The position numbers and the translations under genes were made by a program. Below, piece by piece: positions 1 to 64,000 of a stretch of 64,000 bases of DNA (position 1 is the first letter of the stretch; the number at the start of each line of letters is the position of its first letter). This stretch comes from an uncultured Clostridia bacterium. GTDB taxonomy: Bacteria; Bacillota; Clostridia; Christensenellales; CAG-314. The stretch is taken from positions 65,285-129,284 of the forward strand of contig CANQYT010000001.1 in NCBI GenBank assembly GCA_947628135.1, given 5' to 3'. The notes beneath the pieces are model-generated. The model ran no database searches and was not told the DNA's origin. It was given only the letters and a program-made list of their open reading frames with translations.

Positions 1-1
1 C

Positions 2-1090
2 GTTGACGAAGCGATTGCGTTAGTGGCAGACACCGATAAAAATGTTTATGCAGATGATTCAAACTTTCACAACGGCGGATTTTACATTGCGGGCACGGTC
101 GCCGAAGGATCGAAAAGAGTAAACGGCGGCTGGGAGTTCTCTATGCCCGGCAGCAACGGCAAAACTCTTGCTTGCTCGGTAAAAGACACTCAATTAGAAA
201 AAGACGGTATCACCATTCCTCTCAAAGCAGACGGCGGATTGGACAACAGCGAAATTGTTTTCTATACAGTGGGTCTGCGTAATTCCGACGGAGCATATTC
301 TGCAATAGAGTTATCCTCCAAAAATGCAATAAAATCCTTGCAACTTCCCGCGCTTACTGCGATAGAGATCGAAGCGGCGCAAACGGAAGTTACCGTTCCG
401 TATTCCGTTGAGATAACCGTCAAGAGCATAACTCCCGCCAATGCGGTATTTGAAAACGTCGAATGGATAACTTCCGACGAAGGCAAAGCAACCGTAACGG
501 GCGACGCGAAAAAAGCCACCGTTACGAGCATTGCGGCAGGCACGGTAAACATTTCCGTCAAGTGCGGCAACATCACCTCCAACGAAATTACGCTTACACT
601 TGTAGCGGACCAATCGGAGACAAAATTCATTTTCGATTGGACTAAGGATTTGACGGCTGACAGCGTGGTTGACGATATTTATACATATACCGCACAAGAA
701 ACCACCATATTTGAGAATATCGGTAAGTGGACGCCGGGTCAAACAGAAATTGTTGGATTTACTTCTGCCAAATGCAGAATTGCACAGGATATTGGCGGTT
801 TTGGTTATAAGCCGGGAACGAAAGACGGAACAGCTACAATTACAACAGTTCACCAAATCACAAAAATTACGTTCACCGTTGTTCCGTTTAGCGATGCCAA
901 CGATATTTCATTCAGCATCAACGAACAAGAGTTGAGTCACCCCAAAAACGGTGCGGTATATACGGGAAAACTTGATTGTGCATACGAAGTAACAGTCGAA
1001 TTTGATGAAGCAACCAATGTAATCAATTTCGTCGCTCCGAAAACATCAGGAAACAAATTCATAATTGTAAAAATGATATTGGAATGGTAA
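2..1090 (+). CDS. C-terminal part of a secreted/surface protein with a bacterial Ig-like (Big_2-type) domain; 5' end is outside the window
   Basis: The frame is open from the window edge (no stop between nt 2 and the GTG at 23) to TAA 1088-1090. The segment EVTVPYSVEITVKSITPANAVFENVEWITSDEGKATVTGD...GTVNISVKCGNITSNEITLTL fits the Big_2 pattern. Confidence 0.6.
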   Translation, partial: VDEAIALVADTDKNVYADDSNFHNGGFYIAGTVAEGSKRVNGGWEFSMPGSNGKTLACSVKDTQLEKDGITIPLKADGGLDNSEIVFYTVGLRNSDGAYSAIELSSKNAIKSLQLPALTAIEIEAAQTEVTVPYSVEITVKSITPANAVFENVEWITSDEGKATVTGDAKKATVTSIAAGTVNISVKCGNITSNEITLTLVADQSETKFIFDWTKDLTADSVVDDIYTYTAQETTIFENIGKWTPGQTEIVGFTSAKCRIAQDIGGFGYKPGTKDGTATITTVHQITKITFTVVPFSDANDISFSINEQELSHPKNGAVYTGKLDCAYEVTVEFDEATNVINFVAPKTSGNKFIIVKMILEW

Positions 1091-1260
1091 TCTCTCCTTG
1101 ACCTCAATTGTTACGGACAATGCAAGTCAACGCCGCAAGACAAGTCGAAATCAAACTTTCGCAAAAACATCGGTTAAAAAAATTCGATTACGTCGGCGGT
1201 AGTTTCGCAGTCTATATCTACCGTTTGAAAGGCAGTCGGCTTGCACAACAATGAGGAAAA

Positions 1261-1292
1261 AGGCGCTCCCGAATTTTCGGGGGCGCTTTTTG
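1261..1292 (+). terminator. Rho-independent terminator-like hairpin
   Basis: AGGCGCTCCCG / CGGGGGCGCTT stem (about 10 bp with G-U pairs) followed by TTTTT. Confidence 0.5.
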
Positions 1293-1547
1293 TATGGTCG
1301 GTAGATATATCGTTTCAAACAGTCTTTCGTTTGCGCAACCTCGCCGTCGCGGTCTCCTGCGAAAACGCGTATGCGCAGATGTCTTTTTGCGGCAACGCTC
1401 GCCCTGCGCCCTGTCGATGTGTTTTGCGCGCAAGCGGTGAGAAGTGGCGCAAAAGTACGTTTGTCAAACGTTAAGCGAATGTCCGAGTTGCGTTCAATTG
1501 CTGTCGGGTGGTCGCGGGTGGTTTTTCCCCGAAGCGGAAATTTGTCT

Positions 1548-1576
1548 GAAAAAGCGGCGCGATCAGCGCCGCTTTC
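1548..1576 (-). terminator. Rho-independent terminator downstream of the 82-aa gene
   Basis: GCGGCGC-gatca-GCGCCGC stem with a T-run on the minus strand. Confidence 0.6.
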
Positions 1577-1659
1577 GGTAAATCAATACGTCTCGGCAAG
1601 AAATTTGCCGTTACGTCGGAAATTTCCGCAACTTTCACCAAGCGTGGGCGTATTCGGCG

Positions 1660-1908
1660 TTATCCTTGCAAGCCCTCCGCTTGACGTTTCATATTCTCTA
1701 TCACAACGTCGTACACTTCGCCCAGCGTTGCGCAGTATTCCAGCACTTTCCAGGGCGTATTCGTGTGGAAGTGCAGTTTTATCAATTCGTCGTCGCCCAC
1801 AACGAGCAGGCAGTCGCCTTCGATGTTGGCGTTGATGTAGTCTATTATCTTTTGGTCGGAAAGACTTTTTCCCTCCAACAGCAGTTGCGTGTCGTAAATG
1901 TAGTCCAT
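1660..1908 (-). CDS. Small protein resembling an internal fragment of DAK2/YloV-family proteins
   Basis: 82-aa ORF with AAGGAG about 9 nt upstream. GDCLLVVGDDELIKLHFHTNTPWKVLEYCATLGEVYDVVIENMKRQ resembles the conserved YloV/DAK2 segment, and only this piece is present. Confidence 0.45.
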   Translation of the reverse strand: MDYIYDTQLLLEGKSLSDQKIIDYINANIEGDCLLVVGDDELIKLHFHTNTPWKVLEYCATLGEVYDVVIENMKRQAEGLQG

Positions 1909-1982
1909 AATGGTAGTCTCCTTTCTTCGTTGGTTAAATTGTAGTTCACGGCGGCGCGTTTGTCAACGGAAAGGGGACGTTT

Positions 1983-2660
1983 TCATTCCAGATACTGTTT
2001 GATTTTGTCCAGAGCGCGGCTTTCTATGCGGGAAATGTAACTGCGGCTTATGCCAAGTTCCCGCGCCGTTTGCAGTTGCGTCATCGGCGTAGAGCCCTCC
2101 TCCAAGCCGTACCGCATAAGTATGATTTTCTGTTCCCGCGGCGAAAGGTGTTCGCCTATTATTTGAAGCAGATTTTGGCGGAGAATGGACATCTCCGCTT
2201 GATGAAACACGCTGTCCTCTTTGACAGCCAACACGTCCATAAGCGTGTATTCGTTGCCGTCGTTGTCTACGCCGAGTGTGCTGTTGAGGTACACTGTGTT
2301 TTGATAGCGTTTGTTGGAGCGCAAAGTCATCAATATTTCGTTTTCTATGCAACGCGCAAGATAGGTGGCGAGCGTAGTGCCCTTTTCCGTGGAGTAACTC
2401 TCCACGCCCTTTATCAGCCCGATAGAGCCGATACTTATCATATCGTCCAAGTCGTTTTTGCCGTATTTTTTCGCTATGTGCGCCACGAGGCGCATATTGT
2501 GCGTTATCAGTTTGTCCCGCGCGGCGCGGCTGCCCGCTTTCATTCGTTTGAGACATTCCGCCTCTTCTTCGGGGGAAAGGGGCTGGGGATAACTGCCGTT
2601 AGAAAAATACCCCGTAAAAAAGAACAGCCGTTTAAGCAGATTCAGTATGGCTTCCAACAT
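1983..2660 (-). CDS. sigK: Sporulation sigma factor K (pro-sigma-K), uninterrupted
   Basis: The hydrophobic pro-sequence ends in YPQPLSPEEE. Region 2 motifs are HNMRLVAHIAKKY, IGSIGLIKGVESY and ARCIENEILM. The region 4 HTH is ELGISRSYISRIESRALDKI. By eye it is closer to B. subtilis SigK than to SigE. Confidence 0.85.
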   Translation of the reverse strand: MLEAILNLLKRLFFFTGYFSNGSYPQPLSPEEEAECLKRMKAGSRAARDKLITHNMRLVAHIAKKYGKNDLDDMISIGSIGLIKGVESYSTEKGTTLATYLARCIENEILMTLRSNKRYQNTVYLNSTLGVDNDGNEYTLMDVLAVKEDSVFHQAEMSILRQNLLQIIGEHLSPREQKIILMRYGLEEGSTPMTQLQTARELGISRSYISRIESRALDKIKQYLE

Positions 2661-2782
2661 AATTTTCTCCTGCGCTATTGTACGCCGCCGTTTTGCGGCA
2701 TAGGCGCAAGGGCTTGTATACTTTTTGCGTTTTTGTGCGCGGCACGCTTGTCAAAACCCGTCAAATATTATAAAATTAAATT

Positions 2783-3697
2783 ATGAAATGCAACCTTTGC
2801 CCCCGAAATTGCAACGTCGAACGCAGCGAAAAGCGCGGCGTTTGCGCAACGGACGGGATAGTCCTATCCCGCATAGCGCGCCACGATTGGGAAGAACCCT
2901 GCATATCGGGCGCTAAGGGCAGCGGCACTGTGTTTTTTGCGGGGTGCAATCTGCATTGCCGTTTCTGTCAGAACTACGACATTTCCGTAAAGCCGCACGG
3001 CGCGGAAATTTCGCCCCAACGTCTGGCGGATATTCTGCTGTACGTTGCCGACTCGGGGGTTGCCAACGTCAATCTCGTAACGCCGTCGCACTTTGCCGAC
3101 AAGATAGCCCAAGCGCTTCGTCTGGTAAAACATCGCCTCGGCATACCCGTGGTGTACAACACGGGCTCGTACGAAAAGGTTGCGGTGTTGCGGCAGTTGG
3201 AGGGATTGGTGGACGTGTATCTGCCCGATCTCAAATTTTGCGACGGTGCGGTGTCGGCTTTGCTTGCCGACGCTCCCGATTACTTCGACAAGGCAACCGC
3301 CGCGATAGCGGAAATGCGCCGTCAACAGCCGCGTGAGCGTTTCGATTCGGACGGCTATATGACTTGCGGCGTGATAGTGCGCCATCTCGTACTGCCCTCC
3401 TTTGTGGAGGACTCAAAGCGTATTCTCGATTGGTTGGCGCATTTCGACAAGGATATTTACGTCAGTCTTATGTCGCAGTACTTTCCCGCGAGGGAAAGCG
3501 GGCTTGCGGCGCTTGATAGGCGACTGTTCAGACACGAATATGCCAACGTAAAGGAATATTTCTTCAACGTGGGTTTGCACAACGGGTATTTTCAGCAGGA
3601 GGAATCCGCAACGCGGGATTATCTGCCCGATTTCGACGACGGCGACGTTGCCGCGGTGCTGAGCAAAGTTCCGTTTATTTTTGCCAAAGCGGAGTAA
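2783..3697 (+). CDS. Radical SAM enzyme, PflX-like (putative pyruvate formate-lyase activating enzyme family)
   Basis: CNLHCRFCQN (CxxxCxxC) cluster motif, with an N-terminal CNLCPRNC Cys pair. 304 aa. Confidence 0.75.
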   Translation: MKCNLCPRNCNVERSEKRGVCATDGIVLSRIARHDWEEPCISGAKGSGTVFFAGCNLHCRFCQNYDISVKPHGAEISPQRLADILLYVADSGVANVNLVTPSHFADKIAQALRLVKHRLGIPVVYNTGSYEKVAVLRQLEGLVDVYLPDLKFCDGAVSALLADAPDYFDKATAAIAEMRRQQPRERFDSDGYMTCGVIVRHLVLPSFVEDSKRILDWLAHFDKDIYVSLMSQYFPARESGLAALDRRLFRHEYANVKEYFFNVGLHNGYFQQEESATRDYLPDFDDGDVAAVLSKVPFIFAKAE

Positions 3698-3713
3698 AAC
3701 CAAGAGCGTCACA

Positions 3714-4379
3714 ATGGGTAAAACGTCTGTACAACCTAACAAAAAATTGCGCGTCAGCCTGTGGCAGTTGTTTTGGACTTTTTTCAAGACGGGTCTGTTT
3801 ACGTTCGGCGGCGGCTACGCGATGATAGCCGTCTTGGAGGAGGAACTTGTAACGCGGCGCAAATGGATAACGTCCGGCGATATGCTGGATATGTTGGTCA
3901 TTGCCGAATCCACCCCGGGAGTTATCGCCGTAAACACCGCTACGGGAGTGGGTTATCGCACGCGCGGCGTTTGGGGCGCAATCGTGGCGACCGTGGGCGT
4001 GGTGCTGCCCTCCTTTGCGATAATCACCGCCCTGTCCTTCGCTATACGGGCGCTTTCCGACAACCTTTGGTACAAGGCGGCGTTTACGGGCGTGCAGGCG
4101 TGCGTGACGGTGCTTGTGCTGAACGCTTTCGTAAAGATGTTCAACCAGTTGGAACGCGGCTGGTTCAGCGCATTGCTGTTGGTTGCGGCTTTTAACGTGG
4201 CGTTGTTTACAAACTTCAACGTTATCTTTTTGATACTTATCGGCGGCGCTGCGGGCATTGTGTACGCGTTGGTCGCCGACGCGATAGTAAAGCGCAGAAA
4301 CAAGCCTCTGCCCATTGCGCAAGGCGGCAGGTTGGAAGGGAAAACCGACGACAGCGACGCCGACGGAGGTGACAAATGA
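3714..4379 (+). CDS. chrA: Chromate transporter family protein (half-size, first of a pair)
   Basis: FGGGYAMIAVLEEELVTRRKWITSGDMLDMLVIAESTPGVIAVNTAT is the ChrA signature. The ATG at 3714 was preferred over the TTG at 3681, which overlaps the upstream gene. Confidence 0.75.
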   Translation: MGKTSVQPNKKLRVSLWQLFWTFFKTGLFTFGGGYAMIAVLEEELVTRRKWITSGDMLDMLVIAESTPGVIAVNTATGVGYRTRGVWGAIVATVGVVLPSFAIITALSFAIRALSDNLWYKAAFTGVQACVTVLVLNAFVKMFNQLERGWFSALLLVAAFNVALFTNFNVIFLILIGGAAGIVYALVADAIVKRRNKPLPIAQGGRLEGKTDDSDADGGDK

Positions 4380-4999
4380 CCTTCCTCGTGCTGTTTTGGG
4401 AATATTTCAAGGTGGGTTTGTTTACTATCGGCGGCGGATACGCGATGTTGCCGCTTGTTACGCAAATCGTGACGGTGCGCGGCTGGATGTCGGAGCGGCA
4501 ACTGATAGAATTTGTTGGCGTAGCCGAGTCCACCCCCGGACCGTTTGCCGTAAACCTCGCTACGTTTGTGGGGAGCACCGTCGGCTCGCAAACTTCTTTG
4601 GGAGTTTTCGGCGGGTTGCTCGGGTCGTTTGTGGCAACGTTTGCGGTGGTGCTGCCTTCGCTTGTGATAATCATCATCGTGACTATGCTGTTTGACAAAT
4701 TTCGCAACAGCAAATTCGTCAACGGCGCTTTGCGCGGCATACGTCCCGTGGTGGTGGGGCTGATACTTTCCGCGGTGATCTCCGTCGCCGCAAAGACGGT
4801 TTTGCCCAATTTGGACTTCAAAAACATTCGCGCCGACGGCGCTTCGAAGTTCAATTGGGTGTCGCTGATTTTGATAGCGGCGTTTGTTCCGCTGTCGCAA
4901 ATAAAGATAAAAGGTAAAAAAATCCACCCCATATTCCTCATTTTGTTCTCCGCGGCGTTGGGAGTGGTGCTGTTCGGCGTGTTCGGCTTGCAAAGTTAG
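4376..4999 (+). CDS. chrA: Chromate transporter family protein (half-size, second of a pair)
   Basis: IGGGYAMLPLVTQIVTVRGWMSERQLIEFVGVAESTPGPFAVNLAT. There is an ATGA start/stop overlap with the first half. Confidence 0.8.
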   Translation: MTFLVLFWEYFKVGLFTIGGGYAMLPLVTQIVTVRGWMSERQLIEFVGVAESTPGPFAVNLATFVGSTVGSQTSLGVFGGLLGSFVATFAVVLPSLVIIIIVTMLFDKFRNSKFVNGALRGIRPVVVGLILSAVISVAAKTVLPNLDFKNIRADGASKFNWVSLILIAAFVPLSQIKIKGKKIHPIFLILFSAALGVVLFGVFGLQS

Positions 5000-5045
5000 C
5001 GCAATTTTATGACAAAATCATACACATATTTTTTGCGTATAAGTG

Positions 5046-5074
5046 TTGCAAATTTCGTTGTATTGTGCTACAAT
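5046..5074 (+). promoter_or_regulatory. Sigma-A-type promoter for the XRE regulator
   Basis: TTGCAA, a 17-nt spacer, then TACAAT with an upstream TGn. Confidence 0.55.
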
Positions 5075-5137
5075 ATAAGTACCGAAAAGGGCGTCCCGCC
5101 GAAAAAGGACGCTATTTACGAGCATTAGGAGAAAACA

Positions 5138-5347
5138 ATGGAATTCAGAGAAAAGGTAAAAACCGTCAGAAAGAAACTTTATCTGAGTCAGGAAATGATG
5201 GCAAAGGAACTTGGCGTAGCGTTTGCAACGGTAAACCGTTGGGAATCGGGCAGGTGCAAACCCAACTACGGCGCTCAAAAGGCGTTTGCGGAGTTTTGCA
5301 AGGCTCACAACATTGACGTTGACACTTTGCAGGAGCACAACTATTAA
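5138..5347 (+). CDS. XRE-family helix-turn-helix transcriptional regulator (69 aa)
   Basis: KKLYLSQEMMAKELGVAFATVNRWESGRCKP is a typical HTH_3. AGGAGA RBS. Confidence 0.75.
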   Translation: MEFREKVKTVRKKLYLSQEMMAKELGVAFATVNRWESGRCKPNYGAQKAFAEFCKAHNIDVDTLQEHNY

Positions 5348-5467
5348 GCCAATTTGTTTGTCAACACAACGACCGTCACTTGCCGCCGACGCGCGGCGGT
5401 GCGGTTGACGCGAACTGTTTTGCAGCGTCTATTGCGGTAGTCGCAAAGTTATCTTTTGTTTTAATAC

Positions 5468-5544
5468 GGAGGCATAGCTCAGTCGGTTAGAGCGCTCGCT
5501 TCACATGCGAGAGGTCGTAGGTTCGAGTCCTACTGTCTCTACCA
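5468..5544 (+). tRNA. tRNA-Val (anticodon CAC), CCA encoded
   Basis: Hand-folded cloverleaf. The acceptor is GGAGGCA/TGTCTCT (two G-U pairs) and the D arm is GCTC-AGTCGGTTAG-AGC. The anticodon stem is CTCGC/GCGAG with loop TTCACAT, and the T arm is GTAGG-TTCGAGT-CCTAC. Discriminator A plus CCA. Confidence 0.85.
5524..5541 (+). repeat. att-like direct repeat, copy 1 (inside the tRNA-Val T-arm/acceptor 3' half)
   Basis: CGAGTCCTACTGTCTCTA is identical to 5848-5865. Confidence 0.7.
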
Positions 5545-5847
5545 AGCGGCGGCTTCGCATTTGAGTCGCAACAGAAAAGAGTCCGTGTAAGACGAACTCT
5601 TTTTCTATTGCTCCTTTTAACTCGCCGCCGCGGGTAGACACAGTACGGACAGTTCGAAATAATGTAGCGTCCGTTCGCCTCATTTACAGAGTTGGTGCAG
5701 TTGGTCATTTATTGCCTTCTATCCCTGCGGGCGTGGCATATGGGGTTTGCTTACGCAAAAGCCACGCCCTTGGGCATTCGGCTACCAACTGCACACCGTG
5801 CAGATTTGCTTCACGCCGAATGTGTTTACCCTGCGCTTCGCTTGGGA

Positions 5848-5865
5848 CGAGTCCTACTGTCTCTA
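5848..5865 (+). repeat. att-like direct repeat, copy 2 (orphan duplicate of the tRNA-Val 3' end)
   Basis: CGAGTCCTACTGTCTCTA. AT-rich DNA begins immediately to its right. Confidence 0.7.
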
Positions 5866-6031
5866 TTGTATTTCTTACATCAAAACACTATTTTTTGTCG
5901 GTTTTATTATTTGGTGGGATTTGATTTGTAGATATTGCATTTTTGAATAAATTATCAGTAATTTTCGGACGTAAAACAATCTTACCAACTCGCAGTGTTT
6001 ATTTCTGGAAACCGTGGTTTAATGGAGAACC

Positions 6032-6060
6032 TTGACAAAAGATAAATTATTTTGTAAAAT
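6032..6060 (+). promoter_or_regulatory. Sigma-A-type promoter
   Basis: TTGACA, a 17-nt spacer, then TAAAAT. Confidence 0.55.
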
Positions 6061-6106
6061 TTAATTATTATTTATAGTGAATCTATGAAGTTAAGGAGAC
6101 TATGCT

Positions 6107-6778
6107 ATGTCCGAACAAAAAGGCGTTATATACATATTGACGAATCCATCGTTCAAAGAGTATGTGAAAATAGGATATGCAGACGACATTAAGGCACGTC
6201 TTGCACAACTCAACAGAAGCGAATGTACTCCATTTGCGTTTCGTGTATACGCCACCTATGAAGTGGATACCAGACTTACCGATTTGAAGTTACATAATAT
6301 CATTGATAAACTCAATCCCAATTTGCGTGCTATTGACAATGTGGACGGCAAAAAACGGGTAAGAGAATTTTACGCAATGTCGGCTGAGGATGCTTATGCG
6401 TTGTTTGAAGCAATGGCTGAAATTCACGGTACGGAAAGCAAATTAAAAAAATTTGCAGCAACAGCAAAGCAAAAGATAGAAGAAGATACTGCTGCCGAAA
6501 TTGAAGATGAATCACGTGAAAGAATGACGCCGTTCAATTTTGCAATGGTGAATATTCCTGTCGGTTCTGTGATAGAGTACAGCAATTCGGCAAACGAAAA
6601 TTGCGGTAAAATGTGTGTTGTTGTAGACGATAGGCACGTAGAATACGATGGTAAGATTTGGACGCTTTCCGCCCTTGCAATGGAATTAACGGGTAGTAAA
6701 AGTCCGCTTGCCGGACCAAGATATTTTAAATATAATGGCGAATGGTTAAACGACATTCGTCGGCGAATGGGGAAGTAA
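6107..6778 (+). CDS. GIY-YIG-like T5orf172 (MUG113) domain protein with an uncharacterised C-terminal domain
   Basis: N-terminus GVIYILTNPSFKEYVKIGYADDIKARLAQLNRSECTPFAFRVYATYEV fits the T5orf172 pattern. AAGGAG RBS. Confidence 0.65.
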   Translation: MSEQKGVIYILTNPSFKEYVKIGYADDIKARLAQLNRSECTPFAFRVYATYEVDTRLTDLKLHNIIDKLNPNLRAIDNVDGKKRVREFYAMSAEDAYALFEAMAEIHGTESKLKKFAATAKQKIEEDTAAEIEDESRERMTPFNFAMVNIPVGSVIEYSNSANENCGKMCVVVDDRHVEYDGKIWTLSALAMELTGSKSPLAGPRYFKYNGEWLNDIRRRMGK

Positions 6779-7014
6779 TTCTATCGCAGTAAAGAAATTT
6801 TTTGTAAGTAGCACCGTTTATTGGAACAATCTGAATGGATAACGAATAACAGTTGATTTCAATTGGCTTACAAAAATTAACATTAATTTTGAACAAAATA
6901 AATAGTGTTACGCAGTAAGAATGTATCGGATAATTATTTGAAGATTACCAATGTATAATAGTTTATTTTCTTCTGTTTTGTACATAATTTAATTGCGGAA
7001 GTTATGCAAAAAAC

Positions 7015-7043
7015 TTGCACAAAAAATATTGCTATGCTATAAT
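7015..7043 (+). promoter_or_regulatory. Sigma-A-type promoter of the ATPase/RloB pair
   Basis: TTGCAC, a 17-nt spacer, then TATAAT. Confidence 0.6.
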
Positions 7044-7077
7044 ATATATTAATAATAAAAAAGGAGTAAGTAGAGAT

Positions 7078-8373
7078 ATGTTATTAAAAGTTCGTGTTGA
7101 CAATTTTTTGGTTTACTCTAATGACGTGGAATTATCTCTGATTGCAGATATGCGGATAAAAAGATTCGCAGATAACGTGTATGAGAATATGGGGTTTAAT
7201 GTGTTGAAATCCGTTTGTGTTTATGGCGCGAACAATTCTGGCAAGACTTGTCTTGTCCGTGCTATTAATTCTATAAAGAATGTGTTACTTGGATTAGTTG
7301 CTGAGGTGCCGTCAAATATTTTCAGAGAGGACAAAGTATGCTCATTTGGAATTACATTTATGGAAAGCGATAGAGTATTTGATTATGATTTTAAGTATGA
7401 TTCTGCGCTTTCAAATGGCTATAAAAGAGGCTTTGTCTATGAGTGTTTGAAAGAACTGACGATTGATGCGCATAAGAACACTTTAATTAAAGAATTGTTT
7501 ATACGAGATGCAACAAATGGCATTTATCGTTTTCAGGAAGATGATGAGTTAAGTAAAGTTTTAAGTCTTGTGTCAAACGATAATATTCTTATATATACGG
7601 TAAATGCTGCTATTCATTCCCAAATAGGCGAGTATAAAGAAATTTTACGTAAATTCGCCGATAGTATTATTTTACTTGACATGAATAATATACCCATAAA
7701 CAGAACCATTGATGTCTTGAAGAACAATGAAAAGATTAAAGAAAAAACAGTGGAGCTTATTTGTCTCGCAGATTTAGATATAGATGATTTCTTATATTAC
7801 GTAGATAACTCAAAGTCTGGAGCAATAGGTATCACCAATGAAGAAGAAGCACCTAATCCAAGAGAGGATGTTCTGAAATTGAAAGTAGCGATTGGAGATA
7901 TGCTGCGGTTAACATCAGTTCATAAGGGTAAGCCTGTTCAAAGTTTTTCTTTCGATTCGACGGGTACAAAAAAGATTGTTGCCATTGCAAGCTATATTAT
8001 TGAAGCATTGGAGACAGGTAAAACATTAGTAGTAGACGAGTTGGATAGCAGTTTGCATTTCAAACTCACGCGAGCTCTTGTCGCCTTATTTAACAATGAT
8101 TTAAATGTAAGAGCACAGTTAATCTTTACTGCGCACGATGCAACATTGTTAGATTGCAAAAAGTTATTCCGTAAGGATCAAATTTGGTTCGCATCCAAAG
8201 ATAAAGATAACGAATACCTATATTCATTAGCAGATTTTACTGCAAAGGAAAATGGTATTCGCGCTGAGACAAGATTAATGGACAAATATAACGCAGGTGT
8301 TCTTGGAGCAATTCCAGAGCCCGATTTCATTTCGGTTTTGTTGAATGAGTCCATATCGAATGGGGGAAATTGA
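7078..8373 (+). CDS. AAA_21/AAA_15-type (ABC-like) ATPase, AbiLi/RloA-like
   Basis: Walker A is GANNSGKTC. The Walker B/D-loop region is LVVDELDSSLHFKLTRALVALF...LIFTAHDATLLD. AAGGAG lies 8 nt before the ATG at 7078; the upstream extension in the ORF track overlaps the promoter. Confidence 0.7.
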   Translation: MLLKVRVDNFLVYSNDVELSLIADMRIKRFADNVYENMGFNVLKSVCVYGANNSGKTCLVRAINSIKNVLLGLVAEVPSNIFREDKVCSFGITFMESDRVFDYDFKYDSALSNGYKRGFVYECLKELTIDAHKNTLIKELFIRDATNGIYRFQEDDELSKVLSLVSNDNILIYTVNAAIHSQIGEYKEILRKFADSIILLDMNNIPINRTIDVLKNNEKIKEKTVELICLADLDIDDFLYYVDNSKSGAIGITNEEEAPNPREDVLKLKVAIGDMLRLTSVHKGKPVQSFSFDSTGTKKIVAIASYIIEALETGKTLVVDELDSSLHFKLTRALVALFNNDLNVRAQLIFTAHDATLLDCKKLFRKDQIWFASKDKDNEYLYSLADFTAKENGIRAETRLMDKYNAGVLGAIPEPDFISVLLNESISNGGN

Positions 8374-8374
8374 A

Positions 8375-9004
8375 ATGGCAAATAAATTACCTAGTGCTAA
8401 GAATAAAGATAGTCTTCTTATTGTGTGTGAGGGGGCCGAAGAATTTGATTATCTCAATCGTTTAAAAACCTGCGGCGTGTGGAGTAATAATTTTTCAGTC
8501 AAGCCGATAGATGCCGGATCAATAGACAAAATTTATGCAACCTACTCATACTACTACAAGACAAACAGTTACAGACTGATTGTGATTTTTTGCGATACCG
8601 AGAAGCACCCTTATGACAAATTTGTTGCAATGAAACAAAAGATAGACGGTTTTCACGGTAAATGTGTCGCAGATCAAATTGTATTCTTCGTTAATCCATG
8701 TACGTTGCAAGTAGTGTTGCTGCATTTTGGTGCAATCAAATTGACCTCTAACAGCAAATGTGATAATGCGGAAAAGGTGGAGCGTTTGACGGGTGTGAAA
8801 AATTATGACGCAACGGAACAACAACGCAGGTCCATTGTGAACAAAATTAATATGCAAAATTACACGAAAATGAAACAACGTTTGGCGCAGTTGAAAGATA
8901 CATATACCTATGTGCCAAGTAGTAACGTACTGCACTTATTTAAGGCATTGGAGATGGGCAATCCAAAGTGGCTCAGCGAAATGAATCAAAAAATTGAGAG
9001 GTAA
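8375..9004 (+). CDS. RloB-like (Toprim-like) protein, AbiLii-like
   Basis: The LLIVCEGAEEFDYLNRLK N-terminal motif is typical of the RloB family. The start is 1 nt after the ATPase stop, with a GGGGGA RBS. Confidence 0.6.
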   Translation: MANKLPSAKNKDSLLIVCEGAEEFDYLNRLKTCGVWSNNFSVKPIDAGSIDKIYATYSYYYKTNSYRLIVIFCDTEKHPYDKFVAMKQKIDGFHGKCVADQIVFFVNPCTLQVVLLHFGAIKLTSNSKCDNAEKVERLTGVKNYDATEQQRRSIVNKINMQNYTKMKQRLAQLKDTYTYVPSSNVLHLFKALEMGNPKWLSEMNQKIER

Positions 9005-9349
9005 ATTATGGAAAATATATTATATAGTTTGTCTTACGGAAAGTGCGATGATAAAAAAGAAAAGGACGGTCATAAGAGTAATCATTAGTATGTTAATTAT
9101 AAGATTAATGAGGAACATCAAGACTAGATTAGTTACTTAAAAATGCGTATTAGATGATGCTATAGACCAAGGTACAAGAATGATTGGATTAATTAGCGGT
9201 AATAGTATTGAGAATCTAGCATAGTACGATGGATGCCAAATCGAGAAAGGATGATAAAACCATCAAAATTTTTGGGATGGATTACGACGGCAAGACAGTG
9301 AAGATGACGAATCTCAAGACTTACGTTTAGAAAAATCGTTTTTATTTCA

Positions 9350-9998
9350 GTATGTAAATAATAGTGGATATAATGTGTTGACAAACATGTTAAAAAAGAC
9401 ATATTGATAGCGACGTTTTATTCTATAATCTTTAGATTCCAGAAAACTTGAAAATCGATTGGGTCCAACATGACAACATACTGTATTGTTGCATATCTTA
9501 AAAGTGAGTATAAGGTCGTACAGTCTGACGAATAAGATTCGTACCAATCCCGAACTTGCCGCATTTATCAAAGGTATAAACGATGAGAAGAAAATCAATC
9601 GAAGTTATTTCTACCATTCCGTGGATATTCTCTACGCCAATACCGTGAATGAGGCGCAGCAAATAATTGCCATTTACCAAGATAGGGGGTATCAATTTAT
9701 TAATCATACGCCATCTTTGTATTTCAATGCGAGATTGGATAACTTTGATACAACATTTGTTGCGCATAGTGTTATCGGACAGGAGTTTGATAATGTAATT
9801 GTTACGATGGATGACAATTTTTATTATGAGAAAGGGGAATTAAGGTCCGGGGAACACCCAAATTGGAATTATTTATATCACAAAATGCTGTTTCAGGAAA
9901 TAACGCGGGTTCGAGAAAAACTTGCGATCGTCGTAATTGGAAATCCCGATGTTTTTATGCACCTGCTTGAAATTAAAAATATTCGGACGTCGGGATAG
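9350..9998 (+). pseudogene. Decayed DUF2075/UvrD_C-like helicase gene (C-terminal remnant; frameshifted pieces upstream)
   Basis: 170-aa ORF with LTNKIRTNPELAAFIKG...SVIGQEFDNVIVTMDD...REKLAIVV (C-terminal helicase motifs). It has no Walker A or N-terminal half. Short out-of-frame fragments with stops lie at 9350-9485. Confidence 0.5.
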
Positions 9999-10416
9999 GG
10001 CTGTACGTTTGACGTGATGTTGATATAATACAATGCAATGACGAAATCGAGACGTTGATTGTAACGCCAAAATGTGAAAAAAACGTTTACTGCGCCCATT
10101 TGTGGCACAAATGAGAGTAAGTGCAACAGCGCTTTCTTTTTTATCGCTTTTAAGTCGGACGCATCCTTTCAGTGGCGACAGTAGGAAATTAAATTATGTG
10201 TCGTTTCGTTCACAGCGTTCGGGGCGAGTCGTAGTATGTTTAACAGTAATTGTTTTTGTTTGAGGAGTTTTTTTGAAGCATCAACTTTGTATTATCGTTC
10301 TGTAACATTTGCGAGAAATCGGTTATTTATTGTGAGTAGAGATTCGATATACGTAAACTAAGTAAAAGGATTGATTTTAACTAAAAAGTGCTTTATAATA
10401 TCTTTGAGGTTGGATT

Positions 10417-10959
10417 ATGTTGGATATAAATGTAAAATTTTTGGAAGAATACAAAAGTTTAGACAAGTTGTGCAAGGAAATGTTCGACAGCGATGAAGGT
10501 GTTTCGCGTTATATCTTAGAAATGGAATATTCTACTGATTGTCAACGATACAACAGCAGTTGGAAACAATTCTACGATCGTTTGAAGAAATTACGGTACT
10601 ACCGAAATAAACTTGCACACGACGTTGATTTATATACGGATTTATGCACCACAAACGATGTGGAGTGGCTTCAAAAATTTCATAATGATATACTGGAACA
10701 GCAAGATCCTCTTGCGGTTGTGAGAAAACAACGCGCCCAACCAAGCATTGTAAAAATGAGGACAAATATGTCTTCAAATAATACTGCTACTTCACATAAT
10801 TTTGCCGCTTGCAACAATCAAACATTAGTGCCCAAAACGTCTAAGTGGCAACAATTCAAACAAAAAATAAAAAAATTTTTTGTATCGGAAAAAACAGGTG
10901 AATTTTTGCTTGCTCGACAGGATAAAGTAAATTTTCAACTAAACATCTTGTTTGTATAA
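10417..10959 (+). CDS. Hypothetical protein with an Rx4H (HEPN-like) motif
   Basis: 180-aa ORF with a GAGG RBS. LKKLRYYRNKLAHDVD contains R-N-K-L-A-H. Confidence 0.5.
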   Translation: MLDINVKFLEEYKSLDKLCKEMFDSDEGVSRYILEMEYSTDCQRYNSSWKQFYDRLKKLRYYRNKLAHDVDLYTDLCTTNDVEWLQKFHNDILEQQDPLAVVRKQRAQPSIVKMRTNMSSNNTATSHNFAACNNQTLVPKTSKWQQFKQKIKKFFVSEKTGEFLLARQDKVNFQLNILFV

Positions 10960-11161
10960 AGTCCTTTGAGCAGTCGACCGTAGAATAAACTTTATATTAA
11001 AATTTTTTACATTAGTACTTCCCTGTATTATGATTTCAAAGTAGTTTCGTGCAGTGGAACAATTTGCACATAGAAACAAGAGAATAGTTTATGCAAATAC
11101 ACGGCTTTATGCTATTTGATTGGTTTATCAAATGCGATGTTTTACTTCTTCCTTTTTTATT

Positions 11162-11223
11162 GAAGGCACAGGTGCAAGCGCAACGGAAAGAGTACGCACA
11201 AAGTATACTCTTTTATATCGTTT
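11162..11223 (+). repeat. Direct repeat flanking the helicase gene, left copy
   Basis: GAAGGCACAGGTGCAAGCGCAACGGAAAGAGTACGCACAAAG..CTCTTTTAT matches 14751-14812, with a 1-nt indel and a few mismatches in the tail. Confidence 0.75.
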
Positions 11224-11335
11224 CTTGATAAATTTCTTTTCATATTCAGATAGTGAAAAAGAGGGAGGAGGTATGTAATTGCATAGAAGCGAAAAAGTGA
11301 TGAGGGCTTATCTTATAAGTTTGCCCAACAAATAT

Positions 11336-11364
11336 TTGAAAAATAAATATATTTGTGCTACAAT
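11336..11364 (+). promoter_or_regulatory. Sigma-A-type promoter (extended -10) of the helicase gene
   Basis: TTGAAA, a 17-nt spacer, then TGcTACAAT. Confidence 0.6.
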
Positions 11365-11392
11365 TTAACATAGAAGTTTTCTGAGGTAAATT

Positions 11393-14300
11393 ATGAGATT
11401 ATTTTCCAGACTTTTTGGCAAAAAAGATGATATAAATTTCCCAATAGAGTATAAGGAGGCTCTTGCTTTTAATCGGGAGTTTGAATCTTTATTGTCAGAA
11501 GATAAATTTTTGGCTCGTAGCGATTATAAAAATTTTATTAAACGATATAAGGAAATTTTTACTTTCTTCGATAATATTGTAAGGGCTAGAACACTCACAT
11601 ATTTCTGTAAACAAAACAAGATACAGGAAACAGCGGTTGTAAAATTTTTGAATTATTATAAGGATATATATGATTTACCTAAAGGTTCATCACTTATCGA
11701 TAAACATAATTCTGTTTACATAGATAGTCATTTGAAATCGGAAAAATTGTACTTGGATAAAATTTTATATGAAGTAGATCCCAAAATTTTACTTGACGAT
11801 GAACAACGCAAAGTAATTTTATCTGACGAAGATTACTCGCTTGTAATTGCAGGAGCAGGTGCGGGGAAAACTACTACGGTGGCTGCAAAAGTACGGTATT
11901 TGGTTGAAAAAAAACATATAGATCCACAAAAAATTCTTGTTATATCATTTACTAATAAAGCTGTTGGGGAATTAAAAGAACGTATCAATATCGGTCTTTC
12001 TATCCCATGTCCAATCACTACATTTCACAGTGCAGGATATGCCATTTTACGCAAACAAGATGATAACAAAAAGAAAATTGTTAATGAAGGTTTTTTGTAC
12101 AATTGTATAAATAATTATTTGAAAGGGAGCATTCTTGCTCAACCCGACATTGTAGATAAATTGATAATGTTTTTTGGTTCTTATTTTGATGCACCTTATG
12201 AGGGTGATAATATCAACTTGTTTTTTAACTATATAGCCAAAGCAGACTTCAGTACATTGAAAAGCAATGTTAATGAATACAATGTTCAAGTTATTGATAG
12301 ACGCACAAACAAAGCAACTACGATAACGAATGAGATTTTACGCTCAATTCAAGAAGTTAAAATTGCCAACTTTTTATATTTGAATCAAATAGATTACAAT
12401 TACGAAGAAATATATCCTTACCATATACTAAAAGCAAAAAAACCATACACTCCCGATTTTTGTATAAGACAAGGAAACAAAGTTGCTTATATAGAACACT
12501 TCGGTATTACCGAAAATGGTAGACACAACTTCTATTCAGTTGATGAACTCAATACATATAAGCAAGAAATTCTCGATAAAATTGCATTACATAAAAAGCA
12601 CGGAAGTACATTGATATATACATACTCTGAATACAATGATGGACGAGACTTTCTTGTCCATCTACGCGAGCAACTCGAAGCAAATGGTTTTATTCTCAAA
12701 AGTCGTCCGTCTGAAGAAGTATTTACCAAATTGGTCAATACCGAAGAAAATAAGTATATTTACAAATTTGTAAAGTTAATTTGTACATTTATTAATAATT
12801 TCAAAACTAACGGTTACACGCTTGATGATTTCTACCGCTTCGAACGAACGAATGCAAATGTCAGAACAAAGTTGTTTTTTGATATATGTAAAGCGTGTTA
12901 TTTGGAATATCAAAAAAGACTGTCAGAAGAAAATTCTATTGATTTTCAAGATATGATAAACGATTCTGCACGAATTTTGCGTGAAAAGCAAATAACCAAT
13001 GAACGACTTGATTTTGAATACATAATTGTTGACGAATATCAGGACATATCACGACAACGCTTCGATTTAACAAAAGAACTGTCAAATCTCTGTAATGCCA
13101 AAATTATCGCAGTGGGAGATGATTGGCAATCCATATATGCTTTTAGCGGATCAGATGTTTCACTATTCACTCATTTTTGCTCCATAATGGGATATGGACA
13201 AGAACTAAAAATTACCAAAACATATCGTAATGCACAAGAAGTAATAGATATTGCGGGAAATTTTGTCCAAAAAAATGAGGCGCAAATCAAAAAATCCTTG
13301 GTTTCTTCCAAACATATTCAAAAACCTGTTGTTATTTACACTTATAGTGAAGAATTTGATAGAAAAGAATTCGCTGGAAAGGGTGGAAAATACTTTCAAC
13401 TTGGGAAAAAGGTGGAAGATTTAATCGGCAAAATTTTAGAGCAAAATAGCCGAGAGTCTATAAGCGCGAACTCATCTATATTGTTGATAGGGCGTTATAA
13501 TTTTGATGCGCGCAACTTATGTTTTTCCAAAGATTTTGTTTATGACGAAGATAATGGTAAGATTTTCAGTAAAAAATATCCCAAAGCGAAGTTGGAATTT
13601 CTAACTGCTCACAGTTCAAAAGGTTTAGGATATGATAATGTTGTAATTATTAATGCGAGAAATGGAGTTTATGGTTTTCCTGCAAAGATAGATGATGACC
13701 CTGTAATGAAGTACGTTATTAATGACGACACATCTATTGAGTATGCGGAAGAAAGACGTCTGTTTTACGTTGCAATGACACGTACAAAAAACAGAGTTTT
13801 TATAGTAACACCGGAAAAACACCCGTCAGAATTTATTTTGGAATTGATAAAGGACTATCCCAACATAACCGTACATGGTGATTTGAAAAAGGAAAGCGAT
13901 ACTGATGTTGATACAATTAAAAAATGTCCCGTTTGTGGCTATCCTTTGCAACTCCGTTATAAAAAGGACTACGGTCTTCGTTTGTGGATGTGTACGAACG
14001 AACCCGAAATTTGCAATTTTATATCTAATGATTTGGCTGGTGGTGAGATGTCTGTGCAAAAATGTGATAGATGTAAAGACGGTTATCTGGTAGTCAAAAA
14101 ATCTTCTACTGGTGGTACAATATTAGGATGTACAAATTACAAACAAGACGGTACGGGTTGTGACAGGTGGTTAAATCACGAAACTTATAAACGATGGATA
14201 AAAAAGGAATTCGAAGAAGATTTAACTGTCGATAAACAAGCATACAATGAAGAAGTGGTTGTCGTAATGCCTAAAATAAAGGCTGATTTACAAAGCACAC

Positions 14301-14644
14301 ATAGTATTGATCGTAAAAAGGCAGAAGTGCATAAAGTAACATATAGTGAAAGATTTATTGAAAAGGACAGATTCCAAGTAGTTGCAGATGACGAAGGCAA
14401 CATCATTACCGATATGGAATTATTAGCAGAATTGCGGAGTCTGCGAGGAAAAATAATGAAAGAAAGCAATAAACCTGCATACACCATAATCAGCAATAAG
14501 GGGCTTGTTAGTCTTGCAACATATAAACCTGAAACACGAGAGGAATTTATTGCACTTTATGGCTTGGGCGAAACAACGTACATTACTTATGGATTAAGAT
14601 TCATTGAAGCCATCAAAGAATATTTTGCCAAACGTTCATCTTAA
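11393..14644 (+). CDS. HelD (helicase IV)/UvrD-like SF1 helicase with a PD-(D/E)xK-like insertion, two topoisomerase-type zinc ribbons and a C-terminal HRDC-like domain
   Basis: - Helicase core: Walker A AGAGAGKTTT; motif II IIVDEYQDIS; GDDWQSIYAFSG; TAHSSKGLGYDNVVI; RRLFYVAMTRTK.
- Nuclease-like insertion: YTPDFCI...AYIEHFG.
- Zinc ribbons: CPVCGYPL...WMCTN..CNF and CDRCKDGYL...LGCTNY...GC.
- HRDC-like tail: NKPAYTIISNKGLVSLATYKPETREEFIALYGLGE. Confidence 0.75.
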   Translation: MRLFSRLFGKKDDINFPIEYKEALAFNREFESLLSEDKFLARSDYKNFIKRYKEIFTFFDNIVRARTLTYFCKQNKIQETAVVKFLNYYKDIYDLPKGSSLIDKHNSVYIDSHLKSEKLYLDKILYEVDPKILLDDEQRKVILSDEDYSLVIAGAGAGKTTTVAAKVRYLVEKKHIDPQKILVISFTNKAVGELKERINIGLSIPCPITTFHSAGYAILRKQDDNKKKIVNEGFLYNCINNYLKGSILAQPDIVDKLIMFFGSYFDAPYEGDNINLFFNYIAKADFSTLKSNVNEYNVQVIDRRTNKATTITNEILRSIQEVKIANFLYLNQIDYNYEEIYPYHILKAKKPYTPDFCIRQGNKVAYIEHFGITENGRHNFYSVDELNTYKQEILDKIALHKKHGSTLIYTYSEYNDGRDFLVHLREQLEANGFILKSRPSEEVFTKLVNTEENKYIYKFVKLICTFINNFKTNGYTLDDFYRFERTNANVRTKLFFDICKACYLEYQKRLSEENSIDFQDMINDSARILREKQITNERLDFEYIIVDEYQDISRQRFDLTKELSNLCNAKIIAVGDDWQSIYAFSGSDVSLFTHFCSIMGYGQELKITKTYRNAQEVIDIAGNFVQKNEAQIKKSLVSSKHIQKPVVIYTYSEEFDRKEFAGKGGKYFQLGKKVEDLIGKILEQNSRESISANSSILLIGRYNFDARNLCFSKDFVYDEDNGKIFSKKYPKAKLEFLTAHSSKGLGYDNVVIINARNGVYGFPAKIDDDPVMKYVINDDTSIEYAEERRLFYVAMTRTKNRVFIVTPEKHPSEFILELIKDYPNITVHGDLKKESDTDVDTIKKCPVCGYPLQLRYKKDYGLRLWMCTNEPEICNFISNDLAGGEMSVQKCDRCKDGYLVVKKSSTGGTILGCTNYKQDGTGCDRWLNHETYKRWIKKEFEEDLTVDKQAYNEEVVVVMPKIKADLQSTHSIDRKKAEVHKVTYSERFIEKDRFQVVADDEGNIITDMELLAELRSLRGKIMKESNKPAYTIISNKGLVSLATYKPETREEFIALYGLGETTYITYGLRFIEAIKEYFAKRSS

Positions 14645-14750
14645 AAATGTTGTTCAGTTTGTTTAAGACAAACGCGCAGTCTATTGTTATTCTCAATGTT
14701 CGGATTTGGCATTGGTTTGCGTTCGGTCTAATGGCATTTCGATATGCGTC

Positions 14751-14812
14751 GAAGGCACAGGTGCAAGCGCAACGGAAAAGAGTACGCACAAAGCGCGCTC
14801 TTTTTATCTTTT
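14751..14812 (+). repeat. Direct repeat flanking the helicase gene, right copy
   Basis: See 11162-11223. Confidence 0.75.
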
Positions 14813-14921
14813 ACAGCGGAAGTTTTGTTCTGCCGACGTATTTTTATTGGGTTGAAAATTTGCAGTAAGTTTGAGCGGGGCTTTTATTTGTACTAATCGC
14901 GTTATCCCTCAATCATCGTAC

Positions 14922-14950
14922 GCAATTTCAACTACAATTTGTAGTTGTGT
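14922..14950 (+). repeat. Hairpin-containing direct repeat, copy 1
   Basis: GCAATTTCAACTACAATTTGTAGTTGTGT with AACTAC/GTAGTT stems. It is related to 15761-15790. Confidence 0.65.
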
Positions 14951-15135
14951 AGAGGCAATAGATTTTTTATAATATAATCAAAAATCAATTTGACTGTAGC
15001 GCAGCATCCCGTTGTGAGGTTCAAACGTGTGTTGAACAAATATTTCAATTTCCGTGCAACATCGAAAAACTTACAAAACGGCTAAATACGGCTTGCGAGT
15101 CAAAATGAAAAAATCGAAAAGGCGGCAGTAGCAAT

Positions 15136-15429
15136 ATGGGTTTCTTCGGCAGTTTGATATTTTCTGCAATTTACAAAGGTTTTGAATACGGTTTCAAAAA
15201 ACTCAAAACACGCAAAGCCACAGCAATACGTTTCGGCGTTCTCGGGGTGCTATGTGCCACCAATCTTATAGTAACGATAGTGCTTTGTTGTCAAATACCC
15301 GAGTTTTGGTGGCTTTTTCTCATTACGACGGGCGCAATATTTTGCATGTTTGTGTGGCGGTTTGTTTGGGATGGAATACTCCTTTACAAAAACGATTTCG
15401 ACGAGTCGCACGATGCGCCCGATCGGTAA
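15136..15429 (+). CDS. Small hypothetical membrane protein (97 aa, about 3 TM segments)
   Basis: ORF with hydrophobic segments. The RBS is weak. Confidence 0.4.
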   Translation: MGFFGSLIFSAIYKGFEYGFKKLKTRKATAIRFGVLGVLCATNLIVTIVLCCQIPEFWWLFLITTGAIFCMFVWRFVWDGILLYKNDFDESHDAPDR

Positions 15430-15744
15430 AATACGCGGACGGCTGCTCGATACCTCCTTGCCGTCAGACAACAGCGGAGCAACATTTCTCCGCTGTTGTC
15501 GCAATAGCCAACTTTTATATTCGCCGCATTACGGCTAACCGAAAAAAAATAATTTCAAAAAAATTACGCAAATAAAGGGGAATTTTTCAAAATTTGCTGT
15601 ATTTTTTTACTAGCAAGGTTATTTGAGCCGCAAAAAAGTTTTACACAGCCCCAAAATTGCAAAATTTTAGTATGGTTCACAAATTATAAAGTATATGCGC
15701 TTTGTTACACGCATTTGCAAGACGCGCGGCAAGTATTTTTGTCG

Positions 15745-15753
15745 CCCCCCCCC
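15745..15753. repeat. Homopolymeric C9/G9 tract
   Basis: gtcgCCCCCCCCCaaag, read directly. Confidence 0.9.
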
Positions 15754-15760
15754 AAAGTAG

Positions 15761-15790
15761 GCAATTTTCAACTACAATTTGTAGTGTACA
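15761..15790 (+). repeat. Hairpin-containing direct repeat, copy 2
   Basis: GCAATTTTCAACTACAATTTGTAGTGTACA. Confidence 0.65.
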
Positions 15791-15890
15791 CCAACGGTTT
15801 GGTTTGCTATCATTGTAACGTAAAATCGGGGCGGCGTTCGGGCGTAGCTCGGTGCGCCGCTCCCTAAATTTCGACGGGAGATGACGGCTT

Positions 15891-16385
15891 GTGAAACGAA
15901 AGAAAATTTTGTTGGTTTTAACGTTGGTTATTGCAATTGTCTTGGGAAGTTTGTGTTTTGTCGCTTGCGGTGATGACGAAGATGACGACAACTACCCCGT
16001 TGAAGGCATTTGGCACGCAGTTGCCGCTTGGCAGAATGAAACCAAATTTACCTTGGGCGGTCAAACCACTAAAATAATCGACAACTACAAAGTGGATTTT
16101 TATTTTGACTTTCGCGCGGACGGCTCGGTGCTTAAAAAGAGCGTCGCGTATATAAACGACCATATTCTGCACACCGACAACGAAGAATGGAACATTTTTA
16201 ACGTAACTTGGTCGGTAAAAGGCAACGTTATCACGTTATCCAGCGGCAAAAAGTTTGTGATCGTGGATGACGAATTCGACGACGTCTTTCCGGCTCAAAA
16301 CATATTGTTGCGCTACAAAAAAGAAGCGGCAACGGATGACGAGACTTCCGCACAAAAACATATCGGCAAAATTGCCGCACGCTGA
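15891..16385 (+). CDS. Lipoprotein (lipocalin-like?), GTG start
   Basis: Signal peptide MKRKKILLVLTLVIAIVLGSLCFVAC with a lipobox Cys, followed by an acidic linker. Confidence 0.6.
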   Translation: MKRKKILLVLTLVIAIVLGSLCFVACGDDEDDDNYPVEGIWHAVAAWQNETKFTLGGQTTKIIDNYKVDFYFDFRADGSVLKKSVAYINDHILHTDNEEWNIFNVTWSVKGNVITLSSGKKFVIVDDEFDDVFPAQNILLRYKKEAATDDETSAQKHIGKIAAR

Positions 16386-16436
16386 CGGGCTTTCGCCAAA
16401 CAAAATCTTGAACAAAAAAACATAAGGAGAAATTAT

Positions 16437-17324
16437 ATGCAGAGACCCAATTTCAACAGAAACTTCCAAACGTTCATTTTAAGCAATGATTTAAGCAATC
16501 AAGATGCCGCCGATATGATAAACGAGGAGTTGGCTCGCTTGGACGCCAAAAACGAAAGAATTTATATGTCGAACGACGTCTGGACGATAGCGGGGCGCGG
16601 CAGTACTCCGCGCAATCATTTGGTGATGGTCGCCATAGCCAACATCATCGGCAAATCGTTGGAAGAACTCATCGTAAATTTGTACGACACGTCCGACTTG
16701 TACCGTCCCGATTTGAAGCGATCCAAATTGAAAGATATGCCGCCCAAAAACGCAAGTATGTGTTGTGAGAAAGTTAAAACCGACAAAAAATACGACATCG
16801 CCGCATTGTTTGAAAAAATGTCGTCGGCAGATCAAGATTTTGCTTTGGAATTATCTTACAGTATGGAGTTGGAAAACGACAGCGTATTTCTTTATTCGTT
16901 GTTGGATGTAGATATGCCGTTGGACGGGCTTATCGACATTCGAATGTACCTACATGACGGAAGCAGTGAAACAAGCAACTTGTTATCCGATTGGGCTTCC
17001 TTTGCAATTCAGTTGAAAGATTGCGACTACGATCCCTGCGCCGTGTTGGCAAATTTAGTCAAAGATCCGTTGCTTTATCCATTTACCGAAGGTTTGCATG
17101 TCAACGTGACTCCGTTTAGCGTAACGCGCTATCAGGAAGGCGATATAGCCGACGGCGAGCAATTGCAAAATGCTTATATGGTAAAAATGAAAGTTGATTT
17201 GGACAGAGATAGCGTGCTATTTTTGTACGAACATTCTCTCGAACGCGCCAAAAAGCACTTGGCGGAGTTGGAAGCGCAACAAAAACAATGTGAAAATAAA
17301 AACGACAAAAAACAATTCAAATAA
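16437..17324 (+). CDS. Hypothetical protein with a possible N-terminal HTH
   Basis: 295-aa ORF with an AAGGAGA RBS. The N-terminal LSNQDAADMINE...IANIIGKSLEELI is XRE-HTH-like. The C-terminal domain is unrecognised. Confidence 0.5.
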   Translation: MQRPNFNRNFQTFILSNDLSNQDAADMINEELARLDAKNERIYMSNDVWTIAGRGSTPRNHLVMVAIANIIGKSLEELIVNLYDTSDLYRPDLKRSKLKDMPPKNASMCCEKVKTDKKYDIAALFEKMSSADQDFALELSYSMELENDSVFLYSLLDVDMPLDGLIDIRMYLHDGSSETSNLLSDWASFAIQLKDCDYDPCAVLANLVKDPLLYPFTEGLHVNVTPFSVTRYQEGDIADGEQLQNAYMVKMKVDLDRDSVLFLYEHSLERAKKHLAELEAQQKQCENKNDKKQFK

Positions 17325-17413
17325 AAAGTAAATGCAACGGATTGCAATTAATGGCGAAAGAATTGTTGAAAATTTATTTGCAATAATCGTGTACAGTATC
17401 CCGCCATTTTGTT

Positions 17414-17450
17414 ACCGCACTTTGTTTTGCAAGGTGCGGTTTCTGTTTGT
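17414..17450 (+). terminator. Rho-independent terminator
   Basis: ACCGCAC...GTGCGGT stem followed by a T-rich tail. Confidence 0.55.
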
Positions 17451-17489
17451 TGTTTGCCGAAGTTTTGAAAAAAATTTGACAAAAATTTC

Positions 17490-17518
17490 TTGCATTTTGC
17501 ATTTGTCGGAACTATAAT
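17490..17518 (+). promoter_or_regulatory. Sigma-A-type promoter of the ferritin gene
   Basis: TTGCAT, a 17-nt spacer, then TATAAT. Confidence 0.55.
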
Positions 17519-17549
17519 ATGCTTAGCAAAAACGGAGGTAAAAAAGATT

Positions 17550-18068
17550 ATGTTAAACAAAAAAATCGCCGATTTGATAAACGATCAAATCAACAAGGAA
17601 CTGTATTCGGCATATCTGTATCTTGATTTTGCCAACTATTACGCCGACGAAGGTTTGGACGGATTTGCCAATTGGTACGAAGTGCAAGCCCGCGAGGAGT
17701 GCGACCACGCGCTTATGTTGCGCAGATATCTCATAAACAACGGGATAAAGGTTACGTTTTCCAGCATTTCCAAGCCCTCCAAGTCTTTCAAGGACTACAA
17801 TGCGCCCTTGCAAGCGGGCTACGAACACGAGCAATACGTAACGTCCCTCATCACCGCAATATATCACGAGGCGTTTGAGCAAAAGGACTACAAAACGATG
17901 CAATTCCTCGATTGGTTCATCAAGGAGCAGGGCGAAGAAGAGACCAACGCCGAAGAACTGTTGAGAAAAATGAAGTTGTTCGGCGGCGACGCAAAAGGTT
18001 TGTATGCGCTCAATCAGGAACTTGCCGCGAGAACTTACACCCCGTCGGCAACAGGTCCTGCAAAATAA
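17550..18068 (+). CDS. Non-haem ferritin
   Basis: INKELYSAYLYLDFANYYADEGLDGFANWYEVQAREECDHALMLRRYL contains the ferroxidase-centre residues. GGAGG RBS before the ATG at 17550. Confidence 0.85.
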   Translation: MLNKKIADLINDQINKELYSAYLYLDFANYYADEGLDGFANWYEVQAREECDHALMLRRYLINNGIKVTFSSISKPSKSFKDYNAPLQAGYEHEQYVTSLITAIYHEAFEQKDYKTMQFLDWFIKEQGEEETNAEELLRKMKLFGGDAKGLYALNQELAARTYTPSATGPAK

Positions 18069-18083
18069 AAAACGGCAAAAGTT

Positions 18084-18110
18084 CGGCGTGCTTTTCGGCA
18101 CGCCTTTTTT
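18084..18110 (+). terminator. Rho-independent terminator
   Basis: GGCGTGC-ttttc-GGCACGCC followed by TTTTTT. Confidence 0.7.
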
Positions 18111-18280
18111 GTGCGCATTTATCAACGCCGCAAGCAAGGAAGTAAAAGAAAAATTGTTTGACGCGATAGACAATTGGTTTATTTTGATGCGTTGAATTTA
18201 TTTTGCCGTTGCGTTAGCGATAAAAATATGATATTATATTAGTAATATATAGTTTTGCGGCAACGCAAAGGTAAACAACG

Positions 18281-19492
18281 ATGAACAAACAACAACAAAT
18301 TCTTATAGAACACGATCAGCAACACGTCGCGGCTTTGCTCGACAGTTTGCAGGGGGAACAGCGGCGGCGGCTTGCCGAGCAGGTTTCCCAAATAGATTGG
18401 GATACGGTGGAACTTTGGCGGCATCCGCAGGATCTCAGCGGCAGCGGCAATATACAGCCGATAGCGGGGCTCACACTTCCGGAAATTCAGCGCGACAGGA
18501 CCGTTTACCGCAAGGCGGGCGAGCAAGCGTTGCGGCAGGGCAAGGTGGGCGCGGTACTGCTTGCTGGCGGGCAGGGCACAAGGCTCGGCAGCGACGCACC
18601 CAAAGGCGCTTACGATATGGGTCTGACGCGTCCGCTGTATATTTTTCAGTTGCTGATAGGCAATTTGCTGGAAGTTTGCAACGGGTGCGGTTGTTACGTG
18701 CCGCTTTTTGTGATGACGAGCGAATCAAACGACGGTTACACGCGCGAATTTTTGCGGCGGCACGATTACTTCGGCTATCCGCAAGATCAAATACGCTTTT
18801 TCGTTCAGGATATGTTTCCCGTCACAGATCTCAACGGCAAATTGTTGGTTCGCGACGGGCAACTCGTAACCTCCCCCAACGGCAACGGCGGTTGGTTCTC
18901 CTCGCTTACCCGCAGCGGCGTTTTGAAAGATTTTCCCGATATCGAATGGCTCAACGCGTTTGCCGTGGACAACGTGCTTCAACGCATTGCCGACCCCGTA
19001 TTTGTGGGGGCAACAATACTTAGCGGCGTCAACTGCGGCGCAAAGTTTGTGCGAAAGTGCGATCCGCACGAACGTGTGGGCGCGCTTTGTCTGCAAAACG
19101 GCGTGTCCTCGGTGATAGAGTACTACGAAATGACGGAGCAAATGGCAAATCAAACTGATCCCGACGGCGAACTGACCTACGGTTTCGGCGTGATACTCAA
19201 CTACCTGTTCCGCCTGTCCAAACTGCAAGAAACGGCAGGCAAACGTATGCCCGTACACGTGGTAAAAAAGAAAGTGCCCGTAGAGGGCGAGGACGGTACG
19301 ATTTCCGCCCCCGACAAAGAAAACGCCTACAAGTTCGAAACGCTGATATTGGATATGGTTAAACTTATGCAGACTTGTTTGCCGTTCGAAGTGGTGCGCG
19401 AGCGCGAGTTTGCTCCCGTCAAAAACAGAGAGGGCACGGACAGCGTCGAATCGGCGCGCAAACTGCTGCGGCAAAACGGCGTCCAACTGTAA
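18281..19492 (+). CDS. UDPGP-family nucleotidyltransferase (UDP-N-acetylhexosamine/UDP-sugar pyrophosphorylase-like)
   Basis: LLAGGQGTRLGSDAPKGAYDMGL and SPNGNGG motifs. Confidence 0.7.
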   Translation: MNKQQQILIEHDQQHVAALLDSLQGEQRRRLAEQVSQIDWDTVELWRHPQDLSGSGNIQPIAGLTLPEIQRDRTVYRKAGEQALRQGKVGAVLLAGGQGTRLGSDAPKGAYDMGLTRPLYIFQLLIGNLLEVCNGCGCYVPLFVMTSESNDGYTREFLRRHDYFGYPQDQIRFFVQDMFPVTDLNGKLLVRDGQLVTSPNGNGGWFSSLTRSGVLKDFPDIEWLNAFAVDNVLQRIADPVFVGATILSGVNCGAKFVRKCDPHERVGALCLQNGVSSVIEYYEMTEQMANQTDPDGELTYGFGVILNYLFRLSKLQETAGKRMPVHVVKKKVPVEGEDGTISAPDKENAYKFETLILDMVKLMQTCLPFEVVREREFAPVKNREGTDSVESARKLLRQNGVQL

Positions 19493-19583
19493 CTCGCCCA
19501 AACGCTCATTCTCCTATCGCGGCGAAATCCGTCCGACAGGTGTTCGGCGTAAGTAAGCGGCTTGATATTTTGCGTTCAAAGAG

Positions 19584-19608
19584 GGCTTGCAAAGAGCAAG
19601 CCTTTTTT
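19584..19608 (+). terminator. Rho-independent terminator
   Basis: GGCTTGC-aaaga-GCAAGCC followed by TTTTTT. Confidence 0.7.
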
Positions 19609-19717
19609 CGTCGCCGCACGCACTCAGGTCACGTAAACGCCCTGCTGCGGACGGAAATATTTACCTCCGCATGCGAATATTGTGCGCCGCTGTTTGCAAA
19701 CAATATACCGAAACGCA

Positions 19718-19746
19718 TTGACAGAAAAACGTCCGTGTGGTAAAAT
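19718..19746 (+). promoter_or_regulatory. Sigma-A-type promoter (extended -10) of the polymerase/yolD operon
   Basis: TTGACA, a 17-nt spacer, then TGgTAAAAT. Confidence 0.6.
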
Positions 19747-19796
19747 ATTTTTAGATAGTTTGTTCTAATTTACCGCAAGAGGGCGGAGGGGGCAAC

Positions 19797-21299
19797 GTGG
19801 AAGAACGTCGGTACATCGCAATAGACCTCAAATCTTTTTACGCGTCGGTGGAGTGCAGAGAGCGAAAACTCGACCCCATTGTTACAAATTTGGTCGTTGC
19901 GGACGAAAGCCGCACGGAAAAAACGATTTGTCTTGCCGTTTCGCCCGCGCTTAAAGCGTATTCCGTGCCCGGCAGGGCGCGCCTGTTCGAAGTGGTGCAA
20001 AAGGTAAAAGCCGTCAATGCAAACAGGCAAGCCAAAGCGCCCAATCGCAAGTTGACGGGCAGTTCCTGCAACGCGACGGAACTCGCCGCAGACCCCTCTC
20101 TCGCGCTGGACTTCATCATTGCGCCGCCGCGAATGGCATTGTATCTCGATTACAGCACGCGTATATATCGTATCTACACAAAATACGTTTCGCCCGAGGA
20201 CATTCACGTCTATTCGATAGACGAGGTGTTTATGGACGTGACGGGCTATCTGGAAATTTATCATACCACCGCACACGAACTTGCAAGACGTATCATACGC
20301 GACGTGCTTTCGCAAACGGGCATAACAGCCACGGCGGGAATCGGTACTAATTTGTATCTTGCCAAGGTGGCTATGGACGTTGTCGCAAAACACGCCCAAC
20401 CGGACGGCGACGGGGTGCGTATCGCCGAGTTGGACGAAATGTCCTACCGCAAAACGTTGTGGGCGCACACGCCGCTGACGGATTTTTGGCGGGTAGGCGA
20501 GGGTTATATGCGCAGGTTGGACAGCGTGGGCTTGCGCACAATGGGGGATATCGCGCGCTGTTCTTTGCACAACGAAGGTTTGCTGTACAAGTTGTTCGGC
20601 GTAAACGCGGAGTTGTTGATAGACCACGCGTGGGGTTGGGAATGTACAACCATCGCCGACATAAAGGCGTACCGTCCCGAAACAAACAGCCTCAGCAGCG
20701 GGCAGGTGCTTAGCAGTCCCTACGCTTTCGACAAGGGCAAACTGGTAGTCCGCGAGATGACCGACTCGTTGGTGTTGGATCTGGTGGACAAAGGGCTGAA
20801 AACAAATCAGATGACGCTCACCGTCGGTTACGACGTGGAGTGTATCCGCGACCCCGACATTCGCCGCAAGTACAAAGGGGAGGTACACGTGGACCATTGG
20901 GGGCGCAAAGTGCCTCGGCACGCGCACGGCAGCGTAAATCTCGACGGCTACACCTCCTCCACCTCGCAGATAGTGCAAGCCGTTATGCAGTTGTACGATC
21001 GTATAGTCAACCCCGACTTGTTGGTACGGAGAATGTACGTGGTGGCAAATCACGTGGTAAGCGGCAAGGACGTGCCTCTGCAAAAGTACGAACAGGCGGA
21101 CATATTTACCGACTACGAAGAGGAAGAGGCTCGGCGCGCCGAACGTCGTGCGGAACTTGCCAAGGAGGAAAATTTGCAGAAAACCGTACTTACCATTCAC
21201 AAAAAGTACGGCAAAAACGCATTGATAAAGGGTATGGACCTCAAAGAGGGCGCAACGGCGATAGAGCGCAACGGACAAATAGGCGGGCACAAAAAATGA
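19797..21299 (+). CDS. Y-family (ImpB/MucB/UvrX-type) translesion DNA polymerase, GTG start
   Basis: YIAIDLKSFYASVECRERKLDP, YSIDEVFMDVTGY and GIGTNLYLAKVAMD motifs. GGAGGGGG RBS. Confidence 0.8.
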   Translation: MEERRYIAIDLKSFYASVECRERKLDPIVTNLVVADESRTEKTICLAVSPALKAYSVPGRARLFEVVQKVKAVNANRQAKAPNRKLTGSSCNATELAADPSLALDFIIAPPRMALYLDYSTRIYRIYTKYVSPEDIHVYSIDEVFMDVTGYLEIYHTTAHELARRIIRDVLSQTGITATAGIGTNLYLAKVAMDVVAKHAQPDGDGVRIAELDEMSYRKTLWAHTPLTDFWRVGEGYMRRLDSVGLRTMGDIARCSLHNEGLLYKLFGVNAELLIDHAWGWECTTIADIKAYRPETNSLSSGQVLSSPYAFDKGKLVVREMTDSLVLDLVDKGLKTNQMTLTVGYDVECIRDPDIRRKYKGEVHVDHWGRKVPRHAHGSVNLDGYTSSTSQIVQAVMQLYDRIVNPDLLVRRMYVVANHVVSGKDVPLQKYEQADIFTDYEEEEARRAERRAELAKEENLQKTVLTIHKKYGKNALIKGMDLKEGATAIERNGQIGGHKK

Positions 21300-21709
21300 C
21301 GGTCAAATCGGATAGTTACAATGACATAATCAATTTGCCTCATCACGTTTCGCAGAACAGAAAGCGAATGTCCGTCGGCGACAGAGCGGCGCAATTCAGC
21401 CCCTTCGCCGCGCTGAAAGGTTTCGACGACGAAATAGACGAGGCGGCGCGTTTCACCGAAAGCAAAATCGAACCGGACGGCGCGCGTGCGGAAGAAATAA
21501 ACGAAAAACTGCTGTTGCTGAACGAACAACAGCGGTCGCACCCGTCGCTGCGTTTGACGTATTTTGTCGCGGACGGCAAAAAGAGCGGCGGCAAATACCT
21601 CTCCGTGCAGGGCAGGTTGAAGAAATTCGACGTGTACAACCGCACATTGACGTTGGAAGATGGGTCGTGCGTGTCCTTTGAGGACATATTCGACATCGAA
21701 TTGCATTGA
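21296..21709 (+). CDS. YolD-like protein (accessory partner of Y-family polymerases)
   Basis: 137 aa. The ATGA overlap couples it to the polymerase stop. RAAQFSPFAALKGFDDEI plus the C-terminal DIFDIE are typical YolD-like features. Confidence 0.7.
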   Translation: MTVKSDSYNDIINLPHHVSQNRKRMSVGDRAAQFSPFAALKGFDDEIDEAARFTESKIEPDGARAEEINEKLLLLNEQQRSHPSLRLTYFVADGKKSGGKYLSVQGRLKKFDVYNRTLTLEDGSCVSFEDIFDIELH

Positions 21710-21768
21710 CGTAATATATTTTGGGGAGCAAAATTTCAACAACGTTTTGATTTTTTACGCCCCACCCG

Positions 21769-22392
21769 ATTCAGCCTTTGCCATCAAGCCTACCGACAAG
21801 TCGTATCGGGTATTCCACGCAAAAAGGCTTCACTTCGGACGCCGCAACAGAGTAAATAGCGCTCGTGCAATTGAACACAAAACGGCTTCGCGCGTCGCAA
21901 CTCGCCCTTGACATCACCGCTCGTGCAACCTGCACGAGCGATTCCGCTGTCGGGCGGTTGCTTCTACCACCCGTGCAAATATTCATTTGCACGGGGACCC
22001 GTTTTCCCCATCAAGTCTCCTTTGTCTACTTGATGGGGACCCCGTATGACTTGAACAACACATTGTTGTCAAATATAAATTAACTTGTGCGGCACGCTTG
22101 TTGCAGATTGTTTTGAGTTGCAACAGCACTCGCGTTATGGATAGTAAAGTCGAGTGCGGCGTCATTGTTGCAGATTATTTTGCGTTGGATTACCCTCGCT
22201 CTCGGTGTTACAATGTCCCCACCCGCCCGCCCCTATTCGCGGATATGAAGTTTGCAACTGTTGAGAAATTTATTTCGGGCACACGCGATAGACCTATTAT
22301 ATATGTAATATTTGCAAAACCGACTTTTTCGTCTGAAATCGGTTTTATTTTGTACAGTAAGCAACATTATCCTGTGCGCTTACGCGCCGCCG
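21769..22392 (+). repeat. Composite intergenic repeat, locus L1 (modules M, H, T and the first 19 nt of S)
   Basis: Blocks are shared with 24408-25258 (inverted), 57490-57815 and 61457-62189; see findings. Confidence 0.8.
22221..22351 (+). ncRNA. Candidate C-rich small RNA (copy in L1)
   Basis: TTGGAT, 18 nt, then TGtTACAAT at 22185-22214. The body begins CCCCACCCGCCCGCCCC. The terminator is AAAACCGA..TCGGTTTT plus a T-run at 22316-22351. Confidence 0.35.
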
Positions 22393-22626
22393 TCGGCGAA
22401 AATACGAAGGGTAATAAAAATCATATCAAACCGACTTGTCGGAGATAGGCATAAAGTAGCAAGGGACAATATATGAAAACTCACCGTCTGCGCAAGGCAA
22501 TTCGTATCCATTACGTACAACAGCCGTCAGGCTTGCAAAAACACGATTCCGTTCAACCGCAACGTGCGTTTTTCCCTCCTTGGTAAAGTAAAAGGCGCTG
22601 TCGGCGGGTAATTATTCCCCAACGGG

Positions 22627-22669
22627 CAAAAAGAACGACTGCCGCAAGCAATCTTTACTTGCGGCAGCC
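22627..22669 (-). terminator. Rho-independent terminator of the membrane-protein gene
   Basis: GGCTGCCGCAAG / CTTGCGGCAGTC 12-bp stem plus a T-run on the minus strand. Confidence 0.7.
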
Positions 22670-22702
22670 TCTTTGTTTGTTAGATAATACCGTTTTGCGC
22701 GA

Positions 22703-23731
22703 TCAGGAAACGTCCTCGACGTCAAGTTCGGAACTGTACGGACAGTTTTTTGCTGTTTCTTTCCAAACTCTTTCCACGTCTTTTGCCGCGCTGTTAAATT
22801 CTCTCGGATGACGTTCGGCATAGTTGGGATCGTCTTTGCTCGTGTAGAAAGCGTTTATTTTTACTTTGAGCGTAATGGTGTCTCCATAGACGCTGGTGTA
22901 GCAATCTATGTAAGTGAATTGCCCTGCCGCCGATTTTATTGCGTCTTGCAGTCTATTCGCCCAAGTGTTTGCGGATTCCGTGCCGTCGCTTGTGTCGGAC
23001 GAACTGCTCGAAGAGGAACTTGCGGAGGATTTGGACGAGGGATGTTCCCTGTTGTATTCTTTTATTCCGCCCACATAAAATCCGTACCTCTTGAAGGAAA
23101 CGATGAATCCCACGACGATTATCAGCATAAAGGCGATGTAAACGATGAAAGTTACCGTCGCGTTGTTTGCCAATTTTATTATCAGCATCAGCAAAAAGCC
23201 GATAAGAATGGGCGCTGTCAAGGAGGACAATATCAGTATAAATTCCTTTATTCTGTTGGGTTGAAAGTTTTCCATCTCCTCAAATTTACCCACGATGAAG
23301 AAATAGACGAGCGGATACGTCAAAAGCGGTGCAAAAGCCAACCCGTCGATAAAGGCGCTTCCTACCGGTTTTTCCGCGCCGTCTGCCAAAGGTATAGTGC
23401 ACACAAGCAGCAAAATTACCGCATACAGCACCAAAGAAGCGACAAGCAGCAACGTTCTGAGCAATTTTGTAACTTTGAACCTCAAATTGTTTATAATGTC
23501 GCACGCAAAGTACATAAGTATCACCGCAGGATAAACGGCAAGCACGGAAACCATCGACGCTCCTCCGTCGTTCAGATACTTGTATCCCGTGCCGTCCTCG
23601 TGTACGTAGCCGAGGATAGCATCGTAATTCAGTGCAAGGCACATAGTCAAAATGAACATTATCACCGCAAATCCGGCGAATATGCACAGTCTGAACCACC
23701 ATTTGCTCATAAGTTTAACTAAATTATTCAT
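22703..23731 (-). CDS. Polytopic membrane protein with a Ser-rich linker and a C-terminal soluble domain (hypothetical)
   Basis: 342-aa ORF with an AAGGAGG RBS, about 7 hydrophobic segments, SSKSSASSSSSSSSDTSD, then an about 100-aa domain. Confidence 0.65.
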   Translation of the reverse strand: MNNLVKLMSKWWFRLCIFAGFAVIMFILTMCLALNYDAILGYVHEDGTGYKYLNDGGASMVSVLAVYPAVILMYFACDIINNLRFKVTKLLRTLLLVASLVLYAVILLLVCTIPLADGAEKPVGSAFIDGLAFAPLLTYPLVYFFIVGKFEEMENFQPNRIKEFILILSSLTAPILIGFLLMLIIKLANNATVTFIVYIAFMLIIVVGFIVSFKRYGFYVGGIKEYNREHPSSKSSASSSSSSSSDTSDGTESANTWANRLQDAIKSAAGQFTYIDCYTSVYGDTITLKVKINAFYTSKDDPNYAERHPREFNSAAKDVERVWKETAKNCPYSSELDVEDVS

Positions 23732-23751
23732 ATTTATAACCTCCTTACTCT

Positions 23752-23779
23752 ATTCTACCCCCCCCCGTCATTTTGTCAA
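23752..23779 (-). promoter_or_regulatory. Sigma-A-type promoter whose spacer is mostly a G9 tract
   Basis: The minus strand reads TTGACA-aaatgac-GGGGGGGGG-TAGAAT (16-nt spacer). An A-rich UP-like stretch lies immediately upstream, and the SD begins 5 nt after the -10. Confidence 0.55.
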
Positions 23780-23931
23780 TGATTTTTACTTTTTTTTTCG
23801 GTATCTTTTTTATTGCCGCAGCGCCCCTTTCCAAACGACTGAGCGGAAGTGTTTTGGGTGAGCGGGGAAATCCTGCCGCAAGCGCGAAAAGAGAGCGATT
23901 GCGGTAAAAAAAATTGCGGCAAAGCGGCGAG

Positions 23932-23967
23932 CAAAAAAATACGCACCCATTTTTCAGGCGCGTATTT
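23932..23967 (-). terminator. Rho-independent terminator of tmRNA
   Basis: ATACGCGCC/GGTGCGTAT stem with one mismatch, followed by T7 on the minus strand. Confidence 0.6.
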
Positions 23968-23975
23968 GCTTGTAA

Positions 23976-24352
23976 TGGTGGAGGTGACGGGACTTGCACC
24001 CGTGTACCAACGCAAGACTATCCGACTTTCTTCGCATACAGTTTACTTTCGGTGTCGCAACGGCGAGATAGCAAACCAACTTGCCGTTGTCTGCGTCGAA
24101 AAAAATTTCAAGTCAAAGCGTTTCGGCGTCACCGCTGAGACTCTGTTTGCGTTGTCTTACACAGTATCCCCAACGACGCAACGGCGTTCGGGACTGCGTG
24201 CCGATGTAAATTAAGCGGCAAATGCCAATCTGTTAGATTGACGAGAAGTGCTATTATTAGCGTTTATTTTTGTTTTGCCTTGGTAACGCAGTGGACGCTG
24301 CGACGCGCTTATCGGATCTCCTTCAACGTCGGGCGAATCTGAAAACACCCCC
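23976..24352 (-). ncRNA. ssrA: tmRNA (SsrA)
   Basis: The 5' end GGGGGTGTTTTCAGATTCGCCCGACG pairs with the 3' end CACCTCCACCA. The T-arm is GGGTGCAAGTCCCGT. The tag ORF is GGC AAA ACA ... TTG GCA TTT GCC GCT TAA, giving (A)GKTKINANNSTSRQSNRLAFAA. Confidence 0.9.
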
Positions 24353-24367
24353 GTATCGTTACAATAT

Positions 24368-24396
24368 ATTATACACTAACCGTCCCCTTTTGTAAA
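24368..24396 (-). promoter_or_regulatory. Sigma-A-type promoter of ssrA
   Basis: The minus strand reads TTTACA, a 17-nt spacer, then TATAAT. It lies about 15 nt upstream of the mature 5' end. Confidence 0.6.
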
Positions 24397-24407
24397 CATA
24401 AATTTAT

Positions 24408-25258
24408 GCTCTGTAATAAATGTCGGGGTGTAAACAAGTCGGCAAATAGATAAGTCCGCTAAGTTTCAATCAAACTCCGTAAAGTTCGGGCGTGTACCGA
24501 ATCTTTGCGTCCTCCCCGGGGATGCCGGGGGTAGGGGAGACCCCGGCGAAAGGCTTTCAACAGTTCGCGCCGTGTAGGCGCAACTTCGTCGCGCCTTATG
24601 TTTGTCAGCACCAAGCACGCGCAAGCGTACTTGATACCGCTGACGCATAGGCACTCCTCTCCCACACAATTTTCGTAAACTCAAATTGTGCGTGTGCCCT
24701 ATTTCGACTGCGGCGGCGCGTAAGCGCACAGGATAATGTTACTTACTATATAAAAAGAAACCGACCTCAGCCGAGAGTGTCGGTTTTATATAAGTTGTCT
24801 ATTAAATTTTAATCGCGTATATCCGAAACAAATTTTCTCAACAGTTGTAAATATTTTCCCCGCGAATAGGGGTGGGCGGTCGGGGACATTGTAACACCGA
24901 GAGTGAGGGTGTTCGGTGAAAAATAATCTGTAACGAGGACGCCGCGAAAATTAAAATTGATTGATGTGGAAAAATAATATTTTTGATTGATTTTCTACAA
25001 AAAGCGCAAGGGTGTTCCAACGCAAAATAATCTGCAACAAGGGCATCGCACAAGTCAATTTACATTTAACAAAAATGTGCGATGCCCGAAGCGAAGCCGT
25101 TTTGCGTGGAATATCCGCCGCGCCGTCTGCTATATTATCAAAAAAAAAGACGCCGCACAATCATTTTTGTGCGGCGTCCGAAGTGAAGCCTTTTTGCGTG
25201 GAATACCCGATACGACTTGTGGTCGGATAAGTAGGCTTGTTGGCAAATGTTGGGGCGC
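24408..25258 (-). repeat. Composite intergenic repeat, locus L2 (modules M, M', T, S; inverted relative to L1/L3)
   Basis: The reverse complement aligns block by block with 61457-62189. Confidence 0.8.
24753..24880 (-). ncRNA. Candidate C-rich small RNA (copy in L2)
   Basis: TGtTACAAT -10 at 24888-24896 on the minus strand, with a poor -35. The body and terminator are near-identical to the L3 copy. Confidence 0.3.
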
Positions 25259-25325
25259 AAATACAAGTTTTACACTGTTTGTAAACTATGTCCCCAACAT
25301 TTGACATAGAGCCGAAGATTATCTA

Positions 25326-26660
25326 TCAATCGTCGTTTTCCGGTTTGTCCGAAGCGGTCGCGGCAGGCGCTTCTTCGGCGGGCGCGGTTTCGGCGGGCGT
25401 TTCCGCTTGCGCGGCGGGCGCGATGAAGCCGCTCTTCACGTACGTGATTTTGATAAGTCCTTCGTCGATAAGCGTTTTTGTCGATTTGCGTCTGATTTTG
25501 TAGTTGACGTTCTGTTCTGCGCCTTTTTCCGCTCCGACTTCTTGCATCAAGATGTCTATTACCTGTTTCGCGTACAACAGAGTACGTTTACCGGACACCT
25601 TTATCAAAGCGGGCGTGCTTGCAAAGCGTTTCTTTGCAGAAACGTCTTTCGCGCGGAATTTCGCTTCCAGTCTGTCGGCGCTGAGCGCGACGTACAGGTA
25701 AAGTTTCTTGCCGCGAAGTATCACGATGGCGCACTTTGTTCTGCCCTTGTAGAAGGTGTCGCACTTCCAACTCACGCGCGAACGTATCTTCTTGTACGAA
25801 AGCAACGTGTTCTTCACTTCGGAGTAGACTGCTTTAAGCGCGTCCTCCGATTGCGACAGCCTTGCGGTGAAACTCATATTCAGCACCGCGCGCGTTCCCT
25901 GTTCTTCGGGAATGGTAAATTCCGTCTCTTGTTCGTCCTGTTCTTCTGTCGGCGTATCGGACGTTTCTTCCGTTGCCGTTTCGTCGGGTTGTTCGGCGGA
26001 GTCTGCCGCGGCGGTCTCTTCGTCCGTGGGTTCGGAGTGATCGTCATCTTTTTTGCGCAGAAGCAACAACAGTATTATCACTATGTTGAGTACTATCACA
26101 AGCGAAAGCAGCACCCATATCCACCAAGCGTCAATTTCTTCCGAGGAGCGCGTAACCACAACGAAGTCGGACTTTTCGGAGAAGTCCGTGGTGGTAAACG
26201 CGATAGTTCCGTTTTCTGCGGTCACGTTGTCCAGCAACGTGCGTTGGTGGTGGATGTGGAACACCAACAGATTGCCTGTCGTCAGATCGCCGAGCAATTC
26301 GCTGTTGCTTATCTCCACGCGGAATTGACCGCTTACCGATTCCACCCCGGTAAACTCGATTGTCCAGGCGGCGAAAATGTTGTCAGCGGTTTCGCCGTTA
26401 ATTGTCAACGGTTCGGAGAAATATTTGATGCCGTAAGTGGCTTTGCTTACGCTGAGTTGCGCGGTTGCGGGTATTGCGCCCGTTTCGTCCGTAATGGTGA
26501 TGGTAGTTCCGTCTACCGTCGCCGTCCATTGTTTGCCTATTTCTCCGTCGGGAGAGGCGGGCGTGCCTTCGGCGAAGGCTGCAACGGTAAACGTAATGCT
26601 CAACGCAAGTACGATTATCGCAACCGTGACCGCAGCAAATTTTCCGTAGATCTTTTTCAT
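25326..26660 (-). CDS. Membrane-anchored hypothetical protein (signal peptide, extracellular domain, one TM, acidic linker, basic C-terminal domain)
   Basis: The start was chosen at MKKIYGKFAAVTVAIIVLAL (AAGGAG RBS). TM segment WWIWVLLSLVIVLNIVIILLLLL. D/E/T-rich linker. Confidence 0.6.
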   Translation of the reverse strand: MKKIYGKFAAVTVAIIVLALSITFTVAAFAEGTPASPDGEIGKQWTATVDGTTITITDETGAIPATAQLSVSKATYGIKYFSEPLTINGETADNIFAAWTIEFTGVESVSGQFRVEISNSELLGDLTTGNLLVFHIHHQRTLLDNVTAENGTIAFTTTDFSEKSDFVVVTRSSEEIDAWWIWVLLSLVIVLNIVIILLLLLRKKDDDHSEPTDEETAAADSAEQPDETATEETSDTPTEEQDEQETEFTIPEEQGTRAVLNMSFTARLSQSEDALKAVYSEVKNTLLSYKKIRSRVSWKCDTFYKGRTKCAIVILRGKKLYLYVALSADRLEAKFRAKDVSAKKRFASTPALIKVSGKRTLLYAKQVIDILMQEVGAEKGAEQNVNYKIRRKSTKTLIDEGLIKITYVKSGFIAPAAQAETPAETAPAEEAPAATASDKPENDD

Positions 26661-26952
26661 AGGGATACTCCTTTGATTTTTTTGCATTTGAGGCGCGTAT
26701 ATGTACGGGCATATACGTACTTTTACAAATAATATTTTATTCTCTGTTATGTCCTTTGTCAATAGGTAAACGGAAAAAACGGCGCAAAATTATGTTTTCG
26801 CAGACTTTTTGCGGTGCGCCCCGCAAAAACAACCGCGCCGCCGTTACAATTTTGTGAGAAAAGTGCTTGTCTAATTCGACGAAATATTGTAAAATAGATA
26901 CGTATGGGCAATTTGCTCACAACCTGTAAATTATTTTTGGAGGAATAACAAA

Positions 26953-29598
26953 GTGGCAAAGAAATTTATTTATTTGTTCAGCGAAGGCAACGCCAATATG
27001 CGCGAGATCCTCGGCGGCAAGGGCGCGAATCTTGCGGAAATGACCAACATCGGTCTCCCCGTTCCGCAGGGCTTCACCATCTCTACGGAGGCTTGCACGC
27101 AGTACTACGAGGACGGCAAGCACATCAACGACGGCATAAAGAAGGATATTCTCACCTACATCGCCAAGTTGGAAAAAATCACCGGCAAAAAGTTCGGCGA
27201 TCTCAAAAACCCGTTGCTTGTTTCCGTGCGTTCCGGCGCTCGCGCCTCTATGCCCGGAATGATGGACACGATTCTCAACCTCGGTCTGAACGACGAAGTG
27301 GTGGAAGTGCTCGCAAAGCAAAGCGGCAACCCCCGTTGGGCGTGGGACTGTTACAGACGTTTCATACAGATGTTCAGCGACGTCGTAATGGAGGTCGGCA
27401 AAAAGTACTTCGAAGAACTTATCGACCAAATGAAGGCAAAGCGTCACATCACGTACGACGTTGAAATGACCGCCGACGACCTCAAAGAACTTGCGGGACA
27501 ATTCAAGGCGGAGTATCAAGCCAAGATAGGCAAGCCTTTCCCCCAAGACGCCAAGGAACAGTTGTTCGCCGCGGTGGAAGCGGTGTTCCGCAGCTGGGAC
27601 AACCCCCGCGCAAACGTGTACCGTATGGACCACGACATTCCGTACAGTTGGGGCACAGCCGTCAACGTACAGATGATGGCGTTCGGCAATATGGGCGACG
27701 ATTGCGGCACGGGCGTTGCGTTTACGCGTAACCCCGCCACGGGCGAAAAGGGTCTTATGGGCGAATTTTTGATGAACGCGCAAGGCGAAGACGTCGTTGC
27801 GGGCGTTCGCACCCCGATGCCCATCAGCCAAATGGCGGAAGTGCTGCCCGACGTTTACAAGCAATTCCTCGAAGTGTGCGACACTCTCGAACATCACTAC
27901 AAAGATATGCAGGATATGGAGTTTACCATCGAACGCGGCAAACTTTATATGCTTCAAACGCGCAACGGCAAGCGTACCGCCGCCGCCGCGATAAAGATCG
28001 CTTGCGACCTCATCGACGAGGGTATGATCACCGAAAAAGAAGCGCTTATGCAGATAGACGCCAAGTCTCTGGATATGCTTCTTCACCCCACGTTTGACGC
28101 CAAAGCGCTTGCCGAAGCGGACAAGAACAACGTTGTCGGCAAAGGTATTGCGGCAAGCCCCGGAGCGGCGGCAGGAACGGTGGTGTTTACCCCCGAAGAC
28201 GCCGTTATCCTCGGCAAGCAAAAGAAAAAGGTCATTTTGGTACGCTTGGAAACCAGCCCCGAAGACATCGAAGGTATGAAGTACGCGCAAGGTATCCTCA
28301 CCGTTCGCGGCGGACAAACTTCTCACGCCGCCGTTGTAGCGCGCGGAATGGGTACTTGCTGCGTTTCCGGTTGCGGCGACATCAAGATGGACGAAGCCAA
28401 CAAACAATTCGAATTGGGCGGAAAACTGTTCCGCGAAGGCGACCCCATCAGTTTGGACGGCTCTACGGGTAAAATCTACGACGTGATGATAAAGACCGTT
28501 CCCGCAGACCCCAACGGCGGCTATTTCGGACGCATAATGAAACTTGCCGACAAATACAAGGCTTTGGAAGTACGTACCAACGCCGACACTCCCGCCGACG
28601 CACAGCGCGCGTTTGAGTTGGGCGCGCAAGGTATCGGACTATGCCGTACCGAGCATATGTTCTTCGGCGAGGGACGTATAGACAAATTCCGCGAGATGAT
28701 TTGCAGCGAGACCGTCGAAGAGCGCGAAAAGGCGCTTGCCAAGATAGAGCCGTTGCAACAGTCTGACTTCGAAGGACTTATGGAAGCGCTTCGCGGTCAG
28801 CCCGTCATCATTCGTTTCCTCGACCCGCCCCTTCACGAATTTGTTCCCACCGAGGAAAAGGACATAGAGGAACTTGCAAAGGCGCAGCACAAGACCGTTG
28901 CGCAAATCAAGCAAATTTGCAACGCTCTGCACGAGTTTAACCCGATGATGGGACATCGCGGCTGCCGTCTTGCGGTAACCTATCCCGAAATCGCCGTTAT
29001 GCAGACCCGTGCGGTCATCAAGGCGGCGTTGAACGTTCAGAAGCGTCACCCCGATTGGCACGTCGTTCCCGAGATTATGATCCCGCTTGTAGGCGAAGTA
29101 AAAGAGTTGGCATACGTCAAAAAGACGGTGGTAGCCACTGCCGACAGCGTCATCAAGGAAAGCGGTGCAAAACTTACCTATCAGGTAGGCACGATGATCG
29201 AGATCCCGCGCGCTGCGCTTACCGCCGATGAAATTGCCAAGGAAGCGGAATTCTTCTCCTTCGGTACAAACGACCTCACGCAGATGACATTCGGTTTCAG
29301 CCGCGACGACGCAAGCAAATTCCTGCCCAGTTACTACGCCAGCAAGATTTACGAATCCGACCCGTTTGCCCGTTTGGACACGGTAGGCGTAGGCAAACTT
29401 ATGAAGATGGCGGTGGAACTCGGTCGCAGCACCCGTCCCGAACTGCAATGCGGTATATGCGGCGAACACGGCGGCGACCCCGCGAGCATCGAATTTGCCC
29501 ATAGCATCAACCTCACTTACGTTTCCTGCTCGCCCTACCGCGTACCCATCGCGCGTTTGGCGGCCGCGCAAGCGAACATCAAAAACCCCCGCAAATAA
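26953..29598 (+). CDS. ppdK: Pyruvate, phosphate dikinase
   Basis: 881 aa, GTG start after GGAGG. LGGKGANLAEMTNIGLPVPQGFTI, the catalytic-His region GGQTSHAAVVARGMG, and GLCRTEHMFF. Confidence 0.92.
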   Translation: MAKKFIYLFSEGNANMREILGGKGANLAEMTNIGLPVPQGFTISTEACTQYYEDGKHINDGIKKDILTYIAKLEKITGKKFGDLKNPLLVSVRSGARASMPGMMDTILNLGLNDEVVEVLAKQSGNPRWAWDCYRRFIQMFSDVVMEVGKKYFEELIDQMKAKRHITYDVEMTADDLKELAGQFKAEYQAKIGKPFPQDAKEQLFAAVEAVFRSWDNPRANVYRMDHDIPYSWGTAVNVQMMAFGNMGDDCGTGVAFTRNPATGEKGLMGEFLMNAQGEDVVAGVRTPMPISQMAEVLPDVYKQFLEVCDTLEHHYKDMQDMEFTIERGKLYMLQTRNGKRTAAAAIKIACDLIDEGMITEKEALMQIDAKSLDMLLHPTFDAKALAEADKNNVVGKGIAASPGAAAGTVVFTPEDAVILGKQKKKVILVRLETSPEDIEGMKYAQGILTVRGGQTSHAAVVARGMGTCCVSGCGDIKMDEANKQFELGGKLFREGDPISLDGSTGKIYDVMIKTVPADPNGGYFGRIMKLADKYKALEVRTNADTPADAQRAFELGAQGIGLCRTEHMFFGEGRIDKFREMICSETVEEREKALAKIEPLQQSDFEGLMEALRGQPVIIRFLDPPLHEFVPTEEKDIEELAKAQHKTVAQIKQICNALHEFNPMMGHRGCRLAVTYPEIAVMQTRAVIKAALNVQKRHPDWHVVPEIMIPLVGEVKELAYVKKTVVATADSVIKESGAKLTYQVGTMIEIPRAALTADEIAKEAEFFSFGTNDLTQMTFGFSRDDASKFLPSYYASKIYESDPFARLDTVGVGKLMKMAVELGRSTRPELQCGICGEHGGDPASIEFAHSINLTYVSCSPYRVPIARLAAAQANIKNPRK

Positions 29599-29618
29599 GG
29601 CAAATTCGCCAAATGGGG
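29563..29618 (+). repeat. 56-bp direct repeat, left copy (last 11 codons + stop of ppdK + 20 nt)
   Basis: 54/56 identical to 32437-32492. Confidence 0.9.
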
Positions 29619-29644
29619 TAACGAAAGTAAATATCAATAATTAA

Positions 29645-29671
29645 GGACCTGCTCCTTTATGGGGCAGGTCC
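29645..29671 (+). terminator. Strong hairpin at the left edge of the cassette (no U-tract)
   Basis: GGACCTGC..GCAGGTCC. Confidence 0.35.
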
Positions 29672-29704
29672 GATATTAAATCTATATAAGAATTAAACTT
29701 AACT

Positions 29705-32413
29705 ATGGATACAAACGAACTTATCATTGTTAAAGGACAAGATAAAACATTCTCGATAAAAAAGTGGAATTATAACGAATATAAAAATGTTATTTTTATC
29801 ACATACGCCAACGGTAAAAGTTATCCGTATAGTTTACTTGATGTAGACTTTTACCAAAATCCTCAAAACATGGGGGTTTCCGATAAAAGAGTCTATTGTT
29901 TGGAACAAATAAAATCAGATGTGGAAACCGTGCAATTATTTGGACCGTTTTCCAGATTGATTTTCAAAAACGGTCATACCGAAACATATTGTTCAAAAGA
30001 CATCAAAATAGTAAATTCGGCATTAAATGATAAAAAATCCAATTGTTGTTTTCAATACTTAAAGGAGATTGCCAATGCGATAGGACTTCGCAATGAAAAC
30101 AATAGAAATATTCTTGCCGCACATTACGATAAAATTGACTTTGTTAGTGAAGAAAGCGTTTTGGCGACATTTCTAAGCGGAAAACAAACAGAAAAAGTAG
30201 TAAGTGCAACAAAAAAGATCAACATAATATATCCTTTTGGGTTTAATCTAAGTCAACAGCAAGCAGTTGAAAACGCCATGAAGTCGGAAATAAGCGTAAT
30301 AGAGGGACCTCCCGGTACGGGAAAAACGCAGACTATTCTCAACATTATCGCAAATGCAGTCATTCGTGGTGAAACAGTCGCGGTTGTATCAAGCAACAAT
30401 TCGGCAACCGATAATGTTTATGATAAGTTAAAAAAATACGGCGTGGAGTTTATTGCCGCCAAACTCGGCAATGTAGAAAATCAAGTAAAATTTACGGAAG
30501 AGCAAATAACTCAATATCCGCAAATTGCTCAATGGTCGGACAAACCCGACATTTCCTTAATTACAAAAAATTTTATCGAGCTTCACGATGAACTTCAATT
30601 GAAAAACAATTTATCAGTTTTATTATCAAAAGAAGATACATTGAAAAAAGAAAAATTGCATTTTGATGATTACTGTAAAACACTCAATTTAGAGCCACCC
30701 ATGCCATTATTTTCCGAAAAAATTTCTATAAATAAAATATTGAATTTTTCCGAAGAATATGAATATTTAGTTAGTCGAAAAAGAAAAATAGGTTTTTTCA
30801 AAAAAATGGCACTGCGTTATTCATATAAATTGAAAAACGCCGATTTTTTCGGCAAGGACATCAAAGAAATTTCGGCATACTGTCAAAGTATTTTTTACGA
30901 AAGAAAGTTGAAAGAAATTGCCACACAATGTTTGAAAGTCGAACAAGAGTTGAAAGATTTTGATTTTGACAAAAAAATGGAAATATATGTTGATTTGGCA
31001 ATGAAATCTTTAAAAAATCACTTATATAACAAATTTCAAAACTACAATCGCAGGAAATACACCGTAAAGGACTTGAAAATTTACGGTGAGCAATTTATAA
31101 GAGATTACCCCGTAGTATTAAGTACAACATACTCCATCAGTTCGAGTCTCTCATCTAATATTTGTTATGATTATCTTATTGTCGATGAAGCATCTCAGGT
31201 GGATTTGGTGACAGGTGCGCTTGCTTTGTCGTGTGCAAAAAAAGTTGTGATTGTGGGTGATTTGAAACAACTTCCCAATGTGGTAAACGACAAACAAAAA
31301 CAGCTTGCCGACGAAATATACACCAAGTACAATTTGCCCAAAGCATACCGATATTGTGATCATAGTTTACTTTTGTCAACAATAGAATTATTCCCCGACG
31401 CACCCAAAACAATGTTGCGGGAACATTATCGCTGTCAACCTGAGATTATAGAGTTTTGCAACCAAATGTTTTACAACAACGAACTTGTTGTAATGACGAA
31501 TAGAAATACAGAAAAACAACCGATGATAGTGTACAGAACCGCCGCAGGTAATATGGCAAGGGGACATTACAATCAACGGCAGATAGATGTAATAAAAAAC
31601 GAGGTTATACCGCAACAGCATTTGAACACATCGGATTCTTCCGTTGGAATAATTACACCTTATCGTGTACAAGCTGATTGTTTACAAAAAGAGTTTGATG
31701 GTACCGCAATCAAAGCGGATACCGTTGATAAATTTCAAGGTCAAGAACGTAGCGTCATAATTTTATCCACAGTTGACAATGAAATCGGAGAATTCGTTTC
31801 TAATCCCAACCGATTGAATGTGGCAGTCTCACGTGCAGTTGATAGGTTTATTGTCGTTACGGACGGAAATGATAACGACAAAGTATCTCCCGTTCACGAA
31901 CTAATTGAATACATACATTATCACAATCACGACATAGTAGATAGTAAAATAAATTCCGTGTTTGATTATTTGTACGAAATCAATGTCAAATCAAGAGAAG
32001 AAATTTTGAAGAAATATGGAAAGTCGAGCGAATTTGACAGCGAAAATTTGGTTTTTGGTATTATAAAAGATATTTTAACAGAGAACCGTTTTTCGCGCTT
32101 TAATGTAGCTATGCATGTTCCATTTAGATTGTTGCTTGGTGAACTGAAAAATTTAACTCAGAGGGAAATCGAATTTGCGACCAATGATTGGACACATGTT
32201 GATTTTTTGATATTTTCCAAATTGTCACACCTGCCCAATCTTGTGATAGAAGTGGATGGTTTTACTTTTCACAATAACGAAAAGCAAAAAGAGCGCGATA
32301 GACTAAAAGATACCATACTAACCAAATACGGCATCCCGATTTTAAGATTAAACACGGTGGGTAGCAATGAACGAGATCGAATACGCGAAAAACTTTTGGA
32401 ACTTATACAGTAA
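29705..32413 (+). CDS. SF1 (Upf1/DNA2-like, AAA_11/AAA_12) helicase with an unrecognised N-terminal domain and a C-terminal PD-(D/E)xK (DUF2726/Vsr-like) nuclease-like domain
   Basis: - Helicase core: GPPGTGKTQT; LIVDEASQVDL; VIVGDLKQLP; REHYRCQPEII; ITPYRVQ; VDKFQGQERSVII; NRLNVAVSRA.
- C-terminal nuclease-like domain: THVDFLIF...LVIEVDGFTFH...QKERDRLKD..L...GIPILRL. Confidence 0.75.
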   Translation: MDTNELIIVKGQDKTFSIKKWNYNEYKNVIFITYANGKSYPYSLLDVDFYQNPQNMGVSDKRVYCLEQIKSDVETVQLFGPFSRLIFKNGHTETYCSKDIKIVNSALNDKKSNCCFQYLKEIANAIGLRNENNRNILAAHYDKIDFVSEESVLATFLSGKQTEKVVSATKKINIIYPFGFNLSQQQAVENAMKSEISVIEGPPGTGKTQTILNIIANAVIRGETVAVVSSNNSATDNVYDKLKKYGVEFIAAKLGNVENQVKFTEEQITQYPQIAQWSDKPDISLITKNFIELHDELQLKNNLSVLLSKEDTLKKEKLHFDDYCKTLNLEPPMPLFSEKISINKILNFSEEYEYLVSRKRKIGFFKKMALRYSYKLKNADFFGKDIKEISAYCQSIFYERKLKEIATQCLKVEQELKDFDFDKKMEIYVDLAMKSLKNHLYNKFQNYNRRKYTVKDLKIYGEQFIRDYPVVLSTTYSISSSLSSNICYDYLIVDEASQVDLVTGALALSCAKKVVIVGDLKQLPNVVNDKQKQLADEIYTKYNLPKAYRYCDHSLLLSTIELFPDAPKTMLREHYRCQPEIIEFCNQMFYNNELVVMTNRNTEKQPMIVYRTAAGNMARGHYNQRQIDVIKNEVIPQQHLNTSDSSVGIITPYRVQADCLQKEFDGTAIKADTVDKFQGQERSVIILSTVDNEIGEFVSNPNRLNVAVSRAVDRFIVVTDGNDNDKVSPVHELIEYIHYHNHDIVDSKINSVFDYLYEINVKSREEILKKYGKSSEFDSENLVFGIIKDILTENRFSRFNVAMHVPFRLLLGELKNLTQREIEFATNDWTHVDFLIFSKLSHLPNLVIEVDGFTFHNNEKQKERDRLKDTILTKYGIPILRLNTVGSNERDRIREKLLELIQ

Positions 32414-32436
32414 TAGCCTCGGCTGTAAGTAGTACA

Positions 32437-32492
32437 GCCGCGCAAGCGAATATCAAAAACCCCCGCAAGTAAGGCAAATTCGCCAAATGGGG
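32437..32492 (+). repeat. 56-bp direct repeat, right copy
   Basis: It still reads AAQANIKNPRK-stop, with AAC>AAT and AAA>AAG. Confidence 0.9.
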
Positions 32493-32541
32493 CAGAAAAT
32501 ATCGGTGTCGAAATAGCAACTCTTTGATATTCTACAACAGC

Positions 32542-32580
32542 AAAAAGGGCTTATCCCGCATAGGAATAGGCTCTTTTTTT
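32542..32580 (+). terminator. Rho-independent terminator (probable original ppdK terminator)
   Basis: GGGCTTAT/ATAGGCTC stem (G-U pairs) flanked by A5 and T7. Confidence 0.55.
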
Positions 32581-32900
32581 GCGCTGCAAGTTCGTGTTTT
32601 ATTCCGCGGCGTAACTTGACGTTGTGAAATTGCCGTGCGGCAAAGAATTTCGATGTAAAAACAGGTCCTCCGAAAATTCGGAGGACTTGAATTTTGTCCG
32701 CGCCGCGCCGTTGTTTGCGCTCAATCCCAATTCGGTATGTTTACCGTTGCGCTCATCGCATAGCGGTCGAATAGATAAGAAACAAATTCGCTTATCGCTT
32801 CCGCAGCGGCTTCATTTATGGGTCTGCCGTGCAACGTATTTGATGCCGCCCAATGAAAAGCGCAAATTTTATTTTTGCGCGGGTGTGCGATAAATGACCG

Positions 32901-32929
32901 TTGCCAAAGTTCGGCAAATGGTGTATAAT
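32901..32929 (+). promoter_or_regulatory. Sigma-A-type promoter of the GH31 gene
   Basis: TTGCCA, a 17-nt spacer, then TATAAT (TG adjacent). Confidence 0.6.
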
Positions 32930-32971
32930 TTTGTAGAATATAAGTCCGCTTAGCGCGGCAAGGGAGTAATT

Positions 32972-34900
32972 ATGGCAAAAGAGGTAATTTTCGGTAAACC
33001 TTTTGAAACGGAAGCGATAGTAGGCAAGGTGGAGCGAGCGGACAGTTTGGAAAATTGGCAGGTTACGCAGCGGCAAGACAAACTTGTTTTTCGATGCGCG
33101 TTGAATCCCAACGACATTGTTTACGGGCTGGGCGAGCAGGTAAAAGGTATAAACAAGCGCGGCGGCAGATACGTCAGTTACAACACGGACAACCCGCACC
33201 AAACGGACGAATCGCTGTCGCTGTACGGCTCGCACAATGTTCTGATAATCGACGGCGACAAATGTTTCGGCGCGTTTTTCGACACCCCAAGTAAAGTTTT
33301 GTTCGAAATAGACGTTGACAACAGCGGCGAGATCGTCGTCACCTGCGAACCGAACGTCAAGGTGGTGGAATTGCAGGGCGAAAGCGCCTACGCAATTGCA
33401 AGGGAATTTTTGTCGCTGATAGGCACAAGTTACATTCCGCCGCTGTGGGCGTTCGGTTTCGGGCAGAGCCGTTGGGGCTACAAAACTCAAAAGGACTTCG
33501 ACTCCGTAGTTGACGGCTACCGCAACGCAGGTATTCCGCTGGATTGGGTGTGTATGGACATCGACTATATGGATAGATACATCGACTTTACGGTCAACAC
33601 CAAACGCTTTCCCGATCTTGCTGCCTACGTCGGCTCGCTCAAAGCCGGAGGTATTCGCCTCGTTCCGATAATAGACGCAGGCGTAAAGGTAGAACCGCAC
33701 AACGACACCTACGAAACGGGCGTTGCAAACGGCTACTTTTGCACCAATCACGAGGGCAAACCGTTCAAGGCGGGGGTGTGGCCCGGAATGACGCACTTTC
33801 CCGATTTCTTTCAGCCCGCCGCCCGCGAGTGGTTCGGCGACGAGTACCGCAAACTGACAGATATGGGCATTGAGGGCTTTTGGAACGATATGAACGAACC
33901 CGCCATTTTTTACAGCGAGTATACCATTCTCAACGGGTTGACCCCTCCGCCCGCGTCGGAAGGCGTCAAAGAACCCAACGCTTACAAGGATTACCGCAAT
34001 TTTTACCACAACGTAAACGGCGAACGGGTACTGCACGACAAAGTACACAATCTTTACGGCGCGCTTATGACCCGTGCCGCGAGCGAACGGCTGAACAAAA
34101 TACTTCCCGTCAGATTTTTGCTGTTTTCCCGCGCGTCTTACGTGGGCGCTCATCGCTACGGCGGAATATGGACGGGCGACAACAGTTCCGATTGGGATCA
34201 CCTCGTGCGCAACGTCAAGATGATGCCGTCGTTGAATATGGCGGGATTTTTGTACAGCGGTGCGGATACGGGCGGTTTCGGCGGAAATTGCAGCAGGGAA
34301 CTGATGCTTCGGTGGCTTGCGTTTTCGGCGTTTACGCCGTTGATGCGCAACCACTCCGCAATACTCACTAAAAAACAGGAGTGCTACCGATACAGCGGCA
34401 AGGAAGATTTCCAAAGCGTCGTTTCCCTGCGGTACAGATTGCTGCCCTACATATATTCGGAATTTGTAAAAGCGGCGCTTTCGTCGGATATGTACATCAA
34501 ACCGTTAGGTTTCGAGTACGACGACGCCTATTCCCGCCGCACGGAGGATCAATTGTTGGTGGGCGAAAGCATTATGATCGCGCCCGTGTTGGAAAAGGAC
34601 GCAAAGGGCAGAAAAGTGTGGCTGCCCGAAGATATGACGGAGGTGCGCTACGACGGAAGCGGTTTCCTTTGCGAACAGGTATCCAAAGGAATGCGCGAAG
34701 TGAAAGTGCCGCTCGGCGAAGTGGTGTTTTACATCAGGCGGGGAAAGTGCGTGCCCGTCACTAAGAGCGCGCAGTGTACCGCCGAAACGGATCTGCGCGA
34801 CGTCGTTCTGCTCGGCGACGGAAAGGAGTACCGTCAGTATGCGGACGACGGTTTCACAAAGGACGTAACGGCGGAAAACATCGTGACCGTAAAAAAATAA
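32972..34900 (+). CDS. Glycoside hydrolase family 31 alpha-glucosidase/alpha-xylosidase
   Basis: WGYKTQKDFDSVVDGYRNAGIPLDWVCMDIDYMD, GFWNDMNEPAIF and WTGDNSSDW motifs. Confidence 0.8.
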   Translation: MAKEVIFGKPFETEAIVGKVERADSLENWQVTQRQDKLVFRCALNPNDIVYGLGEQVKGINKRGGRYVSYNTDNPHQTDESLSLYGSHNVLIIDGDKCFGAFFDTPSKVLFEIDVDNSGEIVVTCEPNVKVVELQGESAYAIAREFLSLIGTSYIPPLWAFGFGQSRWGYKTQKDFDSVVDGYRNAGIPLDWVCMDIDYMDRYIDFTVNTKRFPDLAAYVGSLKAGGIRLVPIIDAGVKVEPHNDTYETGVANGYFCTNHEGKPFKAGVWPGMTHFPDFFQPAAREWFGDEYRKLTDMGIEGFWNDMNEPAIFYSEYTILNGLTPPPASEGVKEPNAYKDYRNFYHNVNGERVLHDKVHNLYGALMTRAASERLNKILPVRFLLFSRASYVGAHRYGGIWTGDNSSDWDHLVRNVKMMPSLNMAGFLYSGADTGGFGGNCSRELMLRWLAFSAFTPLMRNHSAILTKKQECYRYSGKEDFQSVVSLRYRLLPYIYSEFVKAALSSDMYIKPLGFEYDDAYSRRTEDQLLVGESIMIAPVLEKDAKGRKVWLPEDMTEVRYDGSGFLCEQVSKGMREVKVPLGEVVFYIRRGKCVPVTKSAQCTAETDLRDVVLLGDGKEYRQYADDGFTKDVTAENIVTVKK

Positions 34901-35007
34901 TTTGTAAAATCGTGACCCCAAGTTGCTTTTTGGACAAAAAAACAAACGCCGCGGCGCAAAACTGCGGTGTTTTTTCGTCGCTCAACGGGCGGCGCGGTAT
35001 TCTCCGT

Positions 35008-35044
35008 AAAAAAAAGTTCCTCACCGAGGAGGAACGTTTATTTG
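35008..35044. terminator. Bidirectional terminator between the convergent GH31 and EamA genes
   Basis: A8-GTTCCTC-loop-GAGGAAC followed by a T-rich stretch. Confidence 0.6.
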
Positions 35045-35052
35045 TGTAAAGT

Positions 35053-36075
35053 TCAGCTACTTTTCGGTTCGTCGTCGTCCTCCGGCGCACAGTTTTCGCC
35101 GCCGTCGGCAACGCGTTCCGCACCCGTTTCATTCGGCGCGTCGCCGTTTGCGTTTCTTGCCGCTTTGCGTTTTGCGGCAAGCGACGGTGCAAGTTCCACC
35201 AGCAAAACTGCCGCTACCACCAACACGCCGCCCACAGCCGTCTGCCAGACGAAACTTTCCATTCCCACCGCCACGGAGAGAATTGCGCCTATCGGAGATT
35301 CGCAGGCGAGCAGCAGCGAAGTTTCGGTCGGGGACAAACGCGTCTGCGCGTAAGTTTGGGCGTAGTAGGCAAAGGCAGTGCCGCCCAACGTCACTATCGC
35401 CAGCCGCCACAGACCGTAGCCGACGTCGAATTTCATCGCGGCGTAGTGTTTGCTTTCGAATATAAGCGAGTACGCGGCAAACAAAATCGCCGCAAACGTT
35501 ACCTGCCAGAAAGTAAGTTGAACGTAGTCCGTTTTTTTCTTTTTCAGCACGTAGTCCGCCCACACTATCTGCAACGCAAAGGCTATCGCGCCCGCAAACG
35601 TAAGCAGGTCGCCCTTTGCCGTCGCGCCGCTTTCTTCGTGCGTAAAATTGAGCAGCACCAATCCGCCTATCGCGACGGCTGTTCCCGCAAATACCGCCCA
35701 ATGCGGACGGCGGCGGTACACGAGCCAAGCCACAAAGGGTACGGGCACAACGTAAAAAGCCGTGAAGAAACCGCTGTGAGAGGGAGTGGTGTACTTCATT
35801 CCCACCACCTGAACAAGAAATCCGACAAACAGCAACGCTCCGCCCACCGCTCCGTACAGAAGCGTCTTGCCGCCGATACGTATGCGTTTGTTGAACACGG
35901 CAAGCAGCAGCGGCACGGACACGCCGAAGCGTACCGCGTTGAGCAAGGAGGGGGTTTCTGCAAAGGTAGTGCCCACGAGTTGCGCGTTCAGCACAAATCC
36001 CGCTCCCCAAAAGATCGCCACCGCGCCGAGCATCAGCAATCCCGTCAGATGTTGTTTTTTCTCAGTCAGTCCCAT
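35053..36075 (-). CDS. DMT-superfamily (EamA-like) transporter
   Basis: 10-TM pattern. The start was chosen at MGLTEKKQHLTG. The C-terminal tail is charged. Confidence 0.7.
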   Translation of the reverse strand: MGLTEKKQHLTGLLMLGAVAIFWGAGFVLNAQLVGTTFAETPSLLNAVRFGVSVPLLLAVFNKRIRIGGKTLLYGAVGGALLFVGFLVQVVGMKYTTPSHSGFFTAFYVVPVPFVAWLVYRRRPHWAVFAGTAVAIGGLVLLNFTHEESGATAKGDLLTFAGAIAFALQIVWADYVLKKKKTDYVQLTFWQVTFAAILFAAYSLIFESKHYAAMKFDVGYGLWRLAIVTLGGTAFAYYAQTYAQTRLSPTETSLLLACESPIGAILSVAVGMESFVWQTAVGGVLVVAAVLLVELAPSLAAKRKAARNANGDAPNETGAERVADGGENCAPEDDDEPKSS

Positions 36076-36357
36076 AGAAAAATAAAAACGACAAACCGTT
36101 AATATTAGTCTGTCGTTGCATTTCCGAGGCGAATGGACACGGGATCTCTCCCACATTTCCGTCGGATATTTCGTTTGGTATATTATATGCGATTTTTCTT
36201 TTTTTGTCAACTGCCAAGCGCGCAACTTTTTTTGTCGGCGTTGAAACAAACTTTTGTGCCGTGTATTGGTTTCAAATAATTGCCTTTATTTCAAACTGAT
36301 GTTAAAATATATTCTGTGCGAACATTCGCACGTTACAATCTTTTTGCAGAGGAAAAT

Positions 36358-37830
36358 ATGAGAACAAGCGGAATTTTGTTGCACGTCACGTCTTTGCCCG
36401 GTTCAAGCGGCGTAGGCACGCTTGCCGAGGCGGACAGATTTATTCAATTTTTGCGCGCAGCCAAGCAAACTTATTGGCAGATTCTTCCCATTACGCCCAC
36501 CGATTTCGTAAACTCTCCCTATGCCTCCCCGTCGGCTTTTGCGGGCAACACCCTCGTCATAGACGCAGACGAACTGTGCCGCGAGGGGCTTATTAACGAG
36601 GACAGTTTGCTGCAATCCAAACAGGCGCGGGGCAACGACTACGGTTACGCTATTTATCACAAGGAAAGACTACTTCGCGAGGCGTTTGCCAACTTTATCA
36701 AAAACGACCCTCCTGCCGAATATACGCAATTTTGCGAGGACAACGCTTTCTGGTTGGAGGACTACGCGTTGTTTTGCGCGCTGAAAAAGCACTTCGGCGG
36801 AAAATCCTGGTTGGAGTGGGAGGACGAAGATATACGTATGCGCAAAGCGGAGGCGATGGAACGCTACGCGTCGCTGCTTTCCGACGAAACGGATTACGTC
36901 CGTTTCTGCCAATACGTATTCGCTCGTCAGTGGCGGCAATTCCGCGACAAATTGCGCGCCGCAGACATAAAGTTGATTGGCGACATTCCCATCTACGTGG
37001 CGTACGATTCCGCCGACGTATGGGCGCATTCCGAACTGTTCGACCTCACTTCCGACCGCCGTCCGAGTTGGGTGGCGGGCGTTCCTCCCGACTATTTTTC
37101 GGAGGACGGACAGCTGTGGGGCAATCCGCTGTACGATTGGGACGCAATGAAAAAGGAGCGCTACGCTTGGTGGACTCGCCGCGTAGGCAAGTGCGCGGAA
37201 CTTATGGACGTGCTGCGTATAGACCACTTCCGCGCGTTCGACAGTTACTACGCCATCAAGTACGGCGAAAAAACGGCGCGCAAAGGACATTGGAGGCGCG
37301 GCATAGGTTACGACTTTCTCAAACATATTCAGGACAGTTTCCCCGACCTCACGGTGATAGCGGAGGACCTCGGAGACATTCCGCACAGCGTTTTGGAATT
37401 GCGTGACAAATGCGGGCTTGCGGGTATGAAGATAGTGCAGTTCGGCTGCGACGGCAACCGCGCAAATCCCTTTTTGCCCGCCAACTTCAACGAGCATTGC
37501 GTAGCCTACCTCGGCACGCACGACAACGACACTACCCTCGGTTGGTGGCAGAGTTTACAACCGTGGCAGCAGCAGACGGCTCTCGACGTAACGGGGCTGG
37601 ACAACGGCGAACACATAGCGCACAAGTTGATAGAACTGCTTGCCGAAAGCCGCGCCGAAACGGTAATTTACAGTATGCAGGACGTTGTGGAAAACGACAC
37701 GTCGGCGCGTATGAACATTCCGGGCACACTCGGTTGTTGGAAATATATGGCAAAGCGCGGAGATCTCTCCAAGAAGAACGCCGCGTGGTTGGCTGAACTC
37801 ACGGTCAGAACGCACAGAACGGAGGAGTGA
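36358..37830 (+). CDS. malQ: 4-alpha-glucanotransferase (amylomaltase, GH77)
   Basis: SGILLHVTSLPGSSGVGTL, IKLIGDIPIYVA, LRIDHFRAF and GTHDNDT. Confidence 0.88.
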   Translation: MRTSGILLHVTSLPGSSGVGTLAEADRFIQFLRAAKQTYWQILPITPTDFVNSPYASPSAFAGNTLVIDADELCREGLINEDSLLQSKQARGNDYGYAIYHKERLLREAFANFIKNDPPAEYTQFCEDNAFWLEDYALFCALKKHFGGKSWLEWEDEDIRMRKAEAMERYASLLSDETDYVRFCQYVFARQWRQFRDKLRAADIKLIGDIPIYVAYDSADVWAHSELFDLTSDRRPSWVAGVPPDYFSEDGQLWGNPLYDWDAMKKERYAWWTRRVGKCAELMDVLRIDHFRAFDSYYAIKYGEKTARKGHWRRGIGYDFLKHIQDSFPDLTVIAEDLGDIPHSVLELRDKCGLAGMKIVQFGCDGNRANPFLPANFNEHCVAYLGTHDNDTTLGWWQSLQPWQQQTALDVTGLDNGEHIAHKLIELLAESRAETVIYSMQDVVENDTSARMNIPGTLGCWKYMAKRGDLSKKNAAWLAELTVRTHRTEE

Positions 37831-37832
37831 CG

Positions 37833-39692
37833 ATGAACAAATTTACGAGTTTCTACAACGGCGACAGCACAGACGCGTACGAATTGCTGGGCTGCCACAG
37901 AGTAAGCGAAGGGCTGTATCACTTCGCCGTGTGGGCGCCCAACGCCAAGGACGTATGCGTGGTGGGCGACTTCAACAATTGGCTGTTTGCTCACGACAAG
38001 ATGCAGTTGGAGGACGGTATCTGGCAGATAACGGTGGAAGCGCGCCGCGGCGATTGCTACAAATTCGCTATCACAACGCAATGGGGCGGCATACTCTACA
38101 AGGCGGACCCGTACGCAAGGTATTCCGAACTGCGCCCAAAAACCGCAAGCATAATCTACGACCCGGAAGAACCGTTTGAGTGGTCGGACGCCGCTTGGGT
38201 GGAACGGCAGAAGAAAAAGGACATATACAAGAGTCCCGTAAATATCTATGAGGTACACGCGGGAAGTTGGCGCAGACACTACGACGGGCGTATGTACAGT
38301 TACCGCGATCTCGCCAAGTATCTCGTGCCTTACGTAAAAAAGATGGGCTACACCCACGTGGAATTTATGCCGCTGATGGAACACCCGTTCGACGGCAGTT
38401 GGGGCTACCAAGTGACGGGCTTTTATTCGCCCACGAGCCGTTACGGCACGCCGGACGATCTCAAATATCTTATAAACAAATTCCACAAAGCGGGCATAGG
38501 CGTAATATTGGATTGGGTCCCCGCGCATTTCTGCAAGGACGCGCACGGCTTGATGGAATTCGACGGAACTTGCTGTTACGAGAGCGCCGACGAATTCAAA
38601 AAGGAACACAAGGGCTGGGGAACGCGTATTTTCGATTATTCGCGTTACGAAGTGCAGAGTTTCCTCGTATCCAACGCGCTTTATTGGCTCAAAGAGTTTC
38701 ATCTGGACGGTTTGCGCGTGGACGCGGTGGCAAGTATGCTGTATCTCGACTACGACAGACAGGACGGCGAATGGCGTCCCAACAAGTGGGGCGGCAAGGA
38801 GAACCTCGAAGCCATCGACTTTTTGCGTAAGTTGAGTTGCAAAGTGTTCGAAGCCTGTCCCTACGCGCTGTTCGTCGCGGAGGAATCGACGGCATTCCCC
38901 AAGGTCACTCACCCCACCTACGTGGGCGGTCTGGGCTTCAACTACAAGTGGAATATGGGTTGGATGAACGACGTGCTGTCCTATATGAAGACGGACACGC
39001 TCTGGCGGGCGGAACATCACAATCAACTGACTTTCTCTATGTGCTACGCGTACAGCGAAAACTTCATTTTGCCCTTGTCTCACGACGAAGTGGTGCATTT
39101 GAAGGGCAGTCTCATCAACAAGATGTTCGGCGACTACGACACGAAATTCGCTCAACTCAAAGCGCTGCTCGGTTTTCAATACGCCCACCCCGGCAAGAAA
39201 CTGAACTTTATGGGCGTGGAACTTGCGCAGTGGAACGAATGGACGGAAACGAAAGAGTTGGATTGGCTGTTGCTCGCTTACCCCAAGCACGACAGTCACA
39301 AGTTGTTCGTTCAGACGCTTAACGGCATATACAAAAAGTACAAACCTCTCTATCAGAACGATTCCGATTGGCAAGGTTTCCGTTGGCGGCTTGCCGACGA
39401 CAGCAGCAATTCGGTGCTTGCTTTCGAACGCGTTGACAAGAAGGGCGACGTTATGCTCGTCATCATCAATTTCAGCGTATACGACTACCGCAAGTACGGT
39501 TTCTTCATCGACAAAGGGGACTACACGCTGCTTCTCGACAGCGACGAACTGCGTTTCGGCGGCAGGGGAGTGGAAACCGTCGGAGAGATACACACAAGCG
39601 ACGAGGGCTATGCGGAGTTTACGCTGCCCGCAAGCAGCGTTTTGTACTACTACAAATCCGCCGCAAAACAATCAAAAAAACAGGGAGACTGA
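37833..39692 (+). CDS. glgB: 1,4-alpha-glucan branching enzyme
   Basis: YEVHAGSWR, GYTHVEFMPLMEHPFDGSWGYQ, DWVPAHF, LDGLRVDAVASMLY, AEESTAFP and LSHDEVVH. The GGAGGAG RBS overlaps the malQ stop. Confidence 0.9.
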   Translation: MNKFTSFYNGDSTDAYELLGCHRVSEGLYHFAVWAPNAKDVCVVGDFNNWLFAHDKMQLEDGIWQITVEARRGDCYKFAITTQWGGILYKADPYARYSELRPKTASIIYDPEEPFEWSDAAWVERQKKKDIYKSPVNIYEVHAGSWRRHYDGRMYSYRDLAKYLVPYVKKMGYTHVEFMPLMEHPFDGSWGYQVTGFYSPTSRYGTPDDLKYLINKFHKAGIGVILDWVPAHFCKDAHGLMEFDGTCCYESADEFKKEHKGWGTRIFDYSRYEVQSFLVSNALYWLKEFHLDGLRVDAVASMLYLDYDRQDGEWRPNKWGGKENLEAIDFLRKLSCKVFEACPYALFVAEESTAFPKVTHPTYVGGLGFNYKWNMGWMNDVLSYMKTDTLWRAEHHNQLTFSMCYAYSENFILPLSHDEVVHLKGSLINKMFGDYDTKFAQLKALLGFQYAHPGKKLNFMGVELAQWNEWTETKELDWLLLAYPKHDSHKLFVQTLNGIYKKYKPLYQNDSDWQGFRWRLADDSSNSVLAFERVDKKGDVMLVIINFSVYDYRKYGFFIDKGDYTLLLDSDELRFGGRGVETVGEIHTSDEGYAEFTLPASSVLYYYKSAAKQSKKQGD

Positions 39693-39696
39693 ATAA

Positions 39697-42117
39697 ATGG
39701 AAACAGCATACGGCAATTTGACCAAATCGCGTATCAGAGATATGATAGAAAGCGCCTCCAACAAGGCGTACGGCATTTCGGCGAGCGAACTTACCGTATC
39801 GCAACTGTACAAATGCGTTGCGAGCGTAGTGCGGGATATGCTTTTGGAAAAGCGCACCGCTTTCAACAGACAGCACAAAGCGCGGGACAGAAAACGCGTT
39901 CACTATCTGTCGATGGAATTTCTGATGGGGCGCAGTCTCAAAAACAACCTTTACAATATGGAGATGGAGTCGCTGTTTGCGGACACTCTCAAAAAGTACT
40001 ATTACGTTGACATAGCGGACGTTTACGACTGCGAACCGGACGCGGGATTGGGCAACGGCGGATTGGGCAGGCTTGCCGCTTGCTATCTGGACTGCCTCGC
40101 CAAGGAAAACTATCCCGTAATGGGACATTCTCTGCGTTTCGAGTACGGATTTTTCCAACAGAAGATAGTGGACGGCTGGCAAACCGAATTGCCGGAAAAT
40201 TGGCTTCCCGGCGGCGAGGTGTGGCTCAAAGAGCGCGCCGACAAGACGCAGGTGGTGCGTTTCGGCGGCGAAGTAAAGGAAATTTGGACGGATCGCGGTC
40301 CTGTTTTCCAACAGGTAAACTGTCAGGAAGTAAAGGCGTTCCCCTACGATATGGTGGTGGAAGGTTACGACGCCACCGCGGTGGGCGTACTGCGTTTGTG
40401 GGCGGCGCGTCCCAACAAGCCCTTCGATTTCCGCACGTTCGGTCAGGGCGAATATCTCAGGGCGTTGGAGGAACAGTCTCAGGCGGAAATGATCACCAAG
40501 GTTCTGTACCCCAACGACGACCACGAAGAGGGCAAGACGCTTCGTCTCAAACAGGAATATTTCCTCGTGTCCGCCGCAATGCAGAACGTCGTCTCCGACC
40601 ACTACAAGCGTTACGGCAACTTTGACAAATTCACCGATCTCGTTGCGGTACACATCAACGACACTCACCCCGCGCTCTGCGGTCCGGAACTGATGCGTAT
40701 TTTCGTGGACGAATATCATCTCGATTGGGACAAGGCGTGGTCTATGGTAAAGTCCGTCACAGCCTACACCAACCACACGGTAATGGCGGAGGCGTTGGAG
40801 TGCTGGCCCGAATACATTTTCCAGCGGCTGCTTCCCCGTATTTATCAGATAATAGTGGAAATAAACAAGCGCGCCTGCAAGGAATTTTTCGACAAAACGC
40901 AGGATTTCAAAAAGGTCTCCGACCTTGCCATCATCGCCTACGGACAGGTGCGTATGGCAAATCTGTCGATAATCAGTTCGCACAGCGTCAACGGCGTAAG
41001 CGAATTGCACAGCGAAATACTCAAAAAGGACCTTTTCCGCAACTTTTACGAATTGCAGCCCGATCTGTTCTGCAACGTTACCAACGGAATAGCGCACCGC
41101 AGATGGCTTTGTCAGGCAAACCCGGGGCTTACCGCGTTGATAACCGACCTCATAGGGGACGGTTTCAAGTCCGACGCCTCTCAACTTACCAAACTTAACG
41201 GCTTTTTGGACGACGAGGAAGTACACAAACGTATGGCGCAGATAAGGCTTGGCAACAAGCAACGCTTTGCACAGCACGCAATGCAGCGTTTGGGGGTGAA
41301 GATAGACCCGAACACGCGTTTCGACGTGCAGATAAAACGCCTGCACGAGTACAAGCGGCAACTGCTCAACGTCCTCAAAATCATCAGTCTGTACCACGAC
41401 CTCAAAGAAGACCCCGACCTCGACGTAACTCCGCAGACGTACATTTTCGGAGCGAAAGCCGCCCCGAGTTACTACGCCGCAAAGGAAGTTATCAAACTTA
41501 TCTGCTGTATTCAGAAAGACCTGGAAAGCAATCCCCGTATCCGTCAAAAACTCAACGTTGTGTTTATGGAAAATTACAGCGTAACTATGGCGGAAGATCT
41601 CATTCCCGCGGCGGATATATCCGAACAAATTTCTCTTGCGGGTAAAGAAGCGAGCGGCACGTCCAATATGAAGTTTATGATAAACGGCGCTATCACGTTG
41701 GGCACTTTGGACGGCGCAAACGTCGAAATCCACGACAGCGTGGGCGACGACAACATATTCATCTTCGGTATGAACGCCAACGAAGTCGCCGAACTGTGGG
41801 AGACGGGCTACAACAGCACTTCCTACTACTTCAAGATACCCAAACTGCGCGTTATCATAGAGGAACTGAACAACGGTTTCGGCGGCGAAACGTTCGAGAA
41901 CATAAGCAACTATCTGCTGCGCAACTATCCCGTTGCCGACCCCTATATGTGCTTTGCCGATTTCTCCGACTATATGGCGGCGTACGACAAATTGGACGCG
42001 GCGTACAAGGACGTAAACCGTTGGAACAAAATGTCTTTGAAGAACGTCGCCGAAGCGGGACGTTTCTCCGCAGACCGCGCCGTAAAGGAATACGCAACCA
42101 AGATTTGGAGAATGTAA
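39697..42117 (+). CDS. glgP: Glycogen/maltodextrin phosphorylase (GT35)
   Basis: YLSMEFLMGRSL, GLGNGGLGRLAACYLDS-like, and the PLP site EASGTSNMKFMINGA. Confidence 0.9.
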   Translation: METAYGNLTKSRIRDMIESASNKAYGISASELTVSQLYKCVASVVRDMLLEKRTAFNRQHKARDRKRVHYLSMEFLMGRSLKNNLYNMEMESLFADTLKKYYYVDIADVYDCEPDAGLGNGGLGRLAACYLDCLAKENYPVMGHSLRFEYGFFQQKIVDGWQTELPENWLPGGEVWLKERADKTQVVRFGGEVKEIWTDRGPVFQQVNCQEVKAFPYDMVVEGYDATAVGVLRLWAARPNKPFDFRTFGQGEYLRALEEQSQAEMITKVLYPNDDHEEGKTLRLKQEYFLVSAAMQNVVSDHYKRYGNFDKFTDLVAVHINDTHPALCGPELMRIFVDEYHLDWDKAWSMVKSVTAYTNHTVMAEALECWPEYIFQRLLPRIYQIIVEINKRACKEFFDKTQDFKKVSDLAIIAYGQVRMANLSIISSHSVNGVSELHSEILKKDLFRNFYELQPDLFCNVTNGIAHRRWLCQANPGLTALITDLIGDGFKSDASQLTKLNGFLDDEEVHKRMAQIRLGNKQRFAQHAMQRLGVKIDPNTRFDVQIKRLHEYKRQLLNVLKIISLYHDLKEDPDLDVTPQTYIFGAKAAPSYYAAKEVIKLICCIQKDLESNPRIRQKLNVVFMENYSVTMAEDLIPAADISEQISLAGKEASGTSNMKFMINGAITLGTLDGANVEIHDSVGDDNIFIFGMNANEVAELWETGYNSTSYYFKIPKLRVIIEELNNGFGGETFENISNYLLRNYPVADPYMCFADFSDYMAAYDKLDAAYKDVNRWNKMSLKNVAEAGRFSADRAVKEYATKIWRM

Positions 42118-43965
42118 ATGGACTACGTAAGATACGATCCCACCGATGAATTTTACAAATCGGTAGTAGGCGCGGTAAGCGAAGGCACAAGTTTCGGCAT
42201 ACGTTTGCAGATATACGAAACGGTAAATCCGTCCAAAGTAACTTTGACGGTGTACGGCGACGACGGCGTGTTCCGCAAGGACTACGTTATGTACAAGGAC
42301 CGCAGCGGCGACGGCTACGACAACTACCTTGCGGACGTTCAACTGAAAAAGGGTCTGTATTGGTACTATTTCGTGTTGGACGGCGTCACTTACGAACGCT
42401 ACGTGGGTATGGGCGACGACGCGAGGGCGGCGATGTTTTTCGAAAACGTCCGTCCCTATCAACTTTCCGTCTACAAAAAGCAGTACGACACTCCCGCTTG
42501 GCTCAATAAAGGCGTGATGTACCAGATAATGGTAGACCGCTTCTGCGCAACGGGCGAGACCGTCGCCATCGAGGACAAAATTATGCGTCATTGGGGCGAA
42601 CAGCCCTTCTATCGCGAAGAAGACGGCGTTGTGCGCAACAGAGACTTTTTCGGCGGCAATCTCAAAGGGATAATATCCAAACTCGATTATCTGCGCTCTC
42701 TCAACGTGACTGTGCTGTATCTCAACCCCATCTTCAAGGCGTACAGCAATCACAAGTACGACACCGAAGATTACGAACTGATAGACCCGATGTTCGGCAC
42801 GGAAGAGGACTTTCGCGAACTTTGTTCGGAAGCGGACAAACGCGGTATCAGGGTGATATTGGACGGCGTGTACAATCACGTGGGCAGTACAAGCAAGTAT
42901 TTCAACCGCGGCAAAAAGTACGGCGAAGGCGGCGCATACAACGATTCGTCCTCTCCCTACCGCGATTGGTTCAACATCTATCCCGACGGCAGTTACGAAT
43001 GTTGGTGGAACTTCCAGAGTCTGCCCCGTATCAACGCCGAAAGCCGCGGCGCGCAGCGGTATTTCACCTCCAAAAACGGCATCGTTCCGCGTTGGCTCAG
43101 AGCGGGCGCTTCCGGTTGGCGGTTGGACGTGGTGGACGAGATAGCCGACTGTATGTTGGACAAGATAGTGGCTTCCGCCAAGAAAGAAAAACCCGACTCC
43201 GTAATCATAGGCGAAGTGTGGGAGGACGCCTCCAACAAAGTGGACTACGGGCGTCGCCGTCACTATCTCGACGGCAGTCAGTTGGATTCCGTAATGAACT
43301 ATCCGCTGATGAACGGCATAATTTCCTTTGTCCGCGACGGCGACGAGCAGGCGTTGAGCCGCGTTGTATTCGACACGGTCAACAATTATCCCCGTTTCAT
43401 ACGCAACAATCTGATGAACATTTTGGGTACGCACGACACGGCGCGGATACTCACCAATCTTGCGGGCGCGCGTTTGGACAACGCTCCGAAAGAGGCGATG
43501 GCGCGCACCCGTCTCAACGATTACCAATACAAGGAGGGGTGCAAACTGCTCAAAATCGCCGCCGTTCTTCAATACACGATGTTCGGTTTCCCCTGCGTGT
43601 TCTACGGAGACGAGGCGGCAGTGGAGGGCTACAAAGACCCGTTTTGCCGCGTTTGCTATCCTTGGGGCGAGGAAAACAAACTTATGTTGGATTTCTACCG
43701 CCGCTTGGGCGAACTGAGAAAAATGCCCGTGTTCGCCGACGGAGATTTCCACCAACTTGCGGCGGAAAGAAGCGTTTACGCATTCGAACGGGTGGACACG
43801 GAAACGGATTCGCAGGCTATCGTCGCAGTCAACCGCGGCGACGACGTATACAAACTGTATCTCGGCGACACGTACGAGGACGTACTGACGGGAAGAAAGT
43901 ATTCCAAGAGTTGCCATTTGCAGCACAACGGCTACGTCATCTTGCGCAAACTGCCGCAAAAGTAA
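42118..43965 (+). CDS. GH13 alpha-amylase-family enzyme (neopullulanase/cyclomaltodextrinase-like)
   Basis: YQIMVDRF, LNPIFKAYSNHKYDTEDY, VILDGVYNHVG, GWRLDVVDEI, IGEVWEDA and LGTHDTARI. Its ATG directly abuts the glgP stop. Confidence 0.82.
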   Translation: MDYVRYDPTDEFYKSVVGAVSEGTSFGIRLQIYETVNPSKVTLTVYGDDGVFRKDYVMYKDRSGDGYDNYLADVQLKKGLYWYYFVLDGVTYERYVGMGDDARAAMFFENVRPYQLSVYKKQYDTPAWLNKGVMYQIMVDRFCATGETVAIEDKIMRHWGEQPFYREEDGVVRNRDFFGGNLKGIISKLDYLRSLNVTVLYLNPIFKAYSNHKYDTEDYELIDPMFGTEEDFRELCSEADKRGIRVILDGVYNHVGSTSKYFNRGKKYGEGGAYNDSSSPYRDWFNIYPDGSYECWWNFQSLPRINAESRGAQRYFTSKNGIVPRWLRAGASGWRLDVVDEIADCMLDKIVASAKKEKPDSVIIGEVWEDASNKVDYGRRRHYLDGSQLDSVMNYPLMNGIISFVRDGDEQALSRVVFDTVNNYPRFIRNNLMNILGTHDTARILTNLAGARLDNAPKEAMARTRLNDYQYKEGCKLLKIAAVLQYTMFGFPCVFYGDEAAVEGYKDPFCRVCYPWGEENKLMLDFYRRLGELRKMPVFADGDFHQLAAERSVYAFERVDTETDSQAIVAVNRGDDVYKLYLGDTYEDVLTGRKYSKSCHLQHNGYVILRKLPQK

Positions 43966-43996
43966 CGACAAATTTTGCGCAAATTCGCTTAAACGT

Positions 43997-44025
43997 TTGA
44001 CTTATTTCGGCGTAAGGATTATATT
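43997..44025 (+). promoter_or_regulatory. Sigma-A-type promoter
   Basis: TTGACT, a 17-nt spacer, then TATATT. Confidence 0.45.
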
Positions 44026-44040
44026 TGTTTCAGAGAGATT

Positions 44041-45006
44041 TTGTACAATACGATTACAAAATCTCTTTTGTTTGGAGAGTACGCAAAGTTGACGAAGATC
44101 ACCGCAAAAAGCGTTTTGACAAAACTCAAAGAATATTTCTGGCTGACGGTGGCGGGCACGCTCAACGCGATAAGCCTGTACACTTTTCTCAACCCCTCCA
44201 AGTTGATTGCGGGCGGTTTCAGCGGGCTGAGTTCGGCGCTTACGTATATTCTCCGATTGTTCATTCACACGGTGGACTACGACAGACTTATGTCGATAGT
44301 GTATTTTGTTCTCAACATTCCCCTGCTGATTTGTTCCGTAGTGCTGCTGCGCGGCGACTTCACGATAAAAACCGTCTACGCCACCTGCGTATGTACGGGG
44401 GTGCTTGCTGTTTTGCCCGTGGTGCATTTTCCGCAGTTTACCGAATCGCGTATCATCGCGGTGATTTTCGGCGCGGTGATGATAGGTTTTGCTATGCACA
44501 TCGCAAGCGAGTACAACGGCTCAAACGGCGGCACGGAGATAGTGGCGCGTATAGTCGCCAAATACCGCCCGGAAATTGATTTGTCCAAGGTGATTATGCT
44601 TGCCAATTTCGTGATAAACGTCATTGGAAGCGTCATCGTGATAGTGATAGAAAAGGAAAGCGCCGCGGTGGTAATTTATTCCTTCGCATACGTAATTCTC
44701 GGGTCTACCTTTATGGGAATGTTCAAACGCGGCTTCAATCATCCGCAAAAGTTTATGATAGTCACCTCCGAGTACGAACGGCTGATTTCCGACATAACCG
44801 CCTACTTCAAGCGCGGTTGCAGTTGCGTTGACGTGGATTCGGACGGAGGCGACCGCAAGATAGTGGTAGTTGTCGTGCAGTACAGACAGCGGCAGTACCT
44901 CAAACAACTGATAAAAGCCCGCGACCCGCACGCGTTTGTGTTTGTCAAGGACGTATACGACGTATTCAGCCGTCCCACCTTCAACAGGAGTTACAAAAAC
45001 AAATGA
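44041..45006 (+). CDS. YitT-family (DUF2179) membrane protein; start codon uncertain (TTG)
   Basis: LNPSKLIAGGFSGLS and NGGTEIVARI motifs, plus a C-terminal DUF2179-like VVVQYRQRQYLKQLIKARDPHAFVFV. Confidence 0.7.
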   Translation: MYNTITKSLLFGEYAKLTKITAKSVLTKLKEYFWLTVAGTLNAISLYTFLNPSKLIAGGFSGLSSALTYILRLFIHTVDYDRLMSIVYFVLNIPLLICSVVLLRGDFTIKTVYATCVCTGVLAVLPVVHFPQFTESRIIAVIFGAVMIGFAMHIASEYNGSNGGTEIVARIVAKYRPEIDLSKVIMLANFVINVIGSVIVIVIEKESAAVVIYSFAYVILGSTFMGMFKRGFNHPQKFMIVTSEYERLISDITAYFKRGCSCVDVDSDGGDRKIVVVVVQYRQRQYLKQLIKARDPHAFVFVKDVYDVFSRPTFNRSYKNK

Positions 45007-45980
45007 AACGAGGCTTTTTGTACAATTTCAAACAGTATCTCATCATATTTCTCGCAAGCCTTGCCACGGCTGTGGCGGTGGAAGTGTTCCTGCTGCCCTC
45101 CGACACGATAATAGGCGGCGTGTTGGGCATATCTTCCATTCTGGACCTGTTGCTTTCCGGTCTGTCCGCCGAGAAGTGGTATTTTTCCGCGGGTCTGTGG
45201 CTCATCGCCATCAACATTCCGATAATGATCTACTGCTTCTGCACGTATCGCCGCCGCTTCGCATTGAAAACCACCGTGTATCTGTTGTTTTTGGCGGCGG
45301 AGTTGGTGCTGATGAGAATTCTCAACGTTGCCGAGTTTGTCAAGGGCATAATGTCCGACGACGGCGGCACGTTCGACAAAGTGCTGTACGTGCTGTTGGG
45401 AGGGGCGTTGCACGGTATCTCGTTGCCTATGTTGCTGTCCGTAAACGCGTCTACGGGCGGTACGGACATCGTGGGACTTGCCGTTCAAAAACATTCCAAA
45501 CGCAGCAGCAGCGACGCGATGCGCTTCATTCTGATGGCAAATTTCATCGTCATCGCCGTTTCGTCGGTGGTGTACGGCGCGGTGGGAAAGAGCGCGTCCG
45601 ACGGCGTAAATATGTTTATTTTCTCCGTGGCGGCGCTGTTCGTCTGCGAAATTGTTCAGGAAGTGATTTTCAAAGGGTTCTCTTCGGCGATAGAGTTGGA
45701 AATAACCACCGACAAACCCGCCGAAATGACGGAACAACTCACCACGCAGCTGAAACACGGTCTTACCGCCGTCAAGGTCGTCGGCGGCTACTCTCACCGC
45801 GAAAGGGAAATGCTGCTTTGCGTGATACACAAGTCGCAGCTTGTAAAGGCGCGCCGTATCATCAATCAGGTCGATCCCGACGCGTTTGCCTACGTCGAAA
45901 ACGTCAAAGAAGTGTTGGGCAAAGGCTTTGCCAACAAGGAAAACGAGTTGGAGCAGGAAGAAAGCGGCTCAGCCGAATAG
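45003..45980 (+). CDS. YitT-family (DUF2179) membrane protein, tandem paralogue
   Basis: IIGGVLGISS, STGGTDIVGLAV and CVIHKSQLVKARRIINQVDPDAFAYV. There is a 4-nt overlap with the upstream paralogue. Confidence 0.75.
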   Translation: MKRGFLYNFKQYLIIFLASLATAVAVEVFLLPSDTIIGGVLGISSILDLLLSGLSAEKWYFSAGLWLIAINIPIMIYCFCTYRRRFALKTTVYLLFLAAELVLMRILNVAEFVKGIMSDDGGTFDKVLYVLLGGALHGISLPMLLSVNASTGGTDIVGLAVQKHSKRSSSDAMRFILMANFIVIAVSSVVYGAVGKSASDGVNMFIFSVAALFVCEIVQEVIFKGFSSAIELEITTDKPAEMTEQLTTQLKHGLTAVKVVGGYSHREREMLLCVIHKSQLVKARRIINQVDPDAFAYVENVKEVLGKGFANKENELEQEESGSAE

Positions 45981-46024
45981 GCGGTAGGGCGCAACGGCTT
46001 TTACAAAAATTTCGTATATTTTTC

Positions 46025-46061
46025 AAAAGGACCGTCCCAAAGAGGGGGACAGTCCTTTTTT
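46025..46061. terminator. Bidirectional terminator between convergent genes
   Basis: AAGGACCGTCCC / GGGGACAGTCCTT with flanking A and T runs. Confidence 0.65.
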
Positions 46062-46095
46062 GTCGTTGGTTATGTACAAGAGAGTTGTCGGGCGA

Positions 46096-46344
46096 TCACT
46101 TGTTGTTGCAGCCCGTTCCGAGGGAAATTCCGCCCGTGCAGAACAGCAACGCCGTGAGCAGTATCAGGCAGCAGGGATTGACGTTGAGGCTGAAATTTTT
46201 GAGTTTTCCGCCGCAGCAGCACAGGAAAAGGATAATAAGCAATATCCAGGTGCAGTTGCAGCCGCCGAAATTCATTCCGCCTCCGCAGCCGCCTCCGCAG
46301 TTACCGTCACCGTAGCCGCCTTCATTGAACATTCCGTTGAACAT
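46096..46344 (-). CDS. Gly/Cys-rich small hydrophobic protein, YjcZ-like (sporulation-associated family), apparently a tandem double unit
   Basis: MFNGMFNEGGYGDGNCGGGCGGGMNFGGCNCTWILLIILFLCCCGG...NPCCLILLTALLFCTGG. A GGAGG RBS precedes this ATG. Confidence 0.55.
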   Translation of the reverse strand: MFNGMFNEGGYGDGNCGGGCGGGMNFGGCNCTWILLIILFLCCCGGKLKNFSLNVNPCCLILLTALLFCTGGISLGTGCNNK

Positions 46345-46482
46345 TTTTACCTCCATTGCCGAGTCGTCGGCTTTTGTATTTGACTAACTTAGTCTGTTTT
46401 ACAATATGGTTTGCGCAAAAAAAGTGTTACGGTCGGTTACGTTGTTTGACATTTGGAAAAATATGTTTTAAGATAGTCGGGT

Positions 46483-47829
46483 ATGAAGATACAACTGTCC
46501 GACAACTTCACCTACGGCAAGTTGCTGCGCTTTTGCACCGGTCCGATATTGATGATGGTGTTCACCTCCGTCTATTCGCTGGTGGACGGCATTTTCGTAT
46601 CCAATTTTGCGGGAGAGACCCCTTTCAAGGCGATAAATCTTATCTTCCCCGTGCTGATGATACTTGGCGCAATCGGATTTATGTTCGGCGCGGGCGGCAC
46701 TGCCGTGGTGTCCAAAACGTTGGGCGAGGGGGACAAAAATCGCGCTCATCAATATTTTACTCTCATCACCGCGGCAACGTTTGTGTCCGGCGCGTTGCTT
46801 GCCGCGGGCTTTTACTTTTTGCTGCGCCCCGTAGCCGTTCTGATAGGCGCAACGGGCGAAGTGTTGGAGGACGCGGTAACATATTCGCAGATACTGATGT
46901 GCGCAATGCCCTTTTTTATGCTGCAAAATCTTTTCCAAAGTTTTTTCATCGCGGCGGAAAAACCCAAGTTGGGTTTTGCGTTTACCTTGGTAAGCGGAGT
47001 TACCAACATCGTGTTCGACGCGGTGTTCATAGTGGGCTGCAAATTGGGAGTCGCGGGCGCGGCGATAGGTACTGCGCTGTCCCAATTCGTGGGCGGGATG
47101 CTGCCCGTTATCTATTTTCTGAGCAAAAACCGCAGTCTGCTGCGTTTCGTAAAGTTTCGCGTAAATTGGCGCGTGATAGGCAAGTCCTGCGTAAACGGTT
47201 CGTCGGAGTTGTTGGGCAACGTGGCGATGTCGCTCGTTTCCATAGCGTACAATTGGCAGTTGATACGTACCGTGGGCGACGCGGGAGTTGCGGCGTTCGG
47301 CGTGATAATGTACGTTCAGTTTGTGTTTGTGGCGATATTCATCGGCTACTGCCTCGGAGTCGCGCCGATAGTGGGCTACAATTTCGGCGCGCAAAACAGG
47401 GCAGAACTGCAAAACGTTTTCAAAAAATCTATGATAGTGATTGCCGTCGTAAGTCTCGTTATGACGGTGAGCGCGGAGGCGCTTGCAGACGTTGTCGCGA
47501 GGGTATTCGTAAGTTACGACGAGGCGCTGTTGCAGATGACTGCGCGAGGTATGCGGCTGTATTCCGTCTGTTTTTTGTTCAGCGGCTTTTGTATGTTCTG
47601 TTCCTCTTTCTTCACCGCGCTCAACAACGGCGTAATTTCGGCGGTGGTGTCCTTCGGCAGAACGTTGGTGTTTCAGACGGTGTGCATATTCGTATTGCCG
47701 CTGTGGTTGGGGTTGGACGGAATTTGGATAGCCACGCCCGTTGCGGAGTTCGTTTCCATTTTGCTTTGCGCGGTAATGTTTGCGGCAAACAATCGCCGCT
47801 ACGGATACGTTGCAATAAAAGCAAAATGA
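46483..47829 (+). CDS. MATE-family efflux transporter
   Basis: 448 aa with 12 TM segments and a typical N-terminal LLRFCTGPILMMVFTSVYSLVDGIFVSNF. Confidence 0.8.
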   Translation: MKIQLSDNFTYGKLLRFCTGPILMMVFTSVYSLVDGIFVSNFAGETPFKAINLIFPVLMILGAIGFMFGAGGTAVVSKTLGEGDKNRAHQYFTLITAATFVSGALLAAGFYFLLRPVAVLIGATGEVLEDAVTYSQILMCAMPFFMLQNLFQSFFIAAEKPKLGFAFTLVSGVTNIVFDAVFIVGCKLGVAGAAIGTALSQFVGGMLPVIYFLSKNRSLLRFVKFRVNWRVIGKSCVNGSSELLGNVAMSLVSIAYNWQLIRTVGDAGVAAFGVIMYVQFVFVAIFIGYCLGVAPIVGYNFGAQNRAELQNVFKKSMIVIAVVSLVMTVSAEALADVVARVFVSYDEALLQMTARGMRLYSVCFLFSGFCMFCSSFFTALNNGVISAVVSFGRTLVFQTVCIFVLPLWLGLDGIWIATPVAEFVSILLCAVMFAANNRRYGYVAIKAK

Positions 47830-47925
47830 TGATATAATAAGATATACGCCGCAGCCGCGAGGGGCGTATGCGCTTTTTGCGGCAAATGCGGCAGTAGGCG
47901 GCGGTGCGGTCGCACAAGGGAATTT

Positions 47926-48390
47926 ATGAGTTACTGTGTCGGTTTCGAACCAATATTCGACGCGCATAGCCGCGTGCTTGTGCTGGGCAGTTTTCCGTCC
48001 GTTCTGTCCCGCAGACAGGCGTTTTACTACGGCAATCCGCGCAACAGATTTTGGAGCGTGCTTGCCGAAGCGTTCGGCGAGGAATTTCCGCAAACGATAG
48101 CCGACAGGAAAAATCTTTGTCTCAACAACGGCGTCGCGCTGTGGGACATAGTCGCAGATTGCGAAATAGAGGGGTCTATGGATTCGGACATACGCAATTT
48201 GCGCACCGTGGATCTGCGCCGCATAACGGAACGCTGTCCCCTGCAAAAAATACTTTGCAACGGGCTTGTCGCGTACAAACTTACCGTGCAGACGTATACG
48301 GGCAGTCTACCCGTTGTGCGCTTGCCGTCCACCAGCCCCGCCAACGTGCGTTTCGACAAGGAAGCGTGGCTCAACGATCTGAAAGTATAA
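47926..48390 (+). CDS. Hypoxanthine-DNA glycosylase (UDG superfamily, DNA-deoxyinosine glycosylase)
   Basis: VLVLGSFPSVLSRRQAFYYGNPRNRFW and PSTSPAN motifs. Confidence 0.7.
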   Translation: MSYCVGFEPIFDAHSRVLVLGSFPSVLSRRQAFYYGNPRNRFWSVLAEAFGEEFPQTIADRKNLCLNNGVALWDIVADCEIEGSMDSDIRNLRTVDLRRITERCPLQKILCNGLVAYKLTVQTYTGSLPVVRLPSTSPANVRFDKEAWLNDLKV

Positions 48391-48403
48391 GGAGCAAACA
48401 AAT

Positions 48404-48994
48404 ATGGATACCGACATTGTAAAGAGGGAATTTACCGACGTTTATTTGTCCAACGTTCACCGCGAAGGCGCGGACAAACTGTTGGAATATCTTTCCAACA
48501 GCGATTTCTTCACCGCCCCCGCCTCGGCGCGGTTTCATCTTGCGGAAACGGGCGGACTGTGCAAGCACTCTCTCAACGTTTACTACCGTTTGAGAGCGTT
48601 GGCGCGCAACGAGTACGGCGACGACTACAACAAGGTGTACGGCGACGAAACGCTTGCCGTGTGCGGTCTGCTGCACGACGTATGCAAAGTAAATTACTAC
48701 GTCACGGAGATGCGCAATGTCAAAGAGGGCGGCGAGTGGGTCAAGAAGCCCTACTTCAAGGTGGAGGAACGCTTCCCCTACGGTCACGGCGAAAAGTCCG
48801 TATTCATCGTGTCGCAGTTCGTAAAACTCACCGCCGAAGAAGCCATCGCCATCAATTGGCATATGGGCGGTTTCGACGAGCGCGTCAAGGGCGGAAGTTA
48901 CGCTCTGTCGGAGGCGCTTGCCAAGTACAAGTTGGCGTTGCTGTTGCATATAGCCGACCTCCAAGCCACCTATCTCGACGAGGAACGCGGTTAG
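48404..48994 (+). CDS. HD-domain phosphohydrolase
   Basis: PASARFHLAETGGLCKHSL and GLLHDVCK (H...HD) motifs. Confidence 0.65.
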   Translation: MDTDIVKREFTDVYLSNVHREGADKLLEYLSNSDFFTAPASARFHLAETGGLCKHSLNVYYRLRALARNEYGDDYNKVYGDETLAVCGLLHDVCKVNYYVTEMRNVKEGGEWVKKPYFKVEERFPYGHGEKSVFIVSQFVKLTAEEAIAINWHMGGFDERVKGGSYALSEALAKYKLALLLHIADLQATYLDEERG

Positions 48995-49062
48995 ATTTTT
49001 TCCCACCCCATTCGCAATTTTTCCGAATGGGCGTCGAATTTTGCAAAAAGGAAAGTAAGTTT

Positions 49063-50283
49063 ATGAATGACAAATTGACGGAAAGATTTCTGAAATACGT
49101 GCGCATAGACACCGAGTCTGTTCCCGATTCGGAGCAATTTCCCAGCAGTGCCAAACAAAAAGTTCTGCTGAATATGCTTTGCGACGAATTGAACGCAATG
49201 GGCGTTTTTGCGCAGACGGACGACTACGGTTACGTTTACGCAAGCATACCCGCCAACGTAAAGAGCGGTTATTCGTTGGGATTCATCGCCCACGTCGACA
49301 CGTCCTGCGCGGTCAGCGGCAGCAACGTCAAGCCCATAGTAACGCGCAACTACGACGGCAAAGACATCGAACTTGCCGAGGGCAGAAAACTTTCTCCCAA
49401 GGAGTTTCCCGACCTGCTGCGCCACGTCGGGCAGACGGTTATCAGTTCCGACGGCACAACGCTGTTGGGCGCAGACGACAAAGCGGGCGTCGCCGTGATA
49501 ATGACTCTTGCGGAAACGCTTGTCTCCCACCCGGAAATACAGCACGGCGCAATACGTATCGCCTTTACCCACGACGAGGAGGTGGGGCGCGGCACGGATT
49601 TCTTCGACGTAAAGCGTTTCGGTGCGGACGGCGCGTACACCGTTGACGGCGGCGGCGCGGGCGAGTTGGAATACGAAAATTTCAACGCCGCTTCCGCCAA
49701 AGTGCGCGTGAGGGGAATGTCGGTGCACCCCGGTTCGGCTAAGGACGTAATGCTCAACGCCTTGTTGGTGCTTATGGAGTTGCAGTCGATGCTTCCCGCC
49801 GAGCAGAATCCGCGCTATACAAGCGGTTACGAAGGCTTTTACCACCTTGATGCAATGCAGGGCGGCTGCGACGAAGCGACGGCGGACTACATCATACGCG
49901 ATCACGACCGCGCCAAGTTCGAAGCGAAGAAAAAACTGTTTTGCGAAGCGGCGGATTTCCTCAACGCCAAGTACGGCGAGGGCGTGGTGACGGTGCGCAT
50001 AACGGACAGTTACTACAATATGAAGGAAAAGATACTTCCGCACATACATCTCGTGGAAAACGCCCGTCTGGCAATGGAGCAAGCGGGGGTTGCGCCCAAG
50101 ATAGTTCCGATACGCGGCGGCACAGACGGCGCGCGCCTCAGTTACGAGGGACTGCCCTGCCCCAATCTGTTTACGGGCGGTTACAACTGCCACGGCAGAT
50201 ACGAGTACGCCATCGCCGAAGAGATGCAAGCCTGCCTCGACGTGTTGCTCAACCTTGTGCGTATTTACGCACGGCACAGTTAA
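49063..50283 (+). CDS. pepT: Peptidase T (tripeptide aminopeptidase, M20B)
   Basis: RFLKYVRIDTES, FIAHVDT, LLGADDKAGVA and FTHDEEVGRG. Confidence 0.88.
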   Translation: MNDKLTERFLKYVRIDTESVPDSEQFPSSAKQKVLLNMLCDELNAMGVFAQTDDYGYVYASIPANVKSGYSLGFIAHVDTSCAVSGSNVKPIVTRNYDGKDIELAEGRKLSPKEFPDLLRHVGQTVISSDGTTLLGADDKAGVAVIMTLAETLVSHPEIQHGAIRIAFTHDEEVGRGTDFFDVKRFGADGAYTVDGGGAGELEYENFNAASAKVRVRGMSVHPGSAKDVMLNALLVLMELQSMLPAEQNPRYTSGYEGFYHLDAMQGGCDEATADYIIRDHDRAKFEAKKKLFCEAADFLNAKYGEGVVTVRITDSYYNMKEKILPHIHLVENARLAMEQAGVAPKIVPIRGGTDGARLSYEGLPCPNLFTGGYNCHGRYEYAIAEEMQACLDVLLNLVRIYARHS

Positions 50284-50390
50284 AAATTTCCGCAATAAAA
50301 AGTAGACCAACAAATTATTTCAGCGTAAAGCAATCAAATTTCAGCATACAGCCGTCCGCTTGGTAAATTTTTGCGGGCGGTTGTTTTTGC

Positions 50391-50424
50391 AAAAACCGAC
50401 TTCGCAACAAGGAAGTCGGTTTTG
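50391..50424. terminator. Bidirectional terminator
   Basis: AAAACCGACTTC / GAAGTCGGTTTT. Confidence 0.65.
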
Positions 50425-50493
50425 TAAATACTATCTATTTAGCCATCGATTGTGTGCGTCAAAGGCGAGCCGCGCCGCACTTTACATTTTTCT

Positions 50494-50549
50494 GCAAAAA
50501 TGCACCCCGCAAATCGTATCTTTAACGTTCGATTGTTTGGGGTGCATTT
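50494..50549 (-). terminator. Large-loop hairpin plus T-run downstream of the surface-protein gene
   Basis: AAATGCACCCC / GGGGTGCATTT 11-bp stem with a 30-nt loop. Confidence 0.4.
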
Positions 50550-50583
50550 CGTTTTGGAGGCAAGGTTTACTTGCGTTGCGTTA

Positions 50584-53500
50584 TCAGGACAGTACGGTAA
50601 GATTGTCGCAGTGCGCGTTTTCCTCCGAGTAAGCAACAAGTTGGCTTATTGACGCGTCGGTGTTGCGCACATTGTTGAACGTGTGTTTCATCGAGAAGAA
50701 ACTGCTGCTGTCGTCCTGCGTTCCGCCGAGGTTGGAAATGGTGCAGGAGCGCGCTTTGCTGTCGGTGACAGTGCCGCTGTTGTATCCCACAAGCGCTGCC
50801 GCATAGACGTTGGCAACTATTTCCATCTTACCTGCTTTGTACTTCACCTCGCCGAGAATAGCCTTGTTGGTGGTGCGTTCGATGTAAATATTTTGCGTGA
50901 CGGTAATTTTGACGTCGCCTACGGTGCATTTTTCCACCGTTCCGCTGTTTCTGCCAACCACTCCGCCGAAGGTCAAACTTGTCGCGGAAACGGCAGTTTC
51001 CTGTTTCCAGCCGCGCAGCAGGTAGAAAGTCCAATCGACGGACGCGGTGTTTTTGAATTCGTTGAGAAGCGTCACGTTTATCGTTGCGCTCACCGTGCAG
51101 TTGGAGATTATTCCCGTTGCGATATTTTCCGCAGCAACGCCGCCCATCGTCACGGAGCAGGAGTATGCGTTTTTGTCGAACGTGTCGGTGACGCGCGACG
51201 CGTTCACGTTGAATACCACCGAGCCGCTCACTGTACATTCCACTATCTTGCCCTTGTTCACAGCGGCGATCACGCCGAGCAAGATGTTGTCTGCGTTTGC
51301 AAAGGACAATGTGGCGTTTTCCACCGTGACGCCGACTATCTCGCCCTCGTTGCAGCCGAACAATCCACCGTCGGTGAGGTCGCTTACGGCAAGATTCTTT
51401 ATCTTGCGCCCGTTGCCGAACAACATTCCCGTAAAGGGATTTGCCGCATTGCCTATCGGAGTCCACTGCTGACCGAGCAAGTCGATGTCCGCCGTGAGCA
51501 TATAAATGCCTCCGAGGTTGTTGGCAATGGCTTTCAGCCCGTCAAGGTTGCTTATCTTTGTGATAGTATCCTCGTTTACTACGTATTGTCCGCACACCGC
51601 GCAACGCGCCGTGCCCTGCGTAACCGTGTGTCCCGTTGCGGGAACGGTCACGTCGGTAGTGTAGCCGCAATGGATGCAGGTGAGGTGGTCTCTGCCCTCG
51701 TTGGTGCAGTCGGGTTTGACGCTTTGATGTTCGTCTCTCGTAAACTCGTGCGGTTCAATCGTTTGCGGCTCTTCCAGCGTTTCGCCGCACACCGAACAGG
51801 TTACTTTTGCGGTACGTCCGGGAGTGCCGACGTACTCGCCGTTTTCGAATTTGCAGGTGGGTTCTACGCGCTCGTCTCCCGGTTTTATTTCCGGTTGATG
51901 TTGCAGCGCGGGTATTTCCTCCGTGAAGTCGGTTTGGCATACGTTGCAGTGGTAGACGATTTCGCCCGCTTTGCCGCATTCCGCTTCGCTCCTCGAAATC
52001 TGACTGCTCTTTTGGTGTCCCTTTGCGGGCGTAGGTTCTCCAATTTCGTGCAGGTACTCGCAACCCTCGTTTTTGCAGCGGTAGTAGGTGTGTCCCTCTT
52101 CCGTGCAGGTGGCAGGCACGATCTGCGGGTGGTCGTAGTCGTAATCGTGACCTGTCGGGGCAACGTAGTCGCTTATGAATATGCGGTCGCAGTCGCGGCA
52201 GGTGTACACCGTGTAGCCGAAGTCCGTGCAGGTGGGCTTGACGACCCTTGTTTCGTAGTCGTGACCGACGGTTTTTTCCCAACTGAGTATCGGGTCTTCG
52301 TTTACCGGTATTATCCAACCGCTTTCGTCCCAGTACAGTTCGCCTTGCAGGAAATCCGCCGTCCACAGCACGCTGTACGGCTGGGGCGTTCCGTTTGCCG
52401 CTCCGTTGCGGTAAACTCCGCCTGTTTGCACGGTAGCGCCTTGGAGGTAGTAACATTTGTAAATTGTTCCGTCGTGTTTTCCCACAAAGAAGTCCGCCGT
52501 ACCCGAATCTACGTAAACGTTGCCCGTGCTGTAACTCTTGGATATGTTTCCCGTAGAGGCGTTGTTGCCGATAAAGCCGCCCGCAGTGGCGTTTGCGCCG
52601 CCGCGTACTTCGCCTACGGCGTAACTGTCCTGCACCGTGGCGTTGTTTTGTCCGACAAGTCCGCCCGCCGTTGCGACGCCTATTATCTCGTCATTGTGTC
52701 GGGCTACCGCTACCACGTCCGCAGTGGAGTAGCAACTGCTTATAGCGGAGTTGGTATCGTTCACTCCCGCAAGACCGCCTACGGTACAGCTGTCTATGGA
52801 TTTGCCGTTAAGCAGACCGTTTGCGTAGCAGTAGGTGATTTGCCCGTTGTCGGTGTTTATTCCCACAAGCCCGCCGACGTATTCGTTTTGGGAGTCGACT
52901 CGCGCTCGCTCTCCGCCGTAAAAATGAGTTACGGACTTACTGTGGGTGAAATTGAAATTACTGTAACTTGACGTAAGCGTACCGCCGCTTTGTATGCCTA
53001 TCACTCCGCCGAAATAGAACCCGGTAGTTTGACGGTAGTACGTCCACGCGCCCCACCCCGTTGCGAGTATACTTCCGTCGGAATCCGATGTCATAGTTAT
53101 TTCGCCGTCGTAGTGGCAGTCGCTGACTTTGCCCTCGTTTCTGCCCACGATGCCGCCCGTGTAGAGGTTTGTGGAGTTGTAGGACGTTCCTCCGTAGTTT
53201 GAGCCTCCGCCGTATTTGACAGATGTCTCGCAACTGAGGTCCACCGTACAAGCGCAATCGCTGACAGTGCCTTTGTTCACGGCTGCGAAAACGCCGAATT
53301 GGAAAGGCTGCGAAGTACTCGCCATATTTATTTTGTATTGCATCGTTCCGGAGGCGAATGTACAGCCGCTGATTACGCCGTTGTTTGTTGCGGCAAACAC
53401 TCCGAAACGGGTTTCGGCGTTGTTATCGGAGGTGACGTTGTAAGTTGCGTCACGTATTTCCAGATCGCGTATTTCGCCGTCGTTGGTAACAAACATTGCG

Positions 53501-54384
53501 TAATTGTTGCCCGCCGCGCTGTCCGTTACGGAGAAATTGTAAATTCTGTGATTTTGTCCGTCCAGCACTCCGCTGAAATTTTCTATCGGCGTCCATTTCG
53601 CGCCTTGCAAGTTGATATTTGCCGTAAGATAGTAGTTTACGTCGGGTTTGTCTTTGATGGCAAACAATTGCTCGGCAGTGGCAACGGCGTAGTTTTCCAG
53701 CCAATGCGCGTAAACGTCTGTGTTGCCCGTAATTACGGTGTTTTCGTCGAACAGCTGAGTGCCGTCCTCGTTGTACCAACCGTTAAAGAGACGGTTTTCG
53801 GGAAGGATGCTCGGTTCGATAGATTCGAAATGATCGCCGTAAGTGTAATATTTGGTAGTGTCCGCGTTGTCTTGCGCGTGATAGACCACAGCGTACTGTT
53901 CCTTGTCGCCGCATCTGGAACATACGCCCTCTTGGTAATCGTGACCGAGTTTGGGAATAGTTTCGCTGCGTATGTAGTTTTGGCACACGCTGCACGTTCC
54001 GCTTGATGTGTAGCCGTCCTCGGTACAGGTCGGTTCTTTCCCTCCCCCGTTGTCGGATATTATCTGGTGAGGCAGTGTGGGCAGGACGACTTCATCGTAC
54101 GCGCCGCATCTGGAACATTCTCTGTAATCGCATCCCTCTGCGGTGCAGGATGGGTTTTCGTGATCTATTATTTTCCAAGCGTGCCCGAGTCGGGAAATGG
54201 TTTTCGTCTTTTGCTCTCCGCAGTAACATTTGAGAATGTCGTAGCCGTCCTCGGTACAGGTCGGATCTTGGTGTTCGCTCACTTCCCATTTGTGTTCGTG
54301 ATCGAACAAACAAGCGGAAAGAGTCAACAACATCGTTGCCGACAACGCCAATATCGTCAAAACAACAATCAGTTTGCGCTTCAT
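50584..54384 (-). CDS. Giant surface lipoprotein with repeated Cys/His-rich modules, a Listeria-Bacteroides repeat and GLUG-type repeats
   Basis: Lipobox LTLSAC. There are at least 10 modules of the type GH.W....P.CTE.GY....C..CG. NGWYNEDGTQLFDENTVITGNTDVYAHW. Recurrent GGLVG/GGIVG/GGLAG/GGVVG motifs. Confidence 0.75.
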   Translation of the reverse strand: MKRKLIVVLTILALSATMLLTLSACLFDHEHKWEVSEHQDPTCTEDGYDILKCYCGEQKTKTISRLGHAWKIIDHENPSCTAEGCDYRECSRCGAYDEVVLPTLPHQIISDNGGGKEPTCTEDGYTSSGTCSVCQNYIRSETIPKLGHDYQEGVCSRCGDKEQYAVVYHAQDNADTTKYYTYGDHFESIEPSILPENRLFNGWYNEDGTQLFDENTVITGNTDVYAHWLENYAVATAEQLFAIKDKPDVNYYLTANINLQGAKWTPIENFSGVLDGQNHRIYNFSVTDSAAGNNYAMFVTNDGEIRDLEIRDATYNVTSDNNAETRFGVFAATNNGVISGCTFASGTMQYKINMASTSQPFQFGVFAAVNKGTVSDCACTVDLSCETSVKYGGGSNYGGTSYNSTNLYTGGIVGRNEGKVSDCHYDGEITMTSDSDGSILATGWGAWTYYRQTTGFYFGGVIGIQSGGTLTSSYSNFNFTHSKSVTHFYGGERARVDSQNEYVGGLVGINTDNGQITYCYANGLLNGKSIDSCTVGGLAGVNDTNSAISSCYSTADVVAVARHNDEIIGVATAGGLVGQNNATVQDSYAVGEVRGGANATAGGFIGNNASTGNISKSYSTGNVYVDSGTADFFVGKHDGTIYKCYYLQGATVQTGGVYRNGAANGTPQPYSVLWTADFLQGELYWDESGWIIPVNEDPILSWEKTVGHDYETRVVKPTCTDFGYTVYTCRDCDRIFISDYVAPTGHDYDYDHPQIVPATCTEEGHTYYRCKNEGCEYLHEIGEPTPAKGHQKSSQISRSEAECGKAGEIVYHCNVCQTDFTEEIPALQHQPEIKPGDERVEPTCKFENGEYVGTPGRTAKVTCSVCGETLEEPQTIEPHEFTRDEHQSVKPDCTNEGRDHLTCIHCGYTTDVTVPATGHTVTQGTARCAVCGQYVVNEDTITKISNLDGLKAIANNLGGIYMLTADIDLLGQQWTPIGNAANPFTGMLFGNGRKIKNLAVSDLTDGGLFGCNEGEIVGVTVENATLSFANADNILLGVIAAVNKGKIVECTVSGSVVFNVNASRVTDTFDKNAYSCSVTMGGVAAENIATGIISNCTVSATINVTLLNEFKNTASVDWTFYLLRGWKQETAVSATSLTFGGVVGRNSGTVEKCTVGDVKITVTQNIYIERTTNKAILGEVKYKAGKMEIVANVYAAALVGYNSGTVTDSKARSCTISNLGGTQDDSSSFFSMKHTFNNVRNTDASISQLVAYSEENAHCDNLTVLS

Positions 54385-54595
54385 TTTGCCCTCCGAAAAT
54401 GTTATACTAATATATTATAGTCCCATAATTTACAAAAGTCAATAAAATTGTTTTCAAAACAGAGTCATTACGTATATATCGCGGACTGCCTGCGCGTTTG
54501 CGTGACAGCGGCGGTGCGCCTGCTCTCACAATCGGAAACAGGCGCACGGAATATCTACAAGCGCGTTCGCCCCGCGCCGTATCATTCCGTCTGCC

Positions 54596-54722
54596 TCCGA
54601 ATGAGAACAATTCGCACAGCACAACCGATTTCAAATATGCCCTGGTACAAAATCGATATTAAAATATTCGGTATAATTCACTGCGAAACCCGATTTTATA
54701 TGTGCGTTTGTACAAAATAAAA
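54596..54722 (+). repeat. Direct repeat unit 1 upstream of the surface-protein gene
   Basis: The core ACAGCACAAC.GATTTCAAATATGCCC..GTACAAAATC...TTCGGTATAATTCAC.GCGAAACCCGATTTTATAT.TGCGTTTGTAC is shared with 54881-55013. Confidence 0.8.
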
Positions 54723-54880
54723 CTTATAATTTTCGAATAATTACAACCGCAATTGCAAAATTGAGTTGTTTTTTGCTTGTTACGCGTCATATTGCCCCAT
54801 TTGCTCCGAAATGAGAATGATAATTACTTCCAAACTCAACTTGTTTTTGCTCTTTCCCTCCGCGTAACTCATCACTTACT

Positions 54881-55013
54881 TTGAGATGAAAATAATTCTT
54901 ACAGCACAACTCGATTTCAAATATGCCCTTGTACAAAATCAAACTTAAAACATTCGGTATAATTCACCGCGAAACCCGATTTTATATATGCGTTTGTACG
55001 AAAAAAAATAAAA
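54881..55013 (+). repeat. Direct repeat unit 2
   Basis: See unit 1. A third partial head (CTCCGAAATGAGAATGATAATTAC) lies at 54804-54830. Confidence 0.8.
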
Positions 55014-55149
55014 CGGTCAGTATAGTTAACAATTATAACTTCAACAAAATTGCAATTACCAAACACGCCCGTGCGCCAGACGTCCAGCAAAGTTGCCGCC
55101 GATTTTTGCAGAGGCGGTGCAGGGCGGAAAAAGTTTTCCCGTTTGAAAC

Positions 55150-55182
55150 GTAAAAGAGCGGTTCGACTTGCAAACCGCTCTT
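55150..55182 (-). terminator. Rho-independent terminator of fba
   Basis: AAGAGCGGTT / AACCGCTCTT 10-bp stem plus TTTT on the minus strand. Confidence 0.65.
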
Positions 55183-55239
55183 ATGTAAATTTCAATTGTT
55201 GCAATTTACGGTGTTTCGCCGCGCTCGCCGACGTTACGT

Positions 55240-56175
55240 TTACGCTTTGCCCGCGCTGCCGAGTACGTCCGTAATTTTGTGTTTGACCATTTCTTTCATC
55301 ATAGTGCGGGCGTCGCCGAGGTATTGCCGCGGGTCGAAGTGAGAGGGGTATTCCGCAAAGTGCTTGCGCACGGCGGCGGTGAAGGCAACGCGCAGGTCGC
55401 TGTCGATGTTTATTTTGCAGACAGCCATTTTCGCCGCTTTTCTCAATTCGCTTTCGGGAATGCCTATCGCGTTGGGCATTTCTCCGCCGTATTGATTGAC
55501 GATAGCCACTTTGTCCTGCGGCACGCTGCTTGCGCCGTGCAAAACGATGGGGAAGTTGGGCAGTCTTTTGCCCACTTCTTCCAGAATGTCCAGCCGCAGT
55601 TTGGGGTCTTGACCGGGCTTGAATTTGTACGCGCCGTGACTTGTGCCGATAGCGATGGCAAGGCTGTCGATGCCCGTTCTCGCGGTAAATTCTTCCACCT
55701 CGTCGGGGCTGGTAAACAGCGCGTCGTCCGCGTCCACCTTGACGTCGTCCTCGATTCCCGCAAGTTTTCCCAGTTCCGCCTCCACGACAACGCCGTGCGC
55801 GTGGGCGTATTCCGTCACTTTACGCGTCAAAGCGATGTTTTCCTCCCACGGTTTGGAACTTGCGTCTATCATTACGGAGGTAAATCCGCCGTCGATAGAG
55901 GCTTTGCAAATGTCGAAATCCGCGCCGTGATCGAGATGCAGAGCGATGGGGATATCCGTCGTTTCCACGGCTGCTTCGACAAGGTGTTTCAGGTAGACGG
56001 GGTTGGCGTATTTGCGCGCGCCTGCCGACACTTGCAGGATAACGGGCGAACGGCATTCGTTGGCGGCTTCTACGATGGCTTGTACCATTTCCATATCGTT
56101 CACGTTGAAAGCGCCTATTGCGTATCCGCCTTTGTAGGCTTTTGCGAACATTTCTTTGGTTGTTACGAGTGGCAT
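55240..56175 (-). CDS. fba: Class II fructose-1,6-bisphosphate aldolase
   Basis: GGYAIGAFNVNDMEMVQAIVEAA, LHLDHG, GTSHGAYKF and LVLHGASS-like motifs. Confidence 0.9.
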   Translation of the reverse strand: MPLVTTKEMFAKAYKGGYAIGAFNVNDMEMVQAIVEAANECRSPVILQVSAGARKYANPVYLKHLVEAAVETTDIPIALHLDHGADFDICKASIDGGFTSVMIDASSKPWEENIALTRKVTEYAHAHGVVVEAELGKLAGIEDDVKVDADDALFTSPDEVEEFTARTGIDSLAIAIGTSHGAYKFKPGQDPKLRLDILEEVGKRLPNFPIVLHGASSVPQDKVAIVNQYGGEMPNAIGIPESELRKAAKMAVCKINIDSDLRVAFTAAVRKHFAEYPSHFDPRQYLGDARTMMKEMVKHKITDVLGSAGKA

Positions 56176-56250
56176 TTTGTTTCCTCCGGGTATAGATAGA
56201 TTTTATACAAGGCAAAACGGAATTTTATAGTAAAAAATACTCGCTTTGTG

Positions 56251-56279
56251 TTGTCAAACCGTTTGCCTTGTGCTATAAT
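56251..56279 (+). promoter_or_regulatory. Sigma-A-type promoter (extended -10) of gap
   Basis: TTGTCA, a 17-nt spacer, then TGcTATAAT. Confidence 0.65.
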
Positions 56280-56403
56280 TTGAAACGGTGGCTATGTACG
56301 CCAAGGGGGCGTTCCGCTCCATTGGTATTGTACCACAATACGTATTTTTAGTAAAGAAGTATTGCAAAACCAACTAAAAATTTTTTTTGGAGGTAAACTC
56401 ACA

Positions 56404-57468
56404 ATGGCAAAAAAAGTAAGAGTCGCAATCAACGGATTCGGACGTATCGGACGTTTGGCGTTCAGACAGATGTTCGGACAGAAAGGTTATGAGATAGTCG
56501 CTATCAACGACCTCACCAGCCCCAAGATGCTTGCGCATCTGTTGAAGTACGACACCGCACAAAAGCGTTACGAACTTGCAAGCACCGTAACCAGCACCGA
56601 GCCCGTTTTGTCCGAGGACGGCAAAAAGGTCATCACTCCCGGTACTCTCACGGTAAACGGCAAGACTATCAACATCTACGCCGAACCCAAGGCGGAGAAA
56701 CTTCCGTGGAGAAGACTGCGCGTAGACGTGGTGTTGGAATGCACGGGCTTTTACACCAGCAAAGCCAAGTCGCAGGCGCACATCGACGCAGGCGCTAAGA
56801 AAGTCATCATTTCCGCTCCCGCGGGCAACGATCTGCCTACGGTAGTTTACGGCGTAAACGAAGGTATTCTGAAACCCACCGATACCATCATTTCGGCGGC
56901 AAGCTGCACGACAAACTGCCTTGCTCCTATGGCAAAGGCGCTCAACGACTACGCTCCCATCGTATCCGGCATAATGACGACGGTACACGCCTACACGGGC
57001 GACCAGATGGTGCTTGACGGACCTCACCGCAAGGGCGACCTTCGCCGTGCGCGCGCAGCCGCTTGCAACATCGTACCCAACTCCACGGGCGCAGCCAAGG
57101 CTATCGGACTTGTCATTCCCGAATTGGACAAGAAACTCATCGGTTCGGCGCAGCGCGTACCCGTATGCACGGGCAGCACGACCATTCTCGTCGCCGTCGT
57201 AAAGGGACGCGACATCACCAAGGACAGCATCAACGCCTATATGAAGAGCGTCGCAAGCGACAGTTACGGCTACAACGAAGATCCTATCGTCAGCAGCGAC
57301 ATCATCGGCGACACCCACGGCTCTATCTTCGACGCCACGCAGACAATGGTGTCCAAGTTGGACGACGACACCTATCAAGTGCAAGTCGTGGCTTGGTACG
57401 ACAACGAGTACAGCTACACCACGCAAATGGTACGCACTATCAAGTACTTTGCGGAACTTTGCGAGTAA
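56404..57468 (+). CDS. gap: Glyceraldehyde-3-phosphate dehydrogenase
   Basis: [15 protein letters not shown], the active site [12 protein letters not shown], and [16 protein letters not shown]. Confidence 0.92.
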
Positions 57469-57489
57469 TTCCGCAACGGTAGATAAGGC

Positions 57490-57815
57490 TGATTTACAGC
57501 AAGTCGTATCGGGTATTCGGTAAAAAAACTTCATTTCGGACGCCGCGCAAAATTTATTGTGCGGCGTCCTTTTTTGTCGATCAAACAGTGTACGGGGCGG
57601 CGGATATTCCACGAAAGCGGCTTCGCGCGTCGCAACTCGCCCTTGACGTCACCGCTCGTGCAACCGACGCGAGAGGTTTCTCGGTTGTTCCTTTCCCCGT
57701 CAAGTCTCCTTTGTCTGCTTGACGGGGACTGCATATTACTTGAACAGCACGTTTTTGTCAAACATAATTGACTTGTGCGTCACGCTTGTTGCATATGGTC
57801 TTGCGCCGAACAGCC
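57490..57815 (+). repeat. Composite intergenic repeat, locus L4 (modules M, M', H and a degenerate T head)
   Basis: It aligns with L1 21798-22130. Confidence 0.75.
57538..57575 (+). terminator. Rho-independent terminator of gap (part of module M)
   Basis: GGACGCCGCGCAA / TTGTGCGGCGTCC followed by TTTTTT. Confidence 0.75.
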
Positions 57816-58040
57816 TCTTGTTTGCGCCCCGACGTTTATTATAGGACCGTATTTTTTTGCATAAAATTTCTTTATGAACACGCGCAACAAAGAAGTTCGC
57901 AGGGTGAATACGATTGACATTTTGCGATGAGGGTATTATACTTGTGGTAATTTGTCAAAAATGTACTTTGCAAGGCGATTGCGCGTAACGTTGCCGCGCC
58001 AGTATGCAATACTATGTAGAGAAGTTTTTGGGAGGGAACA

Positions 58041-59321
58041 ATGAATTATTTGGTATTGGCAATGATAGTTTTGACCGTATTGCCGATAGTAGCGGGCTTT
58101 TTGATAGGTCTCATTCGCGGCATAAAACGTTCTGTTGCCCGCGCCGTCACTATCGTGTTGTGCGTAGTGGCTGCGTGGCTGTTGTGCGGCGTAGTAAGCA
58201 ACGCCGTACTCAACGCGGAAATGCCGGGGCAGGGAATGGTCGTCAAGGAATACCTTATGCAGCAACTCACCGAGATGATGAGCGGAATCGACCTCAGCGA
58301 TATAATTTTGCCTTTCGTTCAAAGTCTCGTAAAGGTGCTGATGTTCGTAATTCTGTTTTGGGCGTTGCAATTTCTCACTTGGATCATCGTCACGCCCATT
58401 TGCAGCGCCGTTTTCCGCGGCAAAGACAAGAGGAAAGGCAAAGTGAAGCCCAAACGTCACAGACTCATCGGCAGCGTTATAGGCGCGGTGCAGGGTCTTG
58501 CCGTCGCGTTGGTTATTTGTATGGTGTTTTCGGGAATGTTTACGCAGGTGGGTCGTCTTTTCGCTATGGTGCAGGACCTTCCGCAAGCGGAGCAGACTGC
58601 CGAAACTTATGAAATGTCCTCCGAGGACGAAACCGCGCCCGAGGGCGAAGGTTCTGAGGCGATGTCGGAAGTTTTGGAAATGTTTTCCGGCTATGCCGAC
58701 AGCGGCGTAGGCAAGTTCTATCAATCGCTTACGGGCAAACCCTTCGAATGGCTGTCCTCCGTGACCACCGACAAGGGGGACACGGTAACGCTGCCCGGGT
58801 TGGTGGATTCGATGGAAGGCGTGGCGCGTATGGCGCGCGAAGTGGTAAAGATGGGCGAGATAGACTTTGCCGCGATGATGAGCAGCGGCGATTTCAGCGA
58901 TTTGAAAGAAATTCTCGGCAATCTCGACGCCATCAAGGGCGACCTGTCCGAACAAGCCCTCGAAACCATCAACGGTTTGCTTCAACCTATGAGCGAGGCG
59001 TTGGATCTGCCCATAGACCTCAGCAGTCTGGACTTGAACACGGTTGAATTTGCAAAAGAGGGGGAAATAATAGAAAATCTGTACGGCTACACCCAAGCGA
59101 ACGCGGAAGAGTTGACCGTTGAGGACGCGAAAGACATCGTCAAGCAGATCGGCGAAAGTCAGTTGATATTGCCCGTTGTGCAAAGCGCAAGCGAGGATAT
59201 AACCTCCTCGCTCACCGAGGAACAGACCGATTTCATCAGTTCGGCTATCGACAGTATCGAAGAGGAGCAGTCTCTGTCGCAGGATAAAATCGACGCTCTG
59301 CGCGATATATTCGGCGTGTAA
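58041..59321 (+). CDS. CvpA-like membrane protein with a long acidic C-terminal extension
   Basis: The N-terminal 4-TM region IVLTVLPIVAGFLIGLIRGIKRSV is CvpA-like. GGGAGGG RBS. Confidence 0.5.
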   Translation: MNYLVLAMIVLTVLPIVAGFLIGLIRGIKRSVARAVTIVLCVVAAWLLCGVVSNAVLNAEMPGQGMVVKEYLMQQLTEMMSGIDLSDIILPFVQSLVKVLMFVILFWALQFLTWIIVTPICSAVFRGKDKRKGKVKPKRHRLIGSVIGAVQGLAVALVICMVFSGMFTQVGRLFAMVQDLPQAEQTAETYEMSSEDETAPEGEGSEAMSEVLEMFSGYADSGVGKFYQSLTGKPFEWLSSVTTDKGDTVTLPGLVDSMEGVARMAREVVKMGEIDFAAMMSSGDFSDLKEILGNLDAIKGDLSEQALETINGLLQPMSEALDLPIDLSSLDLNTVEFAKEGEIIENLYGYTQANAEELTVEDAKDIVKQIGESQLILPVVQSASEDITSSLTEEQTDFISSAIDSIEEEQSLSQDKIDALRDIFGV

Positions 59322-59335
59322 CGATGCGTCTTACG

Positions 59336-59363
59336 GCGCGCCGCAACTGCGGCGCGCTTTTTT
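59336..59363 (+). terminator. Rho-independent terminator
   Basis: GCGCGCCGC-aact-GCGGCGCGC followed by TTTTTT. Confidence 0.75.
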
Positions 59364-59474
59364 GATTGGGTAAATTTCGCGGTTGCTATTGAAGAAAAGG
59401 CAAATTCGTGCTATAATATATAATACGCAATCTCCCTTTTGGGGCTGATGGGTAAAAAAATCGAGGAGCAAGCA

Positions 59475-60791
59475 ATGAACATAGTAGACATCATCGAAAA
59501 GAAAAAGACCAAGCAGGAACTCACCGCGGAGGAAATTCGCTTTTTCGTAAACGGTTTCACCGACGGCTCAATACCCGACTATCAGATGTCGGCGCTGTTG
59601 ATGGCAGTTTTGCTCAACGGTATGACGGACGCGGAAACGTTCGCAATGACCGACGCAATGTTGCACAGCGGCGACGTGGTGGATATGTCGGCTTTGGGCG
59701 GCACGGTCGTGGACAAACACAGCACGGGCGGCATAGGCGACAGCACAACGTTGGCGCTTGCTCCGATACTTGCGTGTTGCGGCGTTTACGTAGCCAAGAT
59801 GAGCGGCAGAGGTCTCGGCTTTACGGGGGGAACTATCGACAAGTTGGAAAGTATCCCCGGCTTCGACACCGCCCTCTCCGAAGAGGAATTTTTCGACGTG
59901 GTAAAGCGCGTCGGCTGCGCGGTGATAGGTCAAACGGCGAATCTTGCTCCCGCCGACAAAAAGATATACGCATTGCGCGACGTAACGGGCACTGTCAATT
60001 CCATACCGCTCATCTGCGCCAGCATAATGAGCAAAAAACTTGCCAGCGGCTCGGATACGATACTGTTGGACGTCAAGTATGGAAGCGGCGCGTTTATGCC
60101 CGACCCCGAAAGCGCGTTGGAACTTGCCTCCAAGATGGTGGCGATAGGCGCGCTCGCGGGCAAGCGTATAGGCGCGCTCATCACGGATATGCAGCAGCCG
60201 CTGTCCGATCACGTAGGCAATTCTTTGGAAATAATAGGCATCATCGACGTACTGCGCGGCAAAAAGAATCGGCTGTACAGCGAAGTGCGGGAAGTGGCGT
60301 TGAGATTGCTTGCTCTCACGGGCAAGTACACCCTTCAAACCGCCGAAAAGGCGTTTTGCGAGGCGATAGAAAGCGGCAAGGCGCTGAACAAATTCGCCGA
60401 AATGGTGCAGGCTCAGCACGGCGACGCCGACTACATTTTCCACCCCGAAAAGTTCGAAATAGGCGCGCGCGACGTCGTCGTTGCGGACAGAGACGGCTAC
60501 GTGACGCAAATGGTCGCCGCAGATATTGGCAGGGCGGTAACGCGTCTCGGCGGAGGCAGAATGACCAAAAGCGACGTCATAGATTTCTCCGTGGGCGTGA
60601 TTATGCGCGTTGCCATCGGCAACAAAGTAAAGCGCGGCGATGTGCTTTGCGAGGTGTACCACAACGGCGGCAGAGGGCTTTCCGAAGCCAAGCAACTTGT
60701 TTTCAACGCAATCACGGTGGGCGACGAACGTCCCGCCGAACACAAAATTGCCTACGCCTACGTGGACAGCAACGGAGTGGAGATGTACTGA
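59475..60791 (+). CDS. pdp: Pyrimidine-nucleoside (thymidine) phosphorylase
   Basis: IPDYQMSALLMAV, VDKHSTGGIGD, SGRGLGFTGGTIDKLESIPGF and the C-terminal PYNP domain. Confidence 0.88.
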   Translation: MNIVDIIEKKKTKQELTAEEIRFFVNGFTDGSIPDYQMSALLMAVLLNGMTDAETFAMTDAMLHSGDVVDMSALGGTVVDKHSTGGIGDSTTLALAPILACCGVYVAKMSGRGLGFTGGTIDKLESIPGFDTALSEEEFFDVVKRVGCAVIGQTANLAPADKKIYALRDVTGTVNSIPLICASIMSKKLASGSDTILLDVKYGSGAFMPDPESALELASKMVAIGALAGKRIGALITDMQQPLSDHVGNSLEIIGIIDVLRGKKNRLYSEVREVALRLLALTGKYTLQTAEKAFCEAIESGKALNKFAEMVQAQHGDADYIFHPEKFEIGARDVVVADRDGYVTQMVAADIGRAVTRLGGGRMTKSDVIDFSVGVIMRVAIGNKVKRGDVLCEVYHNGGRGLSEAKQLVFNAITVGDERPAEHKIAYAYVDSNGVEMY

Positions 60792-61447
60792 TGTCGGTAA
60801 ACGTTCTGCTCAACTACTACAATTTCGACGGCGATTGGGCTCGTCCTCATTTGCAAAAGTTTTTCAAAAACCTACCCCAAGTACTCATTTTGCCCCTTGC
60901 CTATCGTGAAAACGAAGTATACGACAACGAAAGTTGGCTGCGGCTCTACGGCAAAGGCGGCGAAAAGTACGTCAACATAGTGCGCCCGTTTCTCACCTAC
61001 GGCTACCGCGAGGAACAACTTCGCTGGCTCGACCCTTTCGATTGCAAAGATCCGCTCGCAATGTTGAAAGGCGCGGAGGTTTTGTTTTTTACGGGCGGTA
61101 TGCCGGAAAAGGCGCTTTCTCGTCTTGAAACGCTTGGTCTGACGGAGGAGGTTCGCCGTTTCGACGGCATAGTGGCGGGAGCGTCCGCAGGCGCAATGCT
61201 GCAATTGGAACAGTACCACGTCACGCCGGACGAGGACTATGCTCACTACGGTTTGTGGCGGGGACTTGGTCTTGTGTGCGGCTTGGACCTCGAAGTGCAT
61301 TATCTTGCGACCCAACTGCAAGACGATTGCGCCGCAAGGGCTCATCGCGAACTTGCAATTCCCGTGTACAAGATGTGGCACGAGGGCGGTCTGCTCGTGG
61401 AAAACGGCGTTGTTACGCCGATGGGCAACGTCGAAGTGCTTGAATAA
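60791..61447 (+). CDS. Peptidase S51 (dipeptidase E/cyanophycinase-like) family protein
   Basis: FTGGMPEKAL and GASAGAMLQLE (nucleophile Ser context). The ATG overlaps the pdp stop by 1 nt. Confidence 0.6.
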   Translation: MSVNVLLNYYNFDGDWARPHLQKFFKNLPQVLILPLAYRENEVYDNESWLRLYGKGGEKYVNIVRPFLTYGYREEQLRWLDPFDCKDPLAMLKGAEVLFFTGGMPEKALSRLETLGLTEEVRRFDGIVAGASAGAMLQLEQYHVTPDEDYAHYGLWRGLGLVCGLDLEVHYLATQLQDDCAARAHRELAIPVYKMWHEGGLLVENGVVTPMGNVEVLE

Positions 61448-61525
61448 ACCGCCGCTTCGACCTACTTTTCCGACCACACGTGCGACGTGTCGTATCGGGT
61501 ATTCCGCGCAAAAAGGCTTCGCTTC

Positions 61526-61572
61526 GTGTGCCGCACCTTGTTAGGTGCGGCACACTTGTTGCAGATTATTTT
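61526..61572 (+). terminator. Rho-independent terminator of the S51 peptidase gene (part of module M/T)
   Basis: GTGTGCCGCACC-ttgtta-GGTGCGGCACAC 12-bp stem followed by TTGTTGCAGATTATTTT. Confidence 0.65.
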
Positions 61573-61611
61573 GCGTTGGAACACCCTCACTCTCGGTGTT
61601 ACAATGTCCCC

Positions 61612-61739
61612 GACCGCCCACCCCTATTCGCGGATATGAGTTTGAGACTGTTGAGAAAAGTTATTTCGAATACACACGATTAAAATTTAATAGACAACAT
61701 ATATGAAACCGACACTCTCGGCTGAGGTCGGTTTCTTTT
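61612..61739 (+). ncRNA. Candidate C-rich small RNA (copy in L3)
   Basis: TTGGAA, 18 nt, then TGtTACAAT at 61576-61605. The body begins CCCCGACCGCCCACCCC. The terminator is GAAACCGAC..GTCGGTTTC plus TTTT at 61705-61739. Confidence 0.4.
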
Positions 61740-62229
61740 ATGTATTTAGTAACATTATCCTGTGCGCTTACGCGCCGCCGCAGTCGAATAGGGTACCCGC
61801 ACAATTTGAGCTTGCGAAAATTGTGTGGGAGAGGAGCGCCTATGCGTCAGCGGTATCAAGTACGCTTGAGCGTGCTTGGTGCTGACAAACATAAGGCGCG
61901 ACGAAGTGGTGCAGGAAACCTGCGCGGTCGGATAAACCTTTCGCCGGGGTCTCCCCTACCCCCGGCATCTTGATAGGGGACCCGCACAATTTGAGTTTAC
62001 GAAAATTGTGTGGGAGAGGAGCACCATTGTGTCAGCCGTACCGAGTACGCTTACGCGTGCTTGGTTCTGACTAACAATTGGCGCGACGACGACGCAAAGA
62101 TTCGGTACACGCCCGAACTTTGCGGAGTTTGGTTGAAACTTGGCGGGTTTGTCTTGTCGACTTGTTCGCACCCCAACAATTACAGAACCAAAATATTTGC
62201 TTATATCTTCCGATTTCTATTCGTCCGCA

Positions 62230-62258
62230 TTGACATTCGTTTGTTTTTTTTGTATAAT
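62230..62258 (+). promoter_or_regulatory. Sigma-A-type promoter of the GH95 gene
   Basis: TTGACA, a 17-nt spacer containing T8, then TATAAT. Confidence 0.6.
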
Positions 62259-62294
62259 AATAAATTGTAATGCTACGCGCATTCGGGAGAAACT

Positions 62295-64000
62295 ATGACC
62301 GACAAATTTGCTGATATTCTCAAATTCGGTACACCCGCCGATTGGTGGGGAGAAAAGTGGCGCGAGGGTCTGTATCTCGGCAACGGACGTATGGGCGCAA
62401 ACGTGTACGGCGGCGCTTCGGAGGAAAAGATACTCTTCAACGAATCGACGCTTTGTTGGCGCGGACGTACCACCGTTGTGCCGGACGTGTCCGATCGCAT
62501 AGAGGAGACCCGACGGCTCATAGACGACGGGGACTTTCTGCGCGCGCAAAAGGTAATTCCCGACGCGCTCAAACAAAAAAGTTTCCGTCCGCAAGCCGCA
62601 TATCCTCTGCCCCTTTGCGAATTGGATATGCTGTTTGAGCAGAGCGACGTAACGGCAGATTTCCAACGGACGTTGGATATGGAAAAGGGGGAAGCGACGG
62701 TAAGTTACGCCGTTGCGGACACACGTTACAAGCGGTGCGCTTTCGTTTCCCGCGCGGACGATCTGTTCGCCTACCGCATCACAAAGCAGGGCAACGGCTC
62801 TGTCAGCGTTCGGCTGAGTTTTCAACTTATGCACAGGGTCAACTCTCACACGTACGAGGGGCTGTGCGATCTGCCCGAGGGCGTTTCAGTAAGTTACGAC
62901 AGACAAAATATGTTTTTTGCCGCGCGCAACGATGACGACGGCACGGACTACGGCGCGGTTGCCAAGTTGCACGTTCTCGGCGGCAGTATACGGGCTGAGC
63001 AGGGTTACGTGGACGTGTCTCGCGCCCAATCGGTGCTTATTCTCGTCAAAGTGTTTGCGGGCAGTTCCCGCGAAAAGGCTTGGACAAATCTTAAAGAACA
63101 ACTGCTCGCCTGCAAGGACGGCTACGACAAGATGTTCAAGGCGCACGCCGCGCTTCATTCCAAATTGTACAACACGGCTAACGTGCGTTTGGGCGAACCT
63201 ACGTCCGCCAACGTGGACAGGCTGGTCGCGGAGGAAGATATGTCTGCGGCGTTGGTGCAGAGATTGCACGGTTTTGCGCGCTATCTCACCGTCGCGGGTA
63301 CGGCGGAGGGCGGTCTGTTCGGTCCGTGCGGGCTGTGGAACGGCTGTTACAAGCCCTATCGCGCGTTTTTGTGTATGAGCGGCGAAATGCAGATGAGTAT
63401 GCTGCACGCTTTTCAGGGCAATATGATGGGCAACGCGGAGCGCTCTTTCGAATATTTTTGGAACAATATGGGCGACTACCGCAACAACGCTCAGCGTATT
63501 TTCGGGTGCAGAGGCATTGCCGTGCCCGTCGTCGCCGCGCCCAAGACGGGACGTTTGGGCAGTACGGACGTGTTTGCCGTACACTTTACGGGTTGCGCGG
63601 CGTGGGTGGCTAATTTGTACTACAAGTATGTAAAGCACAGCGGCAACGTCAAGTTTTTGCGCAACCGTCTGATACCTTTTATGAAAGAAACGGCGCAATT
63701 CTACGAGGATATGCTTTCCTTGACGGACAACGGGTTGGAACTCAGTCCGTCCGCGCTGCCTATGCGTATCGCCGACGGTTACGGCATTACCGACCGTCCA
63801 TTTGTAGCGAAAAACAGCGCTTTGGAATTGGCTCTTGCAAAGGATCTTCTGAGCAACCTTGTGGAAGCGTGCAAAACCAACAACGTCAAGGGACGTCTGA
63901 ACGTGTGGCAAAACCTTTTGGAGCAGTTCCCCGACAAGCAAGCGGGTGCGGACGGCGTTTTCCGCGAGTTCGTCAACTCGCTCATTTCCGTAGATTACAC
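62295..64000 (+). CDS. Glycoside hydrolase family 95-like (alpha-L-fucosidase-type) enzyme; 3' end outside the window; not present in the supplied ORF track
   Basis: I translated from ATG 62295 (GGGAGA RBS) to the window end and found no stop. The N-terminus WWGEKWREGLYLGNGRMGANVYGG..EKILFNESTLCWRG fits the GH95 N-terminal pattern. The minus-strand ORFs 62217-62849 and 62886-63941 are its antisense shadows. Confidence 0.65.
   Translation, partial: MTDKFADILKFGTPADWWGEKWREGLYLGNGRMGANVYGGASEEKILFNESTLCWRGRTTVVPDVSDRIEETRRLIDDGDFLRAQKVIPDALKQKSFRPQAAYPLPLCELDMLFEQSDVTADFQRTLDMEKGEATVSYAVADTRYKRCAFVSRADDLFAYRITKQGNGSVSVRLSFQLMHRVNSHTYEGLCDLPEGVSVSYDRQNMFFAARNDDDGTDYGAVAKLHVLGGSIRAEQGYVDVSRAQSVLILVKVFAGSSREKAWTNLKEQLLACKDGYDKMFKAHAALHSKLYNTANVRLGEPTSANVDRLVAEEDMSAALVQRLHGFARYLTVAGTAEGGLFGPCGLWNGCYKPYRAFLCMSGEMQMSMLHAFQGNMMGNAERSFEYFWNNMGDYRNNAQRIFGCRGIAVPVVAAPKTGRLGSTDVFAVHFTGCAAWVANLYYKYVKHSGNVKFLRNRLIPFMKETAQFYEDMLSLTDNGLELSPSALPMRIADGYGITDRPFVAKNSALELALAKDLLSNLVEACKTNNVKGRLNVWQNLLEQFPDKQAGADGVFREFVNSLISVDY

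Follow-up and report, generated by a model that had tools for sequence, protein, structure and literature searches.

Why a large helicase gene should lie between two closely similar copies of a short sequence, with no recombinase beside it, was the question raised by a 64,000-nucleotide stretch of a contig from an uncultured Clostridia bacterium (hereafter the window; all features described are on its + strand). The gene (11393-14644, 1083 amino acids) is the only long ORF between copy 1 (T1, 11162-11224, GAAGGCACAGGTGCAAGCGCAACGGAAA-GAGTACGCACAAAGTATACTCTTTTATATCGTTT) and copy 2 (T2, 14733-14812, of which the matched part, GAAGGCACAGGTGCAAGCGCAACGGAAAAGAGTACGCACAAAGCGCGCTCTTTT-TATCTTTT, covers 14751-14812), as the original prediction of a direct repeat enclosing only a promoter and this gene had it. 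The repeat itself is real: over its 55-63 nt, the first 28 of 28 nucleotides are exact, and 56 of 63 aligned columns are equal, with two 1-nt indels; the local alignment score of 87 was reached by none of 2000 shuffles, and the 28-mer occurs exactly twice in the 64-kb window with up to 3 mismatches allowed (0 expected). In the 3' arm of the hairpin, four neighbouring differences form a single block (TATA vs CGCG). Beyond T1 and T2 the compared flanks showed no likeness, and a sequence comparison of the two cassette ends revealed no inverted repeat joining them. An assembly artefact was rejected because T1 and T2 are not identical and both occur in 10 contigs of the same strain from independent ENA and Logan assemblies.

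Each copy folds as an A-run/hairpin/T-run terminator, in agreement with the terminator-like end foreseen for the repeat, with the hairpin at 11187-11214 in T1 and 14776-14805 in T2. T2 is a complete long-form trailer, which reaches ~18 nt further 5' than T1 (14733-14750, an extra small hairpin) and consists of hairpin 1 (14737-14753), the conserved 28-mer (14751-14778), and the terminator hairpin. T1 is a long-form trailer whose 5' side is cut off exactly at GAAGG; it is without hairpin 1, and its 3' side runs on into the helicase upstream region, as it does in another helicase-bearing lineage, L044. Within that region lies a promoter-like site (11336-11364; TTGAAA-17 nt-TACAAT with an extended -10 TG) that is kept upstream of helicase homologues in three other contexts (L037, L043, and L044).

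The encoded protein is an SF1A helicase consisting of an N-terminal region without a Pfam match, a UvrD-like core, a Topo-I-type zinc ribbon, and an HRDC domain (UvrD-helicase, PF00580, E=1e-47; UvrD_C, PF13361, E=2e-14; Zn_ribbon_Top1; HRDC). At the superfamily level, UvrD-helicase and UvrD_C place it with UvrD, PcrA, and Rep; the SF1A motor core is what it shares with these and with HelD, and its closest solved relatives, the best matches in a PDB search, are PcrA and UvrD (PcrA 1pjr, E=7e-34). The earlier description as HelD-like holds only loosely: the top NCBIfam model is indeed DNA helicase IV (NF008276), but the score of 274.2 bits (best stretch 453-654) is half of the curated equivalog cut-off of 543 bits, a Pfam scan of residues 1-133 found no family and did not detect the HelD-specific N-terminal domain, and, unlike helicase IV, the protein has an HRDC domain at its C-terminus as well as a Topo-I-type zinc ribbon. 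Together with more than 5000 homologues of ~1080 aa, it makes up a separate family, which the sources name only as 'UvrD-helicase domain-containing protein'. Identity with GajB of the Gabija system was rejected because no GajA (ATPase-TOPRIM) gene adjoins the helicase, its neighbours being a DUF6548 gene and a 97-aa ORF; the sole ATPase of the surrounding island is AbiLi, which is paired with AbiLii 3 kb upstream.

T1 and T2 had been taken for a private duplication of a gene end and its terminator, a reading that did not survive comparison, as the same module stands after tRNA-Val, two tRNA-Pro, and other tRNA 3' ends. The repeat consists of copies of a common multi-copy tRNA-trailer terminator module of related rabbit-gut Clostridia, in which it follows tRNA 3' ends or pseudo-copies of them. 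The pseudo-copies would be remnants of integrations. In its long form, the module combines a small hairpin and an intrinsic-terminator hairpin with a 22-28-mer (GAAGGCACAGGTGCAAGCGCAAC) that is highly conserved. Five exact copies of the 22-mer are present in two related MAGs, beside tRNA-Val, tRNA-Pro(ggg), tRNA-Pro(cgg), or pseudo-3'-ends, and the module is on ~20 contigs in other rabbit metagenomes (X5), at 20-30x the depth of the helicase locus; the repeat is thus found at multiple loci unrelated to the helicase, in the manner of a generic REP-like element, an outcome named in advance as refuting the insertion reading. The source sample has it on 3-5 further contigs, and T2 matches the modules of L023-L026 at 83-90%. 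Across the family, the 22-mer is fixed and the terminator stem, judged by eye, varies on both arms; hairpin 1 is integral to the module in every other genome, whereas in the window it precedes T2 only. Because the helicase in relatives directly follows a tRNA-Val 3' end and trailer (always so for the close homologues in L037/L042, L043, and L044), the repeat reflects tRNA-linked island architecture and not a helicase-specific insertion footprint. The lesson is that comparison with related genomes should precede the reading of any gene-flanking repeat as such a footprint.

The island in question is a 9-kb, low-GC segment directly after tRNA-Val(cac) (5468-5544; ARAGORN; Rfam 70.7 bits), at the exact 3' end of which contigs of other samples stop. 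Directly after the tRNA comes Tv (5545-5616, CGCAACAGAAAAGAGT...CTCTTTTTCTATTGCTCC), a short-form trailer and terminator (fold of -21.6 kcal/mol) diverged from the 3' half of the repeat (E=4.8e-8 by nhmmer with the module HMM); the third, diverged relative of the repeat lies at 5567-5616, within Tv. The HMM finds three module copies in the window, all inside the island. Tv is followed by a mini-unit (5617-5865) whose last 17 nt (5849-5865) repeat the 3' end of tRNA-Val, as an att-like pseudo-3'-end; GAGTCCTACTGTCTCTA is present at 5525-5541 and 5849-5865 only. The core of the mini-unit forms two hairpins with three compensatory pairs, and related units stand in tandem beside tRNA genes in L025, L026, L031, and L035. 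The left part of the island (5866-10086), low in GC by its profile, carries, by Pfam/PADLOC, PDC-S57/T5orf172 (6107-6778), AbiLi (7078-8373), AbiLii (8375-9004), and an Nhi/AbiO-like helicase fragment from the C-terminal end (9486-9998); L027-type strains have this gene in fuller form, predicted there as two ORFs (378 and 117 aa). After the Nhi fragment, T0 (10087-10146), the fourth relative of the repeat and a diverged type-A trailer with a terminator fold, resembles the type-A trailers behind the true tRNA-Val in L045 and L050. A putative mini-unit fragment (10147-10243), recognised on weak evidence by its by-eye likeness to L024/L050 units (L050 6293-6390 vs window 10119-10211, 74%), possibly closes with a decayed copy of a tRNA 3' end. 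The last cargo gene besides the helicase, that for DUF6548 (10417-10959; PF20185, E=4e-39), lies between T0 and T1; a hairpin-1-like TTCGATATACGT ~65 nt ahead of its start codon is suggestive only (54/2000 shuffles). Three successive genes each close with a module: T0 stands behind the Nhi fragment, T1 behind DUF6548, and T2 behind the helicase. Past T2 begins the flank common to helicase-less strains (14813-15429, including the 97-aa ORF at 15136-15429); in L045 and L050, homologues of this segment lie beside the tRNA-Val locus. As had been claimed for the repeats and their surroundings, Pfam and PADLOC found no recombinase or integrase in the island, and none was found in 10 other window ORFs tested.

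In conspecific helicase-less strains, the block 10143-14800 is absent, and neither repeat copy is kept. The left breakpoint, from the L027 alignment, is the T-run of T0 (10142), the right one is 14801, from which point L027-L036 align at 88-95%, and both fall at trailer T-runs. The gap in these strains holds 65 unrelated nucleotides, which rules them out as simple T0xT2 or T1xT2 deletion products; none of the related genomes compared combined a single copy with the absence of the helicase at this site. The gene has a GC content of 32.9% against ~50% for the genome and was found in the strain of one sample only, which supports horizontal acquisition and its earlier description as a single-gene unit.

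We favour, tentatively, an origin of the bracket by recombination within the trailer module, with the helicase as a cassette in a composite, strain-variable tRNA-Val island. The helicase would have arrived on a looped-out or circular piece, together with one complete module, and a single crossover with a resident module, somewhere within 11162-11206, would have left two hybrid copies. The left hybrid, T1, would join the resident left side to the incoming right side, leading into the helicase promoter, and the right hybrid, T2, would take its left side, hairpin 1 included, from the incoming piece and its right side, leading into the chromosomal flank, from the resident. Through these repeats the gene could also be looped out again, and the modules would end transcription behind each cassette. 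The anatomy of the locus, the family membership of the repeat, the strain variability, and recurrent bracketing with another trailer variant are direct observations; to these, the model would add RecA or an in-trans recombinase as the crossover agent, and a cassette that may still be mobile today. The asymmetry of the copies is as the model predicts, T1 being without hairpin 1 and L044-like on its 3' side, and T2 having hairpin 1 and the shared flank. The clustering of T1/T2 differences in four adjacent bases of the 3' arm also counts for it, as do the membership of the repeat in a dispersed family with a fixed 22-mer, the tRNA-Val and trailer setting of the close homologues, the strain variability, the breakpoints at trailer T-runs, the absence of a recombinase, the phage precedent described below, and the gene order in L043, where a resident O-trailer-mini-unit order (as in L050) is split by the helicase with a type-A trailer on both sides. 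Against the model, RecA-dependent exchange is close to its lower length limit at 45 nt of identity, a site with a single module and no helicase was not found in any genome, and the helicase-less strains are not simple deletion products. Circular or deletion junctions were not seen in the assembled contigs of the source runs, which drop rare variants.

The same 45 identical nucleotides beside divergent arms are also what a short conversion tract should leave, as expected if the helicase were an old, vertically inherited gene at tRNA-Val that was lost in some strains and acquired its second trailer by local duplication or gene conversion. L037, a related species, counts for such descent and against the crossover model: there, Radical_SAM, two Chromate_transp, HTH, and tRNA-Val genes are followed 186 nt on by the start of the helicase, at the same locus and without a bracket, and the 79% nucleotide identity of the helicase is similar to that of its flanks (67-83%). 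L027 also retains a possible remnant of the helicase 3' UTR (24/2000 shuffles). We nevertheless consider this history very unlikely, as the helicase has 33-36% GC against 42-50% for its flanks in all five contexts compared, is absent from the orthologous locus of three related lineages (L024, L045, and L050), is found amid housekeeping genes in L054 and L055, and is preceded by three different trailer types in three close lineages.

Bracketing was predicted to be a recurring pattern, and so it is. Besides the window's 55-63 nt type-C trailer, a helicase 88% identical in another strain (L043) is bracketed by 49-53 nt of a different, type-A trailer variant; one 70% identical from the human gut (L055) by a 38-nt repeat of unique local sequence, comprising a ribosome-binding site and the first eight codons; and the ppdK-adjacent SF1B helicase of the window by a 56-nt repeat of the ppdK end, likewise unique local sequence. 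Bracketing does not characterise the helicase family as such: none of ~68 testable loci with more distant homologues shows it. Four brackets of similar size and different local sequence, all around low-GC helicase genes, could also be target-site duplications, left where machinery acting in trans inserts single-gene cassettes via staggered cuts 40-60 bp apart, and the first origin of the 38-nt and 56-nt repeats is indeed left unexplained by a multi-copy module, which counts against the crossover model. Target-site duplication is nonetheless very unlikely here: hairpin 1 precedes T2 only, so the right end of the cassette would have to carry it by coincidence; the differences fall in one four-base block where the family varies, and are not scattered; the bracket is missing from all ~68 distant loci; and we know of no bacterial transposase that makes duplications of this length. 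A transposon in the usual sense was rejected, no terminal inverted repeats being found and the helicase being the only ORF.

The pseudo-3'-ends suggest tandem accretion by an in-trans integrase specific for tRNA 3' ends, with T1 and T2 as trailers beside eroded att cores and the repeat as a passenger of att-site duplication. The tRNA-Val 3' end repeated at 5849-5865 would fit, as would the pseudo-3'-end copies immediately upstream of the trailer preceding the helicase in L043 and L044, the 3.6-kb islet between 3'-end copies in L045, and, in a related species (L040/L041), a tRNA-Val 3' end occupied by an element that encodes three serine recombinases. The tycheposon islands of Prochlorococcus show the same grammar, newer elements pushing older ones inward and partial tRNAs lying scattered (bioRxiv 10.1101/2020.12.28.424599), and Klebsiella Asn-tDNA islands are a further example of tRNA-linked tandem accretion (PMC4891358). 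The window island resembles these in its start at a tRNA 3' end, its partial tRNA copies, its strain-specific defence cargo, and its integrase-less remnants. It differs in that the helicase bracket is a trailer downstream of the tRNA and not the 3'-end core, in that neither the island nor the tested window ORFs yielded an integrase, and in that the smallest units of the window type are ~200-360 nt, non-coding, and built on a conserved two-hairpin core. No tRNA 3'-end copy (up to 3 mismatches) adjoins T1 or T2, and the downstream trailer in L043 is without one; moreover, T1 is cut exactly at GAAGG and the copies look hybrid, and IMG/VR has no match to the module or the mini-unit core. Accretion as the source of the bracket was judged unlikely.

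A broader proposal, which we regard as distinctly unlikely, is that low-GC SF1 helicases of gut Firmicutes are recombinase-free selfish cassettes bracketed by 38-63 bp landing-site repeats, which would loop out as mini-circles and re-enter at shared landing pads, the helicase possibly promoting its own exchange; the trailer module and mini-unit would then form a new tRNA-anchored cassette-capture system. The landing sites, each a conserved sequence, would be a tRNA trailer, the ppdK 3' end, and the start of a repair gene. Rfam and the curated protein libraries in any case have no entry for three elements of the locus: the trailer module and its invariant 22-mer, the two-hairpin mini-unit tied to tRNA 3'-end copies, and the large ~1080-aa helicase family, always lower in GC than its surroundings.

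Among known systems, integron cassettes share with this island an array of single genes, each with a related structured site behind it, and strain-variable, cassette-like gain and loss. The island differs in having no integron integrase and no attI, cassettes with their own promoters, and a tRNA anchor. An integron attC identity for the module was rejected, as it has neither the R''/L''-L'/R' palindrome nor a GTTRRRY core, nor any GTT triplet or overall palindrome, and the island has no integrase. The promoter-early stem-loop (PeSL) cassettes of T4-type phages offer the other parallel: short, conserved motifs of regulatory function that include a terminator stem-loop repeatedly separate single, non-essential genes in hyperplastic regions, exchange between neighbouring copies leads to gene gain, loss, or replacement among close relatives, and mini-circles consist of one gene and one motif, with no dedicated recombinase (Arbiol et al. 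2010, PMC2839356; Comeau et al. 2014, PMC4122927). Unlike PeSLs, the window's repeat has a terminator and the 22-28-mer but no promoter, which is part of the cassette; its island is on a bacterial chromosome beside a tRNA gene, the module doubling as tRNA trailer; and mini-circles, seen in phage, were not among the assembled contigs here. The likeness lies in a terminator-bearing motif that recurs, as Tv, T0, T1, and T2, in one 9-kb variable island. If exchange within the module is indeed the origin of the bracket, then a short, conserved terminator module, and no resident integrase or transposase, drives the shuffling of defence-type genes at tRNA-linked islands of uncultured gut Clostridia; this would explain the strain-to-strain variation of recombinase-free islands and would extend 'regulatory cassette' shuffling, so far a feature of T4-type phages, to bacterial chromosomes.

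The two repeat copies around the helicase gene, T1 (11162-11224) and T2 (14751-14812), were aligned, revealing 28 identical nucleotides, a 1-nt indel, 17 further identical nucleotides, four adjacent differences (TATA versus CGCG), CTCTTTT, a second 1-nt indel, and (T)ATC. The local alignment score of 87 was reached by none of 2000 shuffles, and the 28-mer occurs twice in the 64-kb window with three mismatches permitted, where no occurrence is expected; outside the repeat, the flanks of T1 and T2 do not align. Both copies end in a terminator made up of an A-run, a hairpin, and a T-run, and they enclose a promoter-like site (11336-11364) and only one long ORF, the 1083 amino acid helicase (11393-14644). 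Because T1 and T2 are both found in ten contigs of this strain from independent assemblies, the repeat is not an assembly artefact; a k-mer overlap duplicated at a join is likewise ruled out, as T1 differs from T2 and the SPAdes and Logan assemblies, made independently, are concordant. Alignment, shuffles, and contigs thus confirm the original prediction of a long direct repeat that encloses a promoter and a helicase gene and ends in a terminator. A protein-coding repeat was also considered, as all three plus-strand frames are open, yet it was rejected because the indel, read from the sequence, shifts the frame between T1 and T2. The cassette-end motif TTGGTTTATCA was rejected as a shared feature (370-382 of 2000 shuffles).

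The further idea that the repeat is a private duplicate of a gene end was not borne out. The first 22 nt of the repeat were searched for in 185,579 species genomes, yielding five exact copies within two other rabbit MAGs, all five in one and the same type of module. In 5' to 3' order, this consists of a tRNA 3' end or pseudo-copy, a spacer of ~20 nt, a small hairpin (TTCGAC-NNNN-GTCGAA; hairpin 1), GAAGGCACAGGTGCAAGCGCAAC, the terminator hairpin, and CTTTTTCTATTGCTCC. The exact copies neighbor tRNA-Val (at the orthologous locus), tRNA-Pro(ggg), and tRNA-Pro(cgg), and one more locus carries two module copies 363 nt apart. The 22-mer is invariant among module copies, while the terminator stem, by eye, varies on both arms. 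A family HMM detected three modules in the window, namely T2, T1, and a short form directly after tRNA-Val (5567-5616); a fourth family terminator, T0 (10087-10146), has diverged further and lies 3' of an Nhi gene fragment, and no trailer module follows the T5orf172 gene or AbiLii. Module depth in four other rabbit metagenomes is 20-30 times that of the helicase locus, on ~20 contigs whose upstream ends resemble tRNA 3' ends; the source sample contains 3-5 further copies. The copies beside several tRNA genes, the deep contigs, and the source-sample copies together make the repeat a generic element present at many loci, the very finding that the original prediction had said would tell against it.

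Other non-coding elements were noted. Mini-units of ~250 nt, each with a tRNA 3'-end copy at its end, adjoin tRNA genes singly or in tandem (window 5617-5865; L025 2716-3281, L026 1246-1500, L031 236-517, and L035 119-403 among the compared loci), and their core (~5727-5830) comprises two adjacent hairpins with three compensatory pairs among six copies. Searches of the large non-coding stretch, the module, and the mini-unit against Rfam, at both gathering and E-value thresholds, returned no family other than tRNA and tmRNA, and a search of IMG/VR for phage carriage gave no exact match to module or mini-unit. Hairpin-rich non-coding repeat families, 82-91% alike and absent from Rfam, occur at 21794-22400, 57614-57767, 61483-62089, 24654-24699, and 25076-25209, near the tmRNA gene (23976-24352, minus strand); parts of them match a ~500-nt non-coding stretch 3' of the trailer module at tRNA-Val in L024 (75% between window 21893-22047 and L024 4795-4947). 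Downstream of the gene for fructose-bisphosphate aldolase (55240-56175, minus strand), a 97-nt direct repeat with 286-nt spacing and 91% identity occurs at 54626-54722 and 54912-55008.

The helicase cassette is part of a recombinase-less, defence-type island anchored at tRNA-Val, and it sits between two dispersed tRNA-trailer terminator modules. In this uncultured Clostridia bacterium from the rabbit gut, GC content falls from ~50% to 34% directly after tRNA-Val(cac) (5468-5544) and stays low until ~14800. The tRNA 3' end, GAGTCCTACTGTCTCTA, has one further copy at 5849-5865, which by its sequence is an att-like signature. The genes run in the order PDC-S57/T5orf172 (E=2.5e-97), AbiLi (7078-8373), AbiLii (8375-9004), the C-terminal third of an Nhi/AbiO-like helicase, DUF6548, and the helicase; PDC-S57 and the AbiL pair, spanning 6107-9004, thus define a defence island adjoining tRNA-Val. 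No recombinase was found in the island, nor an integrase among 10 additional ORFs elsewhere in the window. The Nhi-like fragment (9486-9998) covers only PADLOC profile positions 316-468; the gene is more complete in L027-type strains, where it is split between two called ORFs (378 and 117 amino acids). Homology to those strains begins abruptly at 9510, and the PDC-S57 and AbiL genes therefore replaced the 5' part of the Nhi-like gene. A piece resembling hairpin 1 lies ~65 nt upstream of the DUF6548 start codon (54 of 2000 shuffles), which is only suggestive of T1 having been split by the DUF6548 gene.

The exact helicase occurs only in samples of a single study, always in the identical context. 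In conspecific strains (L027-L036), the fuller Nhi-like gene is followed by T0, 65 nt, and then, from window position 14801 on, the right flank; the block 10143-14800, i.e., the DUF6548 gene, T1, the helicase, and T2, is missing as a whole, and both of its breakpoints fall on trailer T-runs. A candidate remnant of the helicase 3'UTR in L027 (24 of 2000 shuffles) is only suggestive. In no contig does the right flank follow a lone module, and the state with one repeat copy and no helicase, sought in related genomes, was therefore not found; an apparent joint from 5823 to 14747 in metagenome run X7, a candidate for the empty site, proved to be another family member, with a different tRNA 3' end and then a module. 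After tRNA-Val, other strains carry Nhi alone (L031) or the T5orf172 gene alone (X17), and among related species, the site is nearly empty in L050 and holds a different islet between tRNA 3'-end copies in L045. In L050 (6530-6700) and L045 (9290-9400), a leader resembling, by eye, a SAM-I riboswitch (GAGGGACAGCCCC...GGTGCTAA) lies 3' of the last trailer at the tRNA-Val locus; it is absent from the window. In a related species, the tRNA-Val 3' end has received an insertion directly to the left of the helicase (L040 547-4596, L041 689-3650); the inserted element encodes three large serine recombinases, and that tRNA end is therefore an active integration site.

Pfam domains of the helicase are UvrD-helicase, UvrD_C, a Topo-I-type zinc ribbon, and a C-terminal HRDC. 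The earlier label of HelD-like is only loosely right: DNA helicase IV is the top NCBIfam model, but at 274 bits it reaches half the cut-off of 543; the nearest solved structures are PcrA and UvrD, and PADLOC gave only generic GajB-type matches, with no GajA partner gene present in the island. The family contains >5000 proteins of ~1080 amino acids with a common architecture, in gut Clostridia and Bacteroidales, named in the sources only as UvrD-helicase domain-containing protein. GC content across five contexts is 33-36% in the gene and 42-50% in its flanks. A 249 amino acid ORF without a Pfam match starts 3 nt past the helicase stop in L037 (11247-11996) and also in L040 and L042; it has a similarly low GC content, is missing from the window, and may be a partner gene.

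Close homologues repeat the association with trailers. In a related species with conserved left synteny (L037/L042, 84% protein identity), the gene starts 186 nt past a true tRNA-Val; in L044 (96%), it lies 3' of a pseudo-tRNA-Val 3' end and a short-form trailer, and in L043 (88%), 3' of a pseudo-3'-end and a variant, type-A trailer. The latter recurs ~190 nt past the L043 helicase stop (49-53 nt; 0 of 2000 shuffles), so that in a second lineage the helicase is bracketed by a trailer repeat of different sequence; L043 minus the helicase and one trailer copy gives the order of L050, i.e., 3' end, type-A trailer, and mini-unit. An association with tRNA-Val trailers thus characterizes the helicase within this clade. 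More distant homologues are single genes among housekeeping genes, and a bracket was rejected as a general feature of the family, with none at ~68 testable metagenome loci carrying 55-78% homologues. Mini-circles were sought in virome data, where short "Bacteriophage sp." scaffolds with a 52% homologue are linear and lack terminal or flanking repeats.

Two further brackets are composed of local sequence. In L055 (human gut, Hadza), a 70%-identical homologue lies between 38-nt direct repeats (5945-5983 and 9262-9300; 37/38 identical, 0 of 500 shuffles) that correspond to the start of the DNA-alkylation-repair gene downstream (ribosome-binding site plus codons 1-8), and the insert is almost exactly the helicase ORF; 80 metagenome loci contained no same-locus relative. 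The 902 amino acid SF1B helicase adjacent to ppdK (29705-32413; IGHMBP2/ProA/Hhe type; 34% GC, flanks 55% and 51%) lies between 56-nt direct repeats (29563-29618 and 32437-32492; 54/56 identical) consisting of the last 36 nt of ppdK and 20 nt downstream. This gene, unlike the UvrD-type gene, was found in all four other rabbit-gut samples. That the ppdK site and L055 reflect a more general mode of single-gene insertion, with 38-63 bp repeats of local sequence, seems improbable.

The structures of T1 and T2 bear on how the bracket arose. T1 is truncated at its 5' side at GAAGG, lacks the small hairpin, and enters the helicase upstream region on its 3' side exactly as in L044, while T2 is a complete module whose 3' side enters the flank common to helicase-less strains; the copies are identical over 45 nt bar one indel and then differ at four adjacent stem-arm positions, where family members vary. 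This arrangement would be the expected outcome of a single crossover inside the module, between the resident copy and a circular or looped-out piece consisting of the helicase and one full module. A true target-site duplication is argued against, because the cassette end would have had to carry the small hairpin by coincidence, and so is a crossover in the tRNA 3'-end core, as no such core adjoins T1 or T2. The module crossover, its enzyme, and any present-day mobility are inferred. The predicted deletion product would read DUF6548 3' region, GAAGG...CACAAAG, CGCGCTCTTTTTATCTTTTACAGCGG, and the circle product helicase 3' UTR, hairpin 1, GAAGG...CACAAAG, TATACTCTTTTATATCG, helicase promoter; neither junction was found in the assembled contigs of the source runs. 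The observation that began this work stands, and its interpretation is supported only in part. The closest precedent for such shuffling is the PeSL (promoter-early stem-loop) cassettes of T4-type phages, in which terminator-containing motifs recombine with one another, so that single genes are shuffled and mini-circles arise (PMC2839356). The overall grammar of the island agrees with the tRNA-linked accretion of tycheposon islands in Prochlorococcus (bioRxiv 10.1101/2020.12.28.424599), and the helicase cassette is a variant of tRNA-linked islands and of regulatory-cassette shuffling.

Follow-up and report, generated by a model that had tools for sequence, protein, structure and literature searches.

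A single-gene cassette between direct repeats at the 3' end of ppdK, a docking site for large serine-recombinase elements of gut Clostridia

The ppdK gene and the segment behind it

We analyzed a stretch of 64,000 nucleotides from an uncultured Clostridia bacterium (referred to as the window), in which a repeat-bracketed segment of 2.87 kb follows the gene for pyruvate, phosphate dikinase (ppdK, 26953..29598, + strand; TIGR01828, 1364.7 bits). The gene starts with GTG behind a GGAGG ribosome-binding site and encodes the Pfam domains PPDK_N, PEP-utilizers and PEP-utilizers_C. The original prediction described a direct repeat of 56 nt with two synonymous mismatches at its end, and this description was confirmed in full: positions 29563-29618 and 32437-32492 are identical at 54/56 positions. 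Copy 1 (29563..29618, +) consists of the last 11 codons of the present ppdK, the stop codon and 20 nt downstream. Copy 2 (32437..32492, +) is a displaced pseudo ppdK end, AAQANIKNPRK-stop, followed by the native downstream DNA. Both mismatches (AAC>AAT and AAA>AAG) are synonymous in the ppdK frame, an outcome with p ~0.04 by itself for two out of two. At up to three mismatches the repeat has two copies only within the window, and it was found in none of 100 shuffles.

The GC content drops from ~0.54 outside to 0.28-0.39 between the repeats. The sole long ORF there (29705..32413, +) encodes 902 amino acids, in agreement with the predicted ~2.8 kb of AT-rich DNA with a single gene. Pfam searches identified the product as an SF1B (Upf1/DNA2-like) helicase (AAA_11, 6e-27; AAA_12, 5e-29) with a C-terminal DUF2726 (1e-14) / REase_MTES_1575-like nuclease domain, the REase_MTES_1575 match being below threshold. 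Its PDB matches are DNA2, IGHMBP2 and Upf1, and full-length family members of ~900 aa are widespread in Clostridia. The cargo, and only the cargo, resembles the Hhe and Mokosh (MkoA/MkoC) defence proteins in having an Upf1-like SF1 helicase core and a C-terminal restriction-endonuclease-fold domain, but it is half their size or less. PADLOC matches to MkoC (1e-53), MkoA (4e-53) and Hhe (2e-22) cover the helicase core only, NCBIfam scores are far below the cut-offs (Hhe, 116.8 bits vs. 2000; ProA, 136.7 vs. 1500), and no DUF4011 or PLD domain was matched in the Pfam scan. Assignment to the Hhe/Mokosh family was rejected on the Hhe score and the core-only PADLOC matches. The helicase-nuclease probably has a single-gene defence function, anti-phage or anti-plasmid. 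Another helicase gene of the window likewise lies between direct repeats, of ~54 nt.

No tRNA, terminal inverted repeat or recombinase was found between the repeats. A Resolvase+Recombinase-domain protein was absent from the cassette and from the scanned ORFs of the window, so that the predicted lack of a gene that could catalyze integration holds for both; the cassette also contains no remnants of recombinase or transfer genes. Integration of the tRNA type was rejected because the insert has no tRNA, and a transposon with inverted repeats because terminal inverted repeats are missing. An integron gene cassette, whose attC site the tyrosine integrase IntI recombines at attI, was rejected as well, since there is no imperfect inverted-repeat attC-like end and the partner enzymes are serine recombinases.

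Each end of the segment carries a characteristic feature. Right after copy 1 lies a hairpin (GGACCTGCTCC / GGGGCAGGTCC; 29645..29671, +) with an 11-bp stem, a folding energy of -24.6 kcal/mol (z -6.66) and no U tract. This hairpin, which the original prediction had correctly placed within the cassette, is kept in the related helicase cassettes of two other contigs (L178 and L180) and in a cassette with unrelated cargo (L088), and on visual comparison it is similar to the native terminator stem of ppdK in a genome with an empty site (L097). We read it as a surrogate ppdK terminator stem that was carried in by the insert. The native ppdK terminator, an A-tract, hairpin and T7 (32538..32586, +; -21.1 kcal/mol, z -3.8), lies displaced to the right of copy 2, as predicted, and L097, L180 and L178 have a terminator at the equivalent position behind their ppdK end. 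At the right end, the motif CTGTAAGTAGTACA (32423..32436, +) forms the element-side arm of the junction and recurs in L088, L180 and L095. Immediately before the pseudo ppdK end, TTGTAAGTAGTACAGC is exact in L088 and L180 and has two mismatches in L095, although these differ in cargo or host. The motif was not found in viral contigs or in any fetched recombinase locus. Outside the element, the chromosomal right flank encodes a GH31 glycosidase (32972..34900, +; Pfam), which is syntenic in L090, L094, L095 and L097.

As the data are metagenome assemblies, the repeats might be an artefact of assembly; alternatively, the ppdK end could have been duplicated in tandem in situ without a mobile element. 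Both are extremely improbable: seven independent contigs have the same colinear order with 99.9-100% identity, which effectively refutes the objection, the DNA between the repeats has a foreign GC content, and an assembly duplication is very unlikely because the longest exact word common to both copies is only 23 nt.

Serine-recombinase elements at the ppdK 3' end

Two contigs of a sister strain (L089 and L092) contain the cassette with 99.7% identity, and next to it an element with genes for a VirB4/TraG-like ATPase, TnpV and a 625-aa Resolvase+Recombinase protein, which is a large serine recombinase. The element ends in ...ggagtacTGCA, followed by CAAGCG, and the homology to the window starts at 29566, 3 nt inside the repeat. 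Copy 1 is the chromosome-side arm for the newly arrived conjugative element in L089. The match of the L089 recombinase to the window is limited to a 24-aa tail that is itself encoded by the repeat. Among its possible explanations the original prediction had listed an undescribed insertion route, which is not needed given that a large serine recombinase specific for the ppdK 3' end adjoins a 99.7%-identical cassette. Its emphasis on the lack of a recombinase is correct for the cassette itself but is weakened by the recombinase element beside the near-identical cassette of the sister strain.

The association of this recombinase family with ppdK is widespread. Among relatives of the enzyme (53-78% identical; 80 metagenome loci sampled), 30/80 loci have a convergent ppdK directly behind the recombinase 3' end, and at least 14 further metagenome loci have a pseudo ppdK end behind the recombinase in the same orientation. 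An antisense reading through the ppdK AAAQAA codons was found in 53 of the 120 best homologue clusters. The link extends to Oscillospiraceae genomes (L052 and L064), and one locus (L175) contains a complete element of 4.45 kb with both ends visible. We conclude that the ppdK 3' end is a real attachment site and a docking site for a family of large serine-recombinase elements of gut Clostridia, a major one that is used across orders.

The same site is used in another phylum. PvCTn-like conjugative transposons of Bacteroidota integrate in the ppdK 3' end at the same codons, regenerate a stop codon within a few residues and are surrounded by imperfect direct repeats (PMC11005914), a recent finding which the docking site in gut Clostridia parallels. 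Positions 29563-29582 agree with the 20-bp attB motif of Bacteroidota at 17/20 positions, the misses being the Asn codon (Ala in Bacteroidota) and one further base, and the stop is likewise regenerated, as ppdK keeps AAQANIKNPRK-stop. Apart from the phylum, the difference is that the Bacteroidota elements are full conjugative transposons, whereas the segment in the window is a single-gene cassette without a recombinase. PvCTn-like elements are further characterized by an integrase related to BVU3359 of Phocaeicola vulgatus, the regulators BVU3432-3433 and type IV secretion genes. In a comparison aimed at Bacteroidota, L120 and L145 lacked the rluA-rmuC neighbours, so that a kinship between the PvCTn integrases and the clostridial recombinase family is putative.

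Accretion of an element next to the cassette was observed in four contigs (L089, L092, L178 and L179); in L089, L092 and L178 the adjoining element encodes the Resolvase+Recombinase protein. These contigs show that the left junction, ppdK with its surrogate end, regenerates a usable attachment site at which newcomers stack. Between L089 and L178 the parts of the conjugative element are 99.15% identical and the cassettes 95.5%, indicating that the element arrived independently beside resident cassettes; this argues against a recent co-transfer of element and cassette. The neighbouring element's own arm (AAAGTGGAGTACTGCA) has a partial likeness to the right-end motif of the cassette, with different spacing, and by eye the right arm is partly like recombinase-gene 3' ends (CCCCTTGTAAGTAGTAC in L088 vs. 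CCCCTTTCAACGTGGAGTAC in L098). The exact right-end motif of the cassette was on none of the recombinases sampled, which counts against the reading that we prefer, site-specific integration by this enzyme family.

Other cassettes at ppdK and the origin of the repeats

At least six further species have recombinase-less cassettes with other cargo between repeats of the ppdK end. These cassettes encode HTH/M78, DUF4417 and Ntox50 proteins between 94-nt repeats (L088), a single 102-aa ORF between 27-nt repeats (L095), a 583-aa surface-repeat protein (L008), or a nitroreductase and a flavodiiron-like protein (L046, Lawsonibacter); L012 and L032 are short gene-less duplications. Cassettes with unrelated cargo have conserved termini in common, the left hairpin and a right arm of ~16-20 nt. 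A truly new insertion mechanism, driven by an unknown enzyme or by the helicase-nuclease itself, might be suspected from the nuclease-like domain of the cargo and from the second helicase gene within a ~54-nt direct repeat, but we regard it as highly improbable. The same junction is used with quite different cargo (surface protein, redox enzymes, toxin module), implying that the cargo is not the integrase, and a sufficient known enzyme family is present at the site.

All repeats have their left edge, and all elements their junction, in 29563..29582 (+; GCCGCGCAAGCGAACATCAA), which comprises the AAQA(N)I codons and represents the core region of the attachment site. All left edges of second copies lie within GCN GCN (GCN) CAR GC (window, L088, L095, L008, L046, L012, L032 and L180), and the repeat edge coincides with the junctions of recombinase-bearing ppdK elements within 3-6 nt. 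With this coincidence and the conserved element-side arm at the right end, the predicted attL/attR-like geometry holds. Over eight loci, the codon differences between copy 1 and copy 2 comprise 18 synonymous and two non-synonymous ones (P ~3e-11). This pattern of almost only synonymous differences, which excludes a duplication followed by drift, indicates that one of the copies is the working ppdK end of another lineage, imported as a surrogate. The predicted surrogate gene end is thereby supported beyond the window pair (18/20 codons). Copy 1 (29563..29618) is read as the insert-borne end; by providing the final 11 codons of ppdK, the insert leaves the gene whole.

Two properties of the repeats count against the preferred site-specific integration. 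Repeat lengths among the ppdK-end cassettes are 27, 29, 56, about 74 and 94 nt, and those of 56-94 nt far exceed the ~15-20 nt of recombinase-bearing elements. In addition, the copies within a genome are more alike than first copies are across genomes, with GGCAAATTCGCC in both copies of the window and GGCAAAAAAGCC in both copies of L178. Such likeness is not predicted by a pure 2-bp serine-recombinase crossover and would call for gene conversion or for transfer between close relatives. Both properties fit an insertion driven by homology, in which RecA-type recombination between the captured and the host ppdK end (Campbell or ends-in, with gap repair) would insert the cassette from a circular or linear copy in a recipient that needs no site-specific enzyme: repeat length tracks the extent of homology, the left edge is fixed at the start of homology and the copies are homogenized within each genome. 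However, this does not account for the conserved right-end motif, which lies to the left of the homology, 27-29 nt would be a very short substrate for recombination by RecA, the copies in L046 are not homogenized (they differ in 7/10 codons), and the junctions of the family recombinases coincide with the cassette edge. We therefore consider homology-driven insertion improbable.

The original prediction called for a search for the same cassette and for empty sites. Related helicase cassettes were found at ppdK in two further host backgrounds (L178/L179 and L180), bringing the number to three. Nucleotide identity between the window and L180 is 75.8% in ppdK and 84.5% in the helicase gene, with a step up at the hairpin, and a sliding identity plot gave no sign of co-transfer of the ppdK 3' part with the cassette. 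An occupied/empty pair was found for another cassette (L095 vs. L097, flanks 99% identical). For the helicase cassette no empty site was found in its own species, of which every contig has the cassette (90% ppdK cluster exhausted), and an exact-pattern metagenome scan for the ppdK end joined to the native downstream DNA gave no match. Closer relatives of the window are without the cassette, and the DNA of the nearest species representatives (ppdK 92% identical at the amino acid level) is too divergent to yield an empty site. No excised cassette circle was seen.

The cassette could also be a dead remnant, a complete ppdK-integrating element that underwent internal deletion, no longer moves site-specifically and persists vertically or by being swapped among relatives via homologous recombination in flanking core genes. 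Its presence in every contig of its species, the missing recombinase and the failure to find a recombinase with a matching end motif agree with this, the gene-less duplications of L012 and L032 look like decay products, and exactly such a decay path is described in the literature on CIMEs (PMC5704250). On the other hand, the cassette has diverged less than ppdK between the window and L180, identity rising sharply at the left edge without co-transfer of the ppdK 3' part, and retention of the right arm and left hairpin across unrelated cargo is hard to obtain via independent deletions. We consider a dead remnant possible, though rather unlikely.

A non-autonomous cassette and its relation to known elements

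The 2.87-kb segment is probably a non-autonomous integrative cassette in the large-serine-recombinase attachment site (AAQA codons) at the ppdK 3' end. It is best read as CIME-like or pseudo-SCC-like and reliant on recombinases from neighbouring elements, and thus as a further case of an element type already known and not of a new insertion route; of the options that the original prediction had left side by side, a reduced island and mobilization in trans are both compatible with the data. In our reading of the sequence, the cassette would have reached the ppdK 3' end by site-specific recombination. Its left end, a captured ppdK end with a terminator-like hairpin, would keep ppdK whole, and at its right end a short arm of the element (..TGTAAGTAGTACA) would adjoin the displaced native ppdK end. 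Lacking a recombinase, the cassette would move only when another element of the family supplies one, either in trans or in cis after a conjugative element has landed alongside, as in the sister strain. Single defence-type genes can in this way persist at ppdK as recombinase-less cassettes and regenerate the docking site.

More tentatively, the ppdK end may be an integron-like platform of miniature cassettes with conserved termini and exchangeable cargo. The termini would be the captured ppdK terminator stem (left) and the ~16-20-nt arm (right), and the cargo would include the defence helicase, toxin module, surface protein and redox enzymes. Large serine recombinases of passing conjugative elements would stack and shuffle the cassettes in trans, and the long captured gene end could permit recombinase-independent, homology-driven re-insertion.

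For annotation, cassettes and elements at this site account for the duplication of ppdK ends and the variability of the ppdK C-terminus in metagenome-assembled genomes. To microbiome engineering they offer a conserved, non-disruptive landing site together with an enzyme family that uses the ppdK end.

Recombinase-less, att-flanked remnants form named classes, CIMEs and ccr-less SCC elements (PMC5704250, PMC8407400). CIMEs and their tandem accretion with ICEs were first described from ICESt1/ICESt3 at the fda 3' end of Streptococcus thermophilus (PMC5704250). Like a CIME, the ppdK cassette has no recombinase or transfer genes and lies in the 3' end of a housekeeping gene between attL/attR-type repeats that belong to an integrative element family, the helicase-DUF2726 gene is its only gene, the element restores the gene end and a functional element integrates in tandem alongside. 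It differs in that a large serine recombinase takes the place of the tyrosine integrase of CIMEs, in its far longer repeats (56-94 nt), which include a captured terminator stem, and in the different histories of element and cassette (99.15% vs. 95.5%); mobilization in cis is putative here.

In staphylococci, SCC and ccr-less (pseudo-)SCC cassettes occupy the rlmH/orfX 3' end (e.g. PMC8407400). There too, large serine recombinases insert cassettes with cargo at the final codons of a conserved gene, with direct repeats at each junction, multi-cassette arrays and some recombinase-less cassettes that keep the repeats. The target (ppdK and not rlmH), the recombinase lineage and the branch of the host phylum differ, the partner here is a conjugative element, and SCC repeats are ~18 nt long; the resemblance is best taken as an analogy of mechanism only.

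Clostridial elements of the Tn4451/Tn5397 type are moved by the large serine recombinases TnpX/TndX. They share with the elements at ppdK a TnpV homologue beside the recombinase and the position of the recombinase gene at the very end of the element, and the catalytic domain of the recombinase has a weak sequence match, at low identity, to TnpX. A ppdK-specific target is not known for Tn4451/Tn5397-type transposons. There were no Ccr proteins among the solved-structure matches of the recombinase, whose closest solved domain is PDB 3g13, a 'putative conjugative transposon recombinase'.

The ppdK-end repeat and the gene it encloses

The ppdK gene (26953-29598, GTG start preceded by GGAGG; TIGR01828, 1364.7 bits) ends in one copy of a 56-nt direct repeat. 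Copy 1 (29563-29618) consists of the final 11 codons, the stop codon and 20 nt 3' of the stop, and it is identical at 54 of 56 positions to copy 2 (32437-32492). When up to 3 mismatches were allowed, the repeat was found twice in the window and never in 100 dinucleotide-preserving shuffles. As originally predicted, both mismatches are synonymous (p ~0.04 for that pair alone). In ENA and Logan assemblies, 7 independent contigs have the same colinear layout (99.9-100% identity), confirming the predicted repeat. The GC content drops from ~0.54 outside to 0.28-0.39 between the copies, where the sole long ORF is located at 29705-32413. No tRNA was found between the copies and no terminal inverted repeat on the cassette. 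The two predicted hairpins both fold well: the left (29645-29671, -24.6 kcal/mol) lacks a U tract, and the right (32538-32586) has a T7 tail. The reading of this arrangement as an attL/attR-type geometry was right.

The ORF encodes a 902-aa protein, an intact Upf1/DNA2-like SF1B helicase matching AAA_11 and AAA_12, in whose translation Walker A (GPPGTGKT), DEASQ and helicase motifs III, V and VI can be read. Its C-terminal part is a DUF2726/restriction-endonuclease-fold domain. In PADLOC and NCBIfam, the matches to MkoA/MkoC, Hhe and ProA are confined to the helicase core and score far under the family cut-offs. Full-length relatives of ~900 aa are frequent in gut Clostridia and carry generic annotation only. 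This helicase-nuclease probably has a single-gene defence function.

Recurrent cassettes and their two ppdK ends

Recombinase-less cassettes at the ppdK 3' end are a recurrent class, and the ppdK C-termini in one 90% protein cluster part exactly past ..ARLAAAQA. In the loci with a pseudo ppdK end downstream of the real one, the cargo consists of HTH/M78, DUF4417 and Ntox50 genes in L088 (94-nt repeat), a single 102-aa ORF in L095 (27-nt repeat), a single 583-aa surface-repeat protein in L008 (copies 2.3 kb apart), a nitroreductase and a flavodiiron-like protein in the Lawsonibacter locus L046 (3.7 kb apart) and the helicase in L180 (29-nt repeat). L012 (2229-2451) and L032 (11171-11319) contain gene-less ppdK-end duplications, with copies 193 and 119 nt apart, possibly left behind by cassettes since lost. 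For a sister cassette, both states of the site are seen: it is occupied in L095 and empty in L097, with 99% identical flanks. L097, from a sister species (ppdK 85% identical in nucleotides and 95% in amino acids), has the predicted empty site, in which the terminator comes straight after a single ppdK end.

The distribution of the helicase cassette is horizontal. The proposed search at further ppdK loci revealed it in L178/L179 and L180, so that it occurs in three host backgrounds: GH31 lies downstream in the window, other genes (GC ~0.50) in L178/L179 and different genes again in L180. Between the window and L180, identity is 75.8% for ppdK (nucleotides) and 84.5% for the helicase, and sliding identity rises from ~67-78% to 82-87% in a step at the hairpin. 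At this site the helicase is missing from species that are nearer to the window than L180 is. This pattern fits a horizontal transfer of the cassette that did not involve the 3' part of ppdK.

Cassettes with unrelated cargo (window, L178, L180, L088) share the left hairpin AAGGAYCTGCTCC...GGAGCAGGTCC, and a right arm, TTGTAAGTAGTACAGC, directly precedes the displaced ppdK end in the window, L088, L095 and L180. In L180, the sequence between the ppdK stop codon and the hairpin looks by eye like the native 3' flank of ppdK in L097 together with its terminator stem. We interpret the left end of the cassette as a ppdK end captured along with a terminator. A comparison of the two ppdK ends across eight loci gave 20 differing codons, of which 18 are synonymous; random changes would be synonymous in ~20% of cases (P ~3e-11). 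The copies therefore diverged while serving as real ppdK ends in separate lineages, which supports import of a working ppdK end and excludes duplication in situ followed by drift. The two copies within a genome resemble each other more than first copies do between genomes, a sign that gene conversion or some homology-driven step may have been involved. Homogenised copies of this kind are not explained by a simple 2-bp crossover. An example is GGCAAATTCGCC, present in both copies of the window; L178 instead has GGCAAAAAAGCC in each of its copies (3893-3965 and 6771-6846), although the cassettes are related.

A recombinase family at the ppdK 3' end

Two sister-strain contigs, L089 and L092, encode a helicase with 99.7% identity to the window's, and immediately upstream of it is a conjugative-type element with genes for a VirB4/TraG-like ATPase, TnpV and a 625-aa Resolvase+Recombinase protein. 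Homology to the window begins at 29566, 3 nt inside copy 1 (...ggagtacTGCA|CAAGCGAAC). A large-serine-recombinase element thus integrated between ppdK and the cassette, its target being ppdK plus copy 1; the cassette junction coincides in position with serine-recombinase element junctions, and tandem stacking of the two occurs. The recombinase ORF continues through the repeat, taking its final 24 residues from window 29570-29641 in a different frame. This tail crosses the junction (L089 9866-9940), comprising the ppdK-end repeat and the first cassette bases, so the enzyme tail varies with the integration partner; its total length is 625 aa in L089 but 638 aa in L178. These two loci share 99.15% identity over their conjugative-element parts and only 95.5% over the cassettes next to them. 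The element therefore came independently beside resident cassettes, and the arrangement is accretion, not recent co-transfer. At a point distinct from the ppdK end, sister-strain contigs L090 (3842-6371) and L091 (4511-7040) carry four inserted genes (329 aa, 84 aa, two DUF2589 proteins) that separate the ppdK terminator from GH31 and map between window 32837 and 32874.

The recombinase family is linked to ppdK. Among 80 metagenome loci with recombinase relatives (53-78% identity), ppdK lies convergently, immediately past the recombinase 3' end, in 30, and at least 14 further loci have a pseudo ppdK end at that place in the same orientation (junction ..GCA|CAGGC..). Among the 120 best recombinase homologue clusters, the convergent-type C-terminus is found in 76, and in 53 the reading frame passes antisense across the ppdK AAAQAA codons. 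Two Oscillospiraceae genomes show the same arrangement, and L175 holds a complete 4.45-kb element in the order ppdK, surrogate end, ParA fragment/HTH/MazF genes, recombinase and displaced ppdK end. Recombinase-bearing elements have repeats of ~15-20 nt, compared to 56-94 nt for the cassettes, and the exact right arm of the cassette was in no recombinase locus of the sample.

Elements of this one family occupy the ppdK end in both orientations (L098-L177, L052, L064). Elements of the convergent class carry a near-constant surrogate ppdK tail (..AAQAAIKQK-stop, then AIVPSVEN) in hosts with ppdKs that differ by 25-35%. The target codons hold GC-rich palindromes such as GCGGCCGC. The pseudo ends after the recombinases in L171 (11722), L173 (2245) and L174 (11911) are surrogate ends of other element types (AIKSR-stop then EFSFL; AIKQK-stop then AIVPS; NIRNPRATK-stop), so element-on-element stacking at ppdK is common.

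Placement among known systems and a second island

The likely enzyme family is now identified: a recombinase of this family, supplied in trans or in cis, would have placed the cassette and could excise and re-insert it, and the regenerated ppdK plus surrogate end would serve as attachment site for newcomers. In its logic, the cassette comes closest to CIMEs that undergo ICE accretion (PMC5704250) and to the ccr-less SCC cassettes found at rlmH (PMC8407400). According to PMC11005914, the same ppdK codons are an attB for PvCTn-like conjugative transposons of Bacteroidota, whose insertion regenerates the stop codon; the window matches the motif described there at 17 of 20 positions. The cassette is a non-autonomous att-flanked cassette of a known class and its novelty is modest; new is a member of that class in uncultured Christensenellales-like Clostridia.

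A second AT-rich island (5468-17500, GC 0.31-0.38), directly downstream of tRNA-Val(cac) (5468-5544), encodes a T5orf172 protein, an AAA_21 ATPase with a 219-aa partner, a DUF6548 protein and a 1083-aa UvrD/Zn-ribbon/HRDC helicase. The ORFs scanned included no integrase. The gene for this UvrD-like helicase (11393-14644) is flanked by a ~54-nt direct repeat (11162-11214 and 14751-14804; 28 nt at 100% and 28 nt at 86%, spacing 3589) that includes a terminator-like hairpin, forming a second single-helicase 'cassette' within the window.
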